The notes below the pieces were generated by a model. The model did no database searches. It had not been told where the DNA came from and saw only the letters and a list, made by a program, of their open reading frames with translations. Shown here piece after piece: positions 1 to 64,000 of a DNA stretch of 64,000 bases. The translations under genes and the position numbers were made by a program. Within the stretch, counting starts at the first letter, position 1. Every line of letters begins with the position of its first letter. The DNA is from an uncultured bacterium (GTDB lineage Bacteria > Hydrothermota > UBA3072 > B12-G15), in contig CAZQRW010000002.1 of NCBI GenBank assembly GCA_964596115.1, positions 15,480 through 79,479 of the forward strand. Direction: 5' to 3'.

Positions 1-180
1 TCCCTGTCAGGTCCTCCTGTATACTGTGGATAGTATCCTGCAGAGTACATTGCTACATCGATGGTCTTCTCAGCGTTTTTTATAGATTTGACAAGATTCG
101 GGATATACTCTCTGTTCCCTATATATTCAATATCCTCAGCACTAAACCCTATTGTGAATATTAGTAAGATGTATGCCATT
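1..180 (-). CDS. N-terminal fragment of a secreted PLD-like (HKD phospholipase D/Nuc-family) protein; the gene continues past the 5' edge of the window
   Basis: A minus-strand ATG at 178-180 starts a hydrophobic signal-like N-terminus (MAYILLIFTIGFSA). This is followed by 'NAEKTIDVAMYSAGYY', which resembles the first PLD/HKD-domain motif ('AKKSIDIA.Y.F'). The ORF runs off the window. Confidence 0.35.
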
Positions 181-1299
181 TTACCATCCCCTTTTGTAGG
201 TTAAACTTAACAATGTTGAAGTTTCGTCAAAGTATAAATCGTTCAATCCAGTTCCAAGGTTTAACTCATCTCCTTTGTAGGAAAGTCCTGAAAAATTAAA
301 CCCAAACCCAAGCTCATTTAAGCCAGCTCTGTATCCGAGGCCAAAGGTATATGTGCCCCTTGTCAAAGAAGAATTCGCATAAATATTACTATACATATAG
401 CCAAGCCTTATAAGAATGTTAGAGGTTAGTAGATGCTCAACACCAAAATGAAATGATTCAACATTATCAAGATTCTCTTTTACACCATCCTTTGTTAAAA
501 CTGACCAGGGAATATATGAAAGCTGGAAATAAATCTTCGCAGGAAGAGGGCCAGGGAAAAAGTAGTCAATTCCAAAGGCATATTGCTCTGGATAATTTAT
601 ATCCGCTACCGTATCCTTTGAGATCTTAATAGCAGTACCATATACAAAACCAATGGTCAAATTCTTAATCGGACTTAAGGTCAAGCCTCCATAGTAACCA
701 TTACCCTTTATACTATAATTTGAATGATTGATAGTAGTATCTGTATCAGTATAATGTTCGTAATTATAAACATCATTTCCCCTTATAATTCTTACTCCTC
801 CTCCGATGCCAATCCATTTATATTTGAATCCAATGTTTGGAGTAAACGAAAATCCATTCAAATCAACTGTCTCATTTTCTGTCAGAATTACCCTATAAAA
901 CTCATCCCTCTCAGTATTTTCATAACTGTACTTTCCCGCCAGAATAGGGAAAAAGTCAAAGCCGATCTGAAGCATATTTTTAGGGATCCTAAAGGAAAAG
1001 GTGTATGGGCCTGCAAGAAAATAGGTGTTATCCGCCACAGTTGTATTACCCACGGTATTATCAAAACTATCAAACACCCTCTTACTCCTTCTCTCTGTAG
1101 GCATCAACAAGGACCCATCAACCAACACCTGAGCATTTTGCAAGAAATATCCTGGGTTGGCAGTAGATACTACCCAAACATCTCCCACACCGTTCATAGA
1201 GGCGTCAAGCACAAAATTAAAATTCCCATAATTCGTAGCCTCCGCAATACCACCAAAAAGAACGAAAGAAACAAAGACTAAAAGTATTGTTTTACGCAT
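181..1299 (-). CDS. Outer-membrane beta-barrel protein with a signal peptide; function unknown
   Basis: N-terminal signal peptide (MRKTILLVFVSFVLFGGIAEA). The rest is rich in alternating aromatic and Gly/Tyr/Asn residues typical of a beta-barrel. It ends with an aromatic residue (…YKRGW). Confidence 0.4.
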   Translation of the reverse strand: MRKTILLVFVSFVLFGGIAEATNYGNFNFVLDASMNGVGDVWVVSTANPGYFLQNAQVLVDGSLLMPTERRSKRVFDSFDNTVGNTTVADNTYFLAGPYTFSFRIPKNMLQIGFDFFPILAGKYSYENTERDEFYRVILTENETVDLNGFSFTPNIGFKYKWIGIGGGVRIIRGNDVYNYEHYTDTDTTINHSNYSIKGNGYYGGLTLSPIKNLTIGFVYGTAIKISKDTVADINYPEQYAFGIDYFFPGPLPAKIYFQLSYIPWSVLTKDGVKENLDNVESFHFGVEHLLTSNILIRLGYMYSNIYANSSLTRGTYTFGLGYRAGLNELGFGFNFSGLSYKGDELNLGTGLNDLYFDETSTLLSLTYKRGW

Positions 1300-1300
1300 A

Positions 1301-3721
1301 TTACCACCACCATATAATTTGAAGGTTTCCAGTATAATTTGTCTTATTATCTACAAATCCATTTATTAAGGTCGGGGTGCCATTTTCGTAATGATATTCT
1401 CCGTTAGAGTATTCAAGCCCAACGTGATTGTATTCAGTATATTTTCTTCTGAACTTAAGTCTTAAAAACAGATTATCAGAAACTCTGTCAATAAATGAAA
1501 CAAAAAATTTATTTCCGTTACCATAGAGAAAGTCAATACCTGTATCTTCAAAAATCCACTGACTCATATCATCCGTCTTCCATATCGCACTCCCCAGATA
1601 AGTAGATAGTCTCTCTGAAAAACGATGTTCAAAGACAAGTGATATATACCCGCCATCCATAACCTCATCCTCTGTGTATTTTAAGGAGGACTGAAGATGA
1701 ACCCATCCGTATCTCGCCCTGAAATCTATATAATCATAGTCAGTTAGCAGGGCATATATCCTGAAAGTAAATTCATTTGTCACAGATTTGGTAGGGGTTG
1801 TGGGTCTCTCCCTCCACTTTGCCTGATATTTGTGTTTAATCCTTATCCTTAAAGGATAGATTGGCCTATATTCAAGTTCGCTTTGCACTCTAACATTAGG
1901 CAAACCTATCGCAAGATTTTTCCAGACATCCACATATGCCCTGGTAATAGTAAAATGTCTATTTATCCTGTACCTCGTCTCCACATAAAGTCCATCCTCA
2001 GGTTTTGGGGCAGGATAGTTCTGCATATCGGAATAAAATGGATCAAGCAATCTATAGGGCTTCTCAAAGGGCGTATCATCAAATCTCTTCTGCTCCATAA
2101 ATGGCCTTGCATAAGGGTTATCGTAACCAACATCATAATGCCTCTTCCTGAAAAGAACATAAATATTATTGTATTGAACAATTCCACCAAAGATATAAGC
2201 ATTAGAAGGTACCCCTGTAAACTGGTGAACAAATTCTCCCTCAATTCCAAAATTATTTATCACAGTCCTCCCGGATATGCCACCAAACTTCTTTTCCCTT
2301 CCATTTGTCATATCAAGATATGTTGGGGTAATCAATTCATCTGCGTCATACTTAAACTCTACATCTTCCCTTGAAATTTTGAATGGCTTATCAGTATGTA
2401 TTTTAAGCCCATTTAACGAAATGTATGTTCCAAAAGGAATGAAAAAAAGGTTGGAAAGGTCCACTCCAAAACTTCCACCGTAGAATTCCTCATTGAATTT
2501 ATCCTTGAACTCTGAGAGGTTATATGGATTTGTAAAATAAAGATTGATTGTTGAATCCCTATTCAAAATACCATCCTTTTTATCCATAGAGTAAAAAGAT
2601 ATAAGTTTAAATCTCTTATAACGAGAAAGTAATCCCGTTCCCCGAGCGGCAAACTCCTGCGACGAAGTTATATCACCGTAGACACCCTCCGCCTTTTCTA
2701 TCGACCTTGCAAGCATATCATCCACGTTTTGAAACATTACTCCCTGCCCTATTGTTACATTGTAGTTACCGACATAAAGTTTATCTATGGGGCCAATATT
2801 GATAAGTCCAATATAACCCTTATAGTTATTTGACCCATCTGGCATTTCTCCTGCCCTTACACCGAGAGAAAGCCTATCCCCATAATCTGTCCTTGCCCTT
2901 ACAAAAATCTTCCGCATATAGTTGTTACTCAATGCCTCTTCCTTTTCATTCTCCAATCTCTCCATAAGTTTTTTCATATTTTCTCTATCCCAACCAGCAG
3001 AATCCATTCTCTGATAGGCATACGTTGTGTCTGAATTGAATGTGTCTAAAACAGGATCATAGTCTATACTGTTGAATAGAGAGTTTACATAATCAACTGT
3101 ACCATCCACATTCTTCCCTCCCATATCCTCCATATCTTCTCGTGAAAACCAGTCAACATTTGCCTTCCCAAAACCTACCCATTTCTTTGGTTTTTGCTCT
3201 TCAGAGGTAACGATAAAATCCCTTATATTTCTGTAGCCATAACTTGTTAAATATGGTGCATATCGAAGATCTGAAGAATACCTTATATTTTTCCATGTCC
3301 TTACATAGTTGATGGCAGATACTGCATCCACAAGGTTCACCCTGCTCAACATAAGTATATCGTCTATATGAACCCTGTTTATATTCATAGGTTTTATTGT
3401 TAATGCCTCCCATTCATCCATTAAGGCCTCGGAGGGTCTTTCTTCTGATGCAAGCCTCTCCTGTATCTGTTCAATATAGTAAGGAATATTCTTTATCTCA
3501 GGTGGTTTCTTGATTATAATAAGATCCTTTAATTTTTTGAACTCCTCTGGTTTCAAGATGTCATATAACTCATAATAAGATGAAATATATTTATGGGTTT
3601 CCCTATACTCATATAACTTCTCTGCTGATGCATCTGAAATGGGAAGCAGCTTTATCTCATTAATGGATGCCCTATTTATGTCAAGGGGCATTGTAACCGA
3701 GATTAGTAGTATCCATATCAT
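1301..3721 (-). CDS. Large secreted or outer-membrane protein whose N-terminus carries a ComEA-like helix-hairpin-helix DNA-binding motif
   Basis: The N-terminus reads 'PLDINRASINEIKLLPISDASAEKLYEYRE'. This matches the ComEA HhH consensus (INtAS.eEL..LPGIG...A..I..YRE). The remaining ~750 aa are beta-rich, with many aromatic and Gly residues. The gene sits in an operon with two OM barrels. Confidence 0.5.
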   Translation of the reverse strand: MIWILLISVTMPLDINRASINEIKLLPISDASAEKLYEYRETHKYISSYYELYDILKPEEFKKLKDLIIIKKPPEIKNIPYYIEQIQERLASEERPSEALMDEWEALTIKPMNINRVHIDDILMLSRVNLVDAVSAINYVRTWKNIRYSSDLRYAPYLTSYGYRNIRDFIVTSEEQKPKKWVGFGKANVDWFSREDMEDMGGKNVDGTVDYVNSLFNSIDYDPVLDTFNSDTTYAYQRMDSAGWDRENMKKLMERLENEKEEALSNNYMRKIFVRARTDYGDRLSLGVRAGEMPDGSNNYKGYIGLINIGPIDKLYVGNYNVTIGQGVMFQNVDDMLARSIEKAEGVYGDITSSQEFAARGTGLLSRYKRFKLISFYSMDKKDGILNRDSTINLYFTNPYNLSEFKDKFNEEFYGGSFGVDLSNLFFIPFGTYISLNGLKIHTDKPFKISREDVEFKYDADELITPTYLDMTNGREKKFGGISGRTVINNFGIEGEFVHQFTGVPSNAYIFGGIVQYNNIYVLFRKRHYDVGYDNPYARPFMEQKRFDDTPFEKPYRLLDPFYSDMQNYPAPKPEDGLYVETRYRINRHFTITRAYVDVWKNLAIGLPNVRVQSELEYRPIYPLRIRIKHKYQAKWRERPTTPTKSVTNEFTFRIYALLTDYDYIDFRARYGWVHLQSSLKYTEDEVMDGGYISLVFEHRFSERLSTYLGSAIWKTDDMSQWIFEDTGIDFLYGNGNKFFVSFIDRVSDNLFLRLKFRRKYTEYNHVGLEYSNGEYHYENGTPTLINGFVDNKTNYTGNLQIIWWW

Positions 3722-4473
3722 CTGTAACCTGCTCCAACTGTATATGTTGGTTCAATGCTGCTATTGTATTCGTATGAAAAATTAACATTTACAGGAGCAG
3801 CATTAATCCCAATGCCAAAGGAAACCTCAAAAGGCGATGAATGGAAACCAGTTCTTAATGCAATTTTATCACCTATTATAAATTCCTGACCAAAGAGGAA
3901 TCTTGTGGGTTTATCAAACTCTTTTTCAAAACCAAAGGCTGTTGTTGCGCTCTTGTATGGTTTGTAAGAAACACTCATACCCGCCTTTGTCGGAAGGCTG
4001 TACTTCACATCCTTGCCTACCGTTGGTCTATTCACGTTATAAACTGCCCCTCCGATATACCACAATTCCCAAACCCTTGAAATTACCCCTATATCAACGC
4101 CATAGGTAAACTCATCACCAAATCTTGACTGAAATAGGTAAAAACCCTTTACAGTATAACCGAGTTTTGTATCTTCTCCAAGGGGAACGCCCTGTGATAT
4201 AGAAACTACGGTTTCATTCTGAAGATCCTTTACATTTCTGTATCCAAGATTAAAACCAAAGGATTTCATTCCCAAAAAAATTCTCCCCGTACTAACTGTG
4301 CTATAGAGACTCCTATATGAAGTGCTAAGAGTAAAATCCTTCATAAATCCGCAGGAGGCAGGATTAAATGAAATGACCGGGTCAGGGATGCTGTAATCTG
4401 CACCTCCCATTGCATTACCAATGGGAGAAAAAAGAAGGTTTTCAAAAACCGATACTATTAATAACATTGCCAT
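3718..4473 (-). CDS. Small porin-like outer-membrane beta-barrel protein
   Basis: N-terminal hydrophobic segment. Alternating-pattern beta strands with Gly/Tyr/Phe-rich turns. C-terminal '…VGAGYR'. Its start overlaps the stop of the upstream gene by 4 nt, suggesting translational coupling. Confidence 0.4.
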   Translation of the reverse strand: MAMLLIVSVFENLLFSPIGNAMGGADYSIPDPVISFNPASCGFMKDFTLSTSYRSLYSTVSTGRIFLGMKSFGFNLGYRNVKDLQNETVVSISQGVPLGEDTKLGYTVKGFYLFQSRFGDEFTYGVDIGVISRVWELWYIGGAVYNVNRPTVGKDVKYSLPTKAGMSVSYKPYKSATTAFGFEKEFDKPTRFLFGQEFIIGDKIALRTGFHSSPFEVSFGIGINAAPVNVNFSYEYNSSIEPTYTVGAGYR

Positions 4474-4474
4474 A

Positions 4475-6439
4475 TTATCTTCCTAATTTTGTGCCCACTA
4501 TAATGGGCTTAGTTAATTTTTCAGTTTTTCCATCTGTTTCTTTTACAACAATATGAATGAGATAAAGTCCGATAGTTACTTTTTTATCATACTCATCCTC
4601 TCCATTCCAGTATGTCTCGTATGGCCCACCTGGATAATTCACAACAAGAATCTTCACCAATCTGCCCTCAGCATCAAAAATCTTTGCAGTAATGCTTGAG
4701 TTATGTGGAGCGGTTATTTTTACATCCGCAACCTCACCCAGGTCATAAGAGAATGGATTTGGTGTAATTGTACAGGTGAGTACCTCTGTTGTTTCCGAAG
4801 GTATCTCCATAACTATATCGTTCATATCTCTGGGAAGAAGTTGATAACCAGTTGTATATGGTTCATGGGAGTCATATTGACCACCAACACCCGTAATAGT
4901 AAATATGTCTCCCTTACCCATCATATTTCTCATTGAGTCAACATTTATACCTGTGCCTGTTTCTAACCTTATGGTTATATATGCCTGACCATTTGCAACG
5001 GTAAAATTGTAACCCCCTCCAGCTGCTATTGGTGTTAATGGTGTCACGACCTTTGATTTTTTTACACAGAGGAGCCTTCCCTCGGTGGATTCATCAAGAC
5101 CAACCGATGTGGCGAGCGTCTCCGGTTTAAATATGGGATCCCATCTCGAAATTAGTGTGACATCGGATGGATTATTCACCTTCACCTCTGTTAATCCATT
5201 ATATTCATCTACAGTACCCTTTATCAAATACCTATAATTCCTTTTTACAGGGATAGCATCATAGGAAAATATATCAACTCCGCTGGTGGTATCATTCAAA
5301 TAGAAACCGGTCCCCGTTGGAGAGATATTTCCCGTTACTGCATAGCCGAGCACAGTAACAACATCACCAAGCATACCAGAGGTAACGCCATCAGGGCCTG
5401 GATTCTGAACGTCTCTTAGATCTGTTATTGTGGGCATTGCTATAATTTTTATGAATGGTTTTCCAGCAACAGAAAAAATGTTATTATCCATACTTCCCTC
5501 AACCCTGAATGTAAATGTGCCTGTCGTATCAATAATGACATTATTAACCTGGATCATCACTGTATCAAATATACTGGTGCCAAAGACCTTAATTGTGTCT
5601 CCTGTTGAATCGGATACAACTACTGCTGAATCATTTGAGGGAAGATCAATTGAACCAACATTATGAGACCAGATAATTTCGGGAGGGATAAAAACTCTGA
5701 GATAACTCACCGTATCTATAGTACTTATGACCCGAAATTTTAGATTAAAATTAACCCTCTCAAAAAATTGAACAGGGTCACAATCTGCATAGAGCCCCTC
5801 TATCTCTCCAGGCTCAAGGATATCTCTGTCATCTCTGGGAAGGATCTTGTAATCGTAGTAATAGTCTACCGGACCTGTAACACTATATGTATCACCTACA
5901 ACAGGTTCAAAGTAAAAAATCCTATCGTCAACTATTGCAGGTCCACTTCCATCATCAACCTCCCACTCCCCATAGGCATTAACACCCTGCGTGCAAGCTG
6001 CTTTTACAACCTTTACAAGCACACCTTCATACTTCTCATCGGATATATTACCGGTGGAATCAATAACAGGGTCAGGGGGCGTTGTAGAACCAAGTACTGT
6101 AATTTCATCTGGATAAGAGACCTCTGTAACACCATAGTATTCGCTCACCTTCCCAGTAATTCTTACACTATCCCCCCTCTCAACACCTGGATTTGAGGAA
6201 CCATTGTATATATAAATCCCTCTCCAGGCACCACCTGGTTTCATCTCAACAAAGAAGGCATATCTTGTACTTCCACCAGACAGGTATGTAAAAGGTGCGG
6301 TAACAACACCGTAGAAAGTGACGGTGCTGTCAACAAATGGTGAAGAACTGGCGTGTCCCTGAATCTCTTCAATAGTATGAACCCCTCCAATCATAGAGAG
6401 GGGCAAAAAGGCCAATAAAAAAATTGATATTTTCTTCAT
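4475..6439 (-). CDS. Secreted multi-domain protein with two extracellular-nuclease-type OB-fold repeats and a C-terminal FlgD-Ig-like/T9SS-type sorting domain
   Basis: Signal peptide at the N-terminus. Residues ~20-150 read 'HTIEEIQGHASSSPFVDSTVTFYGVVTAPF…GDSVRITGKVSEYYGVTEV'. This is the I.EIQG…SP..G..VT..GVVT pattern of the N-terminal OB-fold in COG2374 extracellular nucleases. A second copy follows ('GDVVTVLGYAVTG…IKGTVDEYNGLTEV'). The C-terminus reads 'KIFDAEGRLVKILVV…GLYLIHIV', a FlgD-Ig/Por-secretion-tail-like domain. The gene is paralogous to 6453-7397. Confidence 0.55.
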   Translation of the reverse strand: MKKISIFLLAFLPLSMIGGVHTIEEIQGHASSSPFVDSTVTFYGVVTAPFTYLSGGSTRYAFFVEMKPGGAWRGIYIYNGSSNPGVERGDSVRITGKVSEYYGVTEVSYPDEITVLGSTTPPDPVIDSTGNISDEKYEGVLVKVVKAACTQGVNAYGEWEVDDGSGPAIVDDRIFYFEPVVGDTYSVTGPVDYYYDYKILPRDDRDILEPGEIEGLYADCDPVQFFERVNFNLKFRVISTIDTVSYLRVFIPPEIIWSHNVGSIDLPSNDSAVVVSDSTGDTIKVFGTSIFDTVMIQVNNVIIDTTGTFTFRVEGSMDNNIFSVAGKPFIKIIAMPTITDLRDVQNPGPDGVTSGMLGDVVTVLGYAVTGNISPTGTGFYLNDTTSGVDIFSYDAIPVKRNYRYLIKGTVDEYNGLTEVKVNNPSDVTLISRWDPIFKPETLATSVGLDESTEGRLLCVKKSKVVTPLTPIAAGGGYNFTVANGQAYITIRLETGTGINVDSMRNMMGKGDIFTITGVGGQYDSHEPYTTGYQLLPRDMNDIVMEIPSETTEVLTCTITPNPFSYDLGEVADVKITAPHNSSITAKIFDAEGRLVKILVVNYPGGPYETYWNGEDEYDKKVTIGLYLIHIVVKETDGKTEKLTKPIIVGTKLGR

Positions 6440-6452
6440 TTATCACCCTTTC

Positions 6453-7397
6453 TTAAAGATGTATAAATCTTGATACATTTGTCGTATCGTTTGTTTTCAA
6501 TATAATGAAGTATATTCCTGCGTTTGTTCTTTTCAGATCAATGTTATATTTATGTGCACCTCTTTCAAACCTCCCTTTCATTACCCTCTTTACCAACCTG
6601 CCATTGATGTCATAGATACCTATCTCTCCCTCGGTATCCTTATCCAGAATAAATGAGACCTCTATATTAGAGGGAGCGAAATTGGAAGAAACCTTAAATG
6701 TAATGACGTTCCCACTATTTATCTCCCTTATGCCACTAACATTAACAATATCCGAAGAATCCCTGGGCTCAACCTTGAAACTATCAAAGGCAAAATTTAA
6801 TGGTCCTATAACGGTGTAAGAATCTCCAAGTATTGGGGTATAGGACACATTCCAGTCGTCGACTCTCAAAGGGCCTGAACCATCATTTATTTCCCACTCG
6901 CCATGGCCCAGATCAGTATTGGTGCATTGTGCATTTTCTACTTTTAAAAGGACTGATTCGTATTGTTCATCGTTCGCATCACCAGTAGAAACTATTAAAG
7001 GTAAAGGTACCCCTACACCACTTGCGAGAATACTGTATGTATTACCGTAAGCAAACTCAGTCATATTGTTATATTCCTGAATAGTGCCGGTTATTTCAAC
7101 ACTATCACCTCTGGAAACATCCTGTGTCCAGGAGTAACCTTGATATGCATATATTCCTTTCCAGGCACCAGCAGGTTTTTCCTCAATAAAGAATCCCCTT
7201 GAGAATACACCTGTAACCACGCCAGAAGTAGTAACAGTACTGCCCACATATGGAGAGTCACCTGATGGATCTGTCGTATATTGGATTTCGTAGATAGAAT
7301 GGTATGAGCCCAAAAGAGGAATAACCATCGTCAACCCCAAGAAGATCCATAACCTTTTCATAAAACACCTCCTTTTTACTTTTTTTAACTTTAACAC
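6453..7397 (-). CDS. Secreted protein with one extracellular-nuclease-type OB-fold domain and a Por_Secre_tail (T9SS type A) C-terminal domain; paralog of 4475-6439
   Basis: Signal peptide at the N-terminus. 'HSIYEIQYTTDPSGDSPYVGSTVTTSGVVTGVF…GDSVEITGTIQEYNNMTEF' aligns with the N-domain of the neighbouring gene. This includes a shared 'GEWE(V/I)DDGSGP…VDD' block. C-terminal 'IGIYDINGRLVKRVMKG…AGIYFIILK' matches the T9SS C-terminal sorting-domain consensus. Confidence 0.55.
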   Translation of the reverse strand: MLKLKKVKRRCFMKRLWIFLGLTMVIPLLGSYHSIYEIQYTTDPSGDSPYVGSTVTTSGVVTGVFSRGFFIEEKPAGAWKGIYAYQGYSWTQDVSRGDSVEITGTIQEYNNMTEFAYGNTYSILASGVGVPLPLIVSTGDANDEQYESVLLKVENAQCTNTDLGHGEWEINDGSGPLRVDDWNVSYTPILGDSYTVIGPLNFAFDSFKVEPRDSSDIVNVSGIREINSGNVITFKVSSNFAPSNIEVSFILDKDTEGEIGIYDINGRLVKRVMKGRFERGAHKYNIDLKRTNAGIYFIILKTNDTTNVSRFIHL

Positions 7398-7431
7398 TTT
7401 TTAAAATATCGTCAAGCATAAATTTTTATAA

Positions 7432-8352
7432 TTAATGGGTCGAAATAGGTGTTTTTTTCGGGAAAAATAATCTGCTGAAAACGCCTCCCTGGGTTATCTT
7501 TTTTAAGACATCAATATGTTTGTAAGCCGCTGTTCTACCCATTTCAACGCACTCATCAAGCCTTCCAAAATCTGTCCAGTGCACATCTTTTGTATCTATC
7601 TCAATAACATAATCTGCCTCTTCTAATAGCAACCTGAAAAGTTTTAGCTTTGCAAGTTCATCACCCCTCAGAATGACACTCATAGAACTATTGAGTTTTC
7701 CAGGTGGGGAGGGCTTATACCCAAATATAACACCTATAACGATGTCTGCACCAAGATCTCTGGCTGCCTCAACCGGGACATTTGCAGTAACACCACCATC
7801 CACAAGAATCCTTCCTCCAAGTTTTACAGCAGGAAAAATCCCGGGGATGGCAGCGCTTGCCCTCACCGCGCACTTAATTAATCCCTCTTTAAAAATAATG
7901 TCCTGGCCTGAGACAAGATCAAGGGCAACTGAAGCAAATGGAAGTTTCATATCTTTAAACGTTTTGTTATTAAACATCTCATCAAATATTTCTTCTACTG
8001 GCTCTTCTGGAATCAGGGAGCTCTTTCCCAATGCCTCAACAAAGGTTAAACCCACTTTTAATCTATGCCTGATCCTCTCAAACCAATTATCTTCCTCTTC
8101 TGATTTAAATTTACTCAATCTCATCTCTCTGTACGCCTCTGAATCTACAAATCTCCTTGCCATATTCTTCATTTTTACCGCATCAGGTTTAAGGGCATAA
8201 AATCCACCAACGATGGCACCAATACTGGTGCCAGCAATTATGTCTATTGGAATTCCCTCCTTTTCAAATACTTCAAGAACACCAATATGTGCAAGCCCCT
8301 TTGCCCCTCCACCTGCAAGTGCGATTCCCACCTTTGGCTTTTTAAATAGCAT
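7432..8352 (-). CDS. Patatin-like phospholipase
   Basis: Glycine-rich oxyanion motif 'GGGAKG'. Nucleophile elbow 'GTSIGA' (GxSxG). Catalytic 'DGG' present (LVDGGVTANVP). Confidence 0.8.
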   Translation of the reverse strand: MLFKKPKVGIALAGGGAKGLAHIGVLEVFEKEGIPIDIIAGTSIGAIVGGFYALKPDAVKMKNMARRFVDSEAYREMRLSKFKSEEEDNWFERIRHRLKVGLTFVEALGKSSLIPEEPVEEIFDEMFNNKTFKDMKLPFASVALDLVSGQDIIFKEGLIKCAVRASAAIPGIFPAVKLGGRILVDGGVTANVPVEAARDLGADIVIGVIFGYKPSPPGKLNSSMSVILRGDELAKLKLFRLLLEEADYVIEIDTKDVHWTDFGRLDECVEMGRTAAYKHIDVLKKITQGGVFSRLFFPKKTPISTH

Positions 8353-8453
8353 TTTACTCTCCCTTTATTTTTTCTTCATTTTAAAGGAAAATAATTAAAA
8401 GGCAAGAAAAAAATACTTCTTGAATTATTATTATTATAAATTATTATATTGAT

Positions 8454-8792
8454 ATGATTAATTCATATAAGTTTGGGGTTATAAATATCAACGGTAAAAC
8501 CTATATGAAGGACGTAATCATTATTGGTGACGAAGTATTCCATCCATGGTGGAGAAGGGAAGGGCACAGGGTATATCCTGAGGATCTCAAATATCCACTT
8601 GAGAAGAACGTAAATAAAATTGTTATTGGCACAGGATACTGGAACAGGGTGACAATACCCAAAGAAACAAAGAATTTTTTAAAAGACAACGGCATTGAAT
8701 TTATTTTTTTAGGAACAAAAGAGGCAGTGGATATGTACAACAACGATAAAGAGAAAACTTCTACTGCCTACTGCCTCCACCTTACCTGCTAA
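8454..8792 (+). CDS. Mth938-like domain protein (DUF498 family)
   Basis: 112 aa. The sequence 'KTYMKDVIIIGDEVFHPWW…IVIGTGYWNRVTIPKE…GIEFIFLGTKEAV' is typical of the Mth938-like fold family. It is the only plus-strand gene in a long minus-strand stretch. Confidence 0.45.
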   Translation: MINSYKFGVININGKTYMKDVIIIGDEVFHPWWRREGHRVYPEDLKYPLEKNVNKIVIGTGYWNRVTIPKETKNFLKDNGIEFIFLGTKEAVDMYNNDKEKTSTAYCLHLTC

Positions 8793-8838
8793 ATAGCTAT
8801 CCTACAGGTTTTCAAACTATAATACCTTTTGGTTTACC

Positions 8839-9759
8839 CTACTTCATTAGCATTACCATCAATGCCTTCTGTGCATGGAGTCTGTTTTCTGCTTCATCAA
8901 GAACAATGGAATGGGGCCCATCAAGGACTTCACTTGTTATTTCTTCACCTCTATGTGCAGGAAGACAATGCATAACTACTGCATCTTTTTTTGCTACTTC
9001 AAGAAGTCGAGTGTTAACCTGAAACCTCTGAAAATCCATTTTTCTCTTCTCTGCTTCATCCTCCTGACCCATTGATGCCCATACATCTGTATAAATTATA
9101 TCTGCATCTCTTACAGCCTCCACAGGATCGTTAACAATTTTCACAATTGAGCCTGTCCCCTTTGCAAGATTTTTTGCTTTATTAACAATTTCAGGATTTG
9201 CTTCATATCCATCCGGACATCCAAGTGTAAAATTAGCTCCGAGGATGGCGGAGGCAAGCATAAGGGAGTGGGCAACATTGTTACCATCACCAATAAATGC
9301 AAGCTTCAATCCTTTAAAGTTCCCCTTGTGTTCCTGAATAGTAAGAAAATCGGCAAGTATCTGACAGGGATGTTCAAGATCTGATAAGCCATTTATTACA
9401 GGGACTGATGCATTCTCTGCAAGGTCAGTCACTGTCTTATGGGCAAAGGTTCTCGCCATTATTCCATTCACCCACCTTGAAAGATTTCTTGCAACATCTG
9501 GAACAGCTTCTCTTTTGCCAAGTTTTATATCGGTCGGAGCAAGGTAAATCCCATATCCACCCAGTTGATATATACCTGTTTCAAAAGTCACCCTTGTTCT
9601 CAGGGATGGTTTTTCAAATATCATTGCCAGAACCTTCCCCTTTAGTATATGATATTCCTTACCTCTTTTTACTTTTTCCTTCAACTCCCTTGCAAGTTTA
9701 AAGAGTCTAAGCATCTCGTCCTTTGATAGGTCAGTTATGGAAACAAGATCTTTTTTCAC
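8839..9759 (-). CDS. argF: Ornithine carbamoyltransferase
   Basis: Carbamoyl-phosphate-binding 'SLRTRVTFE' (STRTR motif). Ornithine-binding 'HCLPAHRGEE' (HCLP motif). Length is 306 aa. Confidence 0.9.
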   Translation of the reverse strand: MKKDLVSITDLSKDEMLRLFKLARELKEKVKRGKEYHILKGKVLAMIFEKPSLRTRVTFETGIYQLGGYGIYLAPTDIKLGKREAVPDVARNLSRWVNGIMARTFAHKTVTDLAENASVPVINGLSDLEHPCQILADFLTIQEHKGNFKGLKLAFIGDGNNVAHSLMLASAILGANFTLGCPDGYEANPEIVNKAKNLAKGTGSIVKIVNDPVEAVRDADIIYTDVWASMGQEDEAEKRKMDFQRFQVNTRLLEVAKKDAVVMHCLPAHRGEEITSEVLDGPHSIVLDEAENRLHAQKALMVMLMK

Positions 9760-9777
9760 ATTGCCTCCTCTTTTTCT

Positions 9778-10281
9778 TTAGAGTTCTTTCCTTTCCTTCA
9801 TCTTTTCATATTCCATCTGGAATCTAAAAAATTCCTTTCCCGAAAGATAATCAACAATAAGAATACCATTTAAATGATCTATCTCATGTTGCGCAACACG
9901 GGCAATAAGCCCTTTTAGTTCATATTCAATTTCTTTTCCATTGGTATTAAAACCCTTTAAATACAATCTTGTCGCCCTCTGTATTTCCACACCTATTCCA
10001 GGAACACTAAGGCAACCTTCTTCCATCTCATCTTCACCATCCGCTTCTATTATCATAGGGTTGACCATAATAATAGGTTTTTCATCTGGAAGTTTGGCTA
10101 CAAACATTTTTAGCAAGTAACCAATTTGGTTCGCTGCAAGTCCTATACCATCAGCTTCTTCCATCACCCTGAGCATCTTTTTGCTTACCTTCTCCAGCTC
10201 TTTCCCAAATTCTGTTACCTCTGGCACCTTTTCCTTCAACATTGCATCGGGAAACTTTCTGATTTCTTTATGCTCACTCAT
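9778..10281 (-). CDS. def: Peptide deformylase
   Basis: All three PDF motifs are present: 'GIGLAANQIG', 'EGCLSVPG' and 'QHEIDHLNG'. Confidence 0.9.
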   Translation of the reverse strand: MSEHKEIRKFPDAMLKEKVPEVTEFGKELEKVSKKMLRVMEEADGIGLAANQIGYLLKMFVAKLPDEKPIIMVNPMIIEADGEDEMEEGCLSVPGIGVEIQRATRLYLKGFNTNGKEIEYELKGLIARVAQHEIDHLNGILIVDYLSGKEFFRFQMEYEKMKERKEL

Positions 10282-11992
10282 CCTTCACCACCTTTATATG
10301 TAATTCTTTCAATTCATTTTCTCCAACTTCGGACGGAGAGCCCTCCATTAGTCCCATTCCAAGATATGTCTTTGGAAATGCAATTACATCTCTTATTGTT
10401 TTACTGCCTGCCATTATCATACATAATCTATCCATTCCCATGGCAATGCCTCCATGTGGGGGGGCACCATACGATAAGGCCTCAAGGAGAAAGCCGAACT
10501 TGTTTTCTATCTCTTCATTGCTCATTCCTAAAACCTTAAATAATTTTTTCTGAAGTTCGGGATTATGATTTCTTATACTTCCACTGGCGAGTTCAACACC
10601 ATTTAAGACAAGGTCGTATTGTCTCCCTATAACTTTAAGGGGATCTTTATCAAGATATTCCATATCCTCCTCCTTTGGCTGTGTAAATATATGATGACAG
10701 GGTTCTATGTGTTTTTCATCTTCATTATACAAAAATAGCGGAAAATCAGTTACCCAAAGAAATTTAAACCCTCCTTCTACAACATTAAGTAAATACCCCA
10801 ATTTTTTTCGTAGAACTCCAAGAGACTCCAGTACTATTTTCTTCCCGCCAGAGATTAAAAAAAGCGTTTCACCATTCTGAACTTTAAATGGTGAAAGGTC
10901 ATCAAAGTGTTTTATGAATGGACCTTTATACCTCCCATCATTTATCAGATAAAGAAGACCCCCTGCCCCCCCTTTTTTAGCAATTGCTTCAAGTTCGTCT
11001 ATCTGCTTTCTGGAAAAAAATCCCTTAACCTTTATCCCTCTTGTTTCTGGATTCTCAATCATTATTTTGAATTTGCCTGACTTTGCGACTTTAGTATAAT
11101 CCTTTATCTCAAGTGGGTTTCTAAGATCTGGTTTATCAGAGCCAAATCTCTCCATAGCTTCCTCATAAGTCATCCTGGGAAATGGGAGCCTGATAGCTAA
11201 TTTTAATACGTTCTTGAAAACTCCAGACATCAATCCTTCCATAAGATCAAACATAGTAGACTCGTCTGTAAAAGACATCTCTATATCGAGCTGGGTATGC
11301 TCAAATTGCCTATCCCCCCTCAAATCTTCATCCCTTAGGCACTTTGCAAACTGGTAATATTTATCAAATCCACTCACCATCAAGATTTGCTTATAGAGCT
11401 GAGGCGACTGAGCAAGGGCATAAAACTTCCCTCTGTGTAATCTTGACGGCACCAAAAAATCCCTGGCTCCTTCTGGAGTAGACTTTGCAAGTATCGGTGT
11501 TTCCACCTCAAGAAAATTTCTCTCCCCAAGGTAATTCCTTATTATGTTAAAAACCTGATGTCTCAATAGGAATTTTTTAAGCATCTTTTCTCTTCTTAAA
11601 TCAAGATACCTATACCTGTACCTAAGTTCCTCTCCTGCCTTTAACTCTTCCTCAACCACAAAAGGTGGAACTTTTGATTTATTAAAGATCTTTATGTCCT
11701 GTGCAAGAACCTCAATTTCTCCAGTATCAATTTCCTTATTAACCATATCCTTAGGCCTTTCTCTTACAACACCGTTTACGATTATTACCCATTCAAGCCC
11801 CAGGGTTTTTGCTCTTTTTAAAAGATCTCTTCTCTCATTTGTTATCACTATCTGTGTTTTTCCATATCTATCCCAGAGATCGACAAACACAATCTCTCCG
11901 TGGTCTCTTACCTTCTTTATCCACCCGCCAATAGTTACAGTTTTCCCAAGGTCTTTTCTCCTTAGTTCACCACAATTTGTATCTCTCAACAT
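10274..11992 (-). CDS. aspS: Aspartyl-tRNA synthetase
   Basis: N-terminal anticodon-binding OB fold ('GKTVTIGGWIKKVRDHGEIVFVDLWDRYG'). Class II aaRS motifs are present, including 'GGIAMGMDRLCMIMAG'. Length is 572 aa. Confidence 0.95.
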   Translation of the reverse strand: MLRDTNCGELRRKDLGKTVTIGGWIKKVRDHGEIVFVDLWDRYGKTQIVITNERRDLLKRAKTLGLEWVIIVNGVVRERPKDMVNKEIDTGEIEVLAQDIKIFNKSKVPPFVVEEELKAGEELRYRYRYLDLRREKMLKKFLLRHQVFNIIRNYLGERNFLEVETPILAKSTPEGARDFLVPSRLHRGKFYALAQSPQLYKQILMVSGFDKYYQFAKCLRDEDLRGDRQFEHTQLDIEMSFTDESTMFDLMEGLMSGVFKNVLKLAIRLPFPRMTYEEAMERFGSDKPDLRNPLEIKDYTKVAKSGKFKIMIENPETRGIKVKGFFSRKQIDELEAIAKKGGAGGLLYLINDGRYKGPFIKHFDDLSPFKVQNGETLFLISGGKKIVLESLGVLRKKLGYLLNVVEGGFKFLWVTDFPLFLYNEDEKHIEPCHHIFTQPKEEDMEYLDKDPLKVIGRQYDLVLNGVELASGSIRNHNPELQKKLFKVLGMSNEEIENKFGFLLEALSYGAPPHGGIAMGMDRLCMIMAGSKTIRDVIAFPKTYLGMGLMEGSPSEVGENELKELHIKVVKDE

Positions 11993-13233
11993 TCTGAAAT
12001 CCTCCTTGCTATCTCTCTTTCGTTAAGAATCACATCCTCCTCACTTCCAGTTTTCATATTTTTCAAGCGAACTTTTTTGGCTCTTAATTCATCTTCTCCT
12101 ATAATTATTACATATTTAGCTCCACTCTTGTTTGCAGACCTCATCTGTGCCTTTATGCTCCTCCCTGTAAAATCTTTCTCACCACTAAACCCTATATTCC
12201 TCAACTGCTGTAGAATAGAGAAACCTATTTTTTCTGTTTCCTCACCTATTGTGACCACAAAAAAATCTATGCCATTAGAAACTACATCCTTCTCCCTCAT
12301 TGCAAGAACAACCCTGTCGAGACCTATGGCAAATCCTGCAGCTGGTGTATCCCTTCCACCCATGATTTTTACCAGGTCATCATATCTCCCCCCACCACCA
12401 ACTGCATTTTGTGCACCAAGAGAGCTAACAACATATTCAAAAACAGTTTTTGTGTAGTAGTCAAGTCCTCTTACAAGATTGTGATTCATTATTATTTTCA
12501 CACCTTGTTTTTTTAAAATACTAACAACGGCATCAAAATGATCCTTACATTCCTTACAAAGAAAATCATAAATATGAGGCGCATCCTTTAACTTCGGCCT
12601 ATCGACCTTACAATCAAGAATTCTAAGTGGGTTCGTTTTGAACTTCCTTTTGCAATCATCACAGAGTTCTGGCAACTTTTTTAATAAATATTCTCTCAAA
12701 TGTTTTTTATAGTTGGGTCTGCACCTGGAGCACCCAATCGAATTTATGTGGACCTCAACATTGGAAAGACCAATCTGACGGAAAAAATCCATTCCCAAAA
12801 GAATTATTTCTACATCCAGATAGGGTGACTTACTACCAAGTGCCTCCACACCGAATTGAGAAAACTCCCTCCATCTACCTTTTTGAGGTCTCTCCTGTCT
12901 AAACATCCTCTCAATATAAAACAACTTATGGAAGGGTGCCTTGCTGGACAATCCATGCTCCAGATAAGCCCTTACGACTGAAGGGGTACCCTCAGGTTTA
13001 AGTGCAAGATTCCTTCCTCCTTTATCTTTAAAGGTATACATTTCCTTCTGAACAATATCTGTATCCTTACCGGTGGATTTGCTAAAAAGTTCTGCCCTTT
13101 CAAACGTAGGAACCCTGATTTCCTTATAGTTATACCTTCTGCATACCTCTCTAATTTTCTTTTCTATGTCTACCCATTTTTTTGTTTCTTCAGGAAGTAT
13201 ATCCCTGGTACCCTTTATAGATTCAAAAGCCAT
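11986..13233 (-). CDS. hisS: Histidyl-tRNA synthetase
   Basis: 'IKGTRDILPEE' at the N-terminus. Class II motifs are present. 'GGGRYDDL' histidine-binding motif. C-terminal anticodon-binding domain. Confidence 0.95.
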   Translation of the reverse strand: MAFESIKGTRDILPEETKKWVDIEKKIREVCRRYNYKEIRVPTFERAELFSKSTGKDTDIVQKEMYTFKDKGGRNLALKPEGTPSVVRAYLEHGLSSKAPFHKLFYIERMFRQERPQKGRWREFSQFGVEALGSKSPYLDVEIILLGMDFFRQIGLSNVEVHINSIGCSRCRPNYKKHLREYLLKKLPELCDDCKRKFKTNPLRILDCKVDRPKLKDAPHIYDFLCKECKDHFDAVVSILKKQGVKIIMNHNLVRGLDYYTKTVFEYVVSSLGAQNAVGGGGRYDDLVKIMGGRDTPAAGFAIGLDRVVLAMREKDVVSNGIDFFVVTIGEETEKIGFSILQQLRNIGFSGEKDFTGRSIKAQMRSANKSGAKYVIIIGEDELRAKKVRLKNMKTGSEEDVILNEREIARRISEC

Positions 13234-13535
13234 ATTACACTCCCCCCTCCTAATAAATCTACGGTAAAATCAATGATAGAAGGATTTCTCATAGGAATAA
13301 AATATTGATGTATCTCATCAATTGCGCTAATTACAACAATAAGTATCAAAGTTATGTATTTCTTTTGTTTAAATCCATAGATGAAGAATAAAGAAAGCGT
13401 CATATATAAAAAGAGATGCGCAAGAACGTCACTTCCATTAAACATTGGTGGTGTCGACTTACCCGGGAGTGAGGTCAAAGAAAAAAGGAGAAATAACCAC
13501 AGAAAAAAAGGCAACCTCTCTTTTAATTTATTCAT
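13215..13535 (-). CDS. VanZ-like small membrane protein
   Basis: Three hydrophobic segments. 'AIDEIHQYFIPMRNPSIIDFTVDLLGG' resembles the VanZ-family signature (DE.hQ.F.PgR.…D…D..G). It overlaps hisS and the upstream gene, consistent with an operon. Confidence 0.45.
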   Translation of the reverse strand: MNKLKERLPFFLWLFLLFSLTSLPGKSTPPMFNGSDVLAHLFLYMTLSLFFIYGFKQKKYITLILIVVISAIDEIHQYFIPMRNPSIIDFTVDLLGGGSVIWLLNL

Positions 13536-13947
13536 TTAGTTCTTCCTCTTCTCCCCTAATAAGGACAATAGCATCTTCCTCTGTTTTACAATTGAGAAGG
13601 TCTTTTCTAAGTGTAGAAACATTGAGAATCTTAAACAAATGCGTAAGATACTCTGCATAGGTTTCGTCATTATCAGGAAGAACAACAAAAATTACTATCC
13701 GAACAGGTTCTCCGTCATATGATTCAAGATTAGCTGGTTCTGGTGATATACCAATATACATCTCTGGTTCATCTATATTCGCTCTCTTTCTTATCAAATA
13801 TACACCCTTCCCAATGGAAGAAGGGAACTTACTTTCCCTCTCAATAATATCCTTATAAAGGGAAGAAAAACTTGAATGTTCAAGTATTTCTTTTATTGGA
13901 TTGTCAGTTTTAAAGGTAAAACAATCTTTTATTGAATCCCAAATCAT
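13528..13947 (-). CDS. PTS EIIA type-2 (PtsN-like) domain protein lacking the phosphorylatable histidine
   Basis: The sequence resembles the EIIA-2 fold ('…SSIGKGVYLIRKR…PVRIVIFVVLP…HLFKIL…'). The position equivalent to the catalytic His in 'G.GIAIPHG' is Arg/Leu here. Confidence 0.45.
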   Translation of the reverse strand: MIWDSIKDCFTFKTDNPIKEILEHSSFSSLYKDIIERESKFPSSIGKGVYLIRKRANIDEPEMYIGISPEPANLESYDGEPVRIVIFVVLPDNDETYAEYLTHLFKILNVSTLRKDLLNCKTEEDAIVLIRGEEEELNE

Positions 13948-15251
13948 AGTATATACCTTGTAAGATCCTCATTTTTTATTATGGATGATATTTTTTCCTC
14001 AACGTATTTACCATCTATAACTATATTCTTATTTTTTACATCCGGGATCTTAAATAGAAGATCGTCAAGGACAGCGGTAAGAACTGTTGATAATCTTCTT
14101 GCACCTATATCTTCACTTATCCTGTTTGCCTCCGCACTAAAGTGTGCAATACTTTTTATTGCATCGGGAGTAAACTTTAGATCTATTCCCTCTGTCTCAA
14201 ATAATGCTTGATACTGTTTAACCAATGCATTCTCTGGCTCAACGAGTATCCTCTCAAAATCTTTCTCTGTTAGAGAAGACAATTCGACCCTTATGGGAAA
14301 CCTGCCCTGCAATTCAGGGATCAGGTCTGATGGCTTGTGAACATTAAATGCACCTGCAGCAATAAATAAAATATGGTGGCTTTTCACAATGCCGTATTTT
14401 GTCATAATGTCTGTTCCCTCTACAATAGGAAGTAAATCCCTCTGGACACCCATTCTTGAGACATCGGGCCCTGATTTTGCTTCTCCACCAGCGACTTTAT
14501 CTATCTCATCAATAAATATAATCCCATTATTTTCCACTTTTTTCTTTGCCTCTTCCACCACCTCGTCCATATCTATTAATTTATTAGCTTCTTCATTCTT
14601 GAATATTTCAAGGGCCTCTTTTACACTTACATACTTCTTTTTCTTCGACCCTGAAAAGAGGTTGGATAAGGTATCCTGAAGAGACATCTGAATTTCTTCT
14701 AAGCCAGCCCCTCCCAATACCTCAACCATTGGCATCGGTTTTTTTTCTATTTGAAGTTCAACCTTCATATTGTCAAGTTTATTCTCTTTAAGCATTTTTC
14801 TTACACCCTCTCTCCCTTCCGAATATCCTTCCTTTCTCATAATCAGATCAATAACCTTATCCTCTGCAAGTATTTCCGCCTTCTTCTCTATTTCTTTCAT
14901 CTTTACTGCTTTAACCATTCCAACGGCAGAATTCATCAGATCCCTTACCATTGACTCTACATCCCTACCCACATATCCAACTTCTGTATACCGCGTAGCC
15001 TCAACCTTAACAAATGGAGCATCTTCAATTCTTGCAAGTCGCCTTGCGATTTCAGTTTTGCCTACACCCGTTGGTCCAATCATTATAATATTATTTGGAT
15101 AAATCTCTTCTTTAATAGGACCTTTGACCTTCTGTCTCCTCCATCTATTCCTCAATGCAATGGCCACTGCCCTCTTTGCATCATCCTGACCCACTATATA
15201 CTTATTGAGCTCTCTTACTATATCACCTGGCTTTAATATTCTCTCTTCCAT
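13944..15251 (-). CDS. hslU: ATP-dependent protease ATPase subunit HslU
   Basis: Walker A 'IMIGPTGVGKTEIARRLA'. HslU-specific I-domain insertion. C-terminal sensor region. It lies immediately downstream of hslV. Confidence 0.95.
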   Translation of the reverse strand: MEERILKPGDIVRELNKYIVGQDDAKRAVAIALRNRWRRQKVKGPIKEEIYPNNIIMIGPTGVGKTEIARRLARIEDAPFVKVEATRYTEVGYVGRDVESMVRDLMNSAVGMVKAVKMKEIEKKAEILAEDKVIDLIMRKEGYSEGREGVRKMLKENKLDNMKVELQIEKKPMPMVEVLGGAGLEEIQMSLQDTLSNLFSGSKKKKYVSVKEALEIFKNEEANKLIDMDEVVEEAKKKVENNGIIFIDEIDKVAGGEAKSGPDVSRMGVQRDLLPIVEGTDIMTKYGIVKSHHILFIAAGAFNVHKPSDLIPELQGRFPIRVELSSLTEKDFERILVEPENALVKQYQALFETEGIDLKFTPDAIKSIAHFSAEANRISEDIGARRLSTVLTAVLDDLLFKIPDVKNKNIVIDGKYVEEKISSIIKNEDLTRYIL

Positions 15252-15856
15252 TATAACTCCTCTATCTCTATTTCATTGTTTGTGAATATACATATCTCTG
15301 AGGCAATTTTTAAACTTTTCTCCACAATTTCTCTGGCGGAAAGCTTGGATACCTGAAGGAAGGCCCTTGCCGCTGCAAGTGCATATGGACCACCAGAGCC
15401 AAGAGCAATGATATCATCATCAGGTTGAACAACGTCCCCGTTCCCAGAAACAAGAAAACTTAAATCCCTATTCATTATACCCAATATTGCCTCAAGTCTT
15501 CTTAAATATTTATCCATTCTCCACTCTTTCGCAAGTTCTACAACTGCCTTTGTGAGATTTCCGGGAAATGTGTTCAATTTTTGTTCAAATCTTTCTAATA
15601 GTGCAAGCCCATCTGCAGCGCTACCAGCAAATCCGACAAGTATCTCTCCATTATGAAGTTTCCTTATCTTTTTTGCACCTTTCTTCATAATTGTATTTTG
15701 AAAGGTTACCTGACCATCACCACCCATTGCAACTTTTCCATCCTTTCTTACACCAATTATTGTAGTGCTCTTAAATATACTCCTCAAATCCTTTTTCAAT
15801 TCCACACCTCCTGAATATTTCATTGGCGAGTTCCCTATACTCCTCCTCTTCTTCAT
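15251..15856 (-). CDS. hslV: ATP-dependent protease subunit HslV; the true start is probably internal (TTG at 15797-15799, preceded by AGGAGG)
   Basis: 'STTIIGVRKDGKVAMGGDGQVT' contains the catalytic N-terminal Thr context. The longest ORF begins at 15856 and overlaps the upstream gene by 85 nt. An AGGAGG Shine-Dalgarno lies 7 nt ahead of a TTG at 15797-15799, which would give a short propeptide ahead of the TT. Confidence 0.9.
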   Translation of the reverse strand: MKKRRSIGNSPMKYSGGVELKKDLRSIFKSTTIIGVRKDGKVAMGGDGQVTFQNTIMKKGAKKIRKLHNGEILVGFAGSAADGLALLERFEQKLNTFPGNLTKAVVELAKEWRMDKYLRRLEAILGIMNRDLSFLVSGNGDVVQPDDDIIALGSGGPYALAAARAFLQVSKLSAREIVEKSLKIASEICIFTNNEIEIEEL

Positions 15857-18602
15857 AAAAGGTAGAAAGAAAAGAAAGAATATTATAATCTTTTGCTATT
15901 TCCCATAGTGTGCCATAAATCTTATGGGCGTTTATTGCCTTCTCCCCATATTTCTTTGCCAAAAGGGAATCCCCCAATCTATCTTTTACTATTGCTAACA
16001 ACCTATATACCTCGCCCCTTTTCTCATTTGTTACTTCATTCTCCAGTCTTTTAAGTAATCTATCTGCATCCTTATACATTTTACCCCTTATAAGCAATTC
16101 TGCTTCACCAATTCCCAACTCGTATTTCACATCCTTATATCCATATTTCTCAACAATCTTTCTTGCTCTATTGAAATACACAGAAGCCTTTTTATTGTTG
16201 CCCTTTTTTGTCTCCATTCTACCAAGAAGTACATATGTACTTGACAAATTCGGCAAGATATGGGCCTTCCGCAAATTTTCCAGTGCTTTATCCAGATAAC
16301 TCTTAATATTTTTTGTATCACCTATTTCAAATAACAAATCTGCTATAAAGTAATTGATTGAGCCAATAAGAGAACTATTTCCAATCTTCTCGGCAACACC
16401 GAGTGCATATTCATAATGTTTTAACGCCTCTTTCAATATTGATTCCTTTTCATAAATTAAGCCAATATTCATATATAATGATGGTATGGAATCAGTATCT
16501 GCAAGTTCTATAAATCCTTTTAAGGCCTTACCGTAATATTTTCTTGCTTCATCAAGGTCACCCCTTGAATAATATATCGCTCCCATTCTATTTTGAAAGA
16601 TTGATGTCCAATAATTATCATTTAACTTATATGCTATTGATATCCCATTCCTGTAATAATTCAACGCACTTTGAAATTTTTTCTCACTATACTCCAGAGC
16701 ACCGAGGGCTGCAAAGGCTCTCATTTGATCTTCCATCTTTTTTGACAACCTTAATGATTCCTGTGCGTACTCTCGTGCCCTTTTAAAATCTCCAACAGCA
16801 AGAAGGACCTCGGCTATGATAGGAAGTGCATCTTCTCGTATTGATTCCAGCGTATTAAATGCATCCTCCATATTACCCATCTTTGCATATAATATACCTA
16901 TCTTTTTTACTATCTCCACATCCTTTTTGTTTTCCAATGCTTTATTGAACATTTCCAACGCATTACGGAATTCACCTTTTTTATAAAAAATATCCCCCCA
17001 TCTTTCATAAAATGTTTTTCTGTTAAACCATTCTTCATTAATCCATTTCTTAAGCCTCCCAAGAACTTCCTCTGCATCTATAAGAAGACCCTTATCCAAT
17101 AAAGTTCTTACAAGTAAAAGAGACTGTTCTGTTTCATTTACAAAATCTCCTGCCATTCCAAATTGATACGCAGAAGGCCCAGGATAACCCTTCCTGGAAA
17201 GAATCATCCCTGCTTTTCTATGTAACTCTTTTCTTTTACTTCCTATTCCCTGGTATAACTTCTTTCTCAGTTCTTCCGTTGATATTATAAAATTTTCAGA
17301 TGGTTTGAGAAGACCAACGCTTAAGCCAAAGTTTTTCATTTTATATACCTCGTCACGAGAAATTCCCAATATATCTGCAATTAATTCACAATCACCAATG
17401 TCACCAAGAAGTGCCCCAACTTGAAAGATCATCCCCTCTTCCTTTTTGAGTTTCTTATACGTTTTAAACAGATTCCCTTCAATGTCTGTATCAATAATCT
17501 TACCCATCTGAATTTTATTTTTCCCCAGCTTTATAACGTTGTTATTAAGGAAATTATTCAATGTAGACAAAAGTTTGCCAGGTATTCCCCGGGTCTTATC
17601 AAAAAGATATGCAACAAGATTGTCATCTATATCTTGCATCCCAATAAAAGAAGAAATAAAATCCTTTGTTCCATATAGATCAAGTGGTTCAAGATTTATT
17701 TTCAAGAACTGATTCATACCAACATCCTCTTTTCCCGAAAGTATTAGAAAGAATTTTTCTTTACCCATTATAGATGGCAATTTTTCAAGAAATTTTCTTG
17801 TCTCCATTGAACAGGACTCAATATCGTCAATACACCAAAAAACTGGCCTTCCAGATATCGATGGTGAAATACTGTTAAGCACTTTCCATGTTGGATTAAA
17901 TGATTTGTCACCAGTAAGAAATTGAAGGGGCTCATAACCAAAATCTTTCTTGCAATTAAATGATGTCGCATCAAAACCTGCAAGATTTGCATATATCAAA
18001 AGTTCCGAAAGTATCCTTGTCTTGCCAACCCCCTCAACTCCTGTTAGGTATATAAATTTCGGATTTCCTCGGGAAGCCTCCTCTAAGCCAGATTTTAGGA
18101 TGGAAAGAACGTTTTCCCTCCCAACAAATCTTATCCCATAATGATCCTTCCTCTTTGCTTTAAGCAATATATCATCGGCACATTTCAGAAGCTTGGAAAG
18201 ATCATCTCCATCCTCTGGGTATGTTGCAGAACCAATTGTAAAGGATATCCTTACAGGTGGGTCTCCAGCGAATTCTCTGTGAAAAACAATATCGTTAATA
18301 TATCCCTCAAAAGAATCCATTAAAGATTTATCTGTAACAATTATAATAAATTCATCCCCTCCATACCTCACCACTGTACCCCTATTCTGCACCGATTTTT
18401 CAAGAATGTCAGCAACATCCCTTAATACTTCATCTCCACGCATATGTCCATAACTATCATTAATCATTTTAAAAAAGTCAATGTCAAGCAAAAACAGTCT
18501 AAAAGACTTTCGGTCTTCAATTAAATCGTTAACATAAGGCTTAAGAAAACTCCTTGTATATAGCCCGGTCAAATCATCGAGCTTTCTACTTTTGGATTTC
18601 AT
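15771..18602 (-). CDS. Multidomain signalling protein: N-terminal GGDEF diguanylate cyclase, central STAND/AAA_16-type P-loop NTPase, and a C-terminal TPR array
   Basis: The GGDEF domain has an intact 'RYGGDEF' and 'DIDFFKMINDSYGH'. Walker A 'LTGVEGVGKT' and Walker B 'VFWCIDDIE' follow. There are then ~450 aa of TPR-like repeats (…YYSRGDLDEARKYYGKAL…). The gene overlaps guaB at its 5' end and hslV at its 3' end. Confidence 0.8.
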   Translation of the reverse strand: MKSKSRKLDDLTGLYTRSFLKPYVNDLIEDRKSFRLFLLDIDFFKMINDSYGHMRGDEVLRDVADILEKSVQNRGTVVRYGGDEFIIIVTDKSLMDSFEGYINDIVFHREFAGDPPVRISFTIGSATYPEDGDDLSKLLKCADDILLKAKRKDHYGIRFVGRENVLSILKSGLEEASRGNPKFIYLTGVEGVGKTRILSELLIYANLAGFDATSFNCKKDFGYEPLQFLTGDKSFNPTWKVLNSISPSISGRPVFWCIDDIESCSMETRKFLEKLPSIMGKEKFFLILSGKEDVGMNQFLKINLEPLDLYGTKDFISSFIGMQDIDDNLVAYLFDKTRGIPGKLLSTLNNFLNNNVIKLGKNKIQMGKIIDTDIEGNLFKTYKKLKKEEGMIFQVGALLGDIGDCELIADILGISRDEVYKMKNFGLSVGLLKPSENFIISTEELRKKLYQGIGSKRKELHRKAGMILSRKGYPGPSAYQFGMAGDFVNETEQSLLLVRTLLDKGLLIDAEEVLGRLKKWINEEWFNRKTFYERWGDIFYKKGEFRNALEMFNKALENKKDVEIVKKIGILYAKMGNMEDAFNTLESIREDALPIIAEVLLAVGDFKRAREYAQESLRLSKKMEDQMRAFAALGALEYSEKKFQSALNYYRNGISIAYKLNDNYWTSIFQNRMGAIYYSRGDLDEARKYYGKALKGFIELADTDSIPSLYMNIGLIYEKESILKEALKHYEYALGVAEKIGNSSLIGSINYFIADLLFEIGDTKNIKSYLDKALENLRKAHILPNLSSTYVLLGRMETKKGNNKKASVYFNRARKIVEKYGYKDVKYELGIGEAELLIRGKMYKDADRLLKRLENEVTNEKRGEVYRLLAIVKDRLGDSLLAKKYGEKAINAHKIYGTLWEIAKDYNILSFLSTFYEEEEEYRELANEIFRRCGIEKGFEEYI

Positions 18603-20016
18603 AGTTTGGAGGTTCCTTTGTAATCACAACATCATGGGGGTGGCTCTCCTTTAATCCTGCTGCTGTTATTTTAATAAATTTTGCTCTTTTTTGTAATATA
18701 GAAATATTTTTTGCACCAATGTAACCCATACCCGAACGGACACCTCCAATAAGTTGAAAAATCACATCCTGTGTAGGCCCCTTATACGGAACCCTTGCAA
18801 CGACCCCCTCTGGAACAAGCTTCCCCTCTTGAAAATATCTGTCACTACTGCCCTCTTTCATCGCATCCAGAGAACCCATTCCTCTATACACTTTAAATCT
18901 CCTTCCTTCATATATTACAGATTCGCCAGGTGACTCCTCAGTTCCTGCAAGGAGGCTCCCTATCATTACACTGGATGCACCGGCAGCAAGAGCCTTTGTA
19001 ATGTCTCCAGAATACTTTATCCCGCCGTCTGCTATGATAGGCACGTTACTTACACTTGATGTTTCCATTATTGCTGAAAGCTGAGGAACACCTATACCTG
19101 CGATAACCCTTGTAGTACATATAGAACCTGGTCCTACCCCCACTTTAATTGCATCTACATCAAGGGATAAAATATCTTTCACTGCTTTTTCAGAAGCGAC
19201 ATTACCAACAATTAAATCAACATCTACAATTCCTCTCAATTTTTTAGCTATCTCGAATACTTTCCTGGAATGGCCATGAGCAGTATCAATTATGATAGCA
19301 TCAACCCCTGCAGAAAGCAGCGCCTTCGTTCTATCGACAGTATCTTTACTCACTCCAACGGCAGCAGCACACCTCAACCTACCATGTTTATCTTTTGTGG
19401 ACTGTGGATACCGTATCCGCTTGAGAATATCCTTTACAGTTATTAAACCTGTAAGGATTCTATTTTTCTTAATTATAGGCAATTTTTCAACCTTTTTTTC
19501 CTGAAATATTCTCTTTGCCTCTTCTATTGTAATTCCTTCCTTTCCTGTAACTAATCGATCAAAGGGAGTCATCAATTTACTGATTTTCTTTTTACTATCT
19601 TCTTCAAATAAAATATCCCTTTTGGTAATCAGGCCTAAAAGTTTCATACCCTTCTCTACAACTGGAAGACCCGAAATGTTATGTTTTTCCATTAAAGATA
19701 TTGCATCTTTTACCGTGCTATTGGCATAAAGAACAATTGGATTTTGGATCATACCACTCTCAAACCTCTTTACCCTCTCAACTTCCTCAGCCTGTTTATC
19801 TATACTCATATTCTTATGGATTACACCTATACCACCTTCTCTCGCTAATGCAATAGCCATAGCACATTCTGTAACTGTATCCATTGCTGCACTAACGATA
19901 GGAATTCTCAATGATATATGCCTTGAAAATTTTGTGGATAGATCTACCTGAGAGGGAAGCACTTCAGAATATTGCGGCACGAGAAGCACATCATCGTAAG
20001 TAAGATATTCCTTCAT
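18586..20016 (-). CDS. guaB: Inosine-5'-monophosphate dehydrogenase
   Basis: Catalytic loop '[11 protein letters not shown]'. Tandem CBS domains. '[12 protein letters not shown]' at the N-terminus. Confidence 0.95.
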
Positions 20017-20732
20017 TTATTCCTCCATAAATATATTCCATTAAAGGGAATGTTAACCTCTCCAGTCAAGAAAATCTTTTCCCTTAATTTCTCTACTTGA
20101 AATGTACCACCCTTAGTTTCAATTTTTATTTTTTCAAACCCTTTCTTCATTATATACCAGAAACCCACTGATGCAACTCCAGAACCACAGGATAGTGTTT
20201 CTCCCTCAACTCCCCTTTCAAATGTTCTCATATATAATAGACCTTCCTTTTCTTCCTTTACCCAGTTCACATTTGTTCTACCCTTAATGGTATAAGAACG
20301 ATTCTTCCCTTCATTGTCAACGTCAATCTCCTCAAGTCTGCTAACAGGTATAATTAAATGTGGGACTCCACACTCGACTATATTTTCCTTTAATGTTCTG
20401 CATTCTGGCATCTCTATACGAACCTTACTCTCTGAAACCAACTCACAGGAAAAATTACCTGCGTCTGTTTCTATTATTCCTCTCTTATCCATAATACCTT
20501 TTTCATATAGATAAAAAAAGAATACCCTTGTTCCATTCCCGCAGTAAGGAACCCTACTACCATCAGGATTGTAAAATACCATTCTATTTTTTTTATATGT
20601 TATTAAGCCATCTCCTCCAACACCAAAGTGCCTATCAAGAATAGATTTTATAAAATTTTCCTCAGACTGGGTAGATTCAATTATAACAAAGTCATTGCCA
20701 GCCCCTACTGCCTTTGTAAATTTAATCTCCAT
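20013..20732 (-). CDS. dapF: Diaminopimelate epimerase (short form)
   Basis: 'VGAGNDFVIIE' at the N-terminus (GNDF motif). Two catalytic Cys contexts are present: 'PYCGNGTRV' and 'LSCGSGVASV'. At 239 aa it is shorter than typical DapF. Confidence 0.7.
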   Translation of the reverse strand: MEIKFTKAVGAGNDFVIIESTQSEENFIKSILDRHFGVGGDGLITYKKNRMVFYNPDGSRVPYCGNGTRVFFFYLYEKGIMDKRGIIETDAGNFSCELVSESKVRIEMPECRTLKENIVECGVPHLIIPVSRLEEIDVDNEGKNRSYTIKGRTNVNWVKEEKEGLLYMRTFERGVEGETLSCGSGVASVGFWYIMKKGFEKIKIETKGGTFQVEKLREKIFLTGEVNIPFNGIYLWRNK

Positions 20733-21114
20733 TTATCACTGCAGTTGCATCTATCTCTACACCGACACCTTTAGGAAGAAATGAAACCTCCACGGTTGCA
20801 CGTGCAGGGGGCGACTCTTTAAAAAATGCTGCGTAGACCTCATTAACCTCGTTGAAATTATTAATATTTGTCAAATATATGGTGGTCTTTACAATATCAC
20901 TCATATTTCCTCCTGCCTCTTCTACAATTGCTTTTATGTTATTCATTACCTGCTCAGTCTCTCTTCTTATATCATCTTTTATCAACTCACCTGTTTCGGG
21001 AATTATAGAGATTTGGCCAGAGATAAAGAGTATCTTATTTATAAGAATACCTTGGGAGTATGGGCCTATAGCTTCTGGCGCCTTTTTTGTTTTTATCACT
21101 CTTTTCATACTCAC
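20722..21114 (-). CDS. ridA: RidA/YjgF-family reactive-intermediate deaminase
   Basis: 'APEAIGPYSQGILINKILFISGQI' and C-terminal 'RATVEVSFLPKGVGVEIDATAV' match the YjgF/RidA family. Confidence 0.85.
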   Translation of the reverse strand: MSMKRVIKTKKAPEAIGPYSQGILINKILFISGQISIIPETGELIKDDIRRETEQVMNNIKAIVEEAGGNMSDIVKTTIYLTNINNFNEVNEVYAAFFKESPPARATVEVSFLPKGVGVEIDATAVINGD

Positions 21115-21317
21115 TCCTTTCTCTTCATACTATCAATGGAACTAAAAAAGTCAAGCCAACAAAAAGTGTCCGTTGTTACTATTTATGGGAAGTATATCCC
21201 AGGCGCTTACCCCTATTGCTATGGCACTTGGTGGATTACTGGCAGAATATATTTCCATAAGGATTTTAATTTCTACAAATTTTTTCATAACTACTCTATG
21301 GAAAGCGTTGCCTCTGA

Positions 21318-21914
21318 TTAATTTAAAATCCTGTCTCTCTTTCCAACTAATTTCCAACCAAAAGGTAATAATGTCATTGCAAGAATTATTTTAAAAACAT
21401 CACCAATTAAAAAGGGATATAAACCCATTGACAGTATATTGTTATACCCTACAAATTTTGACAGATAGCTCAATCCAAAAATATATATTATTCCATTGCC
21501 TATCAGCATGAGAAGAAAGGTTGTAATTATTTTTCTATCCCATCCTTTTTCAGATAGTATGCCTATTGTTAAGGCAGCTACAGCAAAACCAAATATATAC
21601 CCACCTGTAGGACCAAAAAGATATATAATGCCAGATGCACCTCCAGCAAATACAGGAAGACCTACAGATCCCTCAAATATATATGTAAGGAGGCTCAGAA
21701 ATCCCCTCTTGCTTCCAAGTATTATCCCTGTTAAAAGTACTGCAAGGGTCTGACCCGTAATGGGCACAGGACTGAAGGGTAAACGAATTGCAATACGTGA
21801 AGACAGGGCAATAAATATACTTCCACAAAAAATAAGTGCAATATCATAAATCAATCTGTATGTTTTATTCAAAGGCCTGAACACATCAGCAAAGGTTTGG
21901 TTATTAATTGTCAT
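21318..21914 (-). CDS. bioY: Biotin transporter BioY (ECF-type S component)
   Basis: 'PITGQTLAVLLTGIILGSKRG…GLPVFAGGASGIIYLFGPTGGYIFGFAVAA' matches the BioY signature. The longest ORF adds 23 non-conserved residues, so the start is assigned to the ATG at 21912-21914 (MTINNQ…). Confidence 0.75.
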   Translation of the reverse strand: MTINNQTFADVFRPLNKTYRLIYDIALIFCGSIFIALSSRIAIRLPFSPVPITGQTLAVLLTGIILGSKRGFLSLLTYIFEGSVGLPVFAGGASGIIYLFGPTGGYIFGFAVAALTIGILSEKGWDRKIITTFLLMLIGNGIIYIFGLSYLSKFVGYNNILSMGLYPFLIGDVFKIILAMTLLPFGWKLVGKRDRILN

Positions 21915-22096
21915 ATTCTCCTCCTTTTCTAAAATTTCTATCTTTTTTGAAGGAAAAGTTATATTGAAGAGAAAAAATGTCAAGAGTTTATTTGGGGTCA
22001 GTAATGCAGTTTTAGAAACTGGATAGGGCCATCCAAATTTTACTACTTATCCTTACCTTGTTAATTCCGTCATAGAATTCACAATGCTAAATTTGC

Positions 22097-24757
22097 ATGA
22101 CTGAGCCCCGGTTTTTTCTCTTTCCAATTTCAGATAATGATATATATTATTTTTATATGATTCCAAAAAAACTGGAGAGGTATAAGATCATAGAATGGCT
22201 GGGGGGCGGAAGATTTGGGGATGTATACCTTGTACAGGACAAACTCCTTGAAAAAAAATTTGCACTGAAGATAGGAAGGGGTAAGGGAGACGTGGATGGT
22301 TATCTTAAAGAGGCAAAAATCATCTCCGGGCTTGAACATCCCAATATTATAAGGTTCTATACCGCTGATATGATCGAAGGAAGAATATTTATCGTAACAG
22401 AATTTATTGAAGGGAAAAGCCTTCGGGAAATCATTGAGAAAGAAGCACCCCTGGACATAAAAACGGCACTTTCTATTGGAAAAGACATACTAAAAGGGCT
22501 TTCCTATGCCCATAAAAGGGGTATTATTCACAGGGATTTGAAACCTGAAAATATTATGTTAACAAAGGATAATACAGTTAAGATTGTTGATTTTGGTATT
22601 TCAAGGATTGGTGAAGATATAACAGCATCCATTGCAGGGACACCCCCTTATATGCCTAAAGAGGCATGGAAGGGGAAATATGACGTGAGGTCTGATGAGT
22701 GGTCTGCAGCACTCATTATCTATGAGATGCTCACTGGTGTAAATCCATTTTTTTCAGAAAATCTTGAAGATGTTAGAAAAAAGATATTTAAGGGCAAAAT
22801 AAGACCATTAAAAACCGTTGCATCAAGAATAAGTATCGAAATCGAAGAGGCATTGAAGAAGGCATTATCTCCTGATATGGATGATCGTTTCCCTTCAGTA
22901 AATGATTTTCTAAGAACGTTAAGGGAAGAGACTCATTCTAACATTTCAACTATGAAGATGAAAAAAAGACCTTCAATAAAGGGCCTTCCATATCCTCTTA
23001 CAGAGGAAGAAAGGGAGGCACTAATCCATGAAGAAAATGTCCTCTTGCTGGGAGGACCAGGAACTGGTAAAACTTATACGTTAACTGCAAAGGTTATTGA
23101 CCTTATAAACAGGGGGATTTCTCCTGAGTCTGTCGTACTAACAACATTCACTCTTAGAAACTGGCATGAGCTTGAAAAACGTTTAGAAAAGGAACTGGGA
23201 ACTCTCACAAGAGATATAATACTCGGCAATTTTCACAATCTCTGTATGAGAATATTGAGGAGGGACATAGGAATCTTAGGCTTTCCTGAAGACTTTACTG
23301 TTATTCCATCATCAACCCAGGCAATAATTATGAAGTCGATATCAAAAAATTATGGGGTTAACCACAGGTACGCTATGAGAAAGATCCAGGAATATAAAGC
23401 AAGAGGACTAAAGGCAAAAGAATTTATAGAAAGAAAAATGGAAAATACGATAGTAGAAATATGGGATCAATATCAAAGTAGACTGAAGAAAGAGAACCAT
23501 CTGGATTATGATGATGTACTCATCTTTACAAGGGATATTCTAAAAAGAAATCCGGGGTTAAAAAATTTTTATACTAATAAATTTAAATACCTCGTCATTG
23601 ATGAATATCAGGACTTGAATCCTGTTCAGGTTGAGATTGTAAGATTGTTATTTTCAGGGGAAAATCAAGTATTTGCTACCGGTGATGACGACCAGATGAT
23701 ATATGGATGGAGAGGTGCTAATCTCCGAACGATAAAATTCTTTGAGAAATATTTTCCTCCCGCTATCATATTAAAATTGACAAGATCCTTTAGATTGCCA
23801 GTGAGCATATCAAACGCCGCAGCAAATCTCATAAAATACAACAGAAACAGAGAAGAAAAAATAATATTCCCTAAAAAAGTAGCGGGTGAAGGTGTCATAG
23901 TAAAACAGTTTGCAAGGAAAAATTCAGAGGCATCTTTTTTAGTAAAGGAAATTACAAAACTTGTAAAGGAGGGCTATAACTTCTCAGAGATCGCTGTAAT
24001 GTTCAGGGTCAATAGATACAGCAGATTGATAGTAGAGTCCCTTTTGAACGCAGGCATACCTCATTCAAGTCTGGGTGGTGGTTTCTATGAAAGGAAAGAA
24101 ATCGCTGGACTAATCACGCTTATGGAATTTATTATCACAAAAAAACAATCTAAACTACTCTCCGCGATAAATTTTCCTGAGACTCTTGTAAAGAAAAGAA
24201 AAAAGACAAAATCAAAAGACATAAAAAACTACATTGAGGGGAAAAAAGATGAAGCAGCCAAAGAGCAATACAAAAAATTGCTATCACTCTCAGAAATGAT
24301 AAAGGGTATGGGAACTGCCACTGCTGTAAGGTCCGTTGTGAAATCATTGGGTCTTATTGAATATTACTCTTCTAAGGAAAATGGCATCGAAAGAATCGAA
24401 AACATAGATGAATTTATTCAGTCTGCCGAGGATTTTGAGGAAAAATTTCCAGGGAAAAATCTCAATGCATTCATCACATATGTAAAAGATATAAAGAGGG
24501 CAGGGCTTTCCGGGCAGGAAGGTGTAAACCTTCTTACCGTTCATTCTGCAAAAGGGCTTGAATTTCCTGTCGTATTTATTCTGGGATTGGAGGAAGGCAT
24601 TTTCCCTTTATTGAGAGCAATGATAACAAGGGAGGAAATGGAAGAGGAGAGAAGGCTTATGTATGTGGCTATGACAAGAGCAATTAGAAAATTATACCTT
24701 ACTTACTCAACCCCAGCAAAACCCTCACGATTCCTATCTGAAATATTCGGCCAATAG
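22097..24757 (+). CDS. Fusion protein: N-terminal Hanks-type Ser/Thr protein kinase joined to a C-terminal UvrD/PcrA-type superfamily-1 DNA helicase
   Basis: The kinase domain has a Gly loop 'LGGGRFGDVY', catalytic lysine in 'FALKIG', catalytic loop 'HRDLKPENIML', 'DFGIS' and 'GTPPYMPKE'. The helicase domain has motif I 'GGPGTGKT', motif II 'DEYQDLNPVQ', motif III 'TGDDDQMIYGWRGA' and motif VI 'VHSAKGLEFPVVFI…YVAMTRA'. It is a single uninterrupted 886-aa ORF. The true start is probably at the ATG near 22157 (MIPKKLERYKII). Confidence 0.8.
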   Translation: MTEPRFFLFPISDNDIYYFYMIPKKLERYKIIEWLGGGRFGDVYLVQDKLLEKKFALKIGRGKGDVDGYLKEAKIISGLEHPNIIRFYTADMIEGRIFIVTEFIEGKSLREIIEKEAPLDIKTALSIGKDILKGLSYAHKRGIIHRDLKPENIMLTKDNTVKIVDFGISRIGEDITASIAGTPPYMPKEAWKGKYDVRSDEWSAALIIYEMLTGVNPFFSENLEDVRKKIFKGKIRPLKTVASRISIEIEEALKKALSPDMDDRFPSVNDFLRTLREETHSNISTMKMKKRPSIKGLPYPLTEEEREALIHEENVLLLGGPGTGKTYTLTAKVIDLINRGISPESVVLTTFTLRNWHELEKRLEKELGTLTRDIILGNFHNLCMRILRRDIGILGFPEDFTVIPSSTQAIIMKSISKNYGVNHRYAMRKIQEYKARGLKAKEFIERKMENTIVEIWDQYQSRLKKENHLDYDDVLIFTRDILKRNPGLKNFYTNKFKYLVIDEYQDLNPVQVEIVRLLFSGENQVFATGDDDQMIYGWRGANLRTIKFFEKYFPPAIILKLTRSFRLPVSISNAAANLIKYNRNREEKIIFPKKVAGEGVIVKQFARKNSEASFLVKEITKLVKEGYNFSEIAVMFRVNRYSRLIVESLLNAGIPHSSLGGGFYERKEIAGLITLMEFIITKKQSKLLSAINFPETLVKKRKKTKSKDIKNYIEGKKDEAAKEQYKKLLSLSEMIKGMGTATAVRSVVKSLGLIEYYSSKENGIERIENIDEFIQSAEDFEEKFPGKNLNAFITYVKDIKRAGLSGQEGVNLLTVHSAKGLEFPVVFILGLEEGIFPLLRAMITREEMEEERRLMYVAMTRAIRKLYLTYSTPAKPSRFLSEIFGQ

Positions 24758-24847
24758 AACTCTCAAAGGAAACAATTCCACCCTTGACATAGGGTCAAAA
24801 TGTGTTATATAAAATTGATTAACTCTATAAACATTAAGGAGGTGGAA

Positions 24848-25216
24848 ATGAGCCAGGCTTTGGGAAGACATGTTTTGCTCGAGTTTTTTGGATGTGCTCC
24901 TGAGACTCTTTCAAGGGTTAATTATGTTAAGGACGCACTTTTAAATAGTGCAAGGATTTCAAATGCTAAAATTGTAGACACACTTTTCCACCAGTTTCTT
25001 CCCTATGGAGTATCAGGAGTAGTTGTTATTGAAGAGTCACATTTTACAATTCACACCTGGCCAGAACACGGCTATGCGGCAATAGACCTCTTCACCTGTA
25101 GTAACGATGTGGATGTTGAAAATGCAGTAGAATACCTCAGAAGTACGCTCCAACCGGAAAATGTTGAAAGGATAGAGGTTGACAGGGGAGCAACCTTTAA
25201 ACTGGAGGCTGTATGA
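24848..25216 (+). CDS. speH: S-adenosylmethionine decarboxylase proenzyme (small class 1b type)
   Basis: 'VIEESHFTIHTWPEHGYAAIDLFTC' contains the self-processing ES|S site and the conserved HTWPE block. AAGGAGGTG lies 5 nt upstream of the ATG at 24848. Confidence 0.85.
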   Translation: MSQALGRHVLLEFFGCAPETLSRVNYVKDALLNSARISNAKIVDTLFHQFLPYGVSGVVVIEESHFTIHTWPEHGYAAIDLFTCSNDVDVENAVEYLRSTLQPENVERIEVDRGATFKLEAV

Positions 25217-26067
25217 CGGAGGATGACCGATTATACTTTGTTGAAAAAAGTATAAAAGAAATCATCTCTTTCTACACCGTTGATGAAAGAATAATTAAAG
25301 AGAGAACGCCTTATCAGCTCGTTGAGATATACAAGTTAAAAGGATTCGGGAAATCATTGTTCCTTAATAGCGCTCTCCAATCTACGGAGTACGACGAGTA
25401 TATTTATCATGAGGGTCTTGTTCAACCTGCTATGTTTGCTCACCCTGAACCAAAAAGTGTCTTTATCGGGGGAGGAGCTGAGGGTGCTACACTGAGGGAA
25501 GTTTTGAGACATAAGGAAGTTGAAAACGTGACTATGATTGAAATAGATAAGAGAGAGTGGGAAATTTGCAATCAATTTTTACCCGAATTCTCTCAGGGTA
25601 AATTTTCTGATGAAAGGGTAAATCTTATCTTTGATGATGCAAAAACAATACTTGATAGAGAAGAAAAATACGATGTTATTATTTTTGACCTCCTCGACCC
25701 AGCGCCTTTAACCCCTTCAGAGGATATGTACAAGATACCATTTTTAAAAAAATTAAAGAAAAAATTGAAACCCGGTGGAATATTTGTTACACAGGCAGGA
25801 TCTATATATCTCAGTACTGGCAAATTCTTTTTTAGTATATGGAAACACTTAAGCAGTGTGTATTCAAATGTAGTTGCTTACGAATTACACATACCTTCAT
25901 TTCAGTTGCCCTGGGGAATCATAATAGCTTCAGATAAGCAGAATTTATTTACTCCAAAAAGAACAGACGTCAGGGGACTAAAATTTTACTCTACAGATTA
26001 CCATTCTTCTCTGTTAAATTCTTATCTTCATTTAAAGAATGAGCTGGATTTCAGAAAATCAGACTGA
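25213..26067 (+). CDS. speE: Spermidine synthase / polyamine aminopropyltransferase
   Basis: 'VFIGGGAEGATLREVLRH' (GGGDGG-type methyltransferase-fold motif) and 'DLLDP'. The start overlaps the speH stop (ATGA). Confidence 0.85.
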   Translation: MTEDDRLYFVEKSIKEIISFYTVDERIIKERTPYQLVEIYKLKGFGKSLFLNSALQSTEYDEYIYHEGLVQPAMFAHPEPKSVFIGGGAEGATLREVLRHKEVENVTMIEIDKREWEICNQFLPEFSQGKFSDERVNLIFDDAKTILDREEKYDVIIFDLLDPAPLTPSEDMYKIPFLKKLKKKLKPGGIFVTQAGSIYLSTGKFFFSIWKHLSSVYSNVVAYELHIPSFQLPWGIIIASDKQNLFTPKRTDVRGLKFYSTDYHSSLLNSYLHLKNELDFRKSD

Positions 26068-26824
26068 GAATCTGAAACTATCCTTTCGTATAAAAAAACG
26101 TCTTTTAAAGACCCGTTCAAAGTTCCAGCTTATAGAGGTCTACGACACATATGAATATGGTAAGCTTCTTCTCCTCGATAGAAAGGTAATGTTCACCGAG
26201 AAGGATGAATTCATATACCACGAAATGATTGTTCACCCTACGATGGGTATGATAAAGGCAAGAAATATACTCGTAATTGGCGGCGGAGATGGTGGAACCG
26301 TAAGGGAACTGCTAAAATATCCGGTGAATAACATCACACTCGTAGAAATTGATGAAAAAGTAATAGAAACAGCAAAAAAATTTTTCCCTCGTATGGCAGA
26401 TACGCTAAATGATAAAAGGGTTAATATAATAATTGATGATGGTTCTAAATACGTTTTAAACTCAGAGGAGGAATATGACCTCATCATTTCAGATTCAACG
26501 GACCCTATCGGTCCTGGGAAAGTGCTATTTGGAGAAAATTATGTTAAAGCCATCTCAAGAATATCAAATGTGCTTGTTTCTCAATCTGAATCTCCCATAT
26601 TCCATAGGGAATTAATAAAAAAATTCCATAGTATAATAAAAAAATACTTTAAAAATCTCTTGTTTTATTTTGTTCCTATCCCTACTTATCCATCGGGTAT
26701 ATGGTCCTTTACTGTGGGTCTGAATGTAAATATTAAAAAACCCAACAACAAATCTCAGAAATTTTATTCCCCATCATTATTTGAAGGACTTACCCATATA
26801 CCAGAAGCATTTAAAATTAAATGA
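26039..26824 (+). CDS. Second polyamine aminopropyltransferase paralog (spermidine-synthase family)
   Basis: 'ILVIGGGDGGTVRELLKYP', 'VEIDEKVIE' and 'IISDSTDPIGPG' match the aminopropyltransferase family. It is clearly diverged from the upstream copy. It overlaps both neighbours. Confidence 0.8.
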   Translation: MSWISENQTENLKLSFRIKKRLLKTRSKFQLIEVYDTYEYGKLLLLDRKVMFTEKDEFIYHEMIVHPTMGMIKARNILVIGGGDGGTVRELLKYPVNNITLVEIDEKVIETAKKFFPRMADTLNDKRVNIIIDDGSKYVLNSEEEYDLIISDSTDPIGPGKVLFGENYVKAISRISNVLVSQSESPIFHRELIKKFHSIIKKYFKNLLFYFVPIPTYPSGIWSFTVGLNVNIKKPNNKSQKFYSPSLFEGLTHIPEAFKIK

Positions 26825-28299
26825 AGGAATCCTTGAGAAAAAAATTCCTTGAAAATGAAGGGGGTAAAATCCGACCTGCTGGAGGATTTATAAAAGTCGC
26901 CCTTGGTTATCCAAATAATTACGCTGTCGGTATGTCCAACCTTGGTTTTCAGTGGATATATTTCCTTATAAACAAAAAGAAAGAATCATTTGCTGAAAGG
27001 TTCTTTTATTCTAATGATTATCCTGTTACCCTTGAAAGTGGAAGAAAGATCGTCCTATCAGACATTATAGCCTTCTCTATTTCCTTTGAACCGGATTATT
27101 TCCGTGTGGTTGAGATGATAAGAAACACGGGGCTTAATCCCTTAACGGAAAAGAGAAAAGAAAATGACCCTATAATCATAGCAGGGGGCGGATTTGCGAC
27201 GATTAATCCAGAACCTATTGCTCCATTCTTTGACATTATCTTTATTGGCGATGGGGAGGGAGTGATTGAAGAATTTATAGAAACAGTGTCCAAATACAAG
27301 GGAAAAAAGGATTGGAAGAAAAAGGTAAAAGAAGATATAGCAGGCATTAATGGAATATATATACCTGAGTATATCAAAACTGGTTTTACCAATGAAAACT
27401 ACAAAATAGAAGGGAATTTCCCAGTGAAAAAAAACATCTATTCAGGAGAAGAGCCGGCATTTACCCCTATATTGTCAAATTTTACTCATTTCAAGGATAT
27501 GGAACTTATTGAAATTGAAAGAGGCTGCAAATTCAGATGTAAGTTCTGTTCTGTCGGATATGTAAATAATCCTTTCAGAATGTATAAAAAAGATAAAATA
27601 TTAAATAATATTTTCCATAAGAAAGTTGGACTCATCGGGGCTGCAGTAGCAGATTATACAGGGTTAGAAAGTCTTCTTGATTCTCTGGTGGGAAAAGTTG
27701 AGCATTTGGGCATCTCTAGCGTAAGAGTGGATAGACTTACCTCTGACACTCTGAAACTGTTAAAAAAACTTTATGTAAATTCTATAACTATTGCCCCAGA
27801 GGTTGCCAGTGACAGAATGAGAAAAAAAATTGGGAAATTTGTGAGTCTGAATAAGATCTTAAAGGTTGTAGAAATAATGAACAATGTTGGAATCACGCAT
27901 CTTAAGCTTTACTTTATCATTGGCCTTCCGGGTGAGGAAGATCAAGATGTACAAAGAATAATTGAAGATGTAAAGATTATCTCAAAAACTTTCAGTGGAA
28001 ATATTTCAATAAGCGTAAATCCCTTTGTTCCAAAACCATTTACCCCATTTCAATTCGAACCATATATAGGAAGAAAAATCTTCTCAAGAAGGGCAAGAAT
28101 GTTGCGTGTTGGTTTGAGGAATGTTAAATTAACAATTAAACCATATATGGGAGGATTGATTCAAACAATTCTTTCAAGGGGAGGACGTGATGTTGCCACA
28201 GGTCTATTAAAGGGCAATGTTATGGATTATAAATATTATAGTGGTAGACTTCAAAATTCTCACCTATACCCGTGGAATGTAATAGAGACAAAAGTATGA
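26821..28299 (+). CDS. Radical SAM enzyme with an N-terminal Rossmann/B12-binding-like domain; the last gene of the speH-speE-speE operon
   Basis: 'ERGCKFRCKFCSVGY' is a CxxxCxxC cluster motif. The N-terminal 'ALGYPNNYAVGMSNLGFQ' is typical of rSAM proteins with an N-terminal flavodoxin/B12-like domain. The start overlaps the upstream stop (ATGA). Confidence 0.8.
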   Translation: MKESLRKKFLENEGGKIRPAGGFIKVALGYPNNYAVGMSNLGFQWIYFLINKKKESFAERFFYSNDYPVTLESGRKIVLSDIIAFSISFEPDYFRVVEMIRNTGLNPLTEKRKENDPIIIAGGGFATINPEPIAPFFDIIFIGDGEGVIEEFIETVSKYKGKKDWKKKVKEDIAGINGIYIPEYIKTGFTNENYKIEGNFPVKKNIYSGEEPAFTPILSNFTHFKDMELIEIERGCKFRCKFCSVGYVNNPFRMYKKDKILNNIFHKKVGLIGAAVADYTGLESLLDSLVGKVEHLGISSVRVDRLTSDTLKLLKKLYVNSITIAPEVASDRMRKKIGKFVSLNKILKVVEIMNNVGITHLKLYFIIGLPGEEDQDVQRIIEDVKIISKTFSGNISISVNPFVPKPFTPFQFEPYIGRKIFSRRARMLRVGLRNVKLTIKPYMGGLIQTILSRGGRDVATGLLKGNVMDYKYYSGRLQNSHLYPWNVIETKV

Positions 28300-28320
28300 T
28301 TCTTGACCTTACCCCGGTAC

Positions 28321-28758
28321 TTACCAGTGACCTTTACCCTTTTTCTTATAAACTTTCCACATGGGGTTACCTTTCTTATCCCTTATGAAAATCACCTTTT
28401 TACCTGAATTTATCTCTGATGCAAATATTACCCTTTTCCCAGAGTAAAATCCCCTGGAGCCTGTTATAATTACCTTCATCCCAGGCCTAAAAATCCAACC
28501 TCTCTTTATTATCCAAGGTCTTGGGCCGGTATGAACAAAGAATATTCCATTAGGTGTCTTAACCTTCAAAACCAGAACCTCTCCAAAATCATCTACAAAA
28601 ACATACTTTACCCCAACCACTGTCCCTGTCAGAGTAAGAACAGTTGAAGGATTATAAAGGGAAACATAAACTACCTTTCTTCTTGTTACAACAGGTGGCC
28701 CATAGCATCCTGCATAGACCATACTAAATAATGACAGTAGGACAAATATCTTTTTCAT
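28321..28758 (-). CDS. Small secreted protein or lipoprotein with a basic C-terminus; hypothetical
   Basis: Signal peptide with a lipobox-like 'VYAGC'. C-terminal 'KVYKKKGKGHW'. No recognisable domain. Confidence 0.35.
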   Translation of the reverse strand: MKKIFVLLSLFSMVYAGCYGPPVVTRRKVVYVSLYNPSTVLTLTGTVVGVKYVFVDDFGEVLVLKVKTPNGIFFVHTGPRPWIIKRGWIFRPGMKVIITGSRGFYSGKRVIFASEINSGKKVIFIRDKKGNPMWKVYKKKGKGHW

Positions 28759-28814
28759 AAGTATGCCTCCTTTTTTTATTTAGATACATATATTTGCAAG
28801 AAGTTCCCATCCCC

Positions 28815-28861
28815 CTCCAAATTACACATATATATCCACGATATATATGTGTAATTTGGAG
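28815..28861. repeat. Perfect 21-bp inverted repeat with a 5-nt spacer: CTCCAAATTACACATATATAT-ccacg-ATATATATGTGTAATTTGGAG
   Basis: Read directly from the sequence. 28815-28835 is the exact reverse complement of 28841-28861. It lies 59 nt downstream of the rpmB stop and 57 nt upstream of the start of the 28321-28758 gene. Confidence 0.9.
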
Positions 28862-28919
28862 AATTCCGTGATTTCAAAAGTAAATGATGATAAAAAGGGG
28901 AGTATAACCTACCAATAGA

Positions 28920-29111
28920 TCAATAGATTTTTTCAAGGTCAAGCTTTTTCAAACATTTAGAGCAGACATTCAGCTTTTTAATCCCATCTTTTGTCTTTAC
29001 TTTAACAACGTGAAGATTAGGATATCTAACCCTTTTTGTTTTTTTATGTGAATGGGAGACTGAATTCCCAAATTGTGGTCCTTTTCCACATATATCACAT
29101 CTTTTCGCCAT
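28920..29111 (-). CDS. rpmB: 50S ribosomal protein L28
   Basis: 'MAKRCDICGKGPQFGNSVSHSHKKTKRVRYPNLH' matches the L28 family. Length is 63 aa. Confidence 0.9.
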   Translation of the reverse strand: MAKRCDICGKGPQFGNSVSHSHKKTKRVRYPNLHVVKVKTKDGIKKLNVCSKCLKKLDLEKIY

Positions 29112-29185
29112 TTAAGTTCCTCCTTGGTATGTCTTATTTATGATGTTAATATATTGAAAAAAACCTGGCTGTCAAGTGAATATAA

Positions 29186-30943
29186 TTGACAAAGATTATT
29201 TTTAGAATATCTTTTTTATCAATGAAAGATATACTAAAAATGCTAAGCAGATTGAAAAAATATTGGGTGAGGGTGTTGGCAGGCATTATTATCCTGATTA
29301 TAGTGGATGGCATACAAGTTTTTATTCCTCGAATTCTTAAGTATGCTATAGATGGTCTTGCCACTGGTCACTTTGTTAAGCCCCTTTCTTACTTTGCAAT
29401 TCTTATTATCATCCTTGCATTCACTATTGCATTCTTCAGGTTCTGGTGGAGATACTTTGTCATTGGCACTTCAAGACTTGTAGAAAGGGAAATGAGAGAT
29501 GGTTTCTTTTCCCACCTTATTTCAATGGACCCATTGTTTTTTGTAAAGAGAAAAATTGGCGATCTTATGGCACATGCGACAAATGACATCGACGCTATAA
29601 GAATGGCTATCGGTATGGGCTTAATTGCACTTACGGATGCTCTTTTCTTATCCTTTGCGTCTATTTTTATGATGACAAGAATAAATCTTAGCCTTACTCT
29701 TTATGCTCTTATACCTGCTCCATTTCTCACTGTTATAACCTATTATTTTGGTGTAGTTATACATAGAAAATTTGAATATTCACAAGCAGGGTTTTCCTTG
29801 CTAACAGAAAAAGTAAGAGAGTTCGTTTCTGGAATAAAAATTATCAAGGGTTACAATCAGGAAACAGGCTCTGTCGAAAATTTTGATGAAACAAATAAGG
29901 AATACTATAATAGAATGATGAGCCTTATGAAATATTGGACAGCATTCGATCCTCTCCTATTCTTCTTTGCTTCCCTCTCATACGTTGCAGTTATCTGGTT
30001 CGGAGCATGGTACGTTATCTATGGGAAAATAACACTTGGTGATCTCGTCGCTTTTGTAAATTATTTAGACCTTATGATCTGGCCTATGATAGCATTTGGA
30101 TGGGTCGTAAACCTTTTCCAGAGAGGAAGTGCCTCATTCAACAGGGTGGAAAGGATAATGAAAGAACAACCCACAGTAATAGATATAGGCAAACCAACGC
30201 CAATAAAAGGAAAAATAGAATTAAGAGATCTAATGTTTTCTTACAATGGTAAAAGGGTTCTAAATGGTATAAACGCTGTATTTAAAAATGGAAAAATTAC
30301 TGCGATTGTTGGTCCCACAGGCGCAGGAAAATCCACAATTGTTGAACTTATAATGCGCTTTTATCCTGTAAATGGGATATATATTGATGATAAACCCGCT
30401 GAAGATGTTTCCCTTTCAGAATTTAGAAAAAGAGTAGGTTATGTTCCCCAAGAAACATTTCTCTTTTCTGATACAATTGCAAATAATATTTCTCTGGGAA
30501 AACCATCTGCATCAAAGAAAGAAATTGTGGATGCTGCAAAGGTCGCAATGATCTACGATGAAATTATGGAATTACCCAATGGGTTTGAAGCTATGCTTGG
30601 TGAAAAAGGGGTTAATCTCTCTGGTGGTCAAAAACAGAGAATTGCTATTGCAAGAGCAATTATTCTCAATCCACAAATATTAATACTTGATGATGCACTT
30701 TCATCTGTTGATTCACACACAGAGAAAAAAATAATAGAAAACCTCAGTAATTTCCTGAAAGAAAGGAATTCCATTATTATAAGTCACAGAATTTCCGCAA
30801 TAAAGGATGCCGATGAAATCCTTGTAATCGATGATGGTAGAATCGTTGAAAGGGGTATTCACAAAGAATTAATAACCAAAGAGGGTTTATATTACCTCTT
30901 ATATAAAAGACAACAATTAGAGGAAAAACTGGATGCCACATAA
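29186..30943 (+). CDS. ABC exporter, fused permease/ATPase (MsbA/heterodimeric type), subunit 1
   Basis: Six-TM N-domain. Walker A 'GPTGAGKST'. Signature 'LSGGQKQRIAIARA'. Walker B 'ILILDDALS'. The true start may be the internal ATG (MKDILKML). Confidence 0.9.
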   Translation: MTKIIFRISFLSMKDILKMLSRLKKYWVRVLAGIIILIIVDGIQVFIPRILKYAIDGLATGHFVKPLSYFAILIIILAFTIAFFRFWWRYFVIGTSRLVEREMRDGFFSHLISMDPLFFVKRKIGDLMAHATNDIDAIRMAIGMGLIALTDALFLSFASIFMMTRINLSLTLYALIPAPFLTVITYYFGVVIHRKFEYSQAGFSLLTEKVREFVSGIKIIKGYNQETGSVENFDETNKEYYNRMMSLMKYWTAFDPLLFFFASLSYVAVIWFGAWYVIYGKITLGDLVAFVNYLDLMIWPMIAFGWVVNLFQRGSASFNRVERIMKEQPTVIDIGKPTPIKGKIELRDLMFSYNGKRVLNGINAVFKNGKITAIVGPTGAGKSTIVELIMRFYPVNGIYIDDKPAEDVSLSEFRKRVGYVPQETFLFSDTIANNISLGKPSASKKEIVDAAKVAMIYDEIMELPNGFEAMLGEKGVNLSGGQKQRIAIARAIILNPQILILDDALSSVDSHTEKKIIENLSNFLKERNSIIISHRISAIKDADEILVIDDGRIVERGIHKELITKEGLYYLLYKRQQLEEKLDAT

Positions 30944-32972
30944 ATTCGTTCAGGAAGATGAAATAAGCGGAAAAAAATCTGTATTTGATATAAATATCTA
31001 CAAATGGCTTTCTGGATACCTTAAGCCTTACTGGGTTCAGTTTTTCCTAAACCTTCTCGTTCTTTTAATTATCACAGGTATAAATCTTGCCCTTCCTTAC
31101 ATATTAAAAGTTGGAATTGATAGGTATATAATGCCGTCTGCAAGAGAGATTGTAGGCAACTATAATAACCCCAAAATTCTAAAAACCGAAGATGGTAGAA
31201 ATTTCATTATTATGAGTAGTATTTCCTCAGGAAAGGTAGATGAGTTGAAAAAGAAAGGTATCTTTTCAAAAAAATCATACTATTACATACCTAAACCTAA
31301 AAGTATCCCAAAAGGACTCCATTACTTGAAAGGAAAAGGATTTATACTAATTCCAGCAGTGGAGATGGGTAGGCTTTCATTAAAAGAACGAATCTCCCTA
31401 CGTTCCTATCATATCCTGAAAATCAGGCAACTCGCCTTTATTTTTATCTTTATTATCTTCATTAATCTATTTCTCACATATGCCCAGGAATATCATCTCC
31501 AGAAAATTGGTCAGAAAATATCAATGTCAATAAGAAAGAACATTATAAAGAAATTTACCCGTTTACCTGTCTCTTTCTTTGAAAAGAACCCACTTGGCAG
31601 ACTTGTAACAAGGGGTACAAATGATGTAAATGCACTAAATGAGTTCTTTTCATCGGTAATCGTATACGTATTTAAGGATATTTTTATGATATTCGGTATA
31701 CTATTCATTATGTATAGAATGAGCCTATTACTTTTTTACATCGTACTTGGAATATTTCCTATAATTATTGTAATCACTGTTGTCTTTAGATATAAAGTAA
31801 GACTCGCCTTTAGAAATTTAAGGAAGAGACTGGCAAAAATAAATGCATTCCTTTCAGAAAGTCTCACAGGTATAAAAGTAATTCAGGCTTTTGTACAAGA
31901 AAAAAGGACAAAGAAAAAATTTGAAGGTATCAATAAAGACTACTATGACTCTACTATAAGGGTATTAATTACGTTTGCCGTTTTCAGACCCATAATTGGG
32001 GCAATCAGGTCTATCGGACTTGCCGCATTACTTTATTTTGGCGGTAAGGGTATCCTCAGTGGTATCATAACTTTTGGTTCTCTTGTTGCCTTCATCAGCT
32101 ATCTCAATGAATTGTTCCAACCTATCCGTGAATTGGCAGAGAGGTTCAATGTAATGGAGTCAGCTATGGCTGCATCTGAAAGAATACATAAACTATTAAA
32201 TGAAAAAGAAGAAATTTCTCCACCTGTTTTTATAAAAACATCAATAAATGGGCACATAGATTTTCAAAATGTGTGGTTTGCTTACAATAAAGATGAGTAT
32301 ATTCTTAAGGATGTCTCATTTCATGTAGATAAAGGCGAAAGGTTAGGGATTGTAGGCTATACTGGATCAGGTAAGACGACACTCATTAAATTACTCACAA
32401 GATTCTATGACCCTGATAAAGGAGAAATATTAATAGATGGAATAAGTACAAAGAACTTTAACAGAGCATATTTGAGAAAACATATTGCGACAGTATATCA
32501 AGAACCATTTCTTTTCTCTGGAACAATCAAGAATAATATAACACTTTTTGACGATATACCTGAAGAGAAATTGAAAAGTGCAATAGAGGTTTCAAACCTC
32601 TCGAAGGTACTTAAAAAGAAAAAACAGGGTTTATTAGAAACAGTGGGTACTGGTGGAAGCGGACTATCCACAGGAGAAAAACAGCTTGTAACATTTGCAA
32701 GGGCCCTCGCCTTTGATACTCCAATCCTTGTATTGGATGAGGCAACTGCAAATATTGACCCAGAAACGGAATACCTCATCCAGGATGCCTTATTCAAGGT
32801 AATGGAGGGTAGGACGTCCATTGTTATTGCCCACAGGCTTGCAACACTGAAAAAAATAGACAGAATCATCGTCCTACATAAAGGAAAAATTATTGAAGAG
32901 GGAACCCATGAGGATCTATTAAAAGTGGATGGCCTCTATGCATACCTTTTTAGGCTGCAGAAAATTGCATAA
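30933..32972 (+). CDS. ABC exporter, fused permease/ATPase, subunit 2, with a ~100-aa insertion after TM1
   Basis: Walker A 'GYTGSGKTT'. Signature 'LSTGEKQLVTFARA'. Walker B 'ILVLDEATA'. It overlaps subunit 1 by 11 nt, suggesting a heterodimer pair. There is an unusually long extracytoplasmic loop (…SAREIVGNYNNPKILKTEDGRNF…). Confidence 0.9.
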   Translation: MPHKFVQEDEISGKKSVFDINIYKWLSGYLKPYWVQFFLNLLVLLIITGINLALPYILKVGIDRYIMPSAREIVGNYNNPKILKTEDGRNFIIMSSISSGKVDELKKKGIFSKKSYYYIPKPKSIPKGLHYLKGKGFILIPAVEMGRLSLKERISLRSYHILKIRQLAFIFIFIIFINLFLTYAQEYHLQKIGQKISMSIRKNIIKKFTRLPVSFFEKNPLGRLVTRGTNDVNALNEFFSSVIVYVFKDIFMIFGILFIMYRMSLLLFYIVLGIFPIIIVITVVFRYKVRLAFRNLRKRLAKINAFLSESLTGIKVIQAFVQEKRTKKKFEGINKDYYDSTIRVLITFAVFRPIIGAIRSIGLAALLYFGGKGILSGIITFGSLVAFISYLNELFQPIRELAERFNVMESAMAASERIHKLLNEKEEISPPVFIKTSINGHIDFQNVWFAYNKDEYILKDVSFHVDKGERLGIVGYTGSGKTTLIKLLTRFYDPDKGEILIDGISTKNFNRAYLRKHIATVYQEPFLFSGTIKNNITLFDDIPEEKLKSAIEVSNLSKVLKKKKQGLLETVGTGGSGLSTGEKQLVTFARALAFDTPILVLDEATANIDPETEYLIQDALFKVMEGRTSIVIAHRLATLKKIDRIIVLHKGKIIEEGTHEDLLKVDGLYAYLFRLQKIA

Positions 32973-33058
32973 ACACATATTTTAGAGAAGCTATCAGGAA
33001 TCTGTACAATTGTATATTAAAAGGGTATTACCATCTTTCTCTTTGATATTAGAAAGGA

Positions 33059-33625
33059 TTAGTCGTCTGTAATTATAACCTTCTTTTCTTCTTTGTTTTT
33101 TCCTTTAGACCTATCGGTAATTATTATATCATTTTCTGAATCTTCCCCTTCTCTACCAAGATTATCAGGGGTTATAATACCACTCTTCTCCGTTTTTTCC
33201 ACCTTCTTTGGGAGAAATGGGTATAACAGTTTCCAAATCTTTGGGTTCTCTGCATAAGGAGTATTTAGGGCAGTTTTAATGAACAAACCCTGGAAAAAGG
33301 GAATCTTTTCAGGAGGTATTCTCTTTGAGAGTAGAAGGATAGTTATACTTACCAGAGTGCTTTCTTCACTATTTTTATGACTCTCAATATATTTGCCGAG
33401 TTTTTCGACAATTAAACTGTAAAGCACTGGTATAAGGCCCCTTTTCACTCCTTCAAAAACAAACTCTTCAAGGGATGGCTCTACAGAGGAGTTAATAATT
33501 TCATCAAGATACTCTTCAACATTTTTTACCTTCAATTTTAATTTAACGAAATCATGCGTCCATGGTAAAAAAAATGTTGCCATTATCAATTCTTCATTAC
33601 TGGGTGTTCTTTCTTCTTTTCCCAT
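33059..33625 (-). CDS. Hypothetical soluble protein with short C-terminal 'I(I/V)ITD' repeats
   Basis: No recognisable motifs. It lies 54 nt downstream of feoA on the same strand. Confidence 0.3.
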   Translation of the reverse strand: MGKEERTPSNEELIMATFFLPWTHDFVKLKLKVKNVEEYLDEIINSSVEPSLEEFVFEGVKRGLIPVLYSLIVEKLGKYIESHKNSEESTLVSITILLLSKRIPPEKIPFFQGLFIKTALNTPYAENPKIWKLLYPFLPKKVEKTEKSGIITPDNLGREGEDSENDIIITDRSKGKNKEEKKVIITDD

Positions 33626-33678
33626 AAAATATGAATAAGCAAAATATAAAAAAAGTCAAGGAATCAAATTATAAGAGA

Positions 33679-33897
33679 TTATTTAACAAAAATTTTTGCT
33701 GCAATACCCCTTCCAATTGCAAGCCTTGCCCCCATCACCTCAATAATAAGTGCACCTCTGCCAGGATTGGAAACCATAGTAATTTCTGTGCCCGGTGTTA
33801 TACCAATTTCAAGGAGTTTTTTTCTAAAATTTATACCTCCGCTGAGGGACAAAACAACACCTATTTCTCCAGGTCTCAGGGAAAGAAGACTTTTCAT
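33679..33897 (-). CDS. feoA: FeoA-family small SH3-like protein
   Basis: 'LSLRPGEIGVVLSL…LLEIGITPGTEITMV…GARLAIGRGIAAKIFV' matches the FeoA domain. No feoB is adjacent. Confidence 0.7.
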   Translation of the reverse strand: MKSLLSLRPGEIGVVLSLSGGINFRKKLLEIGITPGTEITMVSNPGRGALIIEVMGARLAIGRGIAAKIFVK

Positions 33898-33963
33898 CCC
33901 TTTAAATTAGAATTTATAATGTTCGTATTGATTAACTTACTCAGATAAAAACAAATCGTCGTA

Positions 33964-36045
33964 TTAATAATAGTATCTATAATGATAATATCCATACTCT
34001 TTCCTAACATTTACCTTATTCATTACAAAACCGGATGCTTGAATATTAAGATTCTTTAAAACGGTTTTTAACCTCTCAAGGGATTGTCTTCTTGTTTCAC
34101 CATAGGCGGTAACAAAAAGGAGACCATCCACTATTTTTGAAAGAACAGTTGCATCAGACACACTTAAAAAAGGTGGTGAATCAAGGATAATAATATCATA
34201 CTTCTGTTTCCAGCTTTCTAACAATTTCTCCATTTTTTTTGAATCGAGTAGCTCAGCAGGATTCGGTGGAAGTGTCCCAGCAGTTATAACATCAACACCA
34301 TCAATATTATGAATGATATCTTTTATAGAATTCCCTGTAATTATATCAGAAAGCCCTGGAGAAAGTTCTACATTAAAGAAGTTATGAATTGCAGGTTTTC
34401 TCATATCTGAGTCGACTAACAACACCTTCTTATTAGCAAAATAAAATGAATATGCAAGATTAACTGAAACCATACTTTTACCTTCTCCCTCGCCTGGGCT
34501 GGTGATAAGGATTGTTTTTAAAGGCTTATCAGCACTTGAAAGGGTCAAATTTGTCCGTAGCATTCTAAATGATTCCGTTTCTGTAGAATTTGGTTGCTCT
34601 TTAAAAAGAAGAAGACATTTCCTGGTTGATTTACCATTTATTTTGGGAATTATAGCAAGTCCAGGAATGCCAAGAATTCTTGAAGCCTCATCCTCCGATT
34701 TTACACTCATATCCAAATAATCTATAAATATTGTCATACCTATACCAAGCAAAATACCAAGAAAAAGGAAAATTATTACATTCCTCATTTTTACACTCTT
34801 AAGTGGAATATTTGAAAATGCAGCCCTATCAAGAATTGTAACATCGCCAATTTCGCTTGCCTCAGAAATCCGCGCTTCTTCAGATTTTTCGAGGAGCATC
34901 ATATATATTTTTTTATTCGCGTCTCTCTCCCTCTCCAATCTTGCAAGTTTCACCTCCTGGTCAGGCACAGCCTCCATTTTTCTCTCGTACTCCTGGACAA
35001 TTCTCTTATAGGCATTTTCCTTCGCCCTCGCAACCATCACTTCAACCTTCAATTCAAGGGATCTCGAAAACAGGGTTTGAATCTCGGGAAAATCTGCCAT
35101 TGAACCTGAAGAAAGCAGTTCAGAAAGCTTCTGTCTTAGCTCATTTGCTGTTCTTTTTATATCACCTTCTAAATCAGTGATCCTACTATCTTTTTTGTCA
35201 ACACCCTGAATGATTAAATCGGCTTTTTTATTTTCTAGATATGTAAGTCTATCCCACAAATTCTGTACCTGTGGAGCATCTGATCTTGTTTCAAATATTC
35301 TTTTTTGTTCATCATCAAGCCTAGAAACAGTCTCGGAAAGCCTCTTCTCAAGTACATTCCTATCTACCGTTGCCTCCCTATACTTAGCCTCAAAATCTGT
35401 TGTTTTATCTATTAAGGCATCTGTCTCCTGTGATGTACCAAGAATAAGGTGTTTTTTCTTATAATTCTTTAATGCTTCTTCAGATTTTCTTAAAGCCTCT
35501 TTCATAACACTTAGTTGTTCTTCTGCAAAATTCCTTAACTTCCTCGACTGGCGTTTTTTACTATCAATATCAAATCGCTGATATGCCTCAGCTATCTTAT
35601 TGGGGAAATAGTAGCTTCTATATGGGTTTCTCTCGGTTGCAACGATTTTAATTATATTAGAATTCCTTATGGGCTCTATCGTTATGTTGTTTGATTTTAT
35701 ATCTCCGATAAGTCTATCCATAACCTCTTTTTTATTTGAGAATTTTGCCTTCTCAAGCTCATCTGCTGTAAAACTTTCAGCAACCATTGACATAATTCTA
35801 TTACTCTTAAGGAGTAATGTATGATCGGTAACTTCACTTCCTATTTTACCGGTATACATAGGTTCAAAGAAGGATACATTTTGCTGCCTGATCAAGATAG
35901 AAGCGGAATTCCTATAGAGAGGAGGCGATTTAAAATAATATATAAGGGAAAAAATAACGGTTATTCCCAAGATAGAGTATAGTATCCAGCTTCTTCTTTT
36001 AATAATAAGTATATACTGTTCTATTCCAATTTCGTCATCCTGCAT
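33964..36045 (-). CDS. Polysaccharide co-polymerase / tyrosine autokinase (Wzc/EpsB-like; chain-length determinant plus BY-kinase)
   Basis: N-terminal TM followed by a coiled-coil periplasmic region and a second TM. The C-terminal P-loop kinase has Walker A 'SPGEGEGKS', A' 'LLVDSDMRKP' and Walker B 'IIILDSPP'. It ends in a Tyr-rich tail 'YGYYHYRYYY'. Confidence 0.8.
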   Translation of the reverse strand: MQDDEIGIEQYILIIKRRSWILYSILGITVIFSLIYYFKSPPLYRNSASILIRQQNVSFFEPMYTGKIGSEVTDHTLLLKSNRIMSMVAESFTADELEKAKFSNKKEVMDRLIGDIKSNNITIEPIRNSNIIKIVATERNPYRSYYFPNKIAEAYQRFDIDSKKRQSRKLRNFAEEQLSVMKEALRKSEEALKNYKKKHLILGTSQETDALIDKTTDFEAKYREATVDRNVLEKRLSETVSRLDDEQKRIFETRSDAPQVQNLWDRLTYLENKKADLIIQGVDKKDSRITDLEGDIKRTANELRQKLSELLSSGSMADFPEIQTLFSRSLELKVEVMVARAKENAYKRIVQEYERKMEAVPDQEVKLARLERERDANKKIYMMLLEKSEEARISEASEIGDVTILDRAAFSNIPLKSVKMRNVIIFLFLGILLGIGMTIFIDYLDMSVKSEDEASRILGIPGLAIIPKINGKSTRKCLLLFKEQPNSTETESFRMLRTNLTLSSADKPLKTILITSPGEGEGKSMVSVNLAYSFYFANKKVLLVDSDMRKPAIHNFFNVELSPGLSDIITGNSIKDIIHNIDGVDVITAGTLPPNPAELLDSKKMEKLLESWKQKYDIIILDSPPFLSVSDATVLSKIVDGLLFVTAYGETRRQSLERLKTVLKNLNIQASGFVMNKVNVRKEYGYYHYRYYY

Positions 36046-36179
36046 AAAAACATATTATTCACTTTACAAAAAAAGTCAATATAAAAAGAAATTTCAAATT
36101 AATTAAATACATTAGTGTCAAAATTTTACTTGAAATATATTCTTTTGTTTGTAAAATACCCATATGTTTCTATGTACCA

Positions 36180-37514
36180 TTGGGGTTAAAGGATTGCACA
36201 ATGACAGACTTGGTTAAACTCACACGAGAGGCTGGTATTGTTGGAGCAGGTGGAGCTGGTTTCCCCACATATGTTAAGATAAATTCCTATGTAGACACGT
36301 TTATTGCAAATTGCGCAGAGTGCGAACCCCTTCTTTATAAAGACAAAGAAATAATAAAAAATTTCACCCATAAGGTTATGGGGGCAATACAGAACGTCCT
36401 TGATGCAACAGGTGCGAAAAAAGGCTTTATCGCTGTAAAGAAAAAATATTCTAATTTGTTCTTTAAAATAAAGGGCGCAATAAATGACGAAAGAATAAGT
36501 ATTTACGGCCTTGATGATTACTATCCTGCAGGGGATGAGGTAGAACTTGTCTATGAAATAACAGGAAAGGTAATAAATGAAGGGGATATTCCTCTTTCAG
36601 TTGGGGTACTTGTTCATAATATAGAAACATTATACAATATTTCATTGGCTTTAGAAGGGAAACCAGTAATTAAAAAGTTTTTAACAATCAATGGATGTAT
36701 CAAGGAACCCTTTACGGCATCCTTCTCTATTGGAACACCAATTTACCAAATTGTTAAATCCGCCCAACCATCTACTCAGCACTTCTCCATCATCGAAGGA
36801 GGTCCGATGATGGGTAGCATTGTAGAAGATGAAAGGGAACCTGTAAAAAAAACAACTTCTGGTATTATCGTTCTTCCAGAAGATCACCCTCTAATAAAAA
36901 AGAAAAAAATAACAACGGGCCAAATTGAAAAAATAGTACAATACTGTACCAATTGCACGAGATGTACCGATCTTTGCCCAAGACATCTTTTGGGTCAACA
37001 TATTGAACCTCATAAGATAATGAGAAATGTAGGTTATAGGATTGAGGATAGGGCAATAATGGTAGAGGCATACAACTGCTGTCAATGTGCAATTTGTGAA
37101 AATTTTGCCTGCCCTGTGGAACTACCACCTATGTCTTTAATAAAGGAGATTGTAGAATTTCTTAAAAATAAGGGGATCCCACCTAAAATCTCTATTCCTG
37201 GGCAGGTAGATGTAGAAAAAGAAGGAAGAAGGATTCCTTTTTCAAGGCTAGTCCAGAGGCTTGGTATTGAGCAATATAACCTCTCGGCTTCACTCAGAAA
37301 AGTAGAACTCAATACGGATGAGTATACAATTCTTCTAAAACAGCACATTGGAGTACCCGCTTCGCCCATCGTAGAGAAAGGTGAAAAGGTGAAAAGAGGT
37401 CAAAAAATCGGTGACGTGCCTGAGACTGAGATGGGTGTCCCCATACATTCTCCAATAAATGGAACTATCAACTTTGTGGACGACAAAAAAATCATAGTCA
37501 GGAGAGGGGATTGA
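36180..37514 (+). CDS. RnfC/PduS/PrdC-family electron-transfer protein (NADH-binding 51K-like domain plus two 4Fe-4S motifs), with its RnfC_N-like barrel-sandwich domain at the C-terminus
   Basis: 'GIVGAGGAGFPTYVK' (Complex1_51K motif) lies at the very N-terminus. Two ferredoxin-type motifs follow: 'CTNCTRCTDLCP' and 'CCQCAICENFACP'. C-terminal 'HIGVPASPIVEKGEKVKRGQKIGDV…GVPIHSPINGTI' resembles the biotinyl-like domain found at the N-terminus of RnfC. No other rnf genes are nearby. Confidence 0.7.
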   Translation: MGLKDCTMTDLVKLTREAGIVGAGGAGFPTYVKINSYVDTFIANCAECEPLLYKDKEIIKNFTHKVMGAIQNVLDATGAKKGFIAVKKKYSNLFFKIKGAINDERISIYGLDDYYPAGDEVELVYEITGKVINEGDIPLSVGVLVHNIETLYNISLALEGKPVIKKFLTINGCIKEPFTASFSIGTPIYQIVKSAQPSTQHFSIIEGGPMMGSIVEDEREPVKKTTSGIIVLPEDHPLIKKKKITTGQIEKIVQYCTNCTRCTDLCPRHLLGQHIEPHKIMRNVGYRIEDRAIMVEAYNCCQCAICENFACPVELPPMSLIKEIVEFLKNKGIPPKISIPGQVDVEKEGRRIPFSRLVQRLGIEQYNLSASLRKVELNTDEYTILLKQHIGVPASPIVEKGEKVKRGQKIGDVPETEMGVPIHSPINGTINFVDDKKIIVRRGD

Positions 37515-37673
37515 AGGGTTGGTTAGATTCGATGGTCAGGCCTGAAGGTGCAAGATTTGTTTTAAATCGTTTGAGGGCAAAGAAAAAATTAGTCATTGTT
37601 GAGGGTGATAATCGTATACTAACATTTAGAAAAATGTTGAAAGCTGTAAAATTTCTAAAAAGGGATTCCCCCC

Positions 37674-38708
37674 ATGGGTAAACTCAGTAATAATGTTAAA
37701 AGAGGAGTAAGGTTATTTTTAATCATATTAATCATCACTATTACATTACTACTTGTTTTCACGGTATCAAGACAAACCTGGGGTGCAATAAAAAAGATGA
37801 GCTTTGTATATCTTATTATTGCCCTTGTACTGTGGTTTTTATATGTACTCTTTGATGGTATAAGACTCCAGATAATAATTCACGGCATAACAGGAAGATG
37901 GATAAATCTTGTGACATCCCTTGAGGTCATTCTTACCGGTTCATTTATGGCAGCAGTAACACCCTTCCAGACTGGCGGGCTTCCTGTACAGCTCTATATT
38001 CTATACAAAAATAAAATTTCTCTTGGAAAAGGAACCCTGGCTCTCTTTTTAAGAGGAATTTTTTATGCACTTTTTATCATAACTCTAATTCCTTTTTTGA
38101 TACCCCTATACAGATCACAGGTTGAACAAGGTTCAATGAAACTCTTGCTAACATATAGTATTATTATATACAGTGTAATTATTATTGGATTTTTTGTCAT
38201 TATATTAAAACCAAGAATTATTAAAAGGGGCCTCCTCAAAATATTCTACAGAAGAAAAAAGAAAACAAGGGTTGTAAGATTTATAGGAAAAACATTTAGT
38301 GAAATTGAAGAGATGCGTAAGGAATTCTGGAGATTTACATCAAAGAAAGGGCTTCATTCCCTGGGGGCTTATATATTCACTTTTCTTAGTTCCATACCAT
38401 ACTATTCTATTGCACCTCTAATCCTCTACGGTCTTGGGATAAAAGTTCATTTCTTTTCAGTATTTTTCTTACAGGTATTTTTAATTCTTTTCACATTCTT
38501 TTTCCCTACTCCTGGTGGTACTGGAGCAGTAGAAGGTGGTTTTGCAGCGTTATTTGCTACTGTTGCACCGAGATACATACTCGGTGTGTATACACTGATC
38601 TGGAGATTTTTTACATCATATATAACTGCAATAATAGGAGGATTCTTTACTTTGAAGATTCTCAAATTAGGAGAAATCGATTTTGAACGAGAGGAAAAAA
38701 ATAAATAA
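37674..38708 (+). CDS. UPF0104/LPG-synthase-TM-like (flippase-like) integral membrane protein
   Basis: About 8 TM helices. 'TPFQTGGLPVQLYIL' and C-terminal 'FFPTPGGTGAVEGGF' resemble the MprF-type flippase-domain family. Confidence 0.6.
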   Translation: MGKLSNNVKRGVRLFLIILIITITLLLVFTVSRQTWGAIKKMSFVYLIIALVLWFLYVLFDGIRLQIIIHGITGRWINLVTSLEVILTGSFMAAVTPFQTGGLPVQLYILYKNKISLGKGTLALFLRGIFYALFIITLIPFLIPLYRSQVEQGSMKLLLTYSIIIYSVIIIGFFVIILKPRIIKRGLLKIFYRRKKKTRVVRFIGKTFSEIEEMRKEFWRFTSKKGLHSLGAYIFTFLSSIPYYSIAPLILYGLGIKVHFFSVFFLQVFLILFTFFFPTPGGTGAVEGGFAALFATVAPRYILGVYTLIWRFFTSYITAIIGGFFTLKILKLGEIDFEREEKNK

Positions 38709-39642
38709 ATACGTAAGAACATTCTTTTTTATATCATTTATTTCAATAACAATTGTACTCATACTTACCTCAAGTAAAAAAACATTCTTTTCCATAAGAT
38801 TAATATCTTTTTCGTACTTCTTCTATGCTCTTTTAACCACTTCCTTGAGATATCTCTTTGACATCCTCAGAACCCAGACCATCGTTAACGCTATGGGGAA
38901 AAGGATAAATTTTAGTACTGCATTTACCTTCATATTTGGAGGTCAATTTCTTGGGGGGATTACTCCTTTCCAAGCAGGAGGAATTCCCTTACAACTATGG
39001 ATATTAAAAAGGAAGAATTTAGATTATGCTGAAGGTACAGCCACAATTTTCTTAAGAGGATTACTCTCTGCTCTTATTTTTCCTTTCCTACTTCCGTTTG
39101 TATATCAATATGGAAAAAATATTAAAAGTGACATATTTAGGGGATTACTTTTCTATATAATAATATTTTATGGGGTTGTACTACTTGTCGTTTTATTGTC
39201 CATAATCTTCACAGGCTTTTTTAAAAAAATTCTCCCAATAAAATTTGTAAATGGCGTTCAGAATTTCAAAAATGTCTTTACCAGCAAACTTAGAAAGCAT
39301 CCTATACCGATATTAATCTCCTTTATCTTTACAATTCTATCGTTGGGTTTTTATTTTTTCACTGCCCCATTACTACTAAAAGGGTTAGGGCTAAAAGTCT
39401 CTCTTATTAAAGTTGCAATACTTCAGGTGGTACTCACGTATGGGTTAAATTTTACTCCTTCACCGGGTGCAAGTGGATTTGCAGAAGCTGGTGCCTTAGG
39501 TATATTTTCTGTTGTTTGCCCAAAGGAATTACTTGGAATATACGTCGTATTATGGCGTTTTTTAACAGGCTATCTCGGAATAATTGTAGGAGGTATTGTC
39601 TCAAGCAAAATCACATATCCAGAAACCTCTTTGCATCATTAA
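38683..39642 (+). CDS. Second UPF0104/flippase-like membrane protein; tandem paralog
   Basis: It has the same topology and motifs as the upstream gene ('TPFQAGGIPLQLWIL', 'FTPSPGASGFAEAGA'). It overlaps that gene by 26 nt. Confidence 0.6.
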   Translation: MNERKKINKYVRTFFFISFISITIVLILTSSKKTFFSIRLISFSYFFYALLTTSLRYLFDILRTQTIVNAMGKRINFSTAFTFIFGGQFLGGITPFQAGGIPLQLWILKRKNLDYAEGTATIFLRGLLSALIFPFLLPFVYQYGKNIKSDIFRGLLFYIIIFYGVVLLVVLLSIIFTGFFKKILPIKFVNGVQNFKNVFTSKLRKHPIPILISFIFTILSLGFYFFTAPLLLKGLGLKVSLIKVAILQVVLTYGLNFTPSPGASGFAEAGALGIFSVVCPKELLGIYVVLWRFLTGYLGIIVGGIVSSKITYPETSLHH

Positions 39643-40291
39643 GCATATTAATATTATTGAACATTATATAACCGTTACTTCGTTTGAACCTTTTTATTTT
39701 TTGGAAATCCTCATTAGAAAATTTATACCTGTATCCTCCAATCCCATGAAGCCTGAAATATACAAAATCTTCATTAAAAGGCACTCTATTAAAGGGATCA
39801 ACTACATCTACAAGATTTAGAACAGATTTTAACTTCTTTAATAATATAGGGTCCCATTCCCCTCGCTCTTCCCATCCAAGGTTTAAATCCTCCCTATCAA
39901 TTTTTTGAAAGAAGTTTTCCAGATTTCTGATATTTTCTTCTGTCCCTAAAAATGAAGGTGGCGTTTGGAATACTATGAACTTCACTTTTAAAATTTTTGC
40001 AGCCAATTTTGTACTTTTCCATCCTTCCCATACAGAGGATGAATCCCTAAAATATCCTGCATTTGTGTATTCACCTCTTGACCTCCTATAAGTAGGAGAA
40101 CTTTCTGGATGTGAAATCAGTTGGGATGCCTTTAGTGTAAACTCAAATTCTTCAGGCGCTTCTGCTCTCCATTTTGTGAGAGTCTTTTCAGAAACTAAAT
40201 TATAGAATGTTTTTTGAATTTCTACTACTTTGAAGATTTTGTAATACTTTTCTTTCCCCACAGGAAAACCACAACATCCAATCTTTACCAT
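39611..40291 (-). CDS. DUF72 (UPF0759/YecE-like) family protein
   Basis: N-terminal 'VKIGCCGFPVGKEKYYKIFKVVEIQKTFY' matches the conserved DUF72 N-terminus (IGtSGW.y..W…FYP). Confidence 0.7.
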   Translation of the reverse strand: MVKIGCCGFPVGKEKYYKIFKVVEIQKTFYNLVSEKTLTKWRAEAPEEFEFTLKASQLISHPESSPTYRRSRGEYTNAGYFRDSSSVWEGWKSTKLAAKILKVKFIVFQTPPSFLGTEENIRNLENFFQKIDREDLNLGWEERGEWDPILLKKLKSVLNLVDVVDPFNRVPFNEDFVYFRLHGIGGYRYKFSNEDFQKIKRFKRSNGYIMFNNINMLNDAKRFLDM

Positions 40292-41466
40292 AATTTTTTA
40301 AAAGAAACACCTCTATAATAATGTTTCATAATTTTATCGTATGTATAACCCTCCCTTGCCATTTCCATTGCTCCATATTGACACATCCCCACTCCATGCC
40401 CATATCCATGCCCACTCACTACTATTTTATCCCCTCGGACTTCCATTGAAAAAAGTAAACTTTTTAGAGACACACCATCCTTTGGGAAAAGACTTCTTAT
40501 CCTATCCCTTTCTATTTTAAACTTACCCCTATCTGTTCCTACCTCGACTATCCTTACCCTCCCACTCCTCGTTCTCTTTGAAATCTTTACGTAGTTAACT
40601 CTATTAACTTCCTTACCAAATATCTCTTTTATTCTCATTTTTACTGTATCAAAAAATTCCTTCCTATCAAAAACTACTCTCCAGTTGAAATGGGGGGAAA
40701 ACCTGCAGAATGGTTTCCCAAACCTTCCATCATATACAGATCTCAGATATGGTACAGGTTTACTATTCCATACATCCTCGTTGTTTTCAGTTCTCCCTCC
40801 ACAGGTAGAAGAGTATCTTGCATCTATAGGCCGTCCTCTATATGTAGGCACCACACCCCTCGTTTCCTCTACTGCTCTATTGGTAATATCAGTTTCTTTT
40901 CTCATTCCTCCATACACTTGATGAGCAATTGTATTCCCCAGATCATACGGCATATTTCTTTTCATAGATCTTAGGGCATATGATCTCGATGCAACTGCCT
41001 GTGCCTTCAATGCCTCAATCATCCTTTCAGGAAGCCTCCCCATCTCAAAGGGAACAACACCTTTCAAATATTCTTCAATTGGAAGGTAGTTTACTATAAG
41101 TATATCATCTTTGTATTTAACAATCTTTATAAATCCTCTATAGGGACTGCCATTTAAATATATATAACCCCTTTCAAGTGGAAAAAAAACGACGGGAAAT
41201 CCTTTTTCTTTTATGATTTTGTTTTTCGCAACCCATATTTTAAAGGGATTAAAGGTCACCCGCACTTCACCCGCAAACACACCTTCCTTTTTCCCAATGA
41301 CAATTTTTGTGCCAACATCGGATGATATAGTTATTCGTGCAGGGTCTTTAATAATCAGGATTCTAACAGTAGGTTCTTTATGAAAAACCAGGTTTCTTCG
41401 CGTTACTAACGGCATACAGGATGAAAACGCTAAAAGAATTATAAGAGATACAAGGGTTTTCCTCAT
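40285..41466 (-). CDS. SpoIID/LytB-domain protein (amidase enhancer-like)
   Basis: Signal peptide at the N-terminus. 'ALKAQAVASRSYAL' and 'YSSTCGGRTENNEDVW' are characteristic SpoIID/LytB blocks. Confidence 0.75.
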   Translation of the reverse strand: MRKTLVSLIILLAFSSCMPLVTRRNLVFHKEPTVRILIIKDPARITISSDVGTKIVIGKKEGVFAGEVRVTFNPFKIWVAKNKIIKEKGFPVVFFPLERGYIYLNGSPYRGFIKIVKYKDDILIVNYLPIEEYLKGVVPFEMGRLPERMIEALKAQAVASRSYALRSMKRNMPYDLGNTIAHQVYGGMRKETDITNRAVEETRGVVPTYRGRPIDARYSSTCGGRTENNEDVWNSKPVPYLRSVYDGRFGKPFCRFSPHFNWRVVFDRKEFFDTVKMRIKEIFGKEVNRVNYVKISKRTRSGRVRIVEVGTDRGKFKIERDRIRSLFPKDGVSLKSLLFSMEVRGDKIVVSGHGYGHGVGMCQYGAMEMAREGYTYDKIMKHYYRGVSFKKLW

Positions 41467-41894
41467 CCAATATCCTTCAGAAATTCTTCCATAAGTTTAA
41501 TGTGGCTACCTCTCCAGTAAACTTTATTGCATTTTGGGCATAAGTAAAAAATCTTATGTGTCCGAAATGTATAACGAGGCACCATATCCTTTACCCTCTC
41601 TTTTGGCACTTTCTCAAGGGCTGTATTACAAAGGCTGCATCTTGAAAATTTTCTCTCACCTGAATAGTTTTTTGCTACTTCTTTTATTTGTTCTTTTATA
41701 TTTTCAGAACGTATTAGAAACACACCTCTATCTTTTTTTAATCTCTTATTCCTGGTAAGTATTATTCTCCCCTCATTATCAGCTTTCAGAATTAACCTAT
41801 TATTATCGGTATCCTTAAAATAAAGCGTGTCATAACCAAGTAATCGCATCCAACGCGCAAGTCTACCGAGCATAAAGTCACAAATGAATTTCAT
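41463..41894 (-). CDS. Mut7-C RNase-domain (DUF82) protein with a C-terminal zinc ribbon
   Basis: 'MKFICDFMLGRLARWMRLLGYDT' matches the DUF82/Mut7-C N-terminus. C-terminal 'CSLCN…CPKCNKVYW' is a zinc ribbon. Confidence 0.7.
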   Translation of the reverse strand: MKFICDFMLGRLARWMRLLGYDTLYFKDTDNNRLILKADNEGRIILTRNKRLKKDRGVFLIRSENIKEQIKEVAKNYSGERKFSRCSLCNTALEKVPKERVKDMVPRYTFRTHKIFYLCPKCNKVYWRGSHIKLMEEFLKDIG

Positions 41895-42527
41895 TCATTT
41901 AAGGCCCCAATTTTTCAAAAGCTTCTCTACCTCTTCTTGGGGAATAGGTTTTGCACCTCCAAGGAGTCTTGAAATGAACATAACCTTTGCAAGATACTCA
42001 ACCCTTTCAGCACGATAAAATGCCTCTTCAAGGCTTTTACCTATTGCCAAGGCCCCATGATTTGCCAGAAGAATCGAATTGTGATCTTTTATATAACCAG
42101 CGATTGAACGTGGCACATCTTCCGTTGAAGGGGTAGCGTATGGACTAACAGGAACATGCCCATTGGACAAAACTGCCTCAGACACAACAGGCTCAAGAGG
42201 TATATGTGAGACTGCAAAAGCTGATGCATAAGGAGAATGCGTATGAATTATACCAAACACATCCTTCCTTTTTTTATAAACCTCTATATGCATTCTGTAT
42301 TCGCTTGAAGGATTGTGAGAACCCGATATTTTTTTCCCTTCGATGTTTATTTTTACAAGAGAATCAATAGTAAGTCTACCTTTCGGAAGACCAGTTGGTG
42401 TTATAAGAATATTCCCATCTGAAAGTTTCGCGCTTAAATTTCCATCAGTAGCAACGACAAGGCCCCTCTCCTCTAAAAGCTTTCCGAAAAAAATGATGTC
42501 CTGCCTTAACTGGTATTCACTTCTCAG
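41895..42527 (-). CDS. Class II aldolase/adducin-family protein (fuculose-phosphate aldolase / MtnB-like); start codon uncertain
   Basis: The annotated 132-aa ORF starts at MHIEVYK…, which is the middle of the fold ('HTHSPYASAF'). Reading the same frame upstream gives '…GKLLEERGLVVATDGNLSAKLSDGNILITPTGLPKGRLTIDSLVKINIEGKKISGSHNPSSEYR'. That is the missing conserved N-terminal half. It has no in-frame ATG/GTG/TTG, so the 5' end at ~42527 (ATA/CTG) is provisional. Confidence 0.6.
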   Translation of the reverse strand: MRSEYQLRQDIIFFGKLLEERGLVVATDGNLSAKLSDGNILITPTGLPKGRLTIDSLVKINIEGKKISGSHNPSSEYRMHIEVYKKRKDVFGIIHTHSPYASAFAVSHIPLEPVVSEAVLSNGHVPVSPYATPSTEDVPRSIAGYIKDHNSILLANHGALAIGKSLEEAFYRAERVEYLAKVMFISRLLGGAKPIPQEEVEKLLKNWGLK

Positions 42528-42886
42528 TATAAACCTCCCCTCATCATATGGGAGAAACTTGTAACTCCAATTGTGAAAAGTGCAATAATGATAAATGCAA
42601 TACCCAATATAAGTAAAATCCCTTGAATAACAAAGTATACTCTGAATGCCTTCAACGATTGGAGAAGACCGTTTGGATCTTCCTTATCAACAATCTCGAG
42701 ACCGTTGGCAGCCCTAATCAAAAGTACTCCCTGCCATATTGGAAGCCAGGCAATAATAATACCCCAGATACTGAATACTGAAATTGCGCCAAGAACAATT
42801 GTTGTTATACCAAGAAATCTTATCCACCCTTTCATTAGTTGGGAAGTAATTTTTACCTCTTCAAACACCTTCTCATCTATTTCCAT
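42524..42886 (-). CDS. Small integral membrane protein; hypothetical
   Basis: Three predicted TM helices and no conserved motifs. Its 3' end overlaps the open upstream frame of the aldolase gene. Confidence 0.35.
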   Translation of the reverse strand: MEIDEKVFEEVKITSQLMKGWIRFLGITTIVLGAISVFSIWGIIIAWLPIWQGVLLIRAANGLEIVDKEDPNGLLQSLKAFRVYFVIQGILLILGIAFIIIALFTIGVTSFSHMMRGGLY

Positions 42887-43004
42887 TTTACCTCCTTTTT
42901 TCTCTGTATATTTTAAGACGAAATAACAAGTTTGTCAACAAGCCTTATTACTACTACGAATGCCTGCCTCTCAAGGAAAAAGCCGTGATTCGTAAATCGT
43001 GTAA

Positions 43005-43085
43005 AAAAGGCAAAATATAGGATATAGGATATGGAGAATAGGATGTAGGAATAAAACAGGGATTAAGATATAGAATATGGGATAC
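43005..43085. repeat. Degenerate short tandem repeat tract (ATAGGAT / ATAGGA / TAGGAA-like units) in an intergenic region
   Basis: The tract 'atataggatataggatatggagaataggatgtaggaataaaacagggattaagatatagaatatgggatacag' contains at least 7 imperfect copies of a 7-8-nt unit. It lies between the DUF89-thiL operon end and the upstream small membrane gene. Confidence 0.5.
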
Positions 43086-43141
43086 AGAAAAGACTTACGG
43101 AGGGTGAATGGGTGATGTATTTTTTGACAATATATGGATAT

Positions 43142-43978
43142 TTAACCCGTTCCAAAGTAGTAATCAAATTTTTTTATACCAAGATAATCTGCTACATACT
43201 CACACTTTGCCCTCAATAAAAAAAATATTTCCCTCTTTTCATCAATTAATGTTTCGGTATTTGCGTGTCCCTTTGCAATGACTATATCTGAAGCGTTATA
43301 AATTTCCTTAAATGTATCCGAAACTTCTTCAAATATTATACCAAGAGAATCACTCCCAGTTTCAATTACTTCTGCTGTTTCTAATATTCCTGTTTCATCA
43401 ATTTCGTCTATAGTTATATCGTTAATAACAGGGCCTGTTTTTACTGCGACGAATTTTTTTATTTTTAATTCTTCAAGTAGAATTCTATCAAAGATTATTT
43501 CGCCAGCGTTATCAGCTACAAGTAAAATGCTCTTTGAATTCAATAGTTTTTCTCTAAAATAAGTTATCCGATTAACGCGAAAATCAAAATCAAGTTCCTT
43601 CTCTATCTCATTAAAATCAAGATGAATTTTTCCACTGACACCAAGATCTATAGCATTTCCTACCGCAGATATTTTCAATGCAGAAAGTAATCTATCTTTA
43701 CTTCTTTCAACGTACCTTTTTAATAATGGATAAACTTCAAGTGCTATTCTATTTTCTCTCTTCTTTTCATCTTTATATGGGTCCTCCACGCCTGTTTCTT
43801 CTCTTATTATCCTGTTGACAAGTGTACCAAGGTGAGCGGGAGTCAATTCCGGCCTAATATCCGAAATACCTCTTGTAACTTTCCTCATTAATTCAATATT
43901 GCCCCCCTCGCCAATAAAGTTCATCGTCCTTAAAGCAAAATTTAATGCACAGGGATAGCATATTGGTTTAATTTTCAA
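43142..43978 (-). CDS. DUF89 (ARMT1-like, metal-dependent damage-control phosphatase family) protein
   Basis: The N-terminus 'MKIKPICYPCALNFALR' has the hallmark C.PC motif of DUF89. Length is 278 aa. It overlaps thiL by 4 nt. Confidence 0.6.
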   Translation of the reverse strand: MKIKPICYPCALNFALRTMNFIGEGGNIELMRKVTRGISDIRPELTPAHLGTLVNRIIREETGVEDPYKDEKKRENRIALEVYPLLKRYVERSKDRLLSALKISAVGNAIDLGVSGKIHLDFNEIEKELDFDFRVNRITYFREKLLNSKSILLVADNAGEIIFDRILLEELKIKKFVAVKTGPVINDITIDEIDETGILETAEVIETGSDSLGIIFEEVSDTFKEIYNASDIVIAKGHANTETLIDEKREIFFLLRAKCEYVADYLGIKKFDYYFGTG

Positions 43979-44853
43979 ATTTCACTCCGAAAATGATCAA
44001 ACCCCTCTATCTTTGCCCTTCTTCCGTCAATAAAAATGCCTTTTTGCGAAATTATTTTTCCTATCTTCTTAACATATGGGAGATCAACCTCATCAGGAGA
44101 TGAGAACAATAACTCATATTCATCTCCGCTCTCCAGAGAAAAAAATACCGGATCGAATCCCTGATTCTTACAAAATTCTATTACACTCTCTGATATAGGC
44201 AGATCCTTTGAACTTATGTCTATACCTACACCACTCTCCTCACTTATATGATCTGCATCCATTAATACCCCATCAGATATATCTATCATACTATTTATAT
44301 GATAATTTTTAATAAGTTCTTTCGCCTCTCTTATTTTCGGAATAGGTTTTAAGAACTTGTCTGTTGGACTCTCCCCACTTCTTAGAAGCATATACCCCAT
44401 CCTTGCATTACCTATACTCCCCGTTATATAAATAGTATCTCCGATCTTTGCCCCACTTCTTAAAACTGGCTTTTTCGCCTTACCAATAATTGTAAATGAG
44501 ATAAAAAGGAATTTACTGCCAATAGTATCTCCTCCTATCAGATCGACTTTAAAAAGGCTCGAAAGAGATTTTATCCCTTCCACTATTTCCTTCAGTTTTT
44601 CTACCTCTAACTCTGAAGGAATTCCTATTGCCAGAAGGGAGTGTAACGGGGTCCCAGCCATCGCAGCTATATCACTTAGAGCAGCTGCAAAACACCTCCA
44701 TCCTATATTGTAAGGCTTCATTTTTTTGAGAATAAAATGAGCGCCCTCAGAAAAAATATCTTTCGTGACTATTGTTCCATCCTTGAAAACTGCACAGTCA
44801 TCACCTATAGAAACTTTAATATCGCTATCATGTTTTTTGAATTCTTGTCTCAA
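43975..44853 (-). CDS. thiL: Thiamine-monophosphate kinase (AIR-synthase-related fold)
   Basis: 'IGDDCAVFKDGTIVTKDIFSEGAHF' matches the ThiL N-terminal motif (GDDaAv…v.stD.lvEgvHF). 'GGDTIGS' is also present. Confidence 0.75.
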   Translation of the reverse strand: MRQEFKKHDSDIKVSIGDDCAVFKDGTIVTKDIFSEGAHFILKKMKPYNIGWRCFAAALSDIAAMAGTPLHSLLAIGIPSELEVEKLKEIVEGIKSLSSLFKVDLIGGDTIGSKFLFISFTIIGKAKKPVLRSGAKIGDTIYITGSIGNARMGYMLLRSGESPTDKFLKPIPKIREAKELIKNYHINSMIDISDGVLMDADHISEESGVGIDISSKDLPISESVIEFCKNQGFDPVFFSLESGDEYELLFSSPDEVDLPYVKKIGKIISQKGIFIDGRRAKIEGFDHFRSEI

Positions 44854-44881
44854 AAACTGAATAAACTTGTGTTCTCCCCAC

Positions 44882-45247
44882 TCATTTACTAATTTTTTCG
44901 TAATTCTTAGTCCTCATTTTGATTTCTTCTTTTTTTCTTGCTAACCCATTTATAACAGAGTGGACTGGCTCACTTCCACCACCAATAAGTAAACCTGTAA
45001 GGAAGTAATCAACGTAATTAAGCCCTGGAGAACGAATTTCATTAAAAAAACCAAGACTTGTAAATAACCCCACCTTCCCAAAAAATGTTATCAAAAGCCC
45101 AAAGAATGTACATAGCGCCCAGGAGACAGTCTTTCTTTTTTTCTTCGGTATAAAATCTATAATCTGTTCAACGGCTCTTTCTATAACGAGAGAAAAAGCA
45201 AATACACCGAATAGTGTATTCATATAACCTCCAAAAAAAGGGGGCAA
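44882..45247 (-). CDS. Small membrane protein; hypothetical
   Basis: Two to three hydrophobic helices. No conserved motifs. Confidence 0.3.
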   Translation of the reverse strand: MPPFFGGYMNTLFGVFAFSLVIERAVEQIIDFIPKKKRKTVSWALCTFFGLLITFFGKVGLFTSLGFFNEIRSPGLNYVDYFLTGLLIGGGSEPVHSVINGLARKKEEIKMRTKNYEKISK

Positions 45248-45261
45248 CAGCCCCCCTTAGA

Positions 45262-45537
45262 TTACTTTACAGCACTTTTTAGACTGCTGCCGGCTTTGAA
45301 AACAGGTACTTTTCTGGCTGGAACCTTAATGATCTGTTTGGGATCCCTTGGATTTCTTGCCTGTCTTGCTTTCCTCTTCCTGACAGAAAAGGTCCCAAAT
45401 CCAACAAAGGTAACCTTTTCGTTCTTCTTCAATGATTTTGTAATCCCTGTGATCATAGAATCAAGTGCCTTCTGTGCCTGTTTCTTTGAGAGCCCCGCCT
45501 CCTTTGCAATTTTCTCGATCATGTCCCTCTTGTTCAT
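45262..45537 (-). CDS. hup: HU-family nucleoid-associated DNA-binding protein
   Basis: 'MNKRDMIEKIAKEAGLSKKQAQKALDS…FVGFGTFSVRKRKARQARNPR…' is the classic HU/IHF fold sequence including the beta-arm 'RNPRDPK'. Confidence 0.9.
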   Translation of the reverse strand: MNKRDMIEKIAKEAGLSKKQAQKALDSMITGITKSLKKNEKVTFVGFGTFSVRKRKARQARNPRDPKQIIKVPARKVPVFKAGSSLKSAVK

Positions 45538-45703
45538 ATAGACCTCCTTTTGGTTAATTGTTATGTTAAATATATAGTATTTTTAAGGGTTTGTCAAGTG
45601 TTTTTTTATTTTTTCCTTGTATTTTCAAAGTTTACATAAATTCATAGTTTGTTAATCCTTATATTCACCCACTTCCCGTGAATCCAAAATTTGCAAATTA
45701 GGC

Positions 45704-47653
45704 TTATGGGAAGAGCGATTTGATAGTCGTTCTTTCTAACTTTATTTCCGGTATGCTCTTTAGACGTAGTGAAAATTTATAATCCCAGTTTGAACCGTAA
45801 TAGCTATAAGAAAAAGACATTGACCAACAGTGTAAATCCCTCTTTAACGCAACACTCATATTTGTCATTTTACCCCTTTCAAAGTCATAGTGACTATTTA
45901 ACTCTACAAACCACTTCCTTGTTATATTCATTTTGAGTTTAGCATCTGCCTGTTGTGTCAAAGAAGTGTCCGTGAATGTTAGATGATGCCTTATATCAAA
46001 ATGGAATGGTTTACTTTCAAACTTCTTTTCAAGCGTAAAATCTGTATTAAGAAATATATCAGAAAATTTTCTTGTATATATGTCATAAGTTGTTGAAATA
46101 TTTGATGTAATTACATTAAAGGGTATCTTTCCATTTATCATGATTGGAGCAATCTTTTTTTCATCGAATTGATATGAAGATGCAGCACCCAAGGTTAATA
46201 ACTCAAATTTGTTTTCACCCATTTTTCCTTGCAAATCACTGGTTAATGAGAATATTAGGGATCTTCTTTGATGAGGTATAGAAAAAGGGGCTCCCGGAAA
46301 GAAATCCACCGAATCGGCTGAAGAGGTGTAAGAATATGAGAAACGAGGGGTAATAACATTCCTGAATTTATTAAATGGATAAACCCCAAAAAGGGAGAAT
46401 AAATAAATCTTCGTATGGGTTTGTAAAGAATAAGAATAATTCCAAATCATTCTGGGGATAGAATCCTTAGTCAAAGAGGTATAAAAATTGTTTACATTAA
46501 ATTTGCCTGTTACAACAAATGGAAACATATTTTTTGTTATGCTTGCATTACTTCTACTATTATTATAAAGAATATCCTCTTCGTTTCTTAAAGAGCTGGT
46601 AGAAAAATCAATGGAAACTGGCCCAATATGTCCTGGAAAGATAGTGACATTAAACTTTGGTAATTTCTCCTTTATCTCTCCTGTAAAAAGGTTCTTCTCC
46701 CATTCAAATATTACGTCACCACTGGCAAACGAAAAGCTCCTGGAAAGTGAAAGATAAGATTCTACATTTTGTGTTCCAGGGTTAACTACACCGGGGATAT
46801 AATCCCTATTAATATCTCTATCGCTCTGAAGATTGGAGAAAAATTTCATGTTTATGCCCCCGGGAATCTGAGAGTTATTATTCCCCTTCAATTCCCATCT
46901 CTCCCTACCACCCCTCTCTCTTTGATAGAATCCGCTAATGTTCCCCCTCGATTTATTTCCCTCAAGTGTCCATCTTAATTCAAAAAATGGCCTTAAACCC
47001 ATACTTGTATAAAAGTTGAAACCAAGCGTGGCATCCGCGTTTGATCCAAGTGTCTGATACCATGCAATATTTTCGATATATTTTCCTGCATAACCCGATG
47101 AACCAAATTTTGGCATTAAAAATCCTGATCTTCTTCCCCTTGAAAGAGGGTACATCCAAATAGGTATGTAAAATAATGGAATACCTGAAACAACAAGAAA
47201 TATATTGGATGCCATAAGCTTATCATTCAGTATAACTTTCATTCTGGGAGAAAAAAAATAGTAGTGGGGAGGGCTGAGATCACAGGTAGTAAATGTACCC
47301 TTGTTTATTTTAAGAATCTTATTCTTATAGAATCTCACCTCTTTCCCTGTCATCCAGCCCTTTTCTACTTTTGTCCTTCCATTATTCACAACTCCCTTTT
47401 TTTCATCAAAAAAATAGACCATTTTATCACCAGTTATTTTTTGGTCCTTTTCATAAAAAATAGGATTACCATTTGCTATAAGTTTCTTCTTATCGATGAA
47501 ATAGGATATTGTTTCTGCCTCCACCCTTAAATCCCCATATATAACCTCACCTTTTCCAAATAATTTTACGGAGTTACTTTCCGGAAAAAATAAAATTCTA
47601 TTGCCAGAATACTGGATTGAATCTGCTTGAAAAAGTATAAGGAAAAGGATCAT
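45704..47653 (-). CDS. lptD: LPS-assembly outer-membrane protein LptD-like
   Basis: N-terminal OstA-like domain ('…[35 protein letters not shown]…'). '[20 protein letters not shown]…[11 protein letters not shown]' matches the conserved LptD block (yTTC…P.FY.PY). A large C-terminal barrel follows. It is co-located with lpxD, skp and bamA. Confidence 0.7.
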
Positions 47654-48654
47654 CTCTTTTTTTCGAGTGTCTTAATCCTCTCAAGAATCTCAGGAATCTT
47701 GGCAATAAGGGCATTAAATCGGAGTGTTTTCATCCTCTCATCTGCAGGATATCCAAAAATAATTTGCCCCTTCTTAACGTCTCTCATTACTCCTGACTGG
47801 GCAAGAATAAGTGCATCATCTTCTACATTTAGGTGATCTGCTATGCCTGCCTGGCCTGCTATTATAACCCTGTCTCCTATCTTAACGCTTCCTGCAACGC
47901 CCGCCTGGGCAACTATCACTGTGTCTTTACCAACCTTCACATTATGAGCGATTTGTACAAGATTATCTATCTTTGTCCCTTTTCTAATGACTGTTTCACC
48001 AATGGTGGAACGATCAATCGTCGTATTCGCACCAATTTCTACATCATCCTCTATAATCACCCTACCCACCTGTGGAATTTTCAACCTTTTTCCATCTTTA
48101 TTTATATAGCCAAATCCATCACTTCCGATGACAGCACCCGCGTGGATTATAACGTTATCCATTAAAATTGACCTATCATATATAGAAACATTTGGGTATA
48201 TTATTGCATTTTTTCCTATTGTGACATTGAAGCCAATATAAACGTTAGGAAAGATAACTGTACCAGAATTTACGGATACGCCATCCCTTATAATTACATT
48301 TTCTCCTATCGAGACATCCTTTCCCAATTCTGCATTACCAACAATTGCATGCTCCGAAATTCCTTTCCTGAATTTAACAGGTTCAGGGAAAAAATGATTA
48401 AGAAACCTGACAAAGGATTCTTCTGGGTTATCAACAAGAATATAATTGTATTCTCCTTTAATTTCGGAATCCTCTTTTACAACATAAATTGTTTTTTTTA
48501 ATTTCTTGATTTTTTTGAATTTAGAAAAGTTGAATATAAAGACAATATGATATGGTTTTACATCCTCTGGATCCGTAATACCCTTTATCTTTATATTTTG
48601 TCCCTTGTACTTTCCTCCAACGACCTTTGCAATTTCCTTCCCACTACTTAACAT
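47650..48654 (-). CDS. lpxD: UDP-3-O-acylglucosamine N-acyltransferase
   Basis: N-terminal LpxD domain followed by ~25 hexapeptide (left-handed beta-helix) repeats and a C-terminal helix. '[20 protein letters not shown]' is present. Confidence 0.85.
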
Positions 48655-49588
48655 TATATTCTTTTAAGATCTTCGTTATTATATCATTAACAATGACATC
48701 CAGCTTATTTTCTCCCTTTACCGTTGAAGAACTGGATATGACAGTCTTGTTATTTTCAGAATCAACTACTTTATAACTAACTACAATATCTTCACCGTTT
48801 TTTGTAACATCTCCAATGACAATCAATCTTGCATCAGCCTTCTTAATCACAGACAGCGCTTTTGATTCATTCATATCTTCTTCTCGAAGAATTCCTTCGC
48901 TGTTCTCCGCATTTGCAATCTTGAAGTGCTCAATAACATCAAAAGGCCCTCTACCTTTGAGGTTTGCAGTAACAAGATTTTTTAACTTTTCTCCAAGGTT
49001 AAGAGAAGAGGCTTCTCCAGTCTTTTCCTTGAACTTTGCAACATAAAAATATATTTTTGCTTCCTTAACGGGAGCAAACTCACTATTTAATTCATCTATT
49101 ACTTCATCAGTAATATCCAAACCCTCATCAGCATAAACCACAACTCCACTGGATATATCAAGAATCATTGTATATCCATCTTCAGCACCAATTTTTTTCA
49201 AAATTGAATCTACCTTTGTGAGGAGGGGCTTCATCAGCTGGTCATTTAATTTTTTTGCCTCTCCATTCTGGCCCCAGATCGACTGAAGAAAATTTTCATA
49301 CTCCCGTTGTTTTGACTGTATCTCCTGCATTTTTCTTACTTTTGCTTCTTGAGAAAGTAAAAGACCCTGAGTCTGAACCTGTTTCTGAAGATCCTGAATC
49401 TCTCTCTTTAAAGTTTCAGCCCTTTTTTGCCACTCATTCAATTTGTCATTGTATTTTTTCTCAATTTCATTTATGCCCTTATATTCCTTCATAATTCTAT
49501 TTGAATCAATGTACCCTAATTTTACTTCACCTAAAACTGAGAGTGAAAGCATTAATAGAAAAAACGTAGAAAGTTTTAATATCTTCAT
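48644..49588 (-). CDS. skp: Skp/OmpH-family periplasmic chaperone with a ~150-aa C-terminal extension
   Basis: Signal peptide at the N-terminus. The coiled-coil OmpH region reads '…[23 protein letters not shown]…[27 protein letters not shown]'. An extra domain of ~150 aa follows at the C-terminus. Confidence 0.7.
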
Positions 49589-49606
49589 ATGTTACCTCCT
49601 TTTGTT

Positions 49607-50509
49607 CTATTCAAGGAATTCGAAAGAAACCCCGGCCGTATATTCAAAATCTTCAAATCTTCCTGTTATATTTCTAACAATGCCAAAAAGAGAAAGCCTA
49701 TTACTTGATTTTAAGGGTATTTTACTACCAATACCGATTTTCCAGCCTTTACTTCCTTCGCTCTCGGAGAATACGTACCCCCCTCCAACATAGACGTACA
49801 AATACTGCATTGATACATTAAACTCGTTCTGGGAGACTGTAACGTAACCATTCCCTCGACTTATCGGAAATGATATCCCTGCTTTGTAAACAAGCTTTTG
49901 GATCAGTGTATCTCCCCCTATATATCTGTAAAAAACTGAAGCACCAAGATCTATTGTGGAAAGGTGTAACTTGAACCCTCCACCATACGTATAGCCCGAA
50001 TAAAAAACCCTCGTTGTATCATCTATATCTCTATACTTATCAAAAAGTATATGCCATCTATACTCACTCCCGCCATTTAGCCACCCAGTTCGCAAACCAA
50101 AATCCATATTTTTGTAACGTAATGACATTACTCCAGAAAAATCCGTGATGTCTCCAATCCTCTTTACGCTCTCTGTAAAATGGTCCCACTCATTAGAATC
50201 CGGTGGAAAGGTAAATGTAAAATTCTGTGTATATAATACGTCACCAATAATGCCAATATTAATTATGTCTTTAATAGGAAAAGTAAATCCAAAGGAAGAG
50301 ATCCTGTACTCGCGTTGTCCACTTCTACTATAAGAAAAGATTGGGGTAAATGAAGTATAAAATGAGTCTATAAAAAAAGCAGGGTTAATAGAAATATCAT
50401 TAGAGAGCGGTGATCCCAATATCTTTGCATCCATATTGCCGGGGTATGTGTTTTCTCCAATTCCTATCTGTGAAAATAATGTTGAAGAAAGGATAACAAA
50501 AAGCATCAA
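49607..50509 (-). CDS. Putative outer-membrane beta-barrel protein; hypothetical
   Basis: Signal peptide at the N-terminus. Alternating aromatic/Gly beta-strand pattern. It lies between skp and bamA. Confidence 0.35.
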   Translation of the reverse strand: MMLFVILSSTLFSQIGIGENTYPGNMDAKILGSPLSNDISINPAFFIDSFYTSFTPIFSYSRSGQREYRISSFGFTFPIKDIINIGIIGDVLYTQNFTFTFPPDSNEWDHFTESVKRIGDITDFSGVMSLRYKNMDFGLRTGWLNGGSEYRWHILFDKYRDIDDTTRVFYSGYTYGGGFKLHLSTIDLGASVFYRYIGGDTLIQKLVYKAGISFPISRGNGYVTVSQNEFNVSMQYLYVYVGGGYVFSESEGSKGWKIGIGSKIPLKSSNRLSLFGIVRNITGRFEDFEYTAGVSFEFLE

Positions 50510-51510
50510 TTGCCTCCCCTTTTTATATACATAATATAAAAAGCTACGGAATCTGTTGGAATAGTAAATCTGCCAATGTTATTCCCGTAATATTTATTCC
50601 TTAGGATAATAGAATATGAAGGGAGCGTATCACTTAAATAAGGAACAATAGGGAGAATAGAAATATACCCTTCCACATTTCCTGACAAAGATTTGGAGCC
50701 AATTGCATAGTATTGTGTGCCTCGCTTTAAGAGAACTTCAAGAGTACAGGCCTGAGGCGAGTATACACCAATATCAAATCTTGAGTATAAAATTGAATCG
50801 AGCGGAATAGGTGGTAAAGAATCAAGGTTTAACTCAACCACACCATCCACACCAATGCCACTCCCAATTAAAAGTGTGTCTTCCATAGTATCATTAACCC
50901 CAAATCCTGCAAGTGATGAATCAATACCTACAACATATGCATCTTTATCTGGATTTTTAATTTCGAAACTACTGCCATTAAAAAGATGAATGGAAGGCTT
51001 GTTATCAGATTCTCGAGATCCAAACTTATAGAAATTGCTTGAGCCTATTATAAATCCATTGGTCATCTCGTCATTATCGGGTGATGAACCAAACTTTATC
51101 ACCAGCGAATCACTAGAGATAAATTGTTTAAAGACCGTATCACCACATATTGAAGCAAGAGAATCGTATGTAACACTATTTTCCTCCCAGGGTTTGATAG
51201 CCTTCATTACAAAAAAGGTATCTGAAACAGAATCACCTTTCATTATGATGCTAAAAGAATCTATCGATAGTGTGTCGGGAATTATGAAATGGAGGAGAGA
51301 CATAGTTGAATATTCTCCATTTCTACCTGTATATAATTTTTGTGAACTCCCAGTAGAAACATAATGTGAATAAGAATATACACTATCAGGTTTGACAATA
51401 CTTGTTTTAACTTGCCTCTCCGGAAAAATAAACCCTGATTCCTTTGAACAGGAAGCCAAAAGAACAAAAACTATTAAAACGTAACGCCTAACTGAAAATG
51501 TGGTAACCAT
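50506..51510 (-). CDS. Lipoprotein; hypothetical
   Basis: Lipobox 'LLASCSKESG'. No conserved motif recognised. It overlaps bamA and the downstream gene. Confidence 0.35.
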   Translation of the reverse strand: MVTTFSVRRYVLIVFVLLASCSKESGFIFPERQVKTSIVKPDSVYSYSHYVSTGSSQKLYTGRNGEYSTMSLLHFIIPDTLSIDSFSIIMKGDSVSDTFFVMKAIKPWEENSVTYDSLASICGDTVFKQFISSDSLVIKFGSSPDNDEMTNGFIIGSSNFYKFGSRESDNKPSIHLFNGSSFEIKNPDKDAYVVGIDSSLAGFGVNDTMEDTLLIGSGIGVDGVVELNLDSLPPIPLDSILYSRFDIGVYSPQACTLEVLLKRGTQYYAIGSKSLSGNVEGYISILPIVPYLSDTLPSYSIILRNKYYGNNIGRFTIPTDSVAFYIMYIKRGGN

Positions 51511-53690
51511 TTTCTCCCCTTATTTTTGTCAAATCCGTACCCAAAATCGAAACCTATAATACCCATCATCGGTATTTCCACTCTGAAACCTACTCCCCCA
51601 CTCGTATAGAGGTCTGAAAGCTTCATATACTTTAAACTCTTATACGCATTGCCAGCATCGATAAATGTCATAACATAAGCAGTTTTCGACAAATTCCTCC
51701 TTAATTCAAGGTTCATAATTAATGCTGCATTCCCACCAATAACATAGTTATCCTTCATAGGCCCAATAGATCTATCGTTATATCCCCTTATACCCATAGA
51801 ACCACTTCCACCTAATATGTACTTTTCTGTCAAAGGAATTTCCTGCCCAATGCCATTCCCAAATCCAAAAAATAATCTATTCATAAGAACGAAATCTGGA
51901 AAGATTTCTGCGTACCTTCTCATTTCAAAGTTGATTTTATAAAAACTTACATTTCCCTGTAAAATCCCCCCAGATAATTTTGGGGAGAAAGAAATATAAC
52001 TTCCATTTTTTGCTGCAAGATAATTATCCCTCGTATCCCTCCAGAAATTAGCCATCACGGAGGATTCTATTTTTTTACCTGCCTCGTTTAAAATAAAATC
52101 AGGTACACTTTTAGTCGTATCAACTGATATCTCATTTCTTGATAAACTATAAGAACCACCAAGAAAAACATTTCTATTCCTGGTGAGGAGTTTCCCTAAA
52201 CTTATCTGCCCCCCTGTTCTATATTCATCATAATATTGCCACATTCTGAATGTTGAGAATATGTTAAATCCAAAGCTGGTAGGTGTATCAAAAAGCCAGG
52301 GTTCACGGAATCCCAAGGTTAAGTTTTGTACAGGCTGTGATGTCTTCGTATTGGCAACAGTTCTCTCATAGGAAAAGTTTACCCGCTGTCCCCTTCCTAA
52401 AAAGTTCGGGATATTCATAGAAACGTTTCCAGTTAATCCTATGTCACCCGAAAATCCAAATCCTGCAGTAAATTGTGCACTCTGTTTTTCTTTGACCTTA
52501 AATACAAGGGTAATGGAATCCTTTGATTGTTCGGGTTTCATTTCTAAACTTAGATCATCAAAGTATCCGAGCCTAAAAATATTTTTTTGTGAATTTATTA
52601 CTTCTTCCCTCTTAAATATATCACCAGGAAATATTGTGATATTTCTTCTTACTACTTTGTCGTATGTTTTCTCATTTCCCTTTATGTCTATATACTTAAC
52701 AAAAACCTTGTCGCCCTCTGTTACTGAGAGGGTTACATTTACTGTATCGCCCTGGAACTGCATATCTGGATTAATATTAACATAAAGATATCCATTATTT
52801 GTATAAAAGGTATACATATCCTGGATCGATTTTTGAAAACTTTTATTATTAAAAATCTCTCCTCTTTTCAATTTTATATACTTCTCTGGATTTTTTAAAT
52901 ACTCATTGCCAACGAATACGATCGAACCAACATAATACTTTGTCCCTTCTGTTATGTAAAAATTAAGTACTGCACGCGAATTATTTTCATTAATTTTGTA
53001 TGAATCAACCTTTGCATCGAGAAAACCCTTTTCTCTATAATAATTTTCTATTCTTTTTACATCTTGAACAAGTGTAGAATCAACAATCTCACCCTTTCTC
53101 CAGAACATCCATTTCTTTTTCCCTCTATGTTTTATCTTTCCACCAAGTGTTCTTGATTTTATTTTTTCATTTCCCCAAAATTTTACATCTACAAGTACAA
53201 GCTTCTTCCCTTCCGTTATCTCAAATGTAACATCCATTTCCCCTTCCAGATAATTCCTTTTCAAATTAACCTTTGTTCCTCTAAAACCCCTTTCTCTGTA
53301 CAAATTGAGAATTGCCTTCTTTATACGAAATAATCTTCTATCGGAGACCAACATCGGAGGAGAAATATCAATGAGTGGAGAAATTTCCTTATCCTTTATC
53401 TTTTTATTACCCTCGAAATTAACACTTCGAAGTTTTGGATATTCTTCTACAACAATCCAAACCTTCACTCCTCCACCCTTTCTCTCAGCTTCAAGCTTTA
53501 TATCTTTAAACAATCCAGTAGAATAAAGATATTTTATTGCTTTCTGTCCCATTTTTTCTGTAAGTATTTCACCTATAGAAAGATTGGATGTTGTCAAAAC
53601 GATACTCGTATCCACGTAGTGAAGGCCCTTAACACCAACATCTAATATAACCTCCCCATAAGGGAAAACCATCATAAGAAGAAATACCAT
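51474..53690 (-). CDS. bamA: Outer-membrane protein assembly factor BamA
   Basis: N-terminal POTRA repeats. 16-strand barrel. Terminal aromatic '…FQLGVTF'. Length is 738 aa. It is in an operon with skp and lpxD. Confidence 0.85.
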   Translation of the reverse strand: MVFLLMMVFPYGEVILDVGVKGLHYVDTSIVLTTSNLSIGEILTEKMGQKAIKYLYSTGLFKDIKLEAERKGGGVKVWIVVEEYPKLRSVNFEGNKKIKDKEISPLIDISPPMLVSDRRLFRIKKAILNLYRERGFRGTKVNLKRNYLEGEMDVTFEITEGKKLVLVDVKFWGNEKIKSRTLGGKIKHRGKKKWMFWRKGEIVDSTLVQDVKRIENYYREKGFLDAKVDSYKINENNSRAVLNFYITEGTKYYVGSIVFVGNEYLKNPEKYIKLKRGEIFNNKSFQKSIQDMYTFYTNNGYLYVNINPDMQFQGDTVNVTLSVTEGDKVFVKYIDIKGNEKTYDKVVRRNITIFPGDIFKREEVINSQKNIFRLGYFDDLSLEMKPEQSKDSITLVFKVKEKQSAQFTAGFGFSGDIGLTGNVSMNIPNFLGRGQRVNFSYERTVANTKTSQPVQNLTLGFREPWLFDTPTSFGFNIFSTFRMWQYYDEYRTGGQISLGKLLTRNRNVFLGGSYSLSRNEISVDTTKSVPDFILNEAGKKIESSVMANFWRDTRDNYLAAKNGSYISFSPKLSGGILQGNVSFYKINFEMRRYAEIFPDFVLMNRLFFGFGNGIGQEIPLTEKYILGGSGSMGIRGYNDRSIGPMKDNYVIGGNAALIMNLELRRNLSKTAYVMTFIDAGNAYKSLKYMKLSDLYTSGGVGFRVEIPMMGIIGFDFGYGFDKNKGRKWLPHFQLGVTF

Positions 53691-53888
53691 AAACTTAAGT
53701 TATTAAAAAATGATTTGTTGTCAAGGAGTTTATTCTTAATAAAACATTGGTGGTGGTAAAACTTTGTAAAACTATATAAACTTTATCATCCATTCCAAAG
53801 CCTTTGGCTCAAAATATGATGCTTCACGAGCTGTCTAGTAACTACGAATTATTGATTCTCTCTCTTTACGCCCAGTTAAAAGTTTATT

Positions 53889-54284
53889 CTAAAACCTTAT
53901 TGCAGATTTTGCAAGTTTGTCCGCTTCCTTATTTTTTTCTCTGGGGATATATTTAATACTTATACCTTTGAATTCCTTCATTAAAGATACAACCCTATAA
54001 AATAGTTTCTTTATATATGTATTCCTTACCTTATATGCACCATTTAACTGTTTTACAACTAACTGACTATCAAGAAATACATCCACTTCCTTTATATTTT
54101 TAGATATTAGGAATCTTAATCCTTCAACAAGCGCTGTATACTCTGCTTGATTATTTGTACTTATTCCTATATATTTAGAACCTTCAAAGATTTTTTTATC
54201 ATTTTTGTATACAACAAAACCAATCCCAGAAGGTCCTGGATTACTTGAGGAGGCCCCATCCGTATAGAGTATAAATTTAGTCAA
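53889..54284 (-). CDS. rnhA: Ribonuclease H (type 1-like)
   Basis: 'ILYTDGASSSNPGPSGIGFVV…TNNQAEYTALVEGLRFL' contains the catalytic DEDD context of RNase HI. Confidence 0.8.
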   Translation of the reverse strand: MTKFILYTDGASSSNPGPSGIGFVVYKNDKKIFEGSKYIGISTNNQAEYTALVEGLRFLISKNIKEVDVFLDSQLVVKQLNGAYKVRNTYIKKLFYRVVSLMKEFKGISIKYIPREKNKEADKLAKSAIRF

Positions 54285-54996
54285 TGTATTTATAAATCAG
54301 GATTCTGCCGCACATATCGCAGGTGAATATCCTTTCAGCCCGTTTTACTTCAGCAAATTTCTGAGGTGGAATGGTAGAAAAACAACCAGTACATATTGCT
54401 TCTTCTATCACAGCTACACCCTTTCCACCCTTGCTCTTTCTAATTCTTTCATATCTCTGGAAAAGTGGTTCATCATTTAGTCTTGCTGCTGTGCGTTTTT
54501 TCTCATCCTCTTTGATTAGTATTTTCTCATCAGCATTGTTTGATGCCCTTTCTATATTTCTTTTCTCCTCAAGAATTCTCTTTTTTAAATCATCAAACAT
54601 TCTTTCTTTTTCTGTATATTCCTTGTTTTCTTTCTCTCTCTTTGCATATATTTCAAGGAGTTGGTCTTCGAGCAATGAAATCTTTTCTTCGGTTTCCTTT
54701 ATTTGTTTTTGTAGAGCCTTATACTCCTCATTCGTTTTAACAGAAAATTGCCTCTTCTTTGAATTTTCGTATAGCATCTTTGCCTCTTCAATATCTCTTT
54801 CTATTCTTAAACGTTGTTCATTCAAGAGCTCGTGCTGACTCTTTTCCTCATTAAATTCCTCCTCAGCCCTTTCTAATTCTTTATCCAGCTTTTTTAAATC
54901 TTCTGGCGTCCTTTGCTTTAATTGCTTCAGTCGTAATATTTCATCGTCTATCTTTTGAAGCTCCATAAGTATTTTTAATTTTTCCTTTACAGTCAT
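54277..54996 (-). CDS. Coiled-coil protein with a C-terminal C4 zinc ribbon (DUF164/zf-RING_7 family)
   Basis: About 180 aa of heptad-rich coiled coil. The C-terminus reads 'CTGCFSTIPPQKFAEVKRAERIFTCDMCGRILIY'. This family is typically paired with RNase H. Confidence 0.7.
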   Translation of the reverse strand: MTVKEKLKILMELQKIDDEILRLKQLKQRTPEDLKKLDKELERAEEEFNEEKSQHELLNEQRLRIERDIEEAKMLYENSKKRQFSVKTNEEYKALQKQIKETEEKISLLEDQLLEIYAKREKENKEYTEKERMFDDLKKRILEEKRNIERASNNADEKILIKEDEKKRTAARLNDEPLFQRYERIRKSKGGKGVAVIEEAICTGCFSTIPPQKFAEVKRAERIFTCDMCGRILIYKYID

Positions 54997-55032
54997 TAAT
55001 CCTCCTTAAAAATAAAATAAGTGCACAGTTGT

Positions 55033-55106
55033 GCACTTATTATGGGCGAAAGAGGAGTTGAACCTCTGACCTCCGGTATGTGAGACCGGTGCTCTAACCA
55101 ACTGAG
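55033..55106 (-). tRNA. tRNA-Val (anticodon CAC)
   Basis: The minus-strand read GGGCGAATAGCTCAGTTGGTTAGAGCACCGGTCTCACATACCGGAGGTCAGAGGTTCAACTCCTCTTTCGCCCA folds as a cloverleaf. The anticodon loop CTCACAT has U33 and A37. No CCA is encoded. Confidence 0.85.
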
Positions 55107-55152
55107 CTATTCGCCCTTCCAAATCTTTCTCCCATATATACTCTGTATTAAG

Positions 55153-55226
55153 TGGGCCCGGTAGGGATTGAACCCACGACCTGCTGATTATGAGTCAGCC
55201 GCTCTAACCAACTGAGCTACGGGCCC
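55153..55226 (-). tRNA. tRNA with anticodon CAT (elongator Met or lysidine-modified Ile2; not an initiator, since pair 1:72 is G:C)
   Basis: The minus-strand read GGGCCCGTAGCTCAGTTGGTTAGAGCGGCTGACTCATAATCAGCAGGTCGTGGGTTCAATCCCTACCGGGCCCA has anticodon stem GCTGA/TCAGC and loop CTCATAA. Confidence 0.85.
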
Positions 55227-55410
55227 AATTTATAATATATTTTGATTATATTTATTTATTCACTTATGTCAAGTAGACAATCCACAGGCTGAATGTTTAC
55301 TGAAGTAATACTTTTAATGTTCACAGCTTCAATAAAAAAAACAATAAGTAAAGGAAAAATTATGCTCTGTTTTCTGACATCTTAATAGCTATTTCATATC
55401 ACTTTTTTAC

Positions 55411-55438
55411 TTGACACTACTCTCTATAAAGGTATATT
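55411..55438 (+). promoter_or_regulatory. Sigma70-like promoter for the TPR gene (-35 TTGACA, 16-nt spacer, -10 TATATT)
   Basis: TTGACA at 55411-55416 and TATATT at 55433-55438. An AGGTGA ribosome-binding site at 55464-55469 precedes the ATG at 55472. Confidence 0.4.
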
Positions 55439-55471
55439 AAATTTGTAAAATAATAAAAAGGCAGGTGAAAT

Positions 55472-56653
55472 ATGTTAGAAGAAAATCTTGACAAATTGAG
55501 AGAAAAGTATGAAAGGGACCCTGATTCGTTAATATTTGCTCAATACGGCGATACCTTAAGGAAGGCTAATAGGATTGATGAAGCAATTACTATCCTTGAA
55601 GACGGTCTCAGAAAACATCCAAATTACGCCACCGGTTACATGATACTAGGAAGATGTTATAGGGATAAAAACGCTATAGAGGCTGCCATAAAGGAATTCG
55701 AAAAAGCCGTTGAACTTGATAAGCAAAGTATCCTTGCTCATAAGGAACTCAGTGACCTTTATATTCAGGAAGGACAGACAAATAGAGCAATAGATATACT
55801 TCAGAAATTGTTGAATCTCGACCCTCTTGATGATGCAGCAAGGGATAAATTGAGAGAACTCAGGGAAAAGAGTTTAGAGGAAGAGAAAAATGTTATATCA
55901 TCCGTCGGAAAGGAAGACTTCTTTTCCTTTTTCGAAGAGGAAAAGACGAAGGAATCTATGGAAGTACCAACAGAAACTGAAGTCCCTAAAGAGACGCACA
56001 AAAAAAATATCCCTGAAGAGGAACTTGAATCTTTCCTTGAGCCCAAAAGAGTACCCGAACAGCCCGCAGAGGCTGAAACACCTACTGAAGAAACTCCACC
56101 TGTTGAAGAAACAAGGGAAGAGGTTGAGCCTGTTTCTGCTCAACCAATAGAGAAAGGGACAGAAGAATTTGAGACCAAAGAAATAGGGGCAGAATCAGTA
56201 GAAAAAGAAATGGCAGAATTACCAGAAAAAAAGATTAAAAAAGAAACTATAGAAGTACCCCAGGGTTCAGAGACTATAAATCCGAAATTTAATCTTGAAT
56301 TGGCAAAATTGTACATAAAGTATAACTTTAATGATAAAGCCCTCTCTGTACTTCAGAAAATCCTTGAAAAAGAACCTGATAATACTGATGCATCCCTTTT
56401 GCTAAATGAAATAAAAGGACTGTCACCCTTAGAAGAGATAAAGAAACCTTCTCCTCCAATGGAGGAAGAAAAAACCGAAGATACAGGCATCCTTGAGGAA
56501 ATTGGTAAGAAAGAAACACCTATAGAGATAGAGTCAGCTGAGCCAGAAGCAAAAGAAGAGGATACTGAAAAGAAAGAAGAAAATAAAAGAGGGACAGAGA
56601 ACGCGGAACCTAAGAGCCTTAGCGATCTTTTTGGGGAAGACGAAAATGAGTAA
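55472..56653 (+). CDS. TPR-repeat protein with long acidic E/K/P/T-rich low-complexity regions
   Basis: The N-terminus has ~3 TPR repeats ('…YATGYMILGRCYRDKNAIEAAIKEFEKAVELD…'). A second TPR-like block lies near residue 270. Extended acidic low-complexity segments lie between the TPR blocks and at the tail (…EEKTEDTGILEE…GEDENE). Confidence 0.6.
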   Translation: MLEENLDKLREKYERDPDSLIFAQYGDTLRKANRIDEAITILEDGLRKHPNYATGYMILGRCYRDKNAIEAAIKEFEKAVELDKQSILAHKELSDLYIQEGQTNRAIDILQKLLNLDPLDDAARDKLRELREKSLEEEKNVISSVGKEDFFSFFEEEKTKESMEVPTETEVPKETHKKNIPEEELESFLEPKRVPEQPAEAETPTEETPPVEETREEVEPVSAQPIEKGTEEFETKEIGAESVEKEMAELPEKKIKKETIEVPQGSETINPKFNLELAKLYIKYNFNDKALSVLQKILEKEPDNTDASLLLNEIKGLSPLEEIKKPSPPMEEEKTEDTGILEEIGKKETPIEIESAEPEAKEEDTEKKEENKRGTENAEPKSLSDLFGEDENE

Positions 56654-57713
56654 CTCAAGGATGAGCAAACTACAGAAAAGACTCTCTGAGCTAAAAATTG
56701 ATGCCTTCCTTATAACCAATATGAAAAATATATACTACCTGACAGGATTTACTGGAGATTCAGGCATCCTATTCGTAACACGGAGAAAGGCTCTGCTTAT
56801 AACGGATTATCGCTTCCAGGGGGATATAGTTGAAAACATCAAAGATGCTGATTTTACACTTTCGAAGGAAAGATATACGATGGAATTAGTCAGACAAAAA
56901 ATTTTCAAAGGAAAGAAAACGATTGGGTTTGAATCCGCCAGCGTTTCTTATGGATCTTTAAAATCTATAAAAAAAGTTTTAAAAAAGAAAATGAAACCAA
57001 TCGAAGGAGCGGTAGAGGAGTTAAGAGAAATAAAGGACGAGAAGGAAATTACGTATCTGAAAAAGGCTGCCTCTATTGGTGATAAAGCATTACTGAAGGT
57101 TCTTGATATTATTAAACCCGGGATAAAAGAAAAAGATATTGCGGCAGAGCTAGAGTATCAGATGAAAAAACTGGGTGGTGAAAAGCCTTCATTTGATACT
57201 ATTGTTGCCTCAGGTTACCGTTCAGGGACACCCCATGGTGTGGCATCCGATAAAAAAATCCGCAAAAATGAATTCATTACAATGGATTTTGGAAATTTCT
57301 ATAAGGGTTATGCCTCTGATATGACCAGGACAATCTATGTCGGGAAACCATCAAAAAAAGAATTGGATATCTACAACACCGTCTATCAAGCTCAAAAAGA
57401 GGCTCGTACTAAATTCCAGGTCGGTATGAAATTAAAGGATATTGATAAAATTGCAAGGGATTACATTACAGCAAAGGGTTACGGAGAAAATTTTACACAT
57501 TCACTTGGCCATGGAGTGGGCCTTAATATCCATGAAAAACCCTTTGTTAGCTTCAAAAGCAAGGGTGTTTTGAAAGATGGTATGGTTTTCACAATTGAAC
57601 CAGGTGTCTATATAAATAACTTTTGTGGAGTAAGAATTGAAGATACCGTTGCTGTTTTTAATGGTAAAAAGATTGAGTTAACAAAATCAAAAAGGGAACT
57701 AATCACTCTTTAG
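56646..57713 (+). CDS. pepP: Xaa-Pro aminopeptidase / M24B metallopeptidase
   Basis: C-terminal pita-bread fold with metal ligands in 'DFGNFYKGYASDMTRT', 'HSLGHGVGLNIHE' and 'EPGVY…RIEDT'. The N-terminal creatinase-like domain is present. The longest ORF starts at 56631, but the ATG at 56646 is more likely. Confidence 0.85.
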   Translation: MSNSRMSKLQKRLSELKIDAFLITNMKNIYYLTGFTGDSGILFVTRRKALLITDYRFQGDIVENIKDADFTLSKERYTMELVRQKIFKGKKTIGFESASVSYGSLKSIKKVLKKKMKPIEGAVEELREIKDEKEITYLKKAASIGDKALLKVLDIIKPGIKEKDIAAELEYQMKKLGGEKPSFDTIVASGYRSGTPHGVASDKKIRKNEFITMDFGNFYKGYASDMTRTIYVGKPSKKELDIYNTVYQAQKEARTKFQVGMKLKDIDKIARDYITAKGYGENFTHSLGHGVGLNIHEKPFVSFKSKGVLKDGMVFTIEPGVYINNFCGVRIEDTVAVFNGKKIELTKSKRELITL

Positions 57714-57719
57714 AAAGTT

Positions 57720-58283
57720 ATGGCTGATACAAGCGATATCAGAAAGGGCTTAACAGTTAAAATGGATGGAGCAGTTTATAAAGTTGTAGATTTTCTGCAT
57801 GTTAAACCTGGGAAGGGACAGGCATTCGTAAGAACCAAATTTAAAAATATGGAGACAGGTGCAGTTATCGAAAAAAATCTGAAATCTGGGACAACAATAT
57901 ATCCTGTTAGAGTAGAGGAAAAATCTGCCCAATACCTTTATAGAGATGGAGATTATTATATTTTTATGGATCTCGAAACCTATGAGCAGTATAGCCTTCC
58001 ACTCGATCAAATTGAAGAGGAATATAAATTTCTAAAGGACGGTTTAGAATTATCTCTCTTAATTGCAGATGATAAAATTATTGGTATAAAATTACCGAAT
58101 TTTGTTGAATTAAAAATTATAGAAACAGATCCCGGGGTAAGAGGTGATACCGCTCAAGGGGGCACCAAACCAGCAAAGGTTGAGACTGGTGCAATTATAT
58201 CTGTTCCTCTTTTTGTGGAAGAGGGCGAAATAATAAGGATTGACACAAGAACAGGAGCTTATGTAGAGCGAGTCAAAAAATAG
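57720..58283 (+). CDS. efp: Elongation factor P
   Basis: 'IRKGLTVKMDGAVYKVVDFLHVKPGKGQAFVRTKFKN' carries the conserved KPGKG loop. Three beta-barrel domains. Length is 187 aa. Confidence 0.95.
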   Translation: MADTSDIRKGLTVKMDGAVYKVVDFLHVKPGKGQAFVRTKFKNMETGAVIEKNLKSGTTIYPVRVEEKSAQYLYRDGDYYIFMDLETYEQYSLPLDQIEEEYKFLKDGLELSLLIADDKIIGIKLPNFVELKIIETDPGVRGDTAQGGTKPAKVETGAIISVPLFVEEGEIIRIDTRTGAYVERVKK

Positions 58284-58702
58284 TGAAAATTTATACTGAT
58301 GAAATAAAGTTTTCCACAAAAGGTTTTGACGATATTATAGATATTACTAAAGCCGTAGTAGAAATTCTTAGAGAGTCCAGTATAAAAAACGGAATAGTTA
58401 CACTCTTTATCCCTGGCTCAACAGGTGGCATTACCACTATTGAGTACGAACCAGGTTTAAAAAAAGACTTCCCTGAGATGATGGAAAAGATAGCCCCTCA
58501 AAATAAAAATTATCACCACAACGAAACCTGGCACGATGGAAACGGTTTCTCACATCTAAGGGCATCATTGATAGGACCTTCTCTTACAGTACCCATTGCA
58601 AATGGAGAATTAACTCTAGGAACGTGGCAACAGATTGTGTTTATAGATTTTGATAACAGAAGCAGGAAAAGGAGTGTCATTGCCCATATTATTGGTGATT
58701 AG
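58283..58702 (+). CDS. YjbQ/UPF0047-family protein (secondary thiamine-phosphate synthase-like)
   Basis: 'GIVTLFIPGSTGGITTIEYEPGLKKDFPEMMEKIAP…HDGNGFSHLRASLIGPSLTVPIANGELTLGTWQQIVFIDFD' matches the UPF0047 family. Confidence 0.8.
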   Translation: MKIYTDEIKFSTKGFDDIIDITKAVVEILRESSIKNGIVTLFIPGSTGGITTIEYEPGLKKDFPEMMEKIAPQNKNYHHNETWHDGNGFSHLRASLIGPSLTVPIANGELTLGTWQQIVFIDFDNRSRKRSVIAHIIGD

Positions 58703-59525
58703 TTTCTTTTTATTTAGAACACCCAATTTTAATGGAGATTCTTCATTTAGTTGTCTTGAAAAACAGATGAACTTTGGATATAGAATTCCAGGTTCACCCG
58801 CTCATAAAAAATGTAAAAATTATATCATAAATAGATTAAGAAAGACTGCAGACACTGTATACCTTCAGAATTTTGAAATAAATAGTGTGCATTTTCATAA
58901 CATCATTGCTGAAATACATTCTAAAGGGAAAAAATGGCTTCTTCTTGGGGCACATTATGACACAAGACCTTTCTGTGACAAAGATCCAGATACAACCTAT
59001 CAGGATTCGGCTCTACCTGGAGCAAATGACGGGGCAAGCGGTGTAGCAATCCTATTAGAGTTGGCAAGAATATTATATAAAAAAAAGCCACATGTGAATA
59101 TAAAATTTGTCTTCTTTGATGGTGAAGACTTCGGGAGAACAGAATACTCTTCCTTTATTGGGTCAAAATACTTCGCCTCCACATTAATCAAAAAACCTGA
59201 TTTTGCAATAATTGTAGATATGGTTGGTGACAGAGATCTGAACATATACAAAGAAGGATTCTCTGAACGATTTTCGAATGGATTTAATGATCGAGCGTTT
59301 AAGATATTCAAAAAGCTATATCCAAAAAATTTCATCGATAGCGTAAAATATTACATAGATGATGACCACATTCCTTTAATAAAAAAGGGTGTAAGTGCAA
59401 TAGATATAATAGACTTTGATTATCCATTCTGGCATACTCATCTTGATACAGAAGATAAATGTGCCCCAAAAAGTCTTGAAATAACTGGAAGGGCAATTGA
59501 ACAATTAACGTATGAATTACGATAG
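58650..59525 (+). CDS. M28-family zinc peptidase / bacterial glutaminyl-cyclase-like protein
   Basis: 'LLGAHYDTRP', 'GANDGASGVAILLELARIL' and 'VFFDGEDFG' match the M28/QC metal-binding blocks. The N-terminus has a signal-like hydrophobic segment. The start is uncertain because it overlaps the upstream gene. Confidence 0.7.
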   Translation: MITEAGKGVSLPILLVISFFLFRTPNFNGDSSFSCLEKQMNFGYRIPGSPAHKKCKNYIINRLRKTADTVYLQNFEINSVHFHNIIAEIHSKGKKWLLLGAHYDTRPFCDKDPDTTYQDSALPGANDGASGVAILLELARILYKKKPHVNIKFVFFDGEDFGRTEYSSFIGSKYFASTLIKKPDFAIIVDMVGDRDLNIYKEGFSERFSNGFNDRAFKIFKKLYPKNFIDSVKYYIDDDHIPLIKKGVSAIDIIDFDYPFWHTHLDTEDKCAPKSLEITGRAIEQLTYELR

Positions 59526-61821
59526 GGAGGATACTATGGTATTTTTATTATTACTATCCCTTGACATAGAGGGGGGAAATGTACTTTTTTCTCTGAAGAT
59601 GCCCGACGCGAAGGATGTGAGATTGTCAGGGGATTTTGTAAACTGGTCAGCTGATGGTATTAAAATGGTCAAGGAAGATACACTATGGAAGGCAAAGGTG
59701 AAAATTCTACCTGGGATTCATCAATATAAATTTATAGTTGATGGTGATTGGATTCCAGATCCTTTAAACCCTTTAAAAGCCCCCGATGGCTTTGGTGGTT
59801 TCAATTCTGTATTTATCCTTACGGAAGACGGTAGAATACTCACAGAACCCTTAATAAAGAAAACGAAAGAAGGCGTTCAGTTCGTCTATTTTTCTCCTAC
59901 CTCAAAATCAGTCTATCTCGCAGGCGATTTCAATAACTGGGACAAAACAGCCACACCATTGGTAAAAAAGAACGAAATGTGGAAAATTACAATTCCCCTC
60001 ACGCTTGGTGTGCATAGGTATAAATTCATCGTTGATAACAAATGGGTTGAGGACCCCCTTAATCCCGCAAAAGTGCCCGATGGGTACGGCGGTTTCAATT
60101 CCGTTATTACCTTGAAAGAGAACGGAAAAATCGTATTTGGAGAAGAGAGTCCATTCCCAAGTGGCATCCCTGTGATAGAAAAATTGAAGGGAGAAGGAAA
60201 ACCAATTTATTTCACAATTGTCTGGCACCAACACCAGCCTTTTTACCTAAAAGAAAAGGGAATTTATGTGCTCCCCTGGGTACGACTACACGCTATAAAA
60301 GACTATTATGATATGGCTGCCTTTGCAGAAAAATACAATATCCATTTTGTTGTTAACCTGACACCTTCACTGCTTTACCAAATTATAGATATTGGAAAAA
60401 TAATGGCTAAAGGAAAATGTCCGGATAGATACCTTGAATACACAATGATCCCGGCAGATAAACTCAATGATGAACAGAAAAAATTTATCCTCGCAAACTT
60501 CTTCAGTGCAAACTGGGATAATATGATTAAAACCTATCCAAGATACAACGAACTGCTTGAAAAAAGGGTTATAAAAGGTGATGGTTCGTTAAATTACAAG
60601 GCCAGCATGAAAAAATTTACTGTTCAAGATTTTAGAGATCTTCAAGTCTGGTTTAATCTCGCCTGGTTTGACCCAGATTTCAAAAAAGGTGTTGTAAAAC
60701 TCCCTGATGGTGATTCTGTAACTATCAAATCCTTAATTGAGAAGGGGAAAAATTTTTCGGAGAGGGATAAAAGTCTTATCTTCGAGGCACAGGAAAAAAT
60801 CATAAAGAATATCATACCTCTTCATAGAAAACTCCTGAAAGATGGAAAAATTGAAGTTTCGACTACACCATTTAGCCATCCTATTCTCCCTCTCATATAT
60901 GATACTGATATAGCGAAAATCTGTATGCCAAATACGCCTCTTCCAACCCGCTTTAGCAGACCTGAGGATGCAGATGAACAGGTCAAAAGAGCTATTGAAA
61001 TGTACAAAGAATTGTTTGGTATACCCCCTACAGGAATGTGGCCTGGTGAAGGCGCACTCTCCGAGAATGTGATTCCAATTTTTAAGAAATATGGCATCAA
61101 ATGGGTCGCGACGGATGAAGGGAATCTCCAGAAATCTCTAAAGGTAAATCAACTCAAGCCGCAGCAACTATTCAACCCATATAATATGAATGGGGTAAAA
61201 ATTGTTTTCAGGCTACGAGATCTTTCAGATGCCATTGGGTTCCGTTACCAAAAGATGAATGGCGTTGATGCCGCCAACGACCTTATACTAAATCTTTACT
61301 CACACTACAAAAATCTAAGCAGAGAAGGACCGTTTCTTATTACGTTGATTCTTGATGGAGAGAATGCGTGGGAGTGGTATAAAAATGATGGAAAAGACTT
61401 CCTGAACGCATTATACTCACAGATTGAAAAAGCAAGTTGGATCAGAACAACCACGATAAGAAACTATCTCAAGATAGAAAAAAATTATGCTGAACTTTCC
61501 TATCTCTGGCCTGGTTCCTGGATAAACTCAGACTTTAATATATGGATTGGTGAATCTCAGGAGAATACTGCCTGGGAATATCTCAAAAAAGTAAGGGAAG
61601 ATTTTGATAAGATGAAAAAAGGGAAATCTAAAGAAAAGATTGAAAATGCATATTTCAACATACTTAAAGCTGAGGGGTCTGATTGGTTCTGGTGGTATGG
61701 TGAAGACCAGAATTCCCTTATGGATAGCGAATTTGATTATATCTTTAGAGAATATCTAAAAAGGGTATATGAGAACCTCTCAGAAAATCCTCCTATCTTT
61801 CTTGACTATCCAGTAAAATAA
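59512..61821 (+). CDS. Glycoside hydrolase family 57 enzyme with two N-terminal CBM48/AMPK-beta-like glycogen-binding modules
   Basis: There are two repeats of 'GDF(V/N)NW…W…HQYKF(I/V)VD(G/N)(D/K)W(I/V)(P/E)DPLNP' (CBM48). The catalytic region begins 'FTIVWHQHQPFY' (GH57 HQP signature) and runs ~550 aa. Signal-like N-terminus. Confidence 0.8.
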   Translation: MNYDREDTMVFLLLLSLDIEGGNVLFSLKMPDAKDVRLSGDFVNWSADGIKMVKEDTLWKAKVKILPGIHQYKFIVDGDWIPDPLNPLKAPDGFGGFNSVFILTEDGRILTEPLIKKTKEGVQFVYFSPTSKSVYLAGDFNNWDKTATPLVKKNEMWKITIPLTLGVHRYKFIVDNKWVEDPLNPAKVPDGYGGFNSVITLKENGKIVFGEESPFPSGIPVIEKLKGEGKPIYFTIVWHQHQPFYLKEKGIYVLPWVRLHAIKDYYDMAAFAEKYNIHFVVNLTPSLLYQIIDIGKIMAKGKCPDRYLEYTMIPADKLNDEQKKFILANFFSANWDNMIKTYPRYNELLEKRVIKGDGSLNYKASMKKFTVQDFRDLQVWFNLAWFDPDFKKGVVKLPDGDSVTIKSLIEKGKNFSERDKSLIFEAQEKIIKNIIPLHRKLLKDGKIEVSTTPFSHPILPLIYDTDIAKICMPNTPLPTRFSRPEDADEQVKRAIEMYKELFGIPPTGMWPGEGALSENVIPIFKKYGIKWVATDEGNLQKSLKVNQLKPQQLFNPYNMNGVKIVFRLRDLSDAIGFRYQKMNGVDAANDLILNLYSHYKNLSREGPFLITLILDGENAWEWYKNDGKDFLNALYSQIEKASWIRTTTIRNYLKIEKNYAELSYLWPGSWINSDFNIWIGESQENTAWEYLKKVREDFDKMKKGKSKEKIENAYFNILKAEGSDWFWWYGEDQNSLMDSEFDYIFREYLKRVYENLSENPPIFLDYPVK

Positions 61822-61850
61822 TGTAAAATTATAAAAAAGGAGGAGATACT

Positions 61851-62489
61851 ATGGATAGTAATAGATTTGGCTATCAGAAAAGATTAACACCTGGGGAGAT
61901 CCTTTTCAGGGAAGGGGACACTGGGAATGAGATGTACTTGATTAAATCAGGTCAAATTATGATTACAAAAAGAATTGGAAATGAAGAGAAGACCCTTGCC
62001 ATTCTTAAAGATGGTGATTTCTTTGGGGAAATGGCAGTACTTGATCAGAGCCCACGCTCAGCCTCTGCTATAGCCAAGACGGACGCAGAGTTAATCATAG
62101 TAGACAGGGATGCCTTCCTAAAACAGGTTAGAGAAAACCCATTTATCTCATATGTTATTGAAACGCTCACCAAGAGATTAAGACAAACGGACGAGATGCT
62201 GAAGTTTATGTATATAAAAAATGAAGAAAAGAGGTTCGTTTCCTTCATCCTGAACAAGGCAATGTCTCAGGGTAAACAAACCCCTGATGGATTAGATTCA
62301 GGCATACCTACAAGCCCTGATTCAATCTCCGGGATGATAGGAGTGGATAGAAACAAAATCGAGAATTTTTTAAATACCCTTACCAGGGGAAACATTGTAA
62401 TACAGAGAGATACTCTTATTATCGCTGATATTAAAAGACTTGAAAAATACAGAGAATACTTAGATTTGAAGGAGACATTCGAGAGGTGA
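61851..62489 (+). CDS. Crp/Fnr-family transcriptional regulator
   Basis: cNMP-binding beta-roll ('FGEMAVLDQSPRSASAIAKTDAELIIVDRDAF'). C-terminal winged HTH ('ISGMIGVDRNKIENFLNTLTRGNIV'). Confidence 0.8.
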   Translation: MDSNRFGYQKRLTPGEILFREGDTGNEMYLIKSGQIMITKRIGNEEKTLAILKDGDFFGEMAVLDQSPRSASAIAKTDAELIIVDRDAFLKQVRENPFISYVIETLTKRLRQTDEMLKFMYIKNEEKRFVSFILNKAMSQGKQTPDGLDSGIPTSPDSISGMIGVDRNKIENFLNTLTRGNIVIQRDTLIIADIKRLEKYREYLDLKETFER

Positions 62490-63169
62490 GGGTTGTCCTC
62501 CTAACCCATACACCTAATCCCATTCGTACCCTTTATGTTGCGGCAAGAACCTGTTATTCAGATGCGGGCCCCTCACAAATTGAGGCAAAGGATGAGGAGG
62601 TTATGAAGAGGCTCATAAAAAATATTTATATTTCGGGGCACGAATCAATTCTTGAACACGTTAGCTTCACCTTTGGCATAGAAGGCGTATCAAGGGTTCT
62701 TACACATCAACTGGTAAGGCACAGGTTGGCAAGCTATTCACAGCAATCACAGAGATATGTTAAAGTAAGAGAAAACTATGTCATTCCGCCAAGCATTAAA
62801 AAAAATAAAGAGGCATTATCAATCTTTGAAAAGGGGCTTAATGATATTAATAAAATTTATGAAAATCTAATTAATATGGGAATACCAAAAGAGGATGCAA
62901 GATTTATTCTTCCCAATGCAACTAATACGAATATAGTAATGACAATGAATCTTCGTGAATTGATCCACACATCTGAATTGAGGTTATGCTTTAGGGCTCA
63001 GTGGGAAATAAGAATGTTATTTACTTACATAAAGCGCGAAGTAAAAAGGGTTGACAAATTTTTAGCAAGTCTGCTTAACCCCATATGTATACGGCTTGGA
63101 TACTGTCCAGAAAAGGAAAGTTGCGGATTGAGGCCGATAAAAAAGGAGGTAATTGGTGATAAAGATTAA
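62486..63169 (+). CDS. thyX: Flavin-dependent thymidylate synthase
   Basis: ThyX motif 'RHRLASYSQQSQRY' (RHR…S.S..S.RY). Length is 227 aa. It starts with GTG. Confidence 0.9.
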   Translation: MRVVLLTHTPNPIRTLYVAARTCYSDAGPSQIEAKDEEVMKRLIKNIYISGHESILEHVSFTFGIEGVSRVLTHQLVRHRLASYSQQSQRYVKVRENYVIPPSIKKNKEALSIFEKGLNDINKIYENLINMGIPKEDARFILPNATNTNIVMTMNLRELIHTSELRLCFRAQWEIRMLFTYIKREVKRVDKFLASLLNPICIRLGYCPEKESCGLRPIKKEVIGDKD

Positions 63170-63566
63170 ATGGATAGATGGAATGAAATTCTACGCATAT
63201 GGACCCTCCAATCATCTGATAGTAATGGATTCATCACCTGATGTTGGAGGTGATGATACTGCATCTCGACCTATGGAGGTATTCCTATTCTCCCTTGGTG
63301 GATGTACGGGTATGGATGCTATAAGTATACTAAGAAAAATGAAACAAAAGGTAACAGATTTCTGGATTGATATAGAGTCAGAGAGGGCATCTGAACATCC
63401 GAAGGTATATACAAAGGTAAGATTGGCATACTATTTTAAGGGTAAAGGCCTTAATTCAAAAATGGTGGAAAAAGCAGTTAAACTTTCTCAGGATAAGTAT
63501 TGTTCTATCTCAGAAATGATCAGGAAAACGGCAAAATTAGAATATGAGATAAAGATTCTGGAGTAA
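63153..63566 (+). CDS. OsmC/Ohr-family peroxiredoxin-like protein
   Basis: 'PMEVFLFSLGGCTGMDAISILRKM' and 'KYCSISEMI' contain the two conserved Cys contexts of the OsmC family. Confidence 0.8.
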   Translation: MVIKIKWIDGMKFYAYGPSNHLIVMDSSPDVGGDDTASRPMEVFLFSLGGCTGMDAISILRKMKQKVTDFWIDIESERASEHPKVYTKVRLAYYFKGKGLNSKMVEKAVKLSQDKYCSISEMIRKTAKLEYEIKILE

Positions 63567-63572
63567 ATTTTT

Positions 63573-64000
63573 TTAGCTATGGTAGATTAGCCTTAAAATT
63601 TCTCTCCCCCATATAAATACGATAAAGCCGCCTATAGATAGAAAGGGACCAAATGGGATTTCTTTCTTTATGGTCCCGCCCCTTTTTCTTATAATTATAA
63701 CACCGTATATTAAACCAATGAAGGAGGCAATAAAGACAGTGATAAGAAAAGATGCCCATCCAACAAAACTACCGATAAGGGCAGATAGCCTCATATCGCC
63801 AAGGCCTATAGCTTCTTTTTTGTAAATAAATTTTGCCGAATAGTATATTGTAACAATGACAACCGCTCCAATAACAGCTCCAAGAATGGAAGAATACATC
63901 CTACCCCTGAAGAATGAAAGGGTAAGCCCTATTATTATTCCGGGTATAGCAATGGAATCGGGAATAAGCATTGTATCAAAATCTATGAACGATATGGGAA
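63573..64000 (-). CDS. Type IV prepilin peptidase (A24 family), C-terminal part; the N-terminus lies beyond the 3' edge of the window
   Basis: '…IDFDTMLIPDSIAIPGI…' is the first catalytic-Asp block and 'AIGLGDMRLSALIGSFVGW' is the second (GGD). The reading frame stays open upstream of the annotated Met through to position 64000. Confidence 0.7.
   Translation of the reverse strand, partial: PISFIDFDTMLIPDSIAIPGIIIGLTLSFFRGRMYSSILGAVIGAVVIVTIYYSAKFIYKKEAIGLGDMRLSALIGSFVGWASFLITVFIASFIGLIYGVIIIRKRGGTIKKEIPFGPFLSIGGFIVFIWGREILRLIYHS

Follow-up and report, generated by a model that had tools for sequence, protein, structure and literature searches.

Does the six-gene block at the edge of this stretch of DNA encode a route by which extracellular DNA enters an uncultured bacterium? 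Sediments and digesters contain a large pool of phosphorus, nitrogen and carbon in the form of extracellular DNA (eDNA), and we know of no outer-membrane entry route for DNA in most uncultured bacteria. The earlier-known uptake route combines a type IV pilus with a secretin. Work published since 2021-2025 has added a second, the DUF5689 and TonB-type barrel system of Bacteroidota (PMC8459023, PMC12478041). The locus described here, from a window of 64,000 nucleotides (the whole stretch of DNA that was analysed), points to a third solution: the fusion of a DNA-binding ratchet to the channel, with receptors that are T9SS cargo. Synteny, OB homology and a structure model all favour the proposal in the preliminary description that the locus captures and uses eDNA. 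In this diderm WOR-3-type bacterium the operon is probably a DNA-utilisation locus, dedicated to the capture, import and catabolism of eDNA.

Organization of the locus

Six minus-strand genes lie tightly packed at the coordinates previously given, and all coordinates below refer to this strand. In gene order from position 7397, these encode: a 302-aa secreted protein (OB1, 6453..7361); a 654-aa secreted protein (OB2, 4475..6439); a small outer-membrane barrel of 251 aa (3718..4473); an 806-aa HhH-barrel (1301..3721); a mid-size outer-membrane barrel of 372 aa (181..1299); and the first 59 of the 182 codons of a PLD-family nuclease (1..179), the remainder of which lies past the window edge. The intergenic spacing in this order is only +13, +1, -4, +1 and +1 nt, which makes the six genes operon-like and agrees with the co-directional, partly overlapping arrangement first described. 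The peptide strings cited in that description are also found in the sequence.

Gene callers start OB1 at an ATG at 7361, which gives 302 aa and a clean signal peptide; a GTG at 7397 would give 314 aa. A weak promoter-like site from the promoter scan (TTGACG-16-TAAAGT with a TG extension, 7388..7415) sits in the 34-70 nt gap between a patatin gene and the first OB gene. This is a possible operon promoter, in a region where the promoter and terminator scan gave counts of such sites no higher than chance. Genes for BamA and LptD in the window mark its host as a diderm. No T9SS core component (SprA/Sov, PorV, PorU or GldKLMN) is encoded by the 10 largest other ORFs.

The OB-fold proteins

OB1 has a signal peptide followed by one OB-fold module (~190 aa), and ends in a C-terminal sorting domain (CTD) of T9SS type A. 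In OB2, the signal peptide is followed by OB-fold module A (residues ~20-210; nt 5810-6382), an Ig-like beta-sandwich (residues ~216-333; nt 5441-5794), OB-fold module B (residues ~340-545; nt 4805-5422), and a PorU/PorZ-like CTD (residues ~555-650; nt 4490-4777). The two proteins are paralogs, as proposed (45% identity over 214 residues, E=3e-52). The second module of OB2 is a diverged copy (E=9e-7), consistent with the original count of one OB fold in the short paralog and two in the long one.

Both proteins match the N-region of ExeM_NucH_DNase (NF033681; OB1, E=3.8e-9; OB2, E=6.9e-13). This match spans profile positions 1-111 of 546 and scores 35.9 and 48.3 bits, where the cut-off is 300. 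A Pfam search found no match to PF03372 (EEP, Exo_endo_phos) in either protein. This upholds the earlier observation that the paralogs lack a nuclease catalytic domain, and rules them out as ExeM/NucH nucleases. Relatives fuse the same OB module to EEP (PF03372) or PLD (PF13091) nuclease domains.

The single-sequence OB score is 20 against a cut-off of 27. At the family level, the tRNA_anti-codon OB fold is matched in 14 of the 16 aligned members and DUF5689 (PF18942) in 9 of the 16 (best E=1.3e-10); the window OB proteins themselves give no PF18942 match at E<=0.1. Together with the ExeM/NucH N-region, these matches place the N-terminal domains among nuclease-associated OB families. A structure model contained OB folds of nucleic-acid type (RPA, AspRS, MCM and HIN-like), with matches to HIN domains and PDB 4jbm, and not the carbohydrate-binding modules that would have counted against the proposal. 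The modules are accordingly candidates for DNA binding, as judged from family and fold.

The C-terminal sorting domains reported for both proteins are well matched in OB1, where Por_Secre_tail (PF18962) scores 34.7 bits (cut-off 27) and TIGR04183 scores 34.5 bits (cut-off 23). The OB2 C-terminus is a FlgD_ig/PorU/PorZ-like CTD that stays sub-threshold, and a phmmer search of the PDB with OB2 returned the PorU CTD as its only match. Both N-termini are SPI-type without a lipobox Cys, unlike those of SPII lipoproteins. Anchoring would be by the CTD.

The HhH-barrel

The 806-aa protein joins tandem (HhH)2 domains of ComEA/EEPD1 type (residues ~13-170; nt 3212-3685) to a large beta-barrel of ~24-26 strands (residues ~181-806; nt 1304-3181), the barrel portion comprising ~620 residues. 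Its N-terminus is short and signal-like, its C-terminal end is WWW, and an Arg/aromatic/Pro-rich loop (residues ~527-585; nt 1967-2143) is the best-conserved segment of the family. For this and the other proteins, family alignments were needed because single-sequence Pfam searches gave only sub-threshold OB, HhH and FlgD_ig matches. In the window protein HHH_3 (PF12836) reaches E=4.6e-5 and 23.9 bits, just below the Pfam cut-off of 27, and a phmmer search of the PDB with the single 806-aa sequence gave no match. In homologues HHH_3 scores 58-73 bits, well over the cut-off, and the family profile matches the EEPD1 tandem HhH at E=3.3e-15 and ComEA structures at E about 2e-8. These results support the ComEA-type HhH motif recognised earlier at this N-terminus. 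The first hairpin has LPIS in place of the canonical GIG.

Plug, TonB_dep_Rec and CarboxypepD_reg signatures are absent from the HhH-barrel. Without Plug or TonB_dep_Rec, the protein is ruled out on sequence as a TonB-dependent transporter, and the structural likeness is generic for large barrels. A helical insert (residues 194-267) or the conserved loop (527-585) may plug the lumen. Homologues carry a canonical signal peptide immediately ahead of the first HhH, and one variant (P0126) has TPR repeats N-terminal to the HhH, as in periplasmic TPR-barrel proteins. Both features support a periplasmic N-terminus, and the HhH domains are thus predicted to be periplasmic, where they would bind DNA that passes through the barrel.

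The small and mid-size barrels

The two remaining barrels had been called porin-like. They are outer-membrane barrels, but their family profiles point to docking barrels of PorV/FadL type, not to generic porins. The small barrel matches PorV_fam (NF033709) at E=2.1e-9 and 37.4 bits, and the mid barrel at E=4e-4 and 20 bits, both below the cut-off of 90. The small-barrel family profile matches the PorV structure 6h3i_F at E=2.5e-7, with weak TodX/CymD/TbuX matches (TodX/CymD at 0.01-0.06). The mid-barrel family profile matches P. gingivalis BamG (9hjm_F) at E=5.4e-9, TbuX/TodX at 1e-3 to 4e-3, and PorV at 0.04. By this homology, the small barrel is a distant member of the PorV/PorQ/FadL superfamily and the mid barrel a member of the FadL/TodX/BamG/PorV superfamily. 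The small barrel is the likely docking partner for the OB-protein CTDs.

Operon genes beyond the window edge

One near-identical contig (L001; 5 mismatches in 8352 nt) shows that the operon runs on past the window edge. It adds the PLDc_2 protein, a UshA-like 290-aa protein, two permeases, a substrate-binding protein (SBP), and a pyrimidine-nucleoside phosphorylase (PyNP). On the evidence of the full gene, the PLD/Nuc-like assignment of the truncated reading frame stands: the 182-aa protein has an N-terminal signal peptide and a single HKD domain (PLDc_2, 93.8 bits; PLDc, 26.7 bits) with an intact motif (HSKIVIID...GSTN). Its PDB matches include Nuc (1byr, E=2e-7), Zucchini (2e-6) and NucT (2e-4), and its best PDB match is annotated 'phospholipase'. 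The protein is NucT/DrmC-like yet below the NucT equivalog cut-offs. We predict a Nuc/NucT-type nuclease, with specificity for nucleic acid over lipid.

The UshA-like product has NNAFG, GN, GTNE, D and GSSE at the positions of the metal motifs D-x-H, GD, GNH[DE], H and GH-x-H, and has no 5_nucleotid_C domain. Loss of the metal ligands rules it out as an active nucleotidase. As the window operon has no active nucleotidase, the step from nuclease product to PyNP substrate is incomplete within the locus. Long UshA-like paralogs in other loci retain all metal motifs. The PyNP (L001:15540-16796) scores 514 bits against TIGR02644, above the cut-off of 409.

The ABC importer belongs to the phosphodiester-binding (UgpB) branch. 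The top solved relative of its SBP (E=1.5e-40) ranks ahead of UgpB (3e-26), and the PDB relatives carry sugar-binding annotations. A literature search on the 7C0F-series PDB codes returned nothing relevant. The top relative is probably the dinucleotide-binding SBP from T. thermophilus that PMC12718374 cites.

Conservation of gene order

The gene set is strongly syntenic across dozens of species-level genomes. The core order (OB protein, small barrel, HhH-barrel, mid barrel, nuclease or 5'-nucleotidase) is found in WOR-3, Edwardsbacteria, TA06, Fermentibacteria, Aegiribacteria, Stahlbacteria, Latescibacterota, Cloacimonadota, and a Caldithrix assembly whose OB protein is labelled Caldithrix abyssi by NCBI; independent metagenome contigs share it. 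Among 80 species-level loci, where all neighbour counts are lower bounds, the small barrel lies directly upstream of the HhH-barrel in at least 51 of 62 loci and an OB gene upstream in at least 38 of 53. The mid barrel lies directly downstream in at least 36 of 68, and a PLD or metallophosphoesterase gene downstream in at least 27 of 53. Roughly a quarter to half of the HhH-barrel loci have no detectable nuclease or nucleotidase neighbour, partly through contig ends and profile sensitivity. The locus defines a family with about 160 clusters at 50% identity.

In other lineages the core is linked to nucleases, active 5'-nucleotidases, DHH/DHHA1 phosphoesterases and ABC components, and extra partners in related loci include a MalK-type ATPase and DHH/DHHA1 proteins. 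The order is kept across at least eight phylum-level lineages with different nucleic-acid enzymes, and PLD, 5'-nucleotidase, DHH and PyNP have been recruited independently in different lineages. The small barrel also pairs with extra OB genes away from the HhH-barrel, and such pairs stand alone beside some loci (L036, L045, L049 and L075).

A proposed pathway and its alternatives

In the proposed pathway, the OB proteins would be exported and displayed at the cell surface, their CTDs docking on the co-encoded PorV/PorQ-like barrels in the manner of the PorU-PorV and PorZ-PorQ pairs. Once displayed, they would bind DNA without sequence specificity. The DNA would then be threaded through the ~24-26-strand HhH-barrel, independently of TonB or a pilus, with the periplasmic HhH domains acting as a tethered ComEA-like ratchet. 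The periplasmic PLD nuclease would cut the DNA to nucleotides or short oligonucleotides, a stage at which other lineages may use a 5'-nucleotidase. The ABC system would bring in the cleavage products, and cytoplasmic PyNP (here) or NrnA-like DHH proteins (elsewhere) would complete the breakdown, supplying bases, deoxyribose-phosphate and phosphate. Among the purposes first offered for the locus, nutrient scavenging is the best choice because of the off-window PLD nuclease, ABC importer and PyNP.

A surface module that binds DNA or adheres without translocation seems unlikely to us. Here, the OB-CTD proteins would bind matrix eDNA, and so anchor a biofilm, or present DNA to nucleases; the barrels would be T9SS-style anchoring and attachment parts or porins for small products; and the HhH domains would have DNA or some other polyanion as their ligand on a single side of the membrane. 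PorV, PorQ and BamG-type barrels are indeed known as docking partners of surface proteins and not as polymer channels (PMC12578637), and the stand-alone OB and small-barrel pairs would suit this arrangement. However, a ~620-residue barrel of 24-26 strands far exceeds the needs of anchoring, and a periplasmic N-terminal HhH has no obvious role should DNA never enter. The tight and widespread linkage to importers, and to nucleases and nucleotidases with a signal peptide only and no CTD, also favours uptake. Slightly less likely still is a natural-transformation machine that would carry intact DNA into the periplasm by way of the OB receptor, the barrels and the HhH ratchet, for ComEC-dependent import and recombination along the lines suggested for Riemerella anatipestifer, with catabolism secondary. 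The HhH domains are of ComEA type, the nearest experimentally characterised analogue of the core is the Riemerella anatipestifer competence system (PMC8459023), and elsewhere one uptake machine can do both jobs (PMC12478041, discussion). The conserved neighbours argue otherwise: these are nucleases, 5'-nucleotidases, DHH phosphoesterases, ABC importers and PyNP, with no ComEC, DprA or ComF among them. About 90 flanks contained no competence genes, and the ten commonest clusters of unknown ORFs, once annotated, included none of ComEC/DprA type. The HKD nuclease encoded immediately downstream would also be periplasmic and would degrade entering DNA.

That the genes are neighbours by chance (ordinary T9SS cargo, outer-membrane proteins, a PLD-type lipid enzyme and an unrelated sugar ABC system) is very improbable. 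Single-sequence scores are sub-threshold (HHH_3 23.9/27, PorV_fam 37/90, OB 20/27), and the 'phospholipase' and sugar-binding labels on the PDB relatives of the PLD protein and the SBP could be read this way. Against this, family-level profiles raise all the weak matches to significance, the structure model contains nucleic-acid OB folds, and gene order persists in at least eight phylum-level lineages with independently recruited nucleic-acid enzymes.

Beyond DNA utilisation as such, we tentatively suggest that the HhH-barrel could represent a new class of outer-membrane nucleic-acid translocon: a ~24-26-strand channel with an attached ComEA-like ratchet that uses no pilus, secretin or TonB, is served by T9SS-displayed OB receptors on dedicated PorV/FadL-type barrels, and turns over eDNA in uncultured FCB-group phyla. 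If true, the translocon would be widespread in WOR-3, Fermentibacteria, Edwardsbacteria, TA06, Latescibacterota, Cloacimonadota and Calditrichota, and could be among the main routes by which eDNA is turned over in sediments and anaerobic digesters. The DNA-utilisation reading of the locus would itself give a function to a recurrent 'hypothetical' outer-membrane gene block in at least eight candidate phyla and extend the idea of a polymer-utilisation locus for DNA past Bacteroidota. The defined family and conserved gene set make it testable.

Comparison with known systems

Literature searches combining T9SS, eDNA and nucleotidase, WOR-3 and eDNA, or WOR-3 and T9SS found nothing. The preliminary statement that no described system corresponds to this locus nonetheless no longer fully holds: the ddb loci of Bacteroidales (PMC12478041) and the transformation genes of Riemerella (PMC8459023) are clearly analogous in function and in part homologous.

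In Bacteroidales, ddbABCDEF (Sharan et al., PNAS 2025; PMC12478041) is a DNA-utilisation locus with a similar PUL-like organisation: one operon encodes an OB/HIN-like surface protein that binds DNA (DdbD, DUF5689), a barrel transporter of the outer membrane, and nucleases that are secreted or periplasmic. The window OB family is related in sequence to DUF5689, through the PF18942 matches of 9 of its 16 aligned members, and the model matches to HIN domains and 4jbm are those reported for DdbD (PMC12478041). As in ddb, a nuclease with a signal peptide is co-encoded, here directly downstream and of HKD/PLD type. In contrast, the annotation of DdbC is that of a TonB-dependent transporter, but the HhH-barrel has none of the three associated signatures and carries an N-terminal HhH. 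The ddb DNA binders are SPII lipoproteins, whereas those here have a signal peptide and a T9SS CTD; the OB neighbour is a PorV-like barrel and not a SusC-like/TonB-dependent partner. The window locus also has two extra PorV/FadL-type barrels, includes an importer and PyNP, and belongs to host phyla outside Bacteroidota.

In Riemerella anatipestifer, a DUF5689 protein, an outer-membrane barrel and an HhH protein (RA0C_RS04920, RS04915 and RS02645) are essential for DNA uptake, in which the type IV pilus is not involved (PMC8459023). The shared elements are a DUF5689-related surface protein, an outer-membrane beta-barrel and a multi-HhH DNA-binding protein (PMC8459023). There, the HhH protein is separate, predicted periplasmic and encoded elsewhere, and the output is transformation via ComEC; here, the HhH is covalently fused to the barrel and the neighbours are catabolic. 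ComEA itself is the periplasmic DNA ratchet of competent Gram-negatives and biases inward movement of DNA (PMC3879209). The N-terminal ~160 residues of the HhH-barrel are homologous to ComEA HhH_3, and better to the EEPD1 tandem pair; by analogy, the HhH domains may work by the same mechanism. ComEA is small, soluble or membrane-anchored, and partners with the PilQ secretin and a pilus that retracts, unlike the outer-membrane fusion seen here.

ExeM/NucH nucleases (COG2374) share the N-terminal OB region, and in two relatives of the window OB proteins (P0032 and P0034) the EEP nuclease domain is present as well. In the window proteins, both the LTD and the EEP catalytic domain are missing, and on this domain content they are best described as binding-only derivatives. 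For the barrels, the closest precedents are PorV-PorU, PorQ-PorZ and BamG-BamH, in which 14-strand barrels of the FadL superfamily are docking sites for surface proteins (PMC12578637). In OB2 the CTD is similar to those that PorU and PorZ retain, and the small- and mid-barrel profiles match PorV and BamG, respectively. By comparison, the barrels of this locus are either much shorter (251 aa) or distantly similar at most, and their genes sit beside those of their cargo, in an operon specific to one substrate, and not beside the secretion machinery. The locus thus differs from described systems in its HhH-fused, plug-less, non-TonB barrel, its PorV/FadL-like partners, and the anchoring of its DNA receptors by CTD.

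Organization of the locus

Six co-directional open reading frames on the minus strand fill positions 1-7397 of the window. They encode two secreted OB-fold proteins, OB1 (6453-7397, or 302 aa if translation begins, as is likely, with the ATG at 7361) and OB2 (4475-6439, 654 aa); a 251-aa protein, the small barrel (3718-4473); an 806-aa protein, the HhH-barrel (1301-3721); a 372-aa protein, the mid barrel (181-1299); and the first 59 codons of a PLD gene that crosses the window edge (1-179). All six genes, and every peptide string quoted for them in the preliminary description, are present in the window. The spacings between the ORFs (+13, +1, -4, +1 and +1 nt) indicate translational coupling. 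A promoter-like site is located at 7415-7388, in the gap that separates a patatin gene from OB1 and is the sole upstream intergenic space; such sites occur in this region at the frequency expected by chance. The patatin-like phospholipase gene itself (7432-8352, minus strand) ends 34 nt before the GTG at 7397 of the longer OB1 form and 70 nt before the ATG at 7361. Profile searches of the fetched loci found it only in L001, a metagenome contig that represents the window's own sequence, and it therefore lies outside the conserved module.

Elsewhere in the window, an LptD_2-type protein (45704-47653, minus strand) and a BamA with four POTRA domains plus Omp85 (51474-53690, minus strand) show that the host is a diderm with a classical outer membrane. 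The window also encodes an 886-aa protein (22097-24757, plus strand) that joins a Ser/Thr protein kinase domain at its N-terminus (Pkinase E=1.9e-48) to a complete UvrD/REP helicase, an unusual architecture. A 943-aa protein (15771-18602, minus strand) combines a GGDEF diguanylate cyclase, an AAA_16 ATPase and a long TPR array, and is probably a STAND-like signalling protein with c-di-GMP output.

The OB-fold proteins resemble nuclease N-domains

OB1 and OB2 are 45% identical over 214 residues (E=3e-52) and are paralogs; within OB2 the module occurs a second time, in diverged form (E=9e-7). Both N-modules match NCBIfam ExeM_NucH_DNase at its first ~110 positions only (E=3.8e-9 for OB1 and 6.9e-13 for OB2), with scores far under the 300-bit family cut-off, and domain profile searches found no EEP domain in either protein. 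This agrees with the initial reading of nuclease-associated OB domains that lack a catalytic domain. Among 16 aligned homologues, 14 match the tRNA_anti-codon OB family, 12 match FlgD_ig and 9 match DUF5689.

The OB structure model likewise favors the proposed fold over a carbohydrate-binding one. Its best matches are nucleic-acid OB types: RPA (score 13.3), the AspRS anticodon domain (12.5 and 12.0), MCM N-domains (about 12), p205 and p204 HIN (11.7 and 11.6) and the AIM2 chain of entry 4jbm (11.0), with POT1, STN1 and TEN1 lower. No carbohydrate-binding module is among the top matches. The spacer matches a YcnI-type Ig sandwich (14.2) and the C-terminal domain (CTD) matches PorZ (10.5). Some relatives combine this OB module in one protein with EEP nuclease domains (P0032, P0034), others with PLDc_2 plus Por_Secre_tail (P0056, P0057, P0059, P0070).

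The proposal that both proteins end in sorting domains holds for OB1, whose CTD lies above both curated thresholds for a T9SS type-A sorting domain. The CTD of OB2 is similar to those that PorU and PorZ retain, but is sub-threshold.

The OB module crosses domains of life, being 37-42% identical, over about 30% of OB2, to large archaeal Thermococcus proteins bearing GIFT/DUF4350-type domains (P0035, P0036, P0066, P0067). At four loci (L036, L045, L049, L075), a second, shorter OB-CTD gene (~434-477 aa) follows the main cluster, 3' of a nucleotidase gene, and a small PorV-like barrel (~263-269 aa) of its own comes directly after it. This recurrence suggests that an OB protein and a small barrel form a self-contained unit.

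The outer-membrane barrels

The 806-aa protein was originally described as carrying an N-terminal ComEA-type HhH motif. Its own HHH_3 match falls slightly below the Pfam cut-off; homologues score 58-73 bits. A 14-sequence family profile supports the assignment, matching the tandem HhH pair of EEPD1 (9yi2_A, E=3.3e-15, profile positions 10-174) as well as ComEA structures (E about 2e-8). In the AlphaFold model (pLDDT 78, pTM 0.76), two helical HhH domains (residues ~13-170) precede about 25 long beta-strands, which would correspond to a barrel of about 24-26 strands. A variable helical insert occupies residues 194-267, and the C-terminus is aromatic (WWW). Domain profile searches of this protein and its relatives found no Plug, TonB_dep_Rec or CarboxypepD_reg signatures. 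Conservation within the family is highest in a loop at ~527-585 (RHYDVGYDNPY.R.F.EQ.RFDDTP.EK.YR...P...P.PK.E.G.Y.ETRY), in which several Arg, Pro and aromatic positions are invariant.

In homologues, a canonical signal peptide ends directly before the first HhH, and in a 1251-aa variant (P0126) about 430 residues of TPR repeats lie N-terminal to the HhH domains. Taken together, these features point to a periplasmic N-terminal region. The layout of P0126 is reminiscent of the periplasmic-TPR plus barrel exporters BcsC, PelB and PgaA.

The two smaller proteins had been called a porin-like barrel and a second barrel. That they are barrels stands, and family profiles place them in a more specific class. 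The 251-aa protein gives a weak NCBIfam PorV_fam match (E=2.1e-9), and its 26-member family profile matches the PorV structure 6h3i_F (E=2.5e-7), with weak matches to TodX, CymD and TbuX. A 25-member profile of the 372-aa family matches 9hjm_F (E=5.4e-9), with TbuX/TodX at about 1e-3 and PorV at 0.04. In the P. gingivalis BAM complex (entry 9HJM), BamG is a 14-stranded FadL homologue (PMC12578637); chain F is taken to be BamG. These matches indicate that both proteins are FadL/PorV-superfamily barrels, a group in which docking of surface proteins is known; CTD cargo docks on PorV, for instance, and BamH on BamG (PMC12578637).

Conservation across phyla

A word-indexed search returned 13 relatives of the HhH-barrel; a full profile scan returned 161 clusters at E<=1e-30, and a scan of one genome per species returned 156 relatives. 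Most of the best 80 of these 156 belong to WOR-3, and the others to Edwardsbacteria, TA06, Fermentibacteria/Hyd24-12, Aegiribacteria, Stahlbacteria, Hydrothermota, Latescibacterota and Cloacimonadota. Within these 80, neighboring ORFs were classed by iterated HMMs and counted only at loci with sufficient flank; the following are lower bounds. The gene set is syntenic: the small barrel is immediately upstream at no fewer than 51 of 62 loci, an OB protein lies within 4.5 kb upstream at at least 38 of 53, the mid barrel is immediately downstream at at least 36 of 68, and a PLD or metallophosphoesterase gene lies within 3.5 kb downstream at at least 27 of 53.

The same order is found on six independent metagenome contigs and in an assembly in which the OB protein bears the NCBI label Caldithrix abyssi. 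There, OB proteins of 922 and 1017 aa are followed by a 295-aa barrel, an 858-aa HhH-barrel (25% identical to that of the window, E=2e-56), a 420-aa barrel and a 5'-nucleotidase. Further recurrent neighbors include an upstream substrate-binding protein (SBP), a MalK-type ATPase and DHH/DHHA1 phosphoesterases; no ComEC- or DprA-type genes were seen among the annotated neighbors.

Hydrolases and importer beyond the window edge

The operon runs on in L001, which over 8352 positions shows 5 differences from the window. The gene cut by the window edge, initially read as PLD/Nuc-like, proves in full to encode a 182-aa HKD protein with a signal peptide and a PLDc_2 score of 93.8 bits, in which the HxK...D...GSxN motif is intact; Nuc, Zucchini and NucT are its relatives in the PDB. 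A 290-aa UshA-like protein (L001:11673-12545; minus strand in the window's genome, immediately past window position 1) lacks every metallophosphoesterase metal-binding motif, with NNAFG, GN, GTNE, D and GSSE in their place. Across loci, two alternative back ends occur: wherever the UshA-like version is short and degenerate (274-308 aa), it comes after a PLD gene, and long 5'-nucleotidases with intact motifs (500-545 aa) are found at loci without PLD. The short form is possibly a pseudo-enzyme that partners the HKD nuclease. At five loci (L033, L037, L041, L076, L086), the degenerate UshA-like gene is preceded by a tandem pair of PLD nuclease paralogs (each ~190-198 aa); in all of these except L076, the nucleotide-metabolism genes NrdR and SAICAR synthetase lie further downstream.

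The L001 operon also encodes two UgpA/E-like permeases, a lipoprotein SBP (L001:14288-15529) and a pyrimidine-nucleoside phosphorylase (514 bits against a cut-off of 409). The closest solved relative of the SBP is the 7c0f/7c0x series (E=1.5e-40), with UgpB behind (E=3e-26). We take these entries to be the Thermus thermophilus dinucleotide (U3G)-binding protein, reportedly the subject of work by Chandravanshi et al. in 2021. If so, the importer may take di- or oligonucleotides, not sugars. The Thermus dinucleotide-binding protein and UgpB are grouped in the phosphate-ester-binding branch of CUT1 (PMC12718374).

A proposed route for DNA utilization

DNA-binding surface proteins, an HhH-bearing outer-membrane barrel, nucleic-acid hydrolases with only a signal peptide, an importer and a nucleoside phosphorylase recur together, and the locus is best explained as a DNA-utilization locus. 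This supports the preliminary description's view of extracellular-DNA capture and use, with nutrient scavenging the most likely purpose. In such a route, the OB proteins would be displayed at the surface with their CTDs docked on PorV/PorQ-like barrels. The HhH-barrel would then pass DNA, aided by its tethered ComEA-like domains, and cleavage would follow in the periplasm. Finally, the ABC system would take in nucleotides or short oligonucleotides, with breakdown completed in the cytoplasm.

Were the locus purely an adhesion or anchoring module, neither the size of the barrel nor the placement of the HhH domains would be expected, making this reading unlikely. Slightly less probable still is an uptake machine serving transformation, against which, as a main role, the catabolic neighborhood speaks. 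That the DNA theme reflects chance juxtaposition is very improbable given the cross-phylum synteny.

Comparison with known systems

The claim that the combination matches no described system no longer stands in full, as two direct precedents exist. Riemerella anatipestifer undergoes natural transformation without a pilus, for which it needs a DUF5689 protein, an adjacent outer-membrane barrel and a multi-HhH protein separate from these, each of them essential (PMC8459023). In Bacteroides thetaiotaomicron, ddbABCDEF, described as PUL-like, is needed for depletion of exogenous DNA (PMC12478041). The window locus has in common with these its overall logic and, probably, its DNA-binding module. 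It is distinct in that its barrel is not of the TonB type and is fused to the HhH domains, which in Riemerella reside on a separate protein; its DNA binders are CTD cargo and not lipoproteins; it has two further barrels, of the PorV/FadL type; and the enzyme set is unlike theirs. No published account of this arrangement was found in the literature covered, which excludes most subscription journals. Given these precedents, the claim to novelty is narrowed: the pairing of a DNA binder with an outer-membrane barrel is already known, and what is new is the arrangement centered on the uncharacterized HhH-barrel family, which may represent a new type of outer-membrane DNA channel.

Follow-up and report, generated by a model that had tools for sequence, protein, structure and literature searches.

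A small, conserved family of bacterial fusion proteins joining a Hanks-type kinase to a UvrD-type helicase core, with a possible role in DNA-triggered signalling

In bacteria, Hanks-type Ser/Thr kinases are for the most part viewed as sensors in the membrane, and only a few of them (YabT, RqkA) have been linked to DNA. We know of no bacterial Hanks kinase that takes its input through a motor protein; likewise, UvrD-family helicases are, to our knowledge, steered by C-terminal or 2B-domain partners and are not known as carriers of signalling enzymes. A gene within the 64-kb stretch of DNA analysed here (the window), which belongs to an uncultured WOR-3 bacterium, encodes a kinase and a helicase in one polypeptide, which raises the questions of whether such a protein is genuine, whether it occurs elsewhere and what the covalent connection of the two enzymes may serve.

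The kinase–helicase gene is intact and real, and encodes a single polypeptide. As claimed by the first-pass annotation, the open reading frame at 22097–24757 (plus strand) runs through 886 codons (886 aa) without an internal stop. An identical 866-aa protein is encoded on 20 contigs that stem from several independent assemblies and sources; this recurrence excludes a chimeric assembly as well as a frameshift or stop separating the kinase from the helicase. The start, on the other hand, is to be corrected. The second ATG, at 22157, is the likely start codon, since the N-termini of related proteins align at this Met, most gene calls use this position and the first 20 codons are unconserved. The resulting gene (22157–24757, plus strand) comprises 866 aa and a stop codon, and the 866-aa protein P0001 is 100 % identical to its product. 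The 886-aa version was called in only one of four cluster members, and the in-frame 20-codon upstream extension (22097–22156, plus strand), which is unconserved in the family alignment, is probably untranslated. A promoter scan identified sigma-70-like hexamers at 22121–22150; these end 7–9 nt before the ATG at 22157, suggesting that the predicted mRNA of the fusion gene may be leaderless or possess a very short leader.

The N-terminal half of the protein contains a Hanks-type Ser/Thr protein kinase domain (22181–22891, plus strand; ORF aa 29–265), which matches the Pfam Pkinase model with 165.6 bits (E 1.9e-48) against a cut-off of 31.7 bits; all three Pfam domains of the protein score far above their curated cut-offs. 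The Gly-loop, the AxK Lys, the alphaC Glu, HRDLKPEN, DFG and a Ser/Thr-bearing activation loop are present, including each of the motifs quoted in the first-pass annotation (GGGRFGDV, FALK, HRDLKPEN, DFG and YMPKE). With a domain above the gathering threshold and the full catalytic signature, the protein is predicted to be a Hanks-type kinase. Across an alignment of 74 family members, HRDxKPEN, DFG and the Glu of the APE motif are invariant and the AxK Lys is kept in 73, while column identity shows the kinase to be no less conserved than the helicase (0.59 versus 0.50). The full catalytic signature is shared with PknB, Stk1 and PrkC-type kinases, and the modelled kinase resembles the kinase domains of M. 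tuberculosis PknB and S. aureus Stk1 with TM scores of 0.83–0.85. In contrast to these kinases, the fusion protein has no transmembrane helix, PASTA or other extracellular sensor domain, and carries a DNA motor in their place at the C-terminus; the Pfam search of the fusion protein likewise detected no transmembrane or further sensor domain.

The kinase is followed by an inter-domain linker (22928–22996, plus strand) that is variable in sequence (column identity 0.21) and conserved in length (28–47 residues across the family, about 30). Next comes the N-terminal part of a UvrD/REP helicase, corresponding to subdomains 1A/1B (22997–23755, plus strand; ORF aa 301–553; Pfam PF00580, 206 bits, E 9e-61), with the Q-motif, Walker A GGPGTGKT, motif Ia, DEYQD and TGDDDQ..YGWRGA. 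The UvrD_C part, corresponding to 2A/2B and carrying motifs IV–VI, occupies 23774–24709 (plus strand; ORF aa 560–871; Pfam PF13361, 170 bits, E 9.5e-50). Each of the helicase motifs listed earlier for this gene (GGPGTGKT, DEYQD, TGDDDQMIYGWRGA, HSAKGLEFP and YVAMTRA) could be located. Walker A GxGxGK, DExQD, the motif III Asp and the Arg residues of motifs IV and VI are invariant in 74 of 74 members and, with the exception of the Q-motif, all SF1A motifs (Q, I, Ia, II, III, IV, V and VI) are present and invariant or nearly so in these 74 proteins. The exception concerns the window protein itself: the Q-motif residue is Gln in 72 of the 74 members and Glu only in the window protein (nt 23009–23011) and in P0002. 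This replacement, which also distinguishes the window protein from PcrA, UvrD and Rep, suggests that its predicted ATPase may be altered. Numbered along the 886-aa ORF, the kinase Lys is K58, the HRD Asp D147, the Walker A Lys K325 and the Q-motif Glu E305. By its motifs and four-subdomain 1A/1B/2A/2B fold, the helicase half belongs to the UvrD/PcrA/Rep SF1A superfamily, and judging from their sequences both halves look catalytically competent.

The description of the helicase as complete is correct for the motor core but not for the whole protein. The fusion protein terminates right after 2A, covering residues 12–620 of 724 in PcrA (1pjr) and positions 5–611 of 725 in the TIGR01073 model. The C-terminal Tudor domain of PcrA and UvrD (PF21196) is absent from all fusion proteins and present in ordinary PcrA matches. 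Moreover, the scores of the fusion protein fall far below the equivalog cut-offs for PcrA (TIGR01073, 421 versus 911 bits) and UvrD (TIGR01075, 353 versus 1144 bits), and it scores under that for Rep as well.

The first-pass annotation had also proposed structure prediction as a means of establishing that both domains are folded and joined. The AlphaFold model (mean pLDDT 86, pTM 0.57) indeed consists of two well-folded modules separated by a disordered linker; pLDDT is about 90 over the helicase core and falls below 50 at residues 258–273 of P0001. In this model, the helicase half superposes on UvrD/PcrA–DNA complexes, while PknB/Stk1 are the counterparts on which the kinase half superposes. 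Foldseek matched the helicase half to UvrD 2is6 and PcrA 1pjr with E of about 1e-42 and TMt of 0.67–0.70 over 610–650 columns. The AlphaFold model contains no confident kinase–helicase interface, as reflected in its pTM, and no solved structure containing both a kinase and a UvrD-type domain was found.

The covalent kinase–helicase, which had been considered unusual, is indeed a rare architecture, with 1.84 billion clusters at 50 % identity yielding only about 32 full-length representatives, although it recurs and is not a one-off. Sequence comparison indicates that the kinase–UvrD fusion is a small, conserved, uncharacterised family, whose members are defined here as single polypeptides of 830–960 aa in which about 30 linker residues connect an N-terminal Pkinase domain to a tail-less UvrD core. 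About 110 clusters at 90 % identity have this architecture with constant domain order and linker length, and the total lengths, at 831–913 aa, are similar as well. The window protein aligns over its full length with 73 other members at 31–89 % identity and matches the family profile in one stretch. Members originate from WOR-3, Thermosulfidibacter-like, Planctomycetes-labelled and other uncultured lineages. No reverse-order or independently evolved fusions of kinase and UvrD domains were found among the top 150 representatives, in which the long matches are either multi-kinase proteins or UvrD proteins extended in other ways. No literature description of a kinase–UvrD fusion was found. A scan of genome contigs with the single protein returned only two close relatives (L001 and L002), the rest being ordinary PcrA loci, while a scan of metagenome contigs with the family alignment returned one full-length relative (L089) and otherwise almost only kinase-only loci, the metagenome and viral contig scans being keyed on generic kinase patterns (GGGRFGDV, HRDLKPEN).

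In the window, the fusion gene lies downstream of the divergent bioY (minus strand), from which its ORF is separated by an intergenic region at 21984–22096, and upstream of an AdoMetDC/spermidine synthase operon (speH, speE, speE and a radical SAM gene), consistent with the position initially assigned to it between bioY and the polyamine genes; ridA, dapF and the IMPDH gene also lie upstream. Since speH has its own promoter-like site (TTGACA-16-TATATA) and a strong Shine–Dalgarno sequence, the fusion gene appears to be monocistronic, and it stands alone here, as had been suggested. Rfam and tandem-repeat scans of the window revealed nothing associated with it.

A different arrangement is observed in distant lineages. 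Among 12 loci encoding fusion proteins with no more than 32–55 % identity to the window protein, nine have a gene encoding PF20208 ARPP that adjoins the fusion gene on the same strand, upstream or downstream depending on the locus, and in four loci the two genes overlap by 4 bp. ARPP is the sole recurrent neighbour within 6 kb on either side at the 12 loci. A GGDEF-domain match also links three of the 12 loci, probably because this domain is common. ARPP has conserved Cys and Gln residues and is a predicted Cys/Gln enzyme; it also bears a conserved SxT within a loop predicted to be flexible. The best-described contexts of ARPP are predicted anti-viral ADP-ribose systems (PMC9503650), and its other reported partners are HIRAN, a DNA 3′-end binder, and WYL transcription factors (Iyer, Burroughs, Anantharaman and Aravind 2022). 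The ARPP+HIRAN and ARPP+WYL pairs of that study resemble the tight two-gene unit seen in the relatives of the fusion; however, a pairing with kinase–UvrD proteins is absent from it, ‘UvrD’ occurring 0 times and no pairing of ARPP with a protein kinase being described. The literature searches likewise yielded no account of ARPP paired with a kinase–UvrD protein. Unlike those two-gene neighbourhoods, the window contains no ARPP gene anywhere in its 64 kb, as judged by both tblastn and HMM search, so the pairing, which is the main contextual clue, is invisible from the window alone. A solo ARPP (P0148) adjoins priA on 5-kb contigs with a GC content of 0.37, whose tetranucleotide composition correlates with that of the window at 0.96, a value inside the 0.92–0.99 spread of the window itself, although unrelated low-GC loci also reach 0.94.

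Taken as a chromosomal family, these proteins may be cytosolic bifunctional enzymes in which an active Hanks-type kinase is tethered to an SF1A motor for DNA-triggered signalling, a tentative reading to which we give somewhat less than an even chance. The kinase has neither a membrane anchor nor another sensor domain, which suggests that the helicase acts as its sensor or targeting module. The flexible linker of about 30 residues would tether the kinase to the UvrD/PcrA-type motor core, which would load on ssDNA or 3′ tails at replication or repair intermediates, translocate in the 3′→5′ direction and thereby place the kinase on DNA. Where at least two molecules occupy one DNA, their kinase domains could autophosphorylate in trans before acting on targets that are DNA-bound or co-encoded, which would in effect make the fusion a DNA-dependent protein kinase; together with ARPP it would work as a two-gene unit in most lineages. 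Beyond the architecture, we infer that DNA triggers the kinase, which proteins are its substrates and what physiological role it has. A functional analogy, implying no orthology, is offered by two Hanks kinases linked to DNA or DNA damage. YabT of Bacillus subtilis, a kinase devoid of a receptor domain, needs DNA binding for its activation and has RecA as a substrate (PMC3708118, PMC6333020), and RqkA of Deinococcus is a DNA-damage-responsive kinase (PMC6052341). However, YabT is membrane-anchored and binds DNA via a short basic juxtamembrane motif, whereas the putative DNA-binding element of the fusion is a whole ATP-driven translocase; RqkA has a different sensor domain.

DNA-damage signalling and an anti-phage sensor-effector function had both been proposed for this gene from the outset, and either is a reasonable inference from its sequence. 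GajB of the Gabija system has been proposed to sense DNA ends or replication intermediates. By comparison, the UvrD-like module of the fusion could sense such structures in phage DNA and switch on the kinase, which would phosphorylate many host or phage proteins and cause growth arrest or a block of infection, as kinases of the Stk2 and PD-T4-6 type do, with ARPP as a co-effector. PADLOC models match the two halves (GajB 266, mad6 229 and PD-T4-6 212 bits), most of what is known of ARPP comes from predicted conflict systems, which points to conflict rather than repair, and the family is rare with a phyletic spread that looks patchy. In addition, a compact cassette with a different neighbourhood in each lineage and ARPP on either side has the look of a mobile defence module. 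Nevertheless, the similarity of the fusion to GajB, Stk2, PD-T4-6, Mad6 and PglW in PADLOC and NCBIfam is at domain level and extends to the concept of a nucleic-acid sensor-effector, while a kinase joined to a UvrD core occurs in none of these systems and the defining partner genes of Gabija, BREX and MADS are absent. Gabija was rejected because no GajA-like gene (OLD-family ATPase–TOPRIM nuclease) occurs at any of the 12 loci. BREX type 2 PglW, MADS Mad6 and PD-T4-6 were rejected as well, there being no equivalog-level match (PglW 93 versus a cut-off of 990 bits, MAD6 183 versus 460 bits) and no BREX or MADS genes nearby. No defence-island context was found: restriction-modification, CRISPR, toxin–antitoxin, integrase and transposase genes are absent from the neighbourhoods of all 12 loci, which consist of ribosomal, cell-division, biosynthetic and transporter genes. 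Loci L250 and L251 share synteny, and the GC content of the fusion gene equals that of its flanks. No full-length copy was present in 72,556 plasmids, 50,697 phages or the 80 loci kept from the viral-contig scan, which was keyed on generic kinase patterns; for these phyla the absence from plasmids and phages is weak evidence, because the collections are biased to cultured hosts. An anti-phage function is thus somewhat unlikely, and a role in genome maintenance or ssDNA-stress signalling is favoured over one in mobile defence. Were the fusion to prove a defence gene, it would bring in a new sensor-effector architecture.

The fusion could also be the housekeeping PcrA/UvrD of its lineage, serving replication, nucleotide-excision repair and mismatch repair, with a kinase that only regulates its own helicase by autophosphorylation in cis or trans, for example on the 2B domain or the linker, and has no dedicated signalling output. 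Its best NCBIfam match is indeed PcrA (TIGR01073), as is its PDB match (1pjr, E 1e-88). Over the helicase core it shares 33 % identity with PcrA; it has all helicase motifs and the four-subdomain core in common with PcrA, UvrD and Rep, and sits among housekeeping chromosomal genes. No second UvrD-like gene occurs within the window, although 64 kb is far too short to rule out that the genome has a canonical PcrA at another site. On the other hand, the N-terminal kinase and the missing Tudor domain, which binds RNA polymerase, set the fusion apart from all three helicases, and orthology to PcrA or UvrD was rejected on account of the sub-threshold TIGR01073 and TIGR01075 scores and the absent tail. 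In a rough neighbour-joining tree built without bootstrapping, one split separates all 39 fusion cores and the kinase-less P0194 from 46 sampled PcrA/UvrD proteins. A conserved partner in ARPP, together with a kinase that is itself highly conserved, suggests that the output goes further than self-regulation, and the housekeeping role is accordingly improbable. Finally, an artefact in which a chimeric assembly or a sequencing error fused two separate genes, for which the metagenome-derived source of the genome is the only ground, is refuted by the recurrence on 20 contigs and by the family-wide order, linker length and similar total length of the fusions, leaving it a negligible probability.

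The reading in which DNA triggers the kinase can be extended to a more specific and more speculative proposal, which we regard as unlikely in its full form. UvrD-type motors would gather on ssDNA, where their kinases would trans-activate and phosphorylate ARPP and DNA-bound proteins, while ARPP would act on DNA sugar or 3′-end lesions; together they would provide WOR-3, Thermosulfidibacter-like and related lineages, many of which come from hot environments, with a checkpoint for ssDNA damage or replication stress. Such a checkpoint, if it exists, would be previously unrecognised and in principle analogous to eukaryotic ATR/DNA-PK signalling.

The conserved kinase–UvrD fusion would offer a model of how DNA could trigger bacterial phosphosignalling, one open to direct testing. 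Since ARPP, a widespread domain, is its conserved partner, the fusion may also provide a new, DNA-centred handle on ARPP. Under either the signalling or the defence reading, the family constitutes a small, well-defined target for biochemistry.

The gene at 22097..24757 (+) comprises an 886-codon ORF without an internal stop, and Pfam assigns to its product a Pkinase (aa 29-265, E 1.9e-48), a UvrD-helicase (aa 301-553, E 9e-61) and a UvrD_C domain (aa 560-871, E 9.5e-50), all far above the curated cut-offs. Both the ORF scan and these domains bear out the uninterrupted 886-aa kinase-helicase described by the first-pass annotation, and every kinase and helicase motif quoted there is present in the protein. 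The identical protein recurs on 20 contigs that stem from several independent assemblies, in each case flanked by bioY and the AdoMetDC gene, and the fusion is therefore neither a frameshift nor an assembly chimera; a frameshift or stop splitting kinase from helicase, which had been named as one way this reading could fail, is thereby ruled out, and chimeric assembly is rejected. The same 90% cluster includes a partial member labelled 'candidate division WOR-3 bacterium', and the gene matches its flanks in GC content (0.35-0.37). P0001, the database copy of the protein (100% identical), has 866 aa and begins at the second ATG (22157). The N-termini of the family align at this Met and the 20-codon upstream extension is not conserved, which is consistent with a start at 22157 and a first stretch of 20 codons that is probably untranslated. 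Within this extension lie sigma-70-like hexamers (TTTCCA-16/18-TATATT/TATTAT, 22121-22150), and since these predicted elements end 7-9 nt before 22157 and no Shine-Dalgarno sequence was seen before it in the window sequence, the mRNA may be leaderless or carry a very short leader.

The position of the gene, alone between bioY and the polyamine operon, was confirmed. Upstream of it, on the opposite strand, come bioY, a RidA-like gene, dapF, IMPDH and the gene for a GGDEF-AAA-TPR protein; downstream, it is followed on its own strand by AdoMetDC, two paralogues of spermidine synthase and a radical SAM gene. Before the AdoMetDC ATG at 24848, a TTGACA-16-TATATA promoter-like site, which the consensus promoter scan did not list, is followed by a strong AAGGAGGTG Shine-Dalgarno sequence (24784-24850), and because AdoMetDC has these signals of its own, the fusion gene looks monocistronic and the polyamine operon separately transcribed. 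Polyamine biosynthesis may be the common task of the cluster at 24800-28299, which encodes AdoMet decarboxylase, a tandem pair of spermidine/spermine synthase paralogues and a radical SAM protein whose N-domain is PF19864. Among the upstream neighbours, the gene for the GGDEF-AAA_16-TPR protein (943 aa; 15771-18602, -) is 3.5 kb away from the fusion gene. Apart from two adjoining tRNA genes (55043-55226, -), nothing in the window matches Rfam above gathering score.

A search of 5.8 billion clusters recovered the same full-length architecture in about 110 clusters (90% identity), 32-89% identical to the window protein and labelled mostly WOR-3, but also Thermosulfidibacter/Thermosulfidibacteraceae, Planctomycetes and unclassified bacteria; the next matches were ordinary PcrA proteins, about 33% identical and over the helicase part alone. 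Among 1.84 billion 50%-identity representatives, searched exhaustively with a profile, there were 31 full-length single-stretch matches (813-1153 bits), a more distant, Pfam-confirmed full-length member (P0187) and three fragments, beyond which only multi-kinase proteins and standard PcrA/UvrD were matched. The architecture is therefore recurrent but rare, and the fusion is indeed as unusual as first supposed. Across 74 members, the kinase HRDxKPEN, DFG and APE-Glu and the helicase Walker A, DExQD and motif III, IV and VI residues are invariant, and the catalytic Lys of the kinase is kept in 73. This conservation of both catalytic sets places both halves under purifying selection. Mean column identity is 0.59 in the kinase, 0.50 in helicase subdomains 1A/1B, 0.33 in 2B and 0.21 in the linker, which is 28-47 residues long. 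In a rough neighbour-joining tree of helicase cores, built without bootstrap from 39 fusions, P0194 and 46 PcrA/UvrD representatives, one split sets the fusions and P0194 apart, consistent with a single origin and a separate UvrD-family clade. P0194, a kinase-less UvrD-like protein of 577 aa with a shortened UvrD_C, is nested among the fusions in this tree; it may be fragmentary, part of a split gene, or the result of secondary kinase loss.

The kinase half carries a full Hanks signature (GGGRFGDV, FALK, the alphaC Glu, HRDLKPEN, DFG and YMPKE, the last replacing YMAPE with the catalytically relevant Glu retained) and Ser/Thr in its activation loop, and the domain search detected no transmembrane or ligand-binding domain in the fusion protein. 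The helicase half matches Geobacillus PcrA (1pjr) over residues 12-620 of 724 (E 1e-88), as well as E. coli UvrD, and covers TIGR01073 positions 5-611 of 725, which indicates a complete 1A/1B/2A/2B motor ending directly after 2A. The helicase is thus complete, as originally claimed, in its motor core but not in the C-terminal Tudor domain (PF21196), which ordinary PcrA/UvrD possess and the fusion protein lacks. In the Q-motif, the window copy and P0002, its 89%-identical relative, are the only two of 74 members with Glu (LTEEEREA vs LTxEQxEA; codon 23009-23011) instead of the Gln found in 72, a substitution that might alter nucleotide binding. The AlphaFold2 model, built from the 74-sequence alignment, contains two well-folded modules (mean pLDDT 86.4), as the first-pass annotation had anticipated, with a disordered activation loop and linker (P0001 residues 258-273) and, given a pTM of 0.57, no defined mutual orientation. 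In Foldseek comparisons its N-terminal part superposes on PknB/Stk1 kinase domains (TMt 0.83-0.85) and its C-terminal part on UvrD/PcrA-DNA complexes (TMt 0.67-0.70); PDB sequence and Foldseek comparison found no solved chain with both domains. The fusion protein is an intact enzyme made of two modules, each with a conserved catalytic centre, which are joined by a flexible tether of conserved length; no other sensor domain was detected.

An all-against-all ORF comparison (+/-6 kb) of 12 loci carrying kinase-UvrD genes identified a single recurrent neighbour, the PF20208 (ARPP-1) gene, in nine of them. It lies directly upstream on the same strand in eight loci (L085:9128-9997, L087/88 (L087:9046-9996), L249:5081-6004, L250:3396-4241, L251:3179-4033, L253:4917-5939, L254:5099-6004 and L255:750-1661), sharing 4 bp with the fusion gene in four cases and separated from it by 3-61 bp in the others, and the fusion proteins concerned are only 32-39% identical to the window protein. 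In L001, the closest relative with flanking sequence (55% identity), it is co-oriented and directly downstream (3828-4703). For the upstream ARPP genes, Pfam E-values, where checked, are about 1e-59. ARPP is not adjacent in L252, was not found on the short contig L089, and is absent from the 64-kb window by tblastn and by an HMM from the nine ARPPs. A solo ARPP, P0148, 47% identical to that of L001, is encoded on 5-kb contigs (L256:3699-4571, L257:3923-4795, L258:2478-3350) between an Epimerase_2 (UDP-GlcNAc-2-epimerase-like) gene and a convergent priA; it could be the relocated ARPP of the window lineage, but composition (GC 0.37, tetranucleotide r = 0.96 against the window) does not discriminate and no physical link to the window emerged. 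Iyer et al. (2022) defined ARPP as a fold without characterised relatives, with absolutely conserved Cys and Gln suggestive of catalysis; they found it in ARG-centred systems with a predicted anti-viral role and proposed that it acts on sugar moieties, possibly through covalent cross-linking in the manner of SRAP (PMC9503650). Since that paper mentions no UvrD or protein-kinase partner, the pairing appears undescribed.

The remaining neighbours, which vary by locus, serve housekeeping functions (rpsL-rpsG-fusA, efp, ftsZ/ftsA, ABC transporters, tRNA synthetases). As to defence islands versus repair genes, the contrast drawn by the first-pass annotation, restriction-modification, CRISPR, toxin-antitoxin and integrase genes are absent from all 12 loci, and the repair gene nfi occurs only in L253. 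There, in 'bacterium JZ-2024 1', this endonuclease V gene (PF04493; 8865-9560, -) directly follows the ARPP/kinase-UvrD pair in convergent orientation, a single instance; endonuclease V repairs deaminated bases. In L252, an M48 peptidase gene (5240-6004) shares 4 bp with the start of the fusion, a radical SAM gene (8616-9749) starts on the last base (8616) of the called fusion gene, and operon partners are different in this lineage. The syntenic loci L250 and L251 share an ORF of 323-330 aa with no Pfam match (6849-7841 and 6695-7666), which overlaps the fusion 3' end by about 17-20 bp and may be a lineage-specific third component. They also encode FHA-GGDEF proteins about 1.5 kb downstream of the fusion (8383-9279 and 8208-9104), and because FHA domains read phospho-Thr, a link from kinase to c-di-GMP is conceivable, but could be chance.

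Single-stranded DNA or 3' ends are bound by HIRAN, several WYL regulators (PafBC, DriD) and UvrD, and such DNA would thus provide a common theme for the cytosolic partners of ARPP. PknB-type kinases are generally activated through trans-autophosphorylation. We infer that the UvrD-type motor would serve as the input module, loading on ssDNA or 3' tails and moving 3'->5', thereby bringing the kinase onto DNA; when several molecules occupy one DNA, their kinase domains could meet and trans-autophosphorylate, and the activated kinase would then phosphorylate DNA-bound proteins and/or ARPP. Precedents for such a DNA-linked role are YabT, a Hanks kinase lacking any receptor domain, which becomes active on binding DNA and has RecA as a substrate (PMC3708118, PMC6333020), and RqkA, a Deinococcus kinase responsive to DNA damage (PMC6052341).

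The gene is chromosomal and in housekeeping context, in a family with a conserved ARPP partner. No plasmid or phage record (72,556 and 50,697, respectively) covers at least 80% of the fusion protein, and the 80 loci retained from a scan of viral contigs match the kinase alone, with no full-length fusion among them. This absence from mobile elements, together with the housekeeping context, the conserved synteny of L250/L251 and the native GC, leads us to favour, tentatively, a role in genome maintenance or ssDNA stress. An anti-phage sensor-effector is a serious rival, if a somewhat unlikely one: ARPP is associated with conflict systems and the ARPP/fusion pair behaves like a cassette. A third reading, in which the lineage has no PcrA/UvrD other than the fusion and the kinase merely regulates the helicase, is improbable. 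In its favour, no second kinase or UvrD-like gene lies within the 64-kb window; against it, equivalog scores fall far under the PcrA (421 vs 911), UvrD (353 vs 1144) and Rep cut-offs.

Database names for the protein are generic ('UvrD-helicase domain-containing protein', 'protein kinase domain-containing protein', 'DNA 3'-5' helicase'), and literature and structure searches found no functional description, solved structure or paper on the architecture or its ARPP linkage; the alternative that it is widespread and already assigned is not borne out. The kinase and UvrD domains each belong to thoroughly known families, and the fusion is a UvrD-family motor in which a signalling kinase replaces the usual C-terminal partner-binding tail, in a small, conserved and uncharacterised family. 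The fusion itself is a solid observation and its link with ARPP offers a real lead, while its function is a matter of inference only.

Follow-up and report, generated by a model that had tools for sequence, protein, structure and literature searches.

The four-gene polyamine locus described here is best explained as a standard thermophile-type operon with two aminopropyltransferases, to the 3' end of which a gene of a TIGR03960-like radical-SAM family has been relocated, an account that we hold to be reasonably probable. The radical-SAM protein (rSAM) is probably not a polyamine enzyme. On this account, the bacterium, a member of candidate division WOR-3 found in hydrothermal samples, would transcribe the locus as a single unit. 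SpeH would provide decarboxylated SAM, SpeE2 would carry out the first aminopropyl transfer, with putrescine or agmatine as acceptor, and SpeE1 would build longer polyamines by aminopropylating tri-amines or agmatine. Last in the order, the rSAM gene would be the WOR-3 version of a widespread TIGR03960-like family that elsewhere lies mostly right after ftsZ. In one WOR-3 sub-lineage this gene would have ended up as the last one of the polyamine operon, its start overlapping the stop of speE2; we infer that the gene moved to the operon. The rSAM would most likely run its family's own reaction, with polyamines not its substrate.

Gene order and the three polyamine genes

The window, that is, the whole 64-kb stretch of DNA that was analysed, carries the four genes head to tail on the + strand, and its ORF list confirmed the coordinates given for them in the earlier note (Table 1). 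The claim that they are joined by ATGA or short overlaps was likewise confirmed: speH and speE1 overlap by 4 nt (ATGA at 25213-25216), speE1 and speE2 by 29 nt (26039-26067), an overlap that is also kept in relatives, and speE2 and the rSAM gene by 4 nt (ATGA at 26821-26824). Across the window, 28 of the 48 pairs of neighbouring same-strand ORFs overlap, exactly 4 nt being shared in 10 pairs, and several of the overlapping pairs are functionally unrelated genes. Since overlaps are common between unrelated genes here, those of the operon are not special and carry no information. Overlap as a sign of functional coupling was rejected, as it is the norm in this genome.

Table 1. Features of the polyamine locus, with positions in the window
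Feature	Position	Strand	Description
candidate operon promoter	24785..24815	+	TTGACA, ~17 nt, TATATAAA-like element; read by eye
speH	24848..25216	+	122 aa; PF02675 + TIGR03330, EESH motif, upstream AAGGAGG
speE1	25213..26067	+	284 aa; PF01564, putative Thermus SpeE / thermospermine-synthase type
speE2	26039..26824	+	261 aa; NF002010 + TIGR00417, canonical spermidine-synthase type
rSAM gene	26821..28299	+	492 aa; PF19864 + PF04055, divergent TIGR03960 relative

The candidate promoter sits within the 90 nt that separate the operon from the kinase-helicase gene before it, and is missing from the output of the consensus scan. Inside the operon, the consensus scan found no + strand terminator and no above-chance promoter. 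Because the start of the rSAM gene overlaps the stop of speE2, no intergenic room is left for a separate promoter, and the gene presumably depends on that of the operon; the four genes would be co-transcribed as one unit. The lack of an internal terminator or promoter signal also suits a different reading, which we consider quite unlikely, namely that polyamine tailoring is the dedicated task of the rSAM, which would have been recruited from the TIGR03960-like family and would perform C-methylation, cross-linking or another radical modification. Its targets, named with equally little confidence, would be spermidine, thermospermine, a longer polyamine or a conjugate, modified for example by cobalamin-dependent C-methylation. 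No described polyamine route includes a radical-SAM enzyme, and literature searches returned no account of polyamine synthesis with a radical-SAM step; tailoring would hence not conflict with known pathways. Against it, the gene overlaps are uninformative in this genome.

The earlier note had assigned the first three genes to an AdoMet decarboxylase and two distinct aminopropyltransferases, and this was borne out by matches to PF02675, TIGR03330 and PF01564 and by an identity of 32-39% between SpeE1 and SpeE2. SpeH matched PF02675 with E=3e-38 and passed the cut-off of TIGR03330 (137.5 bits against 75.65). Its self-cleavage motif with the Glu-Ser self-processing site is present (the translation reads ...VVIEESHFTIHTWPE...), and its start, preceded by the AAGGAGG element, agrees with the gene call on public contigs. 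These matches identify SpeH as a class 1b pyruvoyl S-adenosylmethionine decarboxylase that makes decarboxylated SAM.

SpeE1 passed PF01564 (139 bits, cut-off 22.9) and fell below the NCBIfam equivalog cut-offs, the best being NF002010 (212 against 260). Its nearest solved structures are 3ANX/1UIR of T. thermophilus (E~1e-56) and thermospermine synthase 6BQ2 (1e-52), and it carries the motifs GGAEG and DLLDP. As SpeE1 passes PF01564 and aligns to Thermus SpeE with its acidic motifs intact, it belongs to the superfamily, and it is predicted to be an aminopropyltransferase of the Thermus SpeE / thermospermine-synthase type. SpeE2 matched PF01564 at 187 bits and passed both NF002010 (287.5 against 260) and TIGR00417 (260.5 against 249.55). 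Its motifs GGGDGG and DSTDP are visible in the alignment to its nearest solved structure, B. subtilis SpeE 1IY9, which begins at residue 3 (E=2e-59), and it is a canonical spermidine-synthase-type aminopropyltransferase. The view that the two tandem speE genes form a long-chain or thermospermine module is reasonable for the three polyamine genes, and the polyamine products that go with it are predicted ones.

The radical-SAM protein and the TIGR03960 family

The fourth product had been described as a 492-aa radical-SAM protein with a CxxxCxxC motif and a Rossmann/B12-like N-terminal domain. This description held: the protein matched PF19864 (Radical_SAM_N2, 121.3 bits) and PF04055 (64 bits), and the motif corresponds to C236/C240/C243, which are the only cysteines of the protein and are invariant in the family alignments. 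The architecture comprises the N-terminal Rossmann/B12-like domain, the radical-SAM barrel and a C-terminal helical domain. A PDB sequence search with the rSAM returned one marginal match and nothing else. The AlphaFold2 model (pLDDT 92.4) had MgmA, MtaB, TsrM, TokK, AprD4 and MiaB as Foldseek neighbours. In the predicted chemistry, SAM would first be cleaved reductively at a single [4Fe-4S] cluster, after which the 5'-deoxyadenosyl radical would abstract hydrogen, and cobalamin-assisted methyl transfer by way of the Rossmann-like domain is possible. The match to the B12-binding profile PF02310 is weak (21.9 bits, cut-off 32.1), and AprD4, which shares the fold, is not known to use cobalamin; from these two points, cobalamin use by the rSAM cannot be deduced.

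The Foldseek neighbours, together with secondary NCBIfam similarity to MtaB, MiaB and RimO, raise the question of a methylthiotransferase-like enzyme acting on tRNA or a ribosomal protein, and all WOR-3 loci have an L28 gene a short way downstream on the opposite strand, which would suit such a role. We regard this assignment as highly improbable. The three cysteines of the protein all fall in the radical-SAM motif, leaving none to bind the auxiliary cluster that methylthiotransferases need, and a MiaB/RimO/MtaB identity was rejected on this ground. In addition, the Pfam scan found no TRAM domain, all methylthiotransferase models scored far under their cut-offs (TIGR01579, 52 bits against 357), and L28 also adjoins operons without the rSAM gene.

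TIGR03960 was the sole family that matched the rSAM at E<1e-30, with a full-length alignment, and the score of 255.7 bits did not reach the curated cut-off of 462.3. The related WOR-3 protein P0003 scored 272.5 and the homologues from other phyla 283-476, only one of the latter (P0067) passing; the scores run continuously from 476 down to 255 bits. The classification by HMM proposed in the earlier note, TIGR03960-like versus B12-rSAM, therefore came out in favour of TIGR03960 as the best match, at a sub-threshold level, with PF02310 also under its cut-off. We place the rSAM near the uncharacterised TIGR03960 family, as a divergent relative that scores below threshold, an assignment made from sequence comparison. 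The family is large: when 1.84 billion cluster representatives were searched exhaustively, 1886 family clusters were found at E<=1e-30, or about 1900 clusters formed at 50% identity, and the family has no published function. The TIGR03960 model description presumably refers to fusion or adjacency to a TIGR03936/DUF2344 "radical SAM-linked" protein. The rSAM has no C-terminal extension, and no TIGR03936/DUF2344 domain was found in the scanned ORFs (all but the three at the right end of the window) or in the Pfam annotation of the public contigs.

Several features of the protein bear on polyamine tailoring. The modelled fold resembles the cobalamin-dependent methylases MgmA, TsrM, TokK and CysS, which would suit such a role, and the gene is under purifying selection (dN/dS = 0.11 against the 89%-identical relative). 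The WOR-3 proteins are also short, at 492-495 aa where their homologues have a median of 564, and have the lowest TIGR03960 scores of the family, which could reflect a change of substrate. On the other side, the rSAM retains 76 of the 88 family-conserved positions (86%), defined as columns with 90% or higher conservation across 117 homologues from outside WOR-3. Its median identity to the non-WOR-3 homologues is 37%, compared with a median of 40% among those homologues themselves, so its divergence is ordinary and resembles that of between-phyla pairs. For this reason, we rejected the idea that faster divergence marks a new function here.

Genomic context in WOR-3 and in other phyla

The linkage of the rSAM gene to speE was limited to the window lineage and two relatives, P0002 (89% identity) and P0003 (42%), the latter belonging to the same clade, yet standing outside the listed cluster representatives. 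In two lineages whose rSAM proteins share only 42% identity and whose upstream flanks differ, the rSAM gene overlaps the stop of speE2, which indicates that the junction has long been kept and speaks for tailoring. P0271, however, which is equally close (41% identity, 346 bits) and is the only listed representative scoring above the general family level, keeps the rSAM gene elsewhere, in the order cdd-DUF2007-rSAM-RnfB-like FeS-lgt, without speE.

The same polyamine operon also occurs without the rSAM gene in sister lineages. The nearest WOR-3 relatives of speE1 (L169-L171, 54-56% identity) have the order speH-speE1-speE2 followed directly by CutA1(-) and L28(-); CutA1 lies only 0-13 nt from speE2, and the rSAM gene is missing. 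Among the best 120 matches of a search with P0271, no close rSAM lay on the contigs of the rSAM-less lineages. Three further loci related on the speE1 side (L174, L175 and P0266) were also without the rSAM gene. In L174 and L175 the operon reads speH-speE(Thermus type)-pyruvoyl ArgDC-speE-agmatinase, from which it follows that the module of two speE genes stands alone.

The homologues outside WOR-3 were assessed in a sample of 160 loci of distant relatives, listed from genome and metagenome scans, with no WOR-3 locus among them. Among these listed matches, speH or speE was found in the fetched flanks of none (0/160). The results revealed ftsZ upstream of the rSAM homologue in 95 of the 160 loci (94 on the same strand), or in 95 of 128 when only loci with enough upstream sequence are counted. 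In 89 loci the homologue is directly adjacent to ftsZ, starting 200-870 nt past the FtsZ core. Pfam annotation showed FtsZ, FtsA, FtsQ and MurB upstream and YfiH and YggS downstream, one example reading murG-murC-ftsQ-ftsA-ftsZ-rSAM-amidase-YfiH. The ftsZ-adjacent homologues come from Desulfobacterota, Zixibacteria, Ignavibacteria, Chloroflexota, Acidobacteriota and others. These results show that the family's usual context is ftsZ, at the end of the division/cell-wall (dcw) cluster, and not polyamine genes. In the 64-kb window, ftsZ is absent and the gene before rSAM is speE2.

Because its homologues adjoin ftsZ in other bacteria, the rSAM is probably no polyamine enzyme. The proposed check of whether the rSAM-speE linkage is conserved in relatives went mostly against the linkage, with P0002 and P0003 carrying it, P0271 and the 160 listed distant loci not carrying it, and the sister WOR-3 operons without the rSAM gene. 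The idea that the enzyme is hard-wired into polyamine synthesis fared poorly on this evidence.

A linkage that is regulatory and not catalytic would leave the rSAM its family job, perhaps in division or the envelope, and have it co-expressed with SAM-consuming, growth-coupled activities. Each of the four enzymes works with SAM or a derivative of it, the family's usual partner, the ftsZ/dcw cluster, is growth-coupled, and the junction is conserved in two lineages. We nevertheless think this explanation rather unlikely. No upstream regulatory element was found, and the Rfam search returned no riboswitch in the window and no RNA near the operon, its sole matches being two tRNAs at 55 kb; moreover, the arrangement is missing in other WOR-3 relatives, and such a linkage is hard to distinguish from neutral relocation.

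If the rSAM did modify polyamines, which is unlikely judging from its sequence and context, polyamine metabolism would gain its first step of the radical-SAM kind, and a well-mapped pathway a new reaction type. Such an activity would explain unusual thermophile polyamines, and the nearly 1900 clusters of the family would have a first hint of a substrate. The more useful by-product is the ftsZ-adjacent position, a better functional lead for the family than the WOR-3 polyamine context; literature searches returned nothing on the TIGR03960/PF19864 family, including its link to ftsZ/dcw.

Comparison with known systems

Compared with the TIGR03960 "B12-binding radical SAM protein" family (rSAM_fuse_unch; PF19864 + PF04055), the rSAM has the same domain order and CxxxCxxC motif. 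It differs in its score (255.7 against 462.3 bits), in its length, about 70 aa below that of the median homologue, and in its place, in a polyamine operon instead of after ftsZ. Its best structural matches are the class B methylases MgmA (9CCB), TsrM (6WTF), TokK (7KDX) and CysS (9N1C), with which the AlphaFold2 model shares the Rossmann-like N-terminal domain and radical-SAM barrel at TM-scores of 0.5-0.68; the model also matches the fold of the N-terminal domain and radical-SAM core of OxsB. It is unlike the class B methylases in sequence, at 13-16% identity, and in its below-threshold PF02310 match.

The three polyamine genes resemble known systems more closely. SpeH passes the curated equivalog cut-off for the B. 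subtilis-type SpeH (TIGR03330) and is an ordinary member in which nothing notable differs. The same applies to SpeE2, which has the canonical motifs of B. subtilis SpeE (1IY9) and passes the equivalog cut-offs. SpeE1 aligns over residues 24-242 with Thermus SpeE (1UIR/3ANX), which is described as a triamine/agmatine aminopropyltransferase. It shares the dcSAM motif G-G-x-E-G and the catalytic motif D-x-x-D-P, and differs in reading GGAEG where Thermus has GGGEG and in staying under the NCBIfam equivalog cut-offs; the plant and diatom thermospermine synthase (6BQ2) is also among its nearest structures. As a whole, the window operon is like those of L174 and L175 in having speH first and then a Thermus-type followed by a canonical-type aminopropyltransferase. 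It is unlike them in having no arginine decarboxylase or agmatinase gene, none being found elsewhere in the 64-kb window either, and in carrying the rSAM gene at its end.

Operon layout and neighbouring features

Candidate division WOR-3 is the label of the proteins that cluster with the window's IMP dehydrogenase and with the rSAM homologue P0003; the contigs originate from hydrothermal metagenomes. The four-gene overlapping operon described in the earlier note was borne out by ORFs, overlaps and domain matches, the first and last junctions each sharing ATGA (4 nt) and the middle one overlapping by 29 nt. AAGGAGG precedes speH, and a candidate promoter (TTGACA/TATATAAA) was read by eye upstream of this gene, unlisted by the promoter scanner. 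Terminator and promoter scans of the operon interior detected no + strand terminator and no above-chance promoter.

Coordinates of the operon genes and other features in the window
Feature	Position	Strand	Matches
Five ORFs	181-7397	-	
Kinase-helicase fusion	22097-24757	+	
speH, class 1b AdoMet decarboxylase	24848-25216	+	PF02675; TIGR03330, 137.5 bits vs cut-off 75.65
speE1, spermine/spermidine-synthase-domain protein	25213-26067	+	PF01564
speE2, spermine/spermidine-synthase-domain protein	26039-26824	+	PF01564
rSAM	26821-28299	+	PF19864 (Radical_SAM_N2) and PF04055; B12-binding match weak, sub-threshold
Small convergent protein	28321-28758	-	
Inverted repeat	28815-28861		
Paralogue pair	37674-39642	+	PF03706

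Overlaps were found in 28 of the 48 same-strand adjacent ORF pairs in the window (exactly 4 nt in 10), including pairs assigned by Pfam to unrelated functions (IMPDH/DapF, PTS-EIIA/HslU, SpoIID/Mut7-C and AspRS/HisRS). Overlap in this window is thus a sign of close packing and, probably, of joint transcription, not of a common pathway. The proposal that rSAM tailors polyamines takes adjacency alone as its basis; it is weak for this reason, and we consider it quite improbable. That the placement of rSAM in the operon is purely regulatory is also unlikely.

In one public contig that is otherwise identical (JGI 3300033156; L008:5480-6296), 35 nt are deleted near the speE1 3' end. The resulting frameshift leaves a product of 264 aa, its reading frame closing in an ATGA shared with speE2; natural variation or an assembly error would account for the deletion. 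Immediately 5' of the operon, an 886-aa fusion combines an N-terminal Ser/Thr protein kinase, with sub-threshold matches to defence-system kinases (MADS6, BREX PglW), and a full UvrD/PcrA-type helicase. The small protein convergent with rSAM is probably secreted and carries PF26390 (MamS_MamX) in the pre-computed public-contig annotation, with no match in our Pfam scan at E<=0.01. The - strand carries both its gene and L28; in the gap between them is a 22-nt inverted repeat (CTCCAAATTACACATATATATC / GATATATATGTGTAATTTGGAG), perfect and with a loop of 3 nt. Elsewhere, no Pfam match at E<=1e-8 was obtained for a tightly packed run of five ORFs (372, 806, 251, 654 and 314 aa), and two tandem paralogues with a lysyl-phosphatidylglycerol-synthase transmembrane domain overlap by 26 nt.

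Family and structure of the radical-SAM protein

TIGR03960 was the sole family with a strong match to rSAM (255.7 bits vs cut-off 462.3); homologues from other phyla scored 283-476 bits, so that the scores form a continuum, not a gap. The AlphaFold2 model was confident (pLDDT 92.4), and its best PDB neighbours (MgmA, MtaB, TsrM, TokK, AprD4, CysS, MiaB and OxsB; identity 13-16%) are radical-SAM enzymes with a Rossmann-like N-domain. Together with the PF19864 and PF04055 domains and the TIGR03960 match, these neighbours confirmed the architecture guessed earlier, a radical-SAM enzyme with an N-terminal Rossmann/B12-like domain. The CxxxCxxC motif (C236/C240/C243) contains the only cysteines of the protein; a methylthiotransferase role was excluded because none are left for an auxiliary cluster.

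A word-indexed search with rSAM returned P0001 (100%), P0002 (89%) and P0003 (42%), below which the homologues (from Zixibacteria, KSB1, Desulfobacterota and other groups) form a plateau at 34-38%. An exhaustive search of 1.84 billion representatives yielded 1886 clusters at E<=1e-30, with P0271 (41% identity) alone scoring above this plateau. The window rSAM keeps 76 of 88 family-conserved columns (those with >=90% conservation across 117 homologues from outside WOR-3), its median identity to these homologues is 37% compared with 40% among the homologues themselves, and its root-to-tip length in a neighbour-joining tree is typical. Against the 89% relative, rSAM dN/dS was 0.11, indicating purifying selection; the two speE genes gave 0.05 and 0.13.

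Genomic context of rSAM in relatives

The TIGR03960-like rSAM lies directly 3' of ftsZ in most of the 160 sampled loci from several other phyla (e.g. L176:4435-7524). Clustering of neighbours in the 80 genome loci, with identities checked by Pfam, revealed FtsZ (51), FtsA (48), FtsQ (45) and MurB (31) upstream on the same strand, with YfiH/PgeF-like and YggS-like genes often 3'. Across all 160 loci, ftsZ was upstream in 95 (same strand in 94), and rSAM started 200-870 nt past the conserved FtsZ core in 89; 32 of the 65 loci lacking upstream ftsZ are uninformative because they have <2 kb of upstream sequence. The ftsZ-linked rSAM ends a murC/murB/ddl-ftsQ-ftsA-ftsZ cluster, often followed by YfiH/PgeF, YggS or an amidase, as in murG-murC-ftsQ-ftsA-ftsZ-rSAM-amidase_3-YfiH. 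Our literature search found no paper on this association.

Conservation of the rSAM-speE linkage, the check suggested in the earlier note, was confined to the two closest lineages. The P0002 and P0003 loci share the four-gene order; at P0003, the overlaps are 4, 17 and 8 nt, the upstream genes differ from the window and the downstream convergent L28 gene is the same. P0271 is equally close to both (41-42%), and its contig is collinear with a WOR-3 locus (L170) over S16-KH-TrmD-L19-RNase HII-UPF0102. Its gene order is cdd-DUF2007-rSAM-RnfB-like FeS protein-lgt, and the neighbourhood lacks speE. The next-nearest homologues, P0420 and P0417, are both in unrelated contexts, and tblastn detected no speH/speE near rSAM in any of the 160 loci (80 genomes, 80 metagenome contigs). 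Beyond the P0003 clade, the nearest speE1 relatives (three WOR-3 lineages, 54-56% identity) keep speH-speE1-speE2 and the 29-nt overlap, with CutA1(-) and then L28(-) immediately 3' of speE2; no rSAM was found in this stretch, at the WOR-3 speE locus P0266, or in the five-gene operons L174/L175. Because the linkage occurs at P0002 and P0003 and is missing from P0271, the distant loci and the sister operons, rSAM is an add-on in one sub-clade, through gain in it or loss from its sister group.

In the P0271 lineage, the third of the WOR-3 rSAM clade (GCA_029258725.1; L178:7001-10051), an RnfB-like Fe-S/ferredoxin-domain gene lies 20 nt 3' of rSAM on the same strand, followed by lgt; its product could be the electron donor of rSAM.

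We consider it probable that speH, speE1 and speE2 represent a standard thermophile polyamine operon, to whose 3' end a usually ftsZ-linked, TIGR03960-like rSAM would have relocated in one WOR-3 sub-lineage, most likely retaining the function of its uncharacterised family.

Polyamine genes and thermophile routes

The three polyamine genes of the window are ordinary. SpeE2 exceeded the curated cut-offs of the spermidine-synthase and aminopropyltransferase equivalogs, and its closest structure was B. subtilis SpeE (1IY9, E=2e-59). SpeE1 fell below these cut-offs. It has the dcSAM-binding and catalytic acidic motifs and aligned best with Thermus thermophilus SpeE (3ANX/1UIR, about 1e-56), with thermospermine synthase (6BQ2) also among the best alignments. 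No arginine decarboxylase or agmatinase gene was found in the window.

Two assemblies (GCA_053940425.1, L174:5603-9001; GCA_053997435.1, L175) carry a compact operon, speH-Thermus-type speE-pyruvoyl arginine decarboxylase-second speE-agmatinase, which makes up a full agmatine-route module containing two aminopropyltransferases. Its series of speH, Thermus-type speE and canonical speE is the same as in the window. Agmatine-based routes to long polyamines are known from thermophiles, including Thermus and Thermococcus, and this gene series fits such routes.

Follow-up and report, generated by a model that had tools for sequence, protein, structure and literature searches.

A perfect palindrome downstream of rpmB in a putative candidate division WOR-3 bacterium belongs to a family of long hairpin repeats that may be REP-like

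The stretch of DNA analyzed here (the window; 64,000 nucleotides of one contig from an uncultured bacterium) contains, at positions 28815–28861, a palindrome, hereafter P1, that lies in the 161-nt spacer between rpmB and a gene for a lipoprotein-like protein. The upstream gene, rpmB, encodes ribosomal protein L28 (28920–29111, minus strand; Pfam PF00830 Ribosomal_L28, 9.2e-21). The downstream ORF (28321–28758, minus strand; 145 aa) has precomputed matches to the MamS_MamX domain (PF26390), is preceded by a strong Shine–Dalgarno sequence (AAAGGAGG), and is lineage-specific, with only two 90 per cent-identity clusters among 5.8 billion proteins. P1 begins 58 nt past the rpmB stop codon, and 56 nt lie between its end and the ATG of the lipoprotein gene. 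On the minus strand, the hairpin is followed immediately by the G-rich tail GGGGATGGGAAC (28803–28814), which is the sole intergenic G/C-rich tract of the window. Besides rpmB, the neighbors of P1 are ABC exporters, a radical SAM gene and spermidine synthases; there is no adjacent regulator gene in the window and no recombinase gene near P1. Judging by the names on homologs of the neighboring ABC exporter, the host is probably a candidate division WOR-3 bacterium.

On the far side of the lipoprotein gene, window positions 24800–28299 hold a polyamine cluster that comprises AdoMet decarboxylase, two spermidine/spermine synthase paralogs that overlap in tandem (284 and 261 aa) and a 492-aa radical SAM enzyme of B12-binding-like type. 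In a sister lineage (contigs L025 and L026; L026 631–2976), the radical SAM gene is missing from this place, and the lipoprotein and synthase genes stand ~320 nt apart. Beyond rpmB, where the rpmB and ABC promoters diverge, the start codon of the first ABC exporter gene (ATG at 29222) falls within an imperfect inverted repeat of 17 bp with a loop of 10 nt (ATTTTTAGAATATCTTT...AAAGATATACTAAAAAT; 29198–29241), which may control translation or transcription. The GC skew changes sign at ~22000 (from about -0.25 to +0.12), exactly at the switch of gene orientation from minus to plus (21983/22097). Since the skew tracks the coding strand in the rest of the window, its change of sign reflects coding-strand composition and is not an origin mark.

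The two arms of P1 (28815–28836, CTCCAAATTACACATATATATC; 28840–28861, GATATATATGTGTAATTTGGAG) are complementary at 22 of 22 positions and enclose a non-palindromic 3-nt centre, CAC (28837–28839). When the window was simulated 200 times with a first-order Markov model, the arms of the longest perfect inverted repeat (loops of up to 10 nt) averaged 10.0 nt (standard deviation 1.1; maximum 14), and the runner-up in the real window has arms of 12 nt. With up to three mismatches allowed, the window holds no second copy or half-site of P1, and a covariance model of the P1 family scores 94.6 bits at P1 (minus strand) versus 16.7 bits at the next match. The search for a further copy was extended along the same contig (10 kb sought on each side, ~18 kb in total) and found none, which amounts to one copy in ~82 kb. 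The core of the palindrome is an alternating pyrimidine–purine tract (ATATATAT) that is cruciform-prone. The arms have a G+C content of only 27 per cent, but the 22-bp stem is stable: at 37 °C its folding energy is -28.9 kcal/mol for RNA and -19.5 kcal/mol for DNA, and at 70 °C the RNA value is still -10.6 kcal/mol; the whole rpmB–lipoprotein spacer has a fold z-score of -4.8. In Rfam 15, P1 has only sub-threshold matches to generic hairpin models of miRNA precursors (best score 33.8 bits versus a threshold of 81), and the gathering score is reached in the whole window by two tRNAs only.

The first-pass annotation, which was made from the sequence alone, had described a 21/21 inverted repeat downstream of rpmB and ~57 nt ahead of the lipoprotein gene, far longer than chance allows and with an AT-rich stem of low stability. 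The repeat, its position and its improbability hold, with arms that are one pair longer; the composition is as described, but the stability is not low. Folding, which the same annotation had proposed, gives a 22-bp hairpin on either strand. It had also proposed a genome-wide search for copies and regarded a motif found nowhere else as evidence against its reading: there are none in the ~82 kb of genome read, but copies do occur in relatives, as described below.

A near-consensus sigma-70-type promoter candidate for rpmB (TTGACA-16-TATATT, 11/12 by consensus match) is located at 29148–29175 on the minus strand, and a weak promoter-like site at 28915–28887. Because both candidates are upstream of the hairpin, the hairpin is expected to be transcribed, and the rpmB promoter is the likely source of transcripts that would run into it. 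A promoter scan found no convincing promoter between the hairpin and the lipoprotein ATG, no sigma-70-like promoter inside P1, and no hexamers at usable spacing in or just after it. No U tract follows P1 on either strand (the next bases are GGGGAUGGG for the minus strand and AAUUCCGUG for the plus strand), as the first-pass annotation had observed, and a terminator scan of 28200–29300 returned no terminator-like site. Canonical terminators are not enriched in the region (11 observed versus 14.4 expected). The organism does use U-tract terminators, however: just 3' of tRNA-Val (55043–55116), a perfect 12-bp hairpin (AAUAAGUGCACA/UGUGCACUUAUU; 55016–55041, minus strand), which is the second-longest perfect inverted repeat of the window, is followed by UUUUAUUUUU and, at the end of the tRNA-Met/tRNA-Val pair, represents a canonical intrinsic terminator. 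P1 has no U tract although the genome uses such terminators, and it is therefore unlikely to be a classical intrinsic terminator.

A separate block, AGGTTATACTCCCCTTTTTAT (28887–28919), lies directly after the rpmB stop codon and is conserved in the orthologous spacers of contigs L024 and L025. It ends in a short U tract that is preceded by no convincing stem, and it could be a weak or unconventional 3'-end signal of rpmB, separate from the palindrome.

Contigs that are 99.7–99.98 per cent identical to the window all carry P1 between identical unique flanks, and in at least eight independent assemblies (from ENA, JGI and others, made with various pipelines from various samples) the 47 bp are bordered by unique sequence that differs between the two sides. 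Four Logan k-mer contigs (L008, L009, L018 and L019) break inside P1; their ends lie 88–89 nt away from the neighboring genes, and the breaks reflect how an assembler handles a 47-bp palindrome in a k-mer graph. The centre of P1 is GTG instead of CAC in L004, L006 and L017 and in the Logan pieces L008, L018 and L019, with the spacer otherwise unchanged, and the difference is one 3-nt inversion rather than three substitutions. In contigs that cover both sites, the GTG state is fully linked to the SNP 27504C, and given this linkage the flip within the window's species may be a single event. When we applied a four-gamete check for recurrent flips, the flanking SNPs likewise displayed the four gametes, a sign of recombination or mixed consensus. 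Both orientations of the centre are also present in contigs of the sister lineage and among other copies of P1. Comparable minute inversions of hairpin loops occur in chloroplast DNA.

The palindrome is conserved at its orthologous site in the sister lineage (L024, L025 and L026), in which the lipoprotein is 87 per cent identical and the order rpmB–palindrome–lipoprotein gene is kept. In L025 and L026, none of the 44 arm positions differs from the window, while the flanking spacer is ~20 per cent different. In L024, one stem pair of P1 has changed on both sides relative to the window copy (C:G to T:A), which keeps the pairing, and a second change leaves a T.T mismatch. An empty site was not found, because the distant WOR-3 relatives (ABC exporter ~62 per cent identical) have lost synteny, with rpmB not next door; these relatives have neither P1 nor P2, the related repeat described below.

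Further copies of P1 with other flanks are found in the same metagenomes, on contigs L027, L028 (two copies), L046 and L047. L027 and L028 came from an exact-match scan of metagenome contigs (the sample of L026), and two more contigs were obtained through homologs of the adjoining ORF fragment. The scan covered part of JGI and passed over a known contig, Ga0366836; it returned three contigs in the sister lineage's sample, and 13 of its 16 matches were lone half-arms on unrelated contigs with no palindrome, which are probably due to chance. Among GTDB species-representative contigs, in which the source species is absent, CTCCAAATTACACATATA had only four single matches, in unrelated taxa, and a scan of viral contigs for the palindrome gave no match.

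The copies occupy three loci: (i) the rpmB spacer; (ii) a site upstream of an N-terminal fragment of murJ (copies A of L028 and L047, with L027 as the left extension); and (iii) a site at which P1 ends the murJ fragment, at the same codon in three assemblies (copies B of L028 and L047, and L046). In the sister lineage, P1 was seen in two genomic regions only, the rpmB spacer and the hot spot around the murJ fragment. Copies at these unrelated loci are near-identical over 41 bp and share the invariant core AATTACACA[A/T]ATATATC-NNN-GATATAT[A/T]TGTGTAATTTG. Variation in the outer stem is compensated, with both sides changed in 4 of the 22 pairs, and 96 per cent of stem cells are paired, as against 23–61 per cent in slid controls. 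The stem part ACA[A/T]AT is mismatched in four of nine P1 copies; the window copy and copy A of L028 show the mismatch-free alternatives T:A and A:T.

The contigs that bear the other P1 copies also carry a second repeat, P2 (AAATCTGACAAATTCAA-CCTGC-TTGAATATGTCAGATTT). P1 and P2 have in common the outer stem CCAAAT/ATTTGG, the total length, an odd-numbered loop and the kind of tail, and their inner-stem differences are mirrored in both arms. The P1 covariance model picks up P2 copies with E-values of 1e-5 to 2e-8. In every P2 copy, the stem has one or two mismatches within ACA[A/T]AT, and the P2 loop, like the centre of P1, occurs in both orientations (CCTGC versus GCAGG). Every copy of P1 and P2 has a G-rich tail on one side, which ranges from the short version in the window (GGGGATGGGAAC) to more than 50 nt (e.g. 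GGGAGGGGTGGTGGGAGGAAAGGGTTGAGGGTTAGGGG); the tail gives polarity to an otherwise symmetric element, and at the rpmB locus it points along transcription. The family unit is thus a stem-loop of 41–47 bp with an odd loop of 3 or 5 nt and a G-rich tail on one side. Four other readings of these repeats were considered and rejected: a small ORF through the palindrome on the C-rich strand of L027 has a frame that is not kept in other copies; an integron attC site lacks the R''/R' core sites; a pair of uptake sequences would have half-sites at kilobase density, of which there are none; and there is no CRISPR array.

The hot spot in the relatives extends over L046 5136–6908, L047 1–640, L027 3376–3677 and L028 1–440. 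There, P2 on both sides of a Y1 transposase gene is followed by a near-consensus promoter (TTGACA-16-TACAAT) ahead of a small conserved ORF (~38 aa, ...KALxIxKYQKFL...), then by P1 or P2, depending on the lineage, and by the N-terminal murJ fragment that is cut by another P1. The short contigs around the murJ fragment may include chimeric joins at repeats, but the truncation point shared by three assemblies argues that the structure is real. In the genome of the window, a strain-variable segment of ~2.4 kb lies ~2.3–4.7 kb past the window's right end (L051 14442–16865 versus L052 14442–14468) and in some strains holds a gene for a T9SS-tailed protein of 570 aa and an 89-aa gene remnant, beside a lipoate/biotin ligase-family gene; neither P1 nor P2 is present at its junctions.

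The Y1 gene lies on L046, a related contig that may or may not come from the same species as the window, at 5212–6078, between two P2-plus-tail repeats (5136–5200 and 6162–6226). These 65-nt units are 98 per cent identical to each other and are direct, not inverted, relative to the tail. Within 800 nt after the gene follow a degenerate P2, a third P2 and, ~750 nt away, P1 at 6827–6871. The encoded protein of 288 aa matches the Pfam Y1_Tnp domain (2.6e-10; 40.9 bits, with a cut-off of 23) and scores 66.9 bits against the NCBIfam model of REP-associated tyrosine transposases (REP_Tyr_transpos), below the curated cut-off of 80, and 17.8 bits against the IS200 model. It has the HuH motif NHIH, the tyrosine motif YIHLNP and a weak C-terminal HTH (E ~3e-3); in a PDB sequence search it gave marginal matches only, to ISDra2 TnpA and E. 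coli TnpA-REP (E ~0.3–0.5). A Y---NP motif is the signature of class-2 TnpA(REP), and Y[IV]HLNP together with a C-terminal HTH marks subclass 2.1, or 'TIRYT' (Quentin et al. 2018, PMC6006769). By its HuH and Y---NP motifs, and by a profile that favors REP-associated over IS200 transposases, the protein belongs to the class-2 TnpAY1 enzymes, and by motifs, as distinct from a tree, it is assigned provisionally to subclass 2.1. In the window and its 10-kb extensions there is no Y1 transposase gene.

Among characterized systems, P1 and P2 share most with the REP/BIME elements and REPINs that accompany RAYT transposases in E. coli, Pseudomonas and Stenotrophomonas, which are likewise short, species-specific, hairpin-forming palindromic repeats. 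REP elements are found for the most part 3' of genes that stand in tandem or convergent pairs, and they work as RNA hairpins (PMC3733652); the position of P1 just downstream of rpmB, in a tandem pair, is of the same kind. A genome may hold several related REP subfamilies (Y, Z1 and Z2; compare P1 and P2), and REP copies cluster around or flank the gene of a class-2 Y1/HUH transposase, as do P2 and P1 in L046. Both kinds of element also have a polar tag on one end and some insertions inside genes. The tag differs, however: REP elements have a 5' GT[AG]G at the hairpin foot, whereas P1 and P2 have a G-rich tail of 12–60 nt. None of nine P1 and none of six P2 copies has GT[AG]G at the foot; at the foot of the window hairpin, the junctions read GGAATT/CTCC on the minus strand and CATCCCC/CTCC on the plus strand, with the slash at the edge of the hairpin. 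GTGG and GGTAG strings occur only inside the 3' G-rich tail and at variable distance. Moreover, REP elements are 20–40 nt long with mismatched stems, whereas P1 and P2 have stems of 20–22 bp that can be perfect (the window element of 47 nt is perfect), and REP copies typically number more than 100 per genome, as against apparently a few for P1 and P2. In REPtrons and TIRtrons, the flanking repeats are inverted, whereas those of L046 are direct, and they are P2 rather than P1.

The L046 protein, with its YIHLNP and NHIH motifs, its 288 aa and its weak C-terminal HTH, resembles the TIRYT enzymes, the subclass 2.1 TnpAY1 transposases of TIRtrons (Di Nocera 2013, PMC3733652; Quentin et al. 2018, PMC6006769), and the repeats associated with such enzymes are G-rich and of low to moderate copy number, as are P1 and P2. 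In the published survey, however, subclass 2.1 genes had no REP-like hairpins nearby and were flanked by terminal inverted repeats, often with GGGGWSAS (PMC6006769; PMC3733652), whereas the L046 gene has long hairpins in direct orientation. A match to GGGGWSAS, GGGGTGAG, is present in one tail only (L046 6222–6229), and the window tail GGGGATGGGAAC does not match. The L046 unit lacks the inverted repeats sharing GGGGWSAS that would define a TIRtron. The subterminal hairpins of IS200/IS605 elements and of PATEs, which are non-autonomous derivatives of these, provide a third comparison: the hairpins to the left and right of a Y1 gene share one orientation, as in L046, and are recognized on single-stranded DNA, a mode that would be expected for P1 and P2 as well. 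Unlike L046, which encodes a class-2 protein (Y---NP, 288 aa) and lacks tnpB, IS200/IS605 elements have a class-1 transposase (Y---Q, ~150 aa); and unlike theirs, the left and right repeats of L046 are one and the same 65-nt unit.

Template switching between the arms of inverted repeats homogenizes the arms and inverts spacers (PMC8604942, PMC8794818). P1 fits such events, with a CAC/GTG centre in near-identical DNA, mirrored arm changes and single mismatches as intermediates. The pattern in ACA[A/T]AT, which is mismatched in other P1 and P2 copies and 'repaired' to T:A and A:T in the window and in copy A of L028, further supports template switching. This is a mutational process and not a functional class; it explains the symmetry of P1, but not its origin or conservation.

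We hypothesize that P1 at rpmB is a low-copy, atypical REP-like element, a member of a hairpin family of the type associated with class-2 Y1/HUH transposases and specific to a small WOR-3 clade, and we assign this reading a probability of roughly 0.55. We do not file P1 as a canonical REP, given the lack of GT[AG]G at the foot and the apparently low copy number; it is a variant that probably works like one. Class-2 Y1/HUH transposases (RAYT or TIRYT) recognize and spread single-stranded DNA hairpins of the REP type, and the rpmB copy would have been deposited by, or copied from, such a Y1 system before the two sampled lineages split, and then retained. The enzyme that would have mobilized P1 is presumably encoded in this genome too. 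Intramolecular template switching between the arms during replication would account for the perfect symmetry and for the CAC/GTG flips. Transcribed from the rpmB promoter, P1 would form an intercistronic RNA hairpin of -29 kcal/mol, which would most likely shield the rpmB message from 3' exonucleases and lower read-through into the lipoprotein gene. The closest precedent at the RNA level comes from E. coli, where REPs between tandem genes stabilize the message upstream and also attenuate read-through (PMC3733652), and where one REP is both terminator and stabilizer (bioRxiv 10.64898/2026.03.23.713779). By analogy, a role as stabilizer and attenuator for rpmB and the lipoprotein gene seems most likely.

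Of the alternatives, the one that survives best, although we consider it unlikely, is an RNA element that evolved locally and has no mobile origin, such as a factor-dependent or U-tract-less terminator, an RNase III site or an mRNA stabilizer, with the other copies being paralogous regulatory hairpins. At 22 bp, the perfect duplex has the length that RNase III needs in a substrate. The very stable hairpin on the transcribed strand and the spacer z-score of -4.8 would suit such an element, as would the conservation of the orthologous position while the flanks diverge, the lack of enrichment of canonical terminators in the region and the lipoprotein gene without a clear promoter of its own downstream of the hairpin. 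However, the near-identical 41-bp cores at unrelated loci imply duplication or spread and not independent evolution, one copy truncates the murJ frame at the same codon in three assemblies, and members of the family accompany a Y1 transposase gene. An RNA role is compatible with the REP-like reading, since REPs do both.

The first-pass annotation had preferred an operator for a dimeric or tetrameric DNA-binding protein, which here would be a double-stranded DNA site for a regulator of the lipoprotein gene or of a small envelope regulon. We consider this improbable, despite the perfect dyad symmetry, the location 56 nt upstream of the gene start, the copies upstream of the murJ fragment as well, and the weak C-terminal HTH of the L046 Y1 protein (E ~3e-3), which could in principle bind. 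Arms of 22 bp that are kept base for base far exceed an operator half-site, the differences between P1 and P2 are mirrored so that pairing is kept, and a symmetric operator would have no use for a polar G-rich tail. In the window there is neither an adjacent regulator gene nor a half-site elsewhere, and promoter hexamers at usable spacing are lacking in and just after the palindrome. The element of 41–47 bp also recurs in unrelated, non-promoter contexts, on the 3' side of the truncated murJ ORF and on both sides of the transposase gene.

The same annotation had offered a recombination- or replication-related site as a further option. In one sense this comes close to the reading favored here, in which P1 is a hairpin repeat of the HUH/Y1 type. 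As a dedicated target, be it an invertible switch with the flip as a recombinase product, a hairpin-telomere or protelomerase site, a dif-like site or an origin element, we find it very improbable. Both orientations of the centre occur among near-identical strains, and the core of alternating pyrimidines and purines (ATATATAT) is cruciform-prone. But a 3-bp inversion changes nothing outside the loop and cannot switch a promoter, and the full linkage of the flip to 27504C implies rare events rather than a running switch. The odd, non-palindromic CAC centre does not provide the true dyad that a resolution site requires, the palindrome is internal to contigs of more than 100 kb, which argues against a telomere, and there are multiple copies per genome in relatives and no recombinase gene nearby. 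Finally, we give practically no credence to an artifact of assembly or sequencing, e.g. a fold-back chimera: palindromes do trouble de Bruijn assemblers, and Logan contigs do end inside this one, but at least eight independent assemblies have it embedded in unique sequence that differs between its two sides, and it recurs with substitutions in a diverged sister lineage.

Within the REP-like reading of P1, a more specific scenario can be put forward tentatively, as one that we regard as doubtful. Subclass 2.1 TnpAY1 enzymes with a C-terminal HTH would have the hairpins with G-rich tails of P1 and P2 as their natural substrates, in single-stranded form, and in this WOR-3 clade the enzyme, or a domesticated descendant of it, would maintain a few hairpins at particular intergenic positions by envelope genes (the lipoprotein gene and murJ). 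The mismatch in ACA[A/T]AT might then serve recognition and the tail cleavage or guidance, and the window copy might be an immobilized relic that was 'repaired' by template switching and is now an RNA hairpin.

The rpmB locus is a clean natural case of spacer inversion and arm homogenization at a bacterial inverted repeat, in strains that are 99.7–99.98 per cent identical. P1 explains the assembly breaks at this point and cautions against reading such palindromes as operators. If the link between the repeats and the Y1 gene holds, biology of the REP/RAYT type would reach the uncultured phylum WOR-3, and a long hairpin with a G-rich tail would become a candidate substrate for the widespread Y1 transposases of subclass 2.1.
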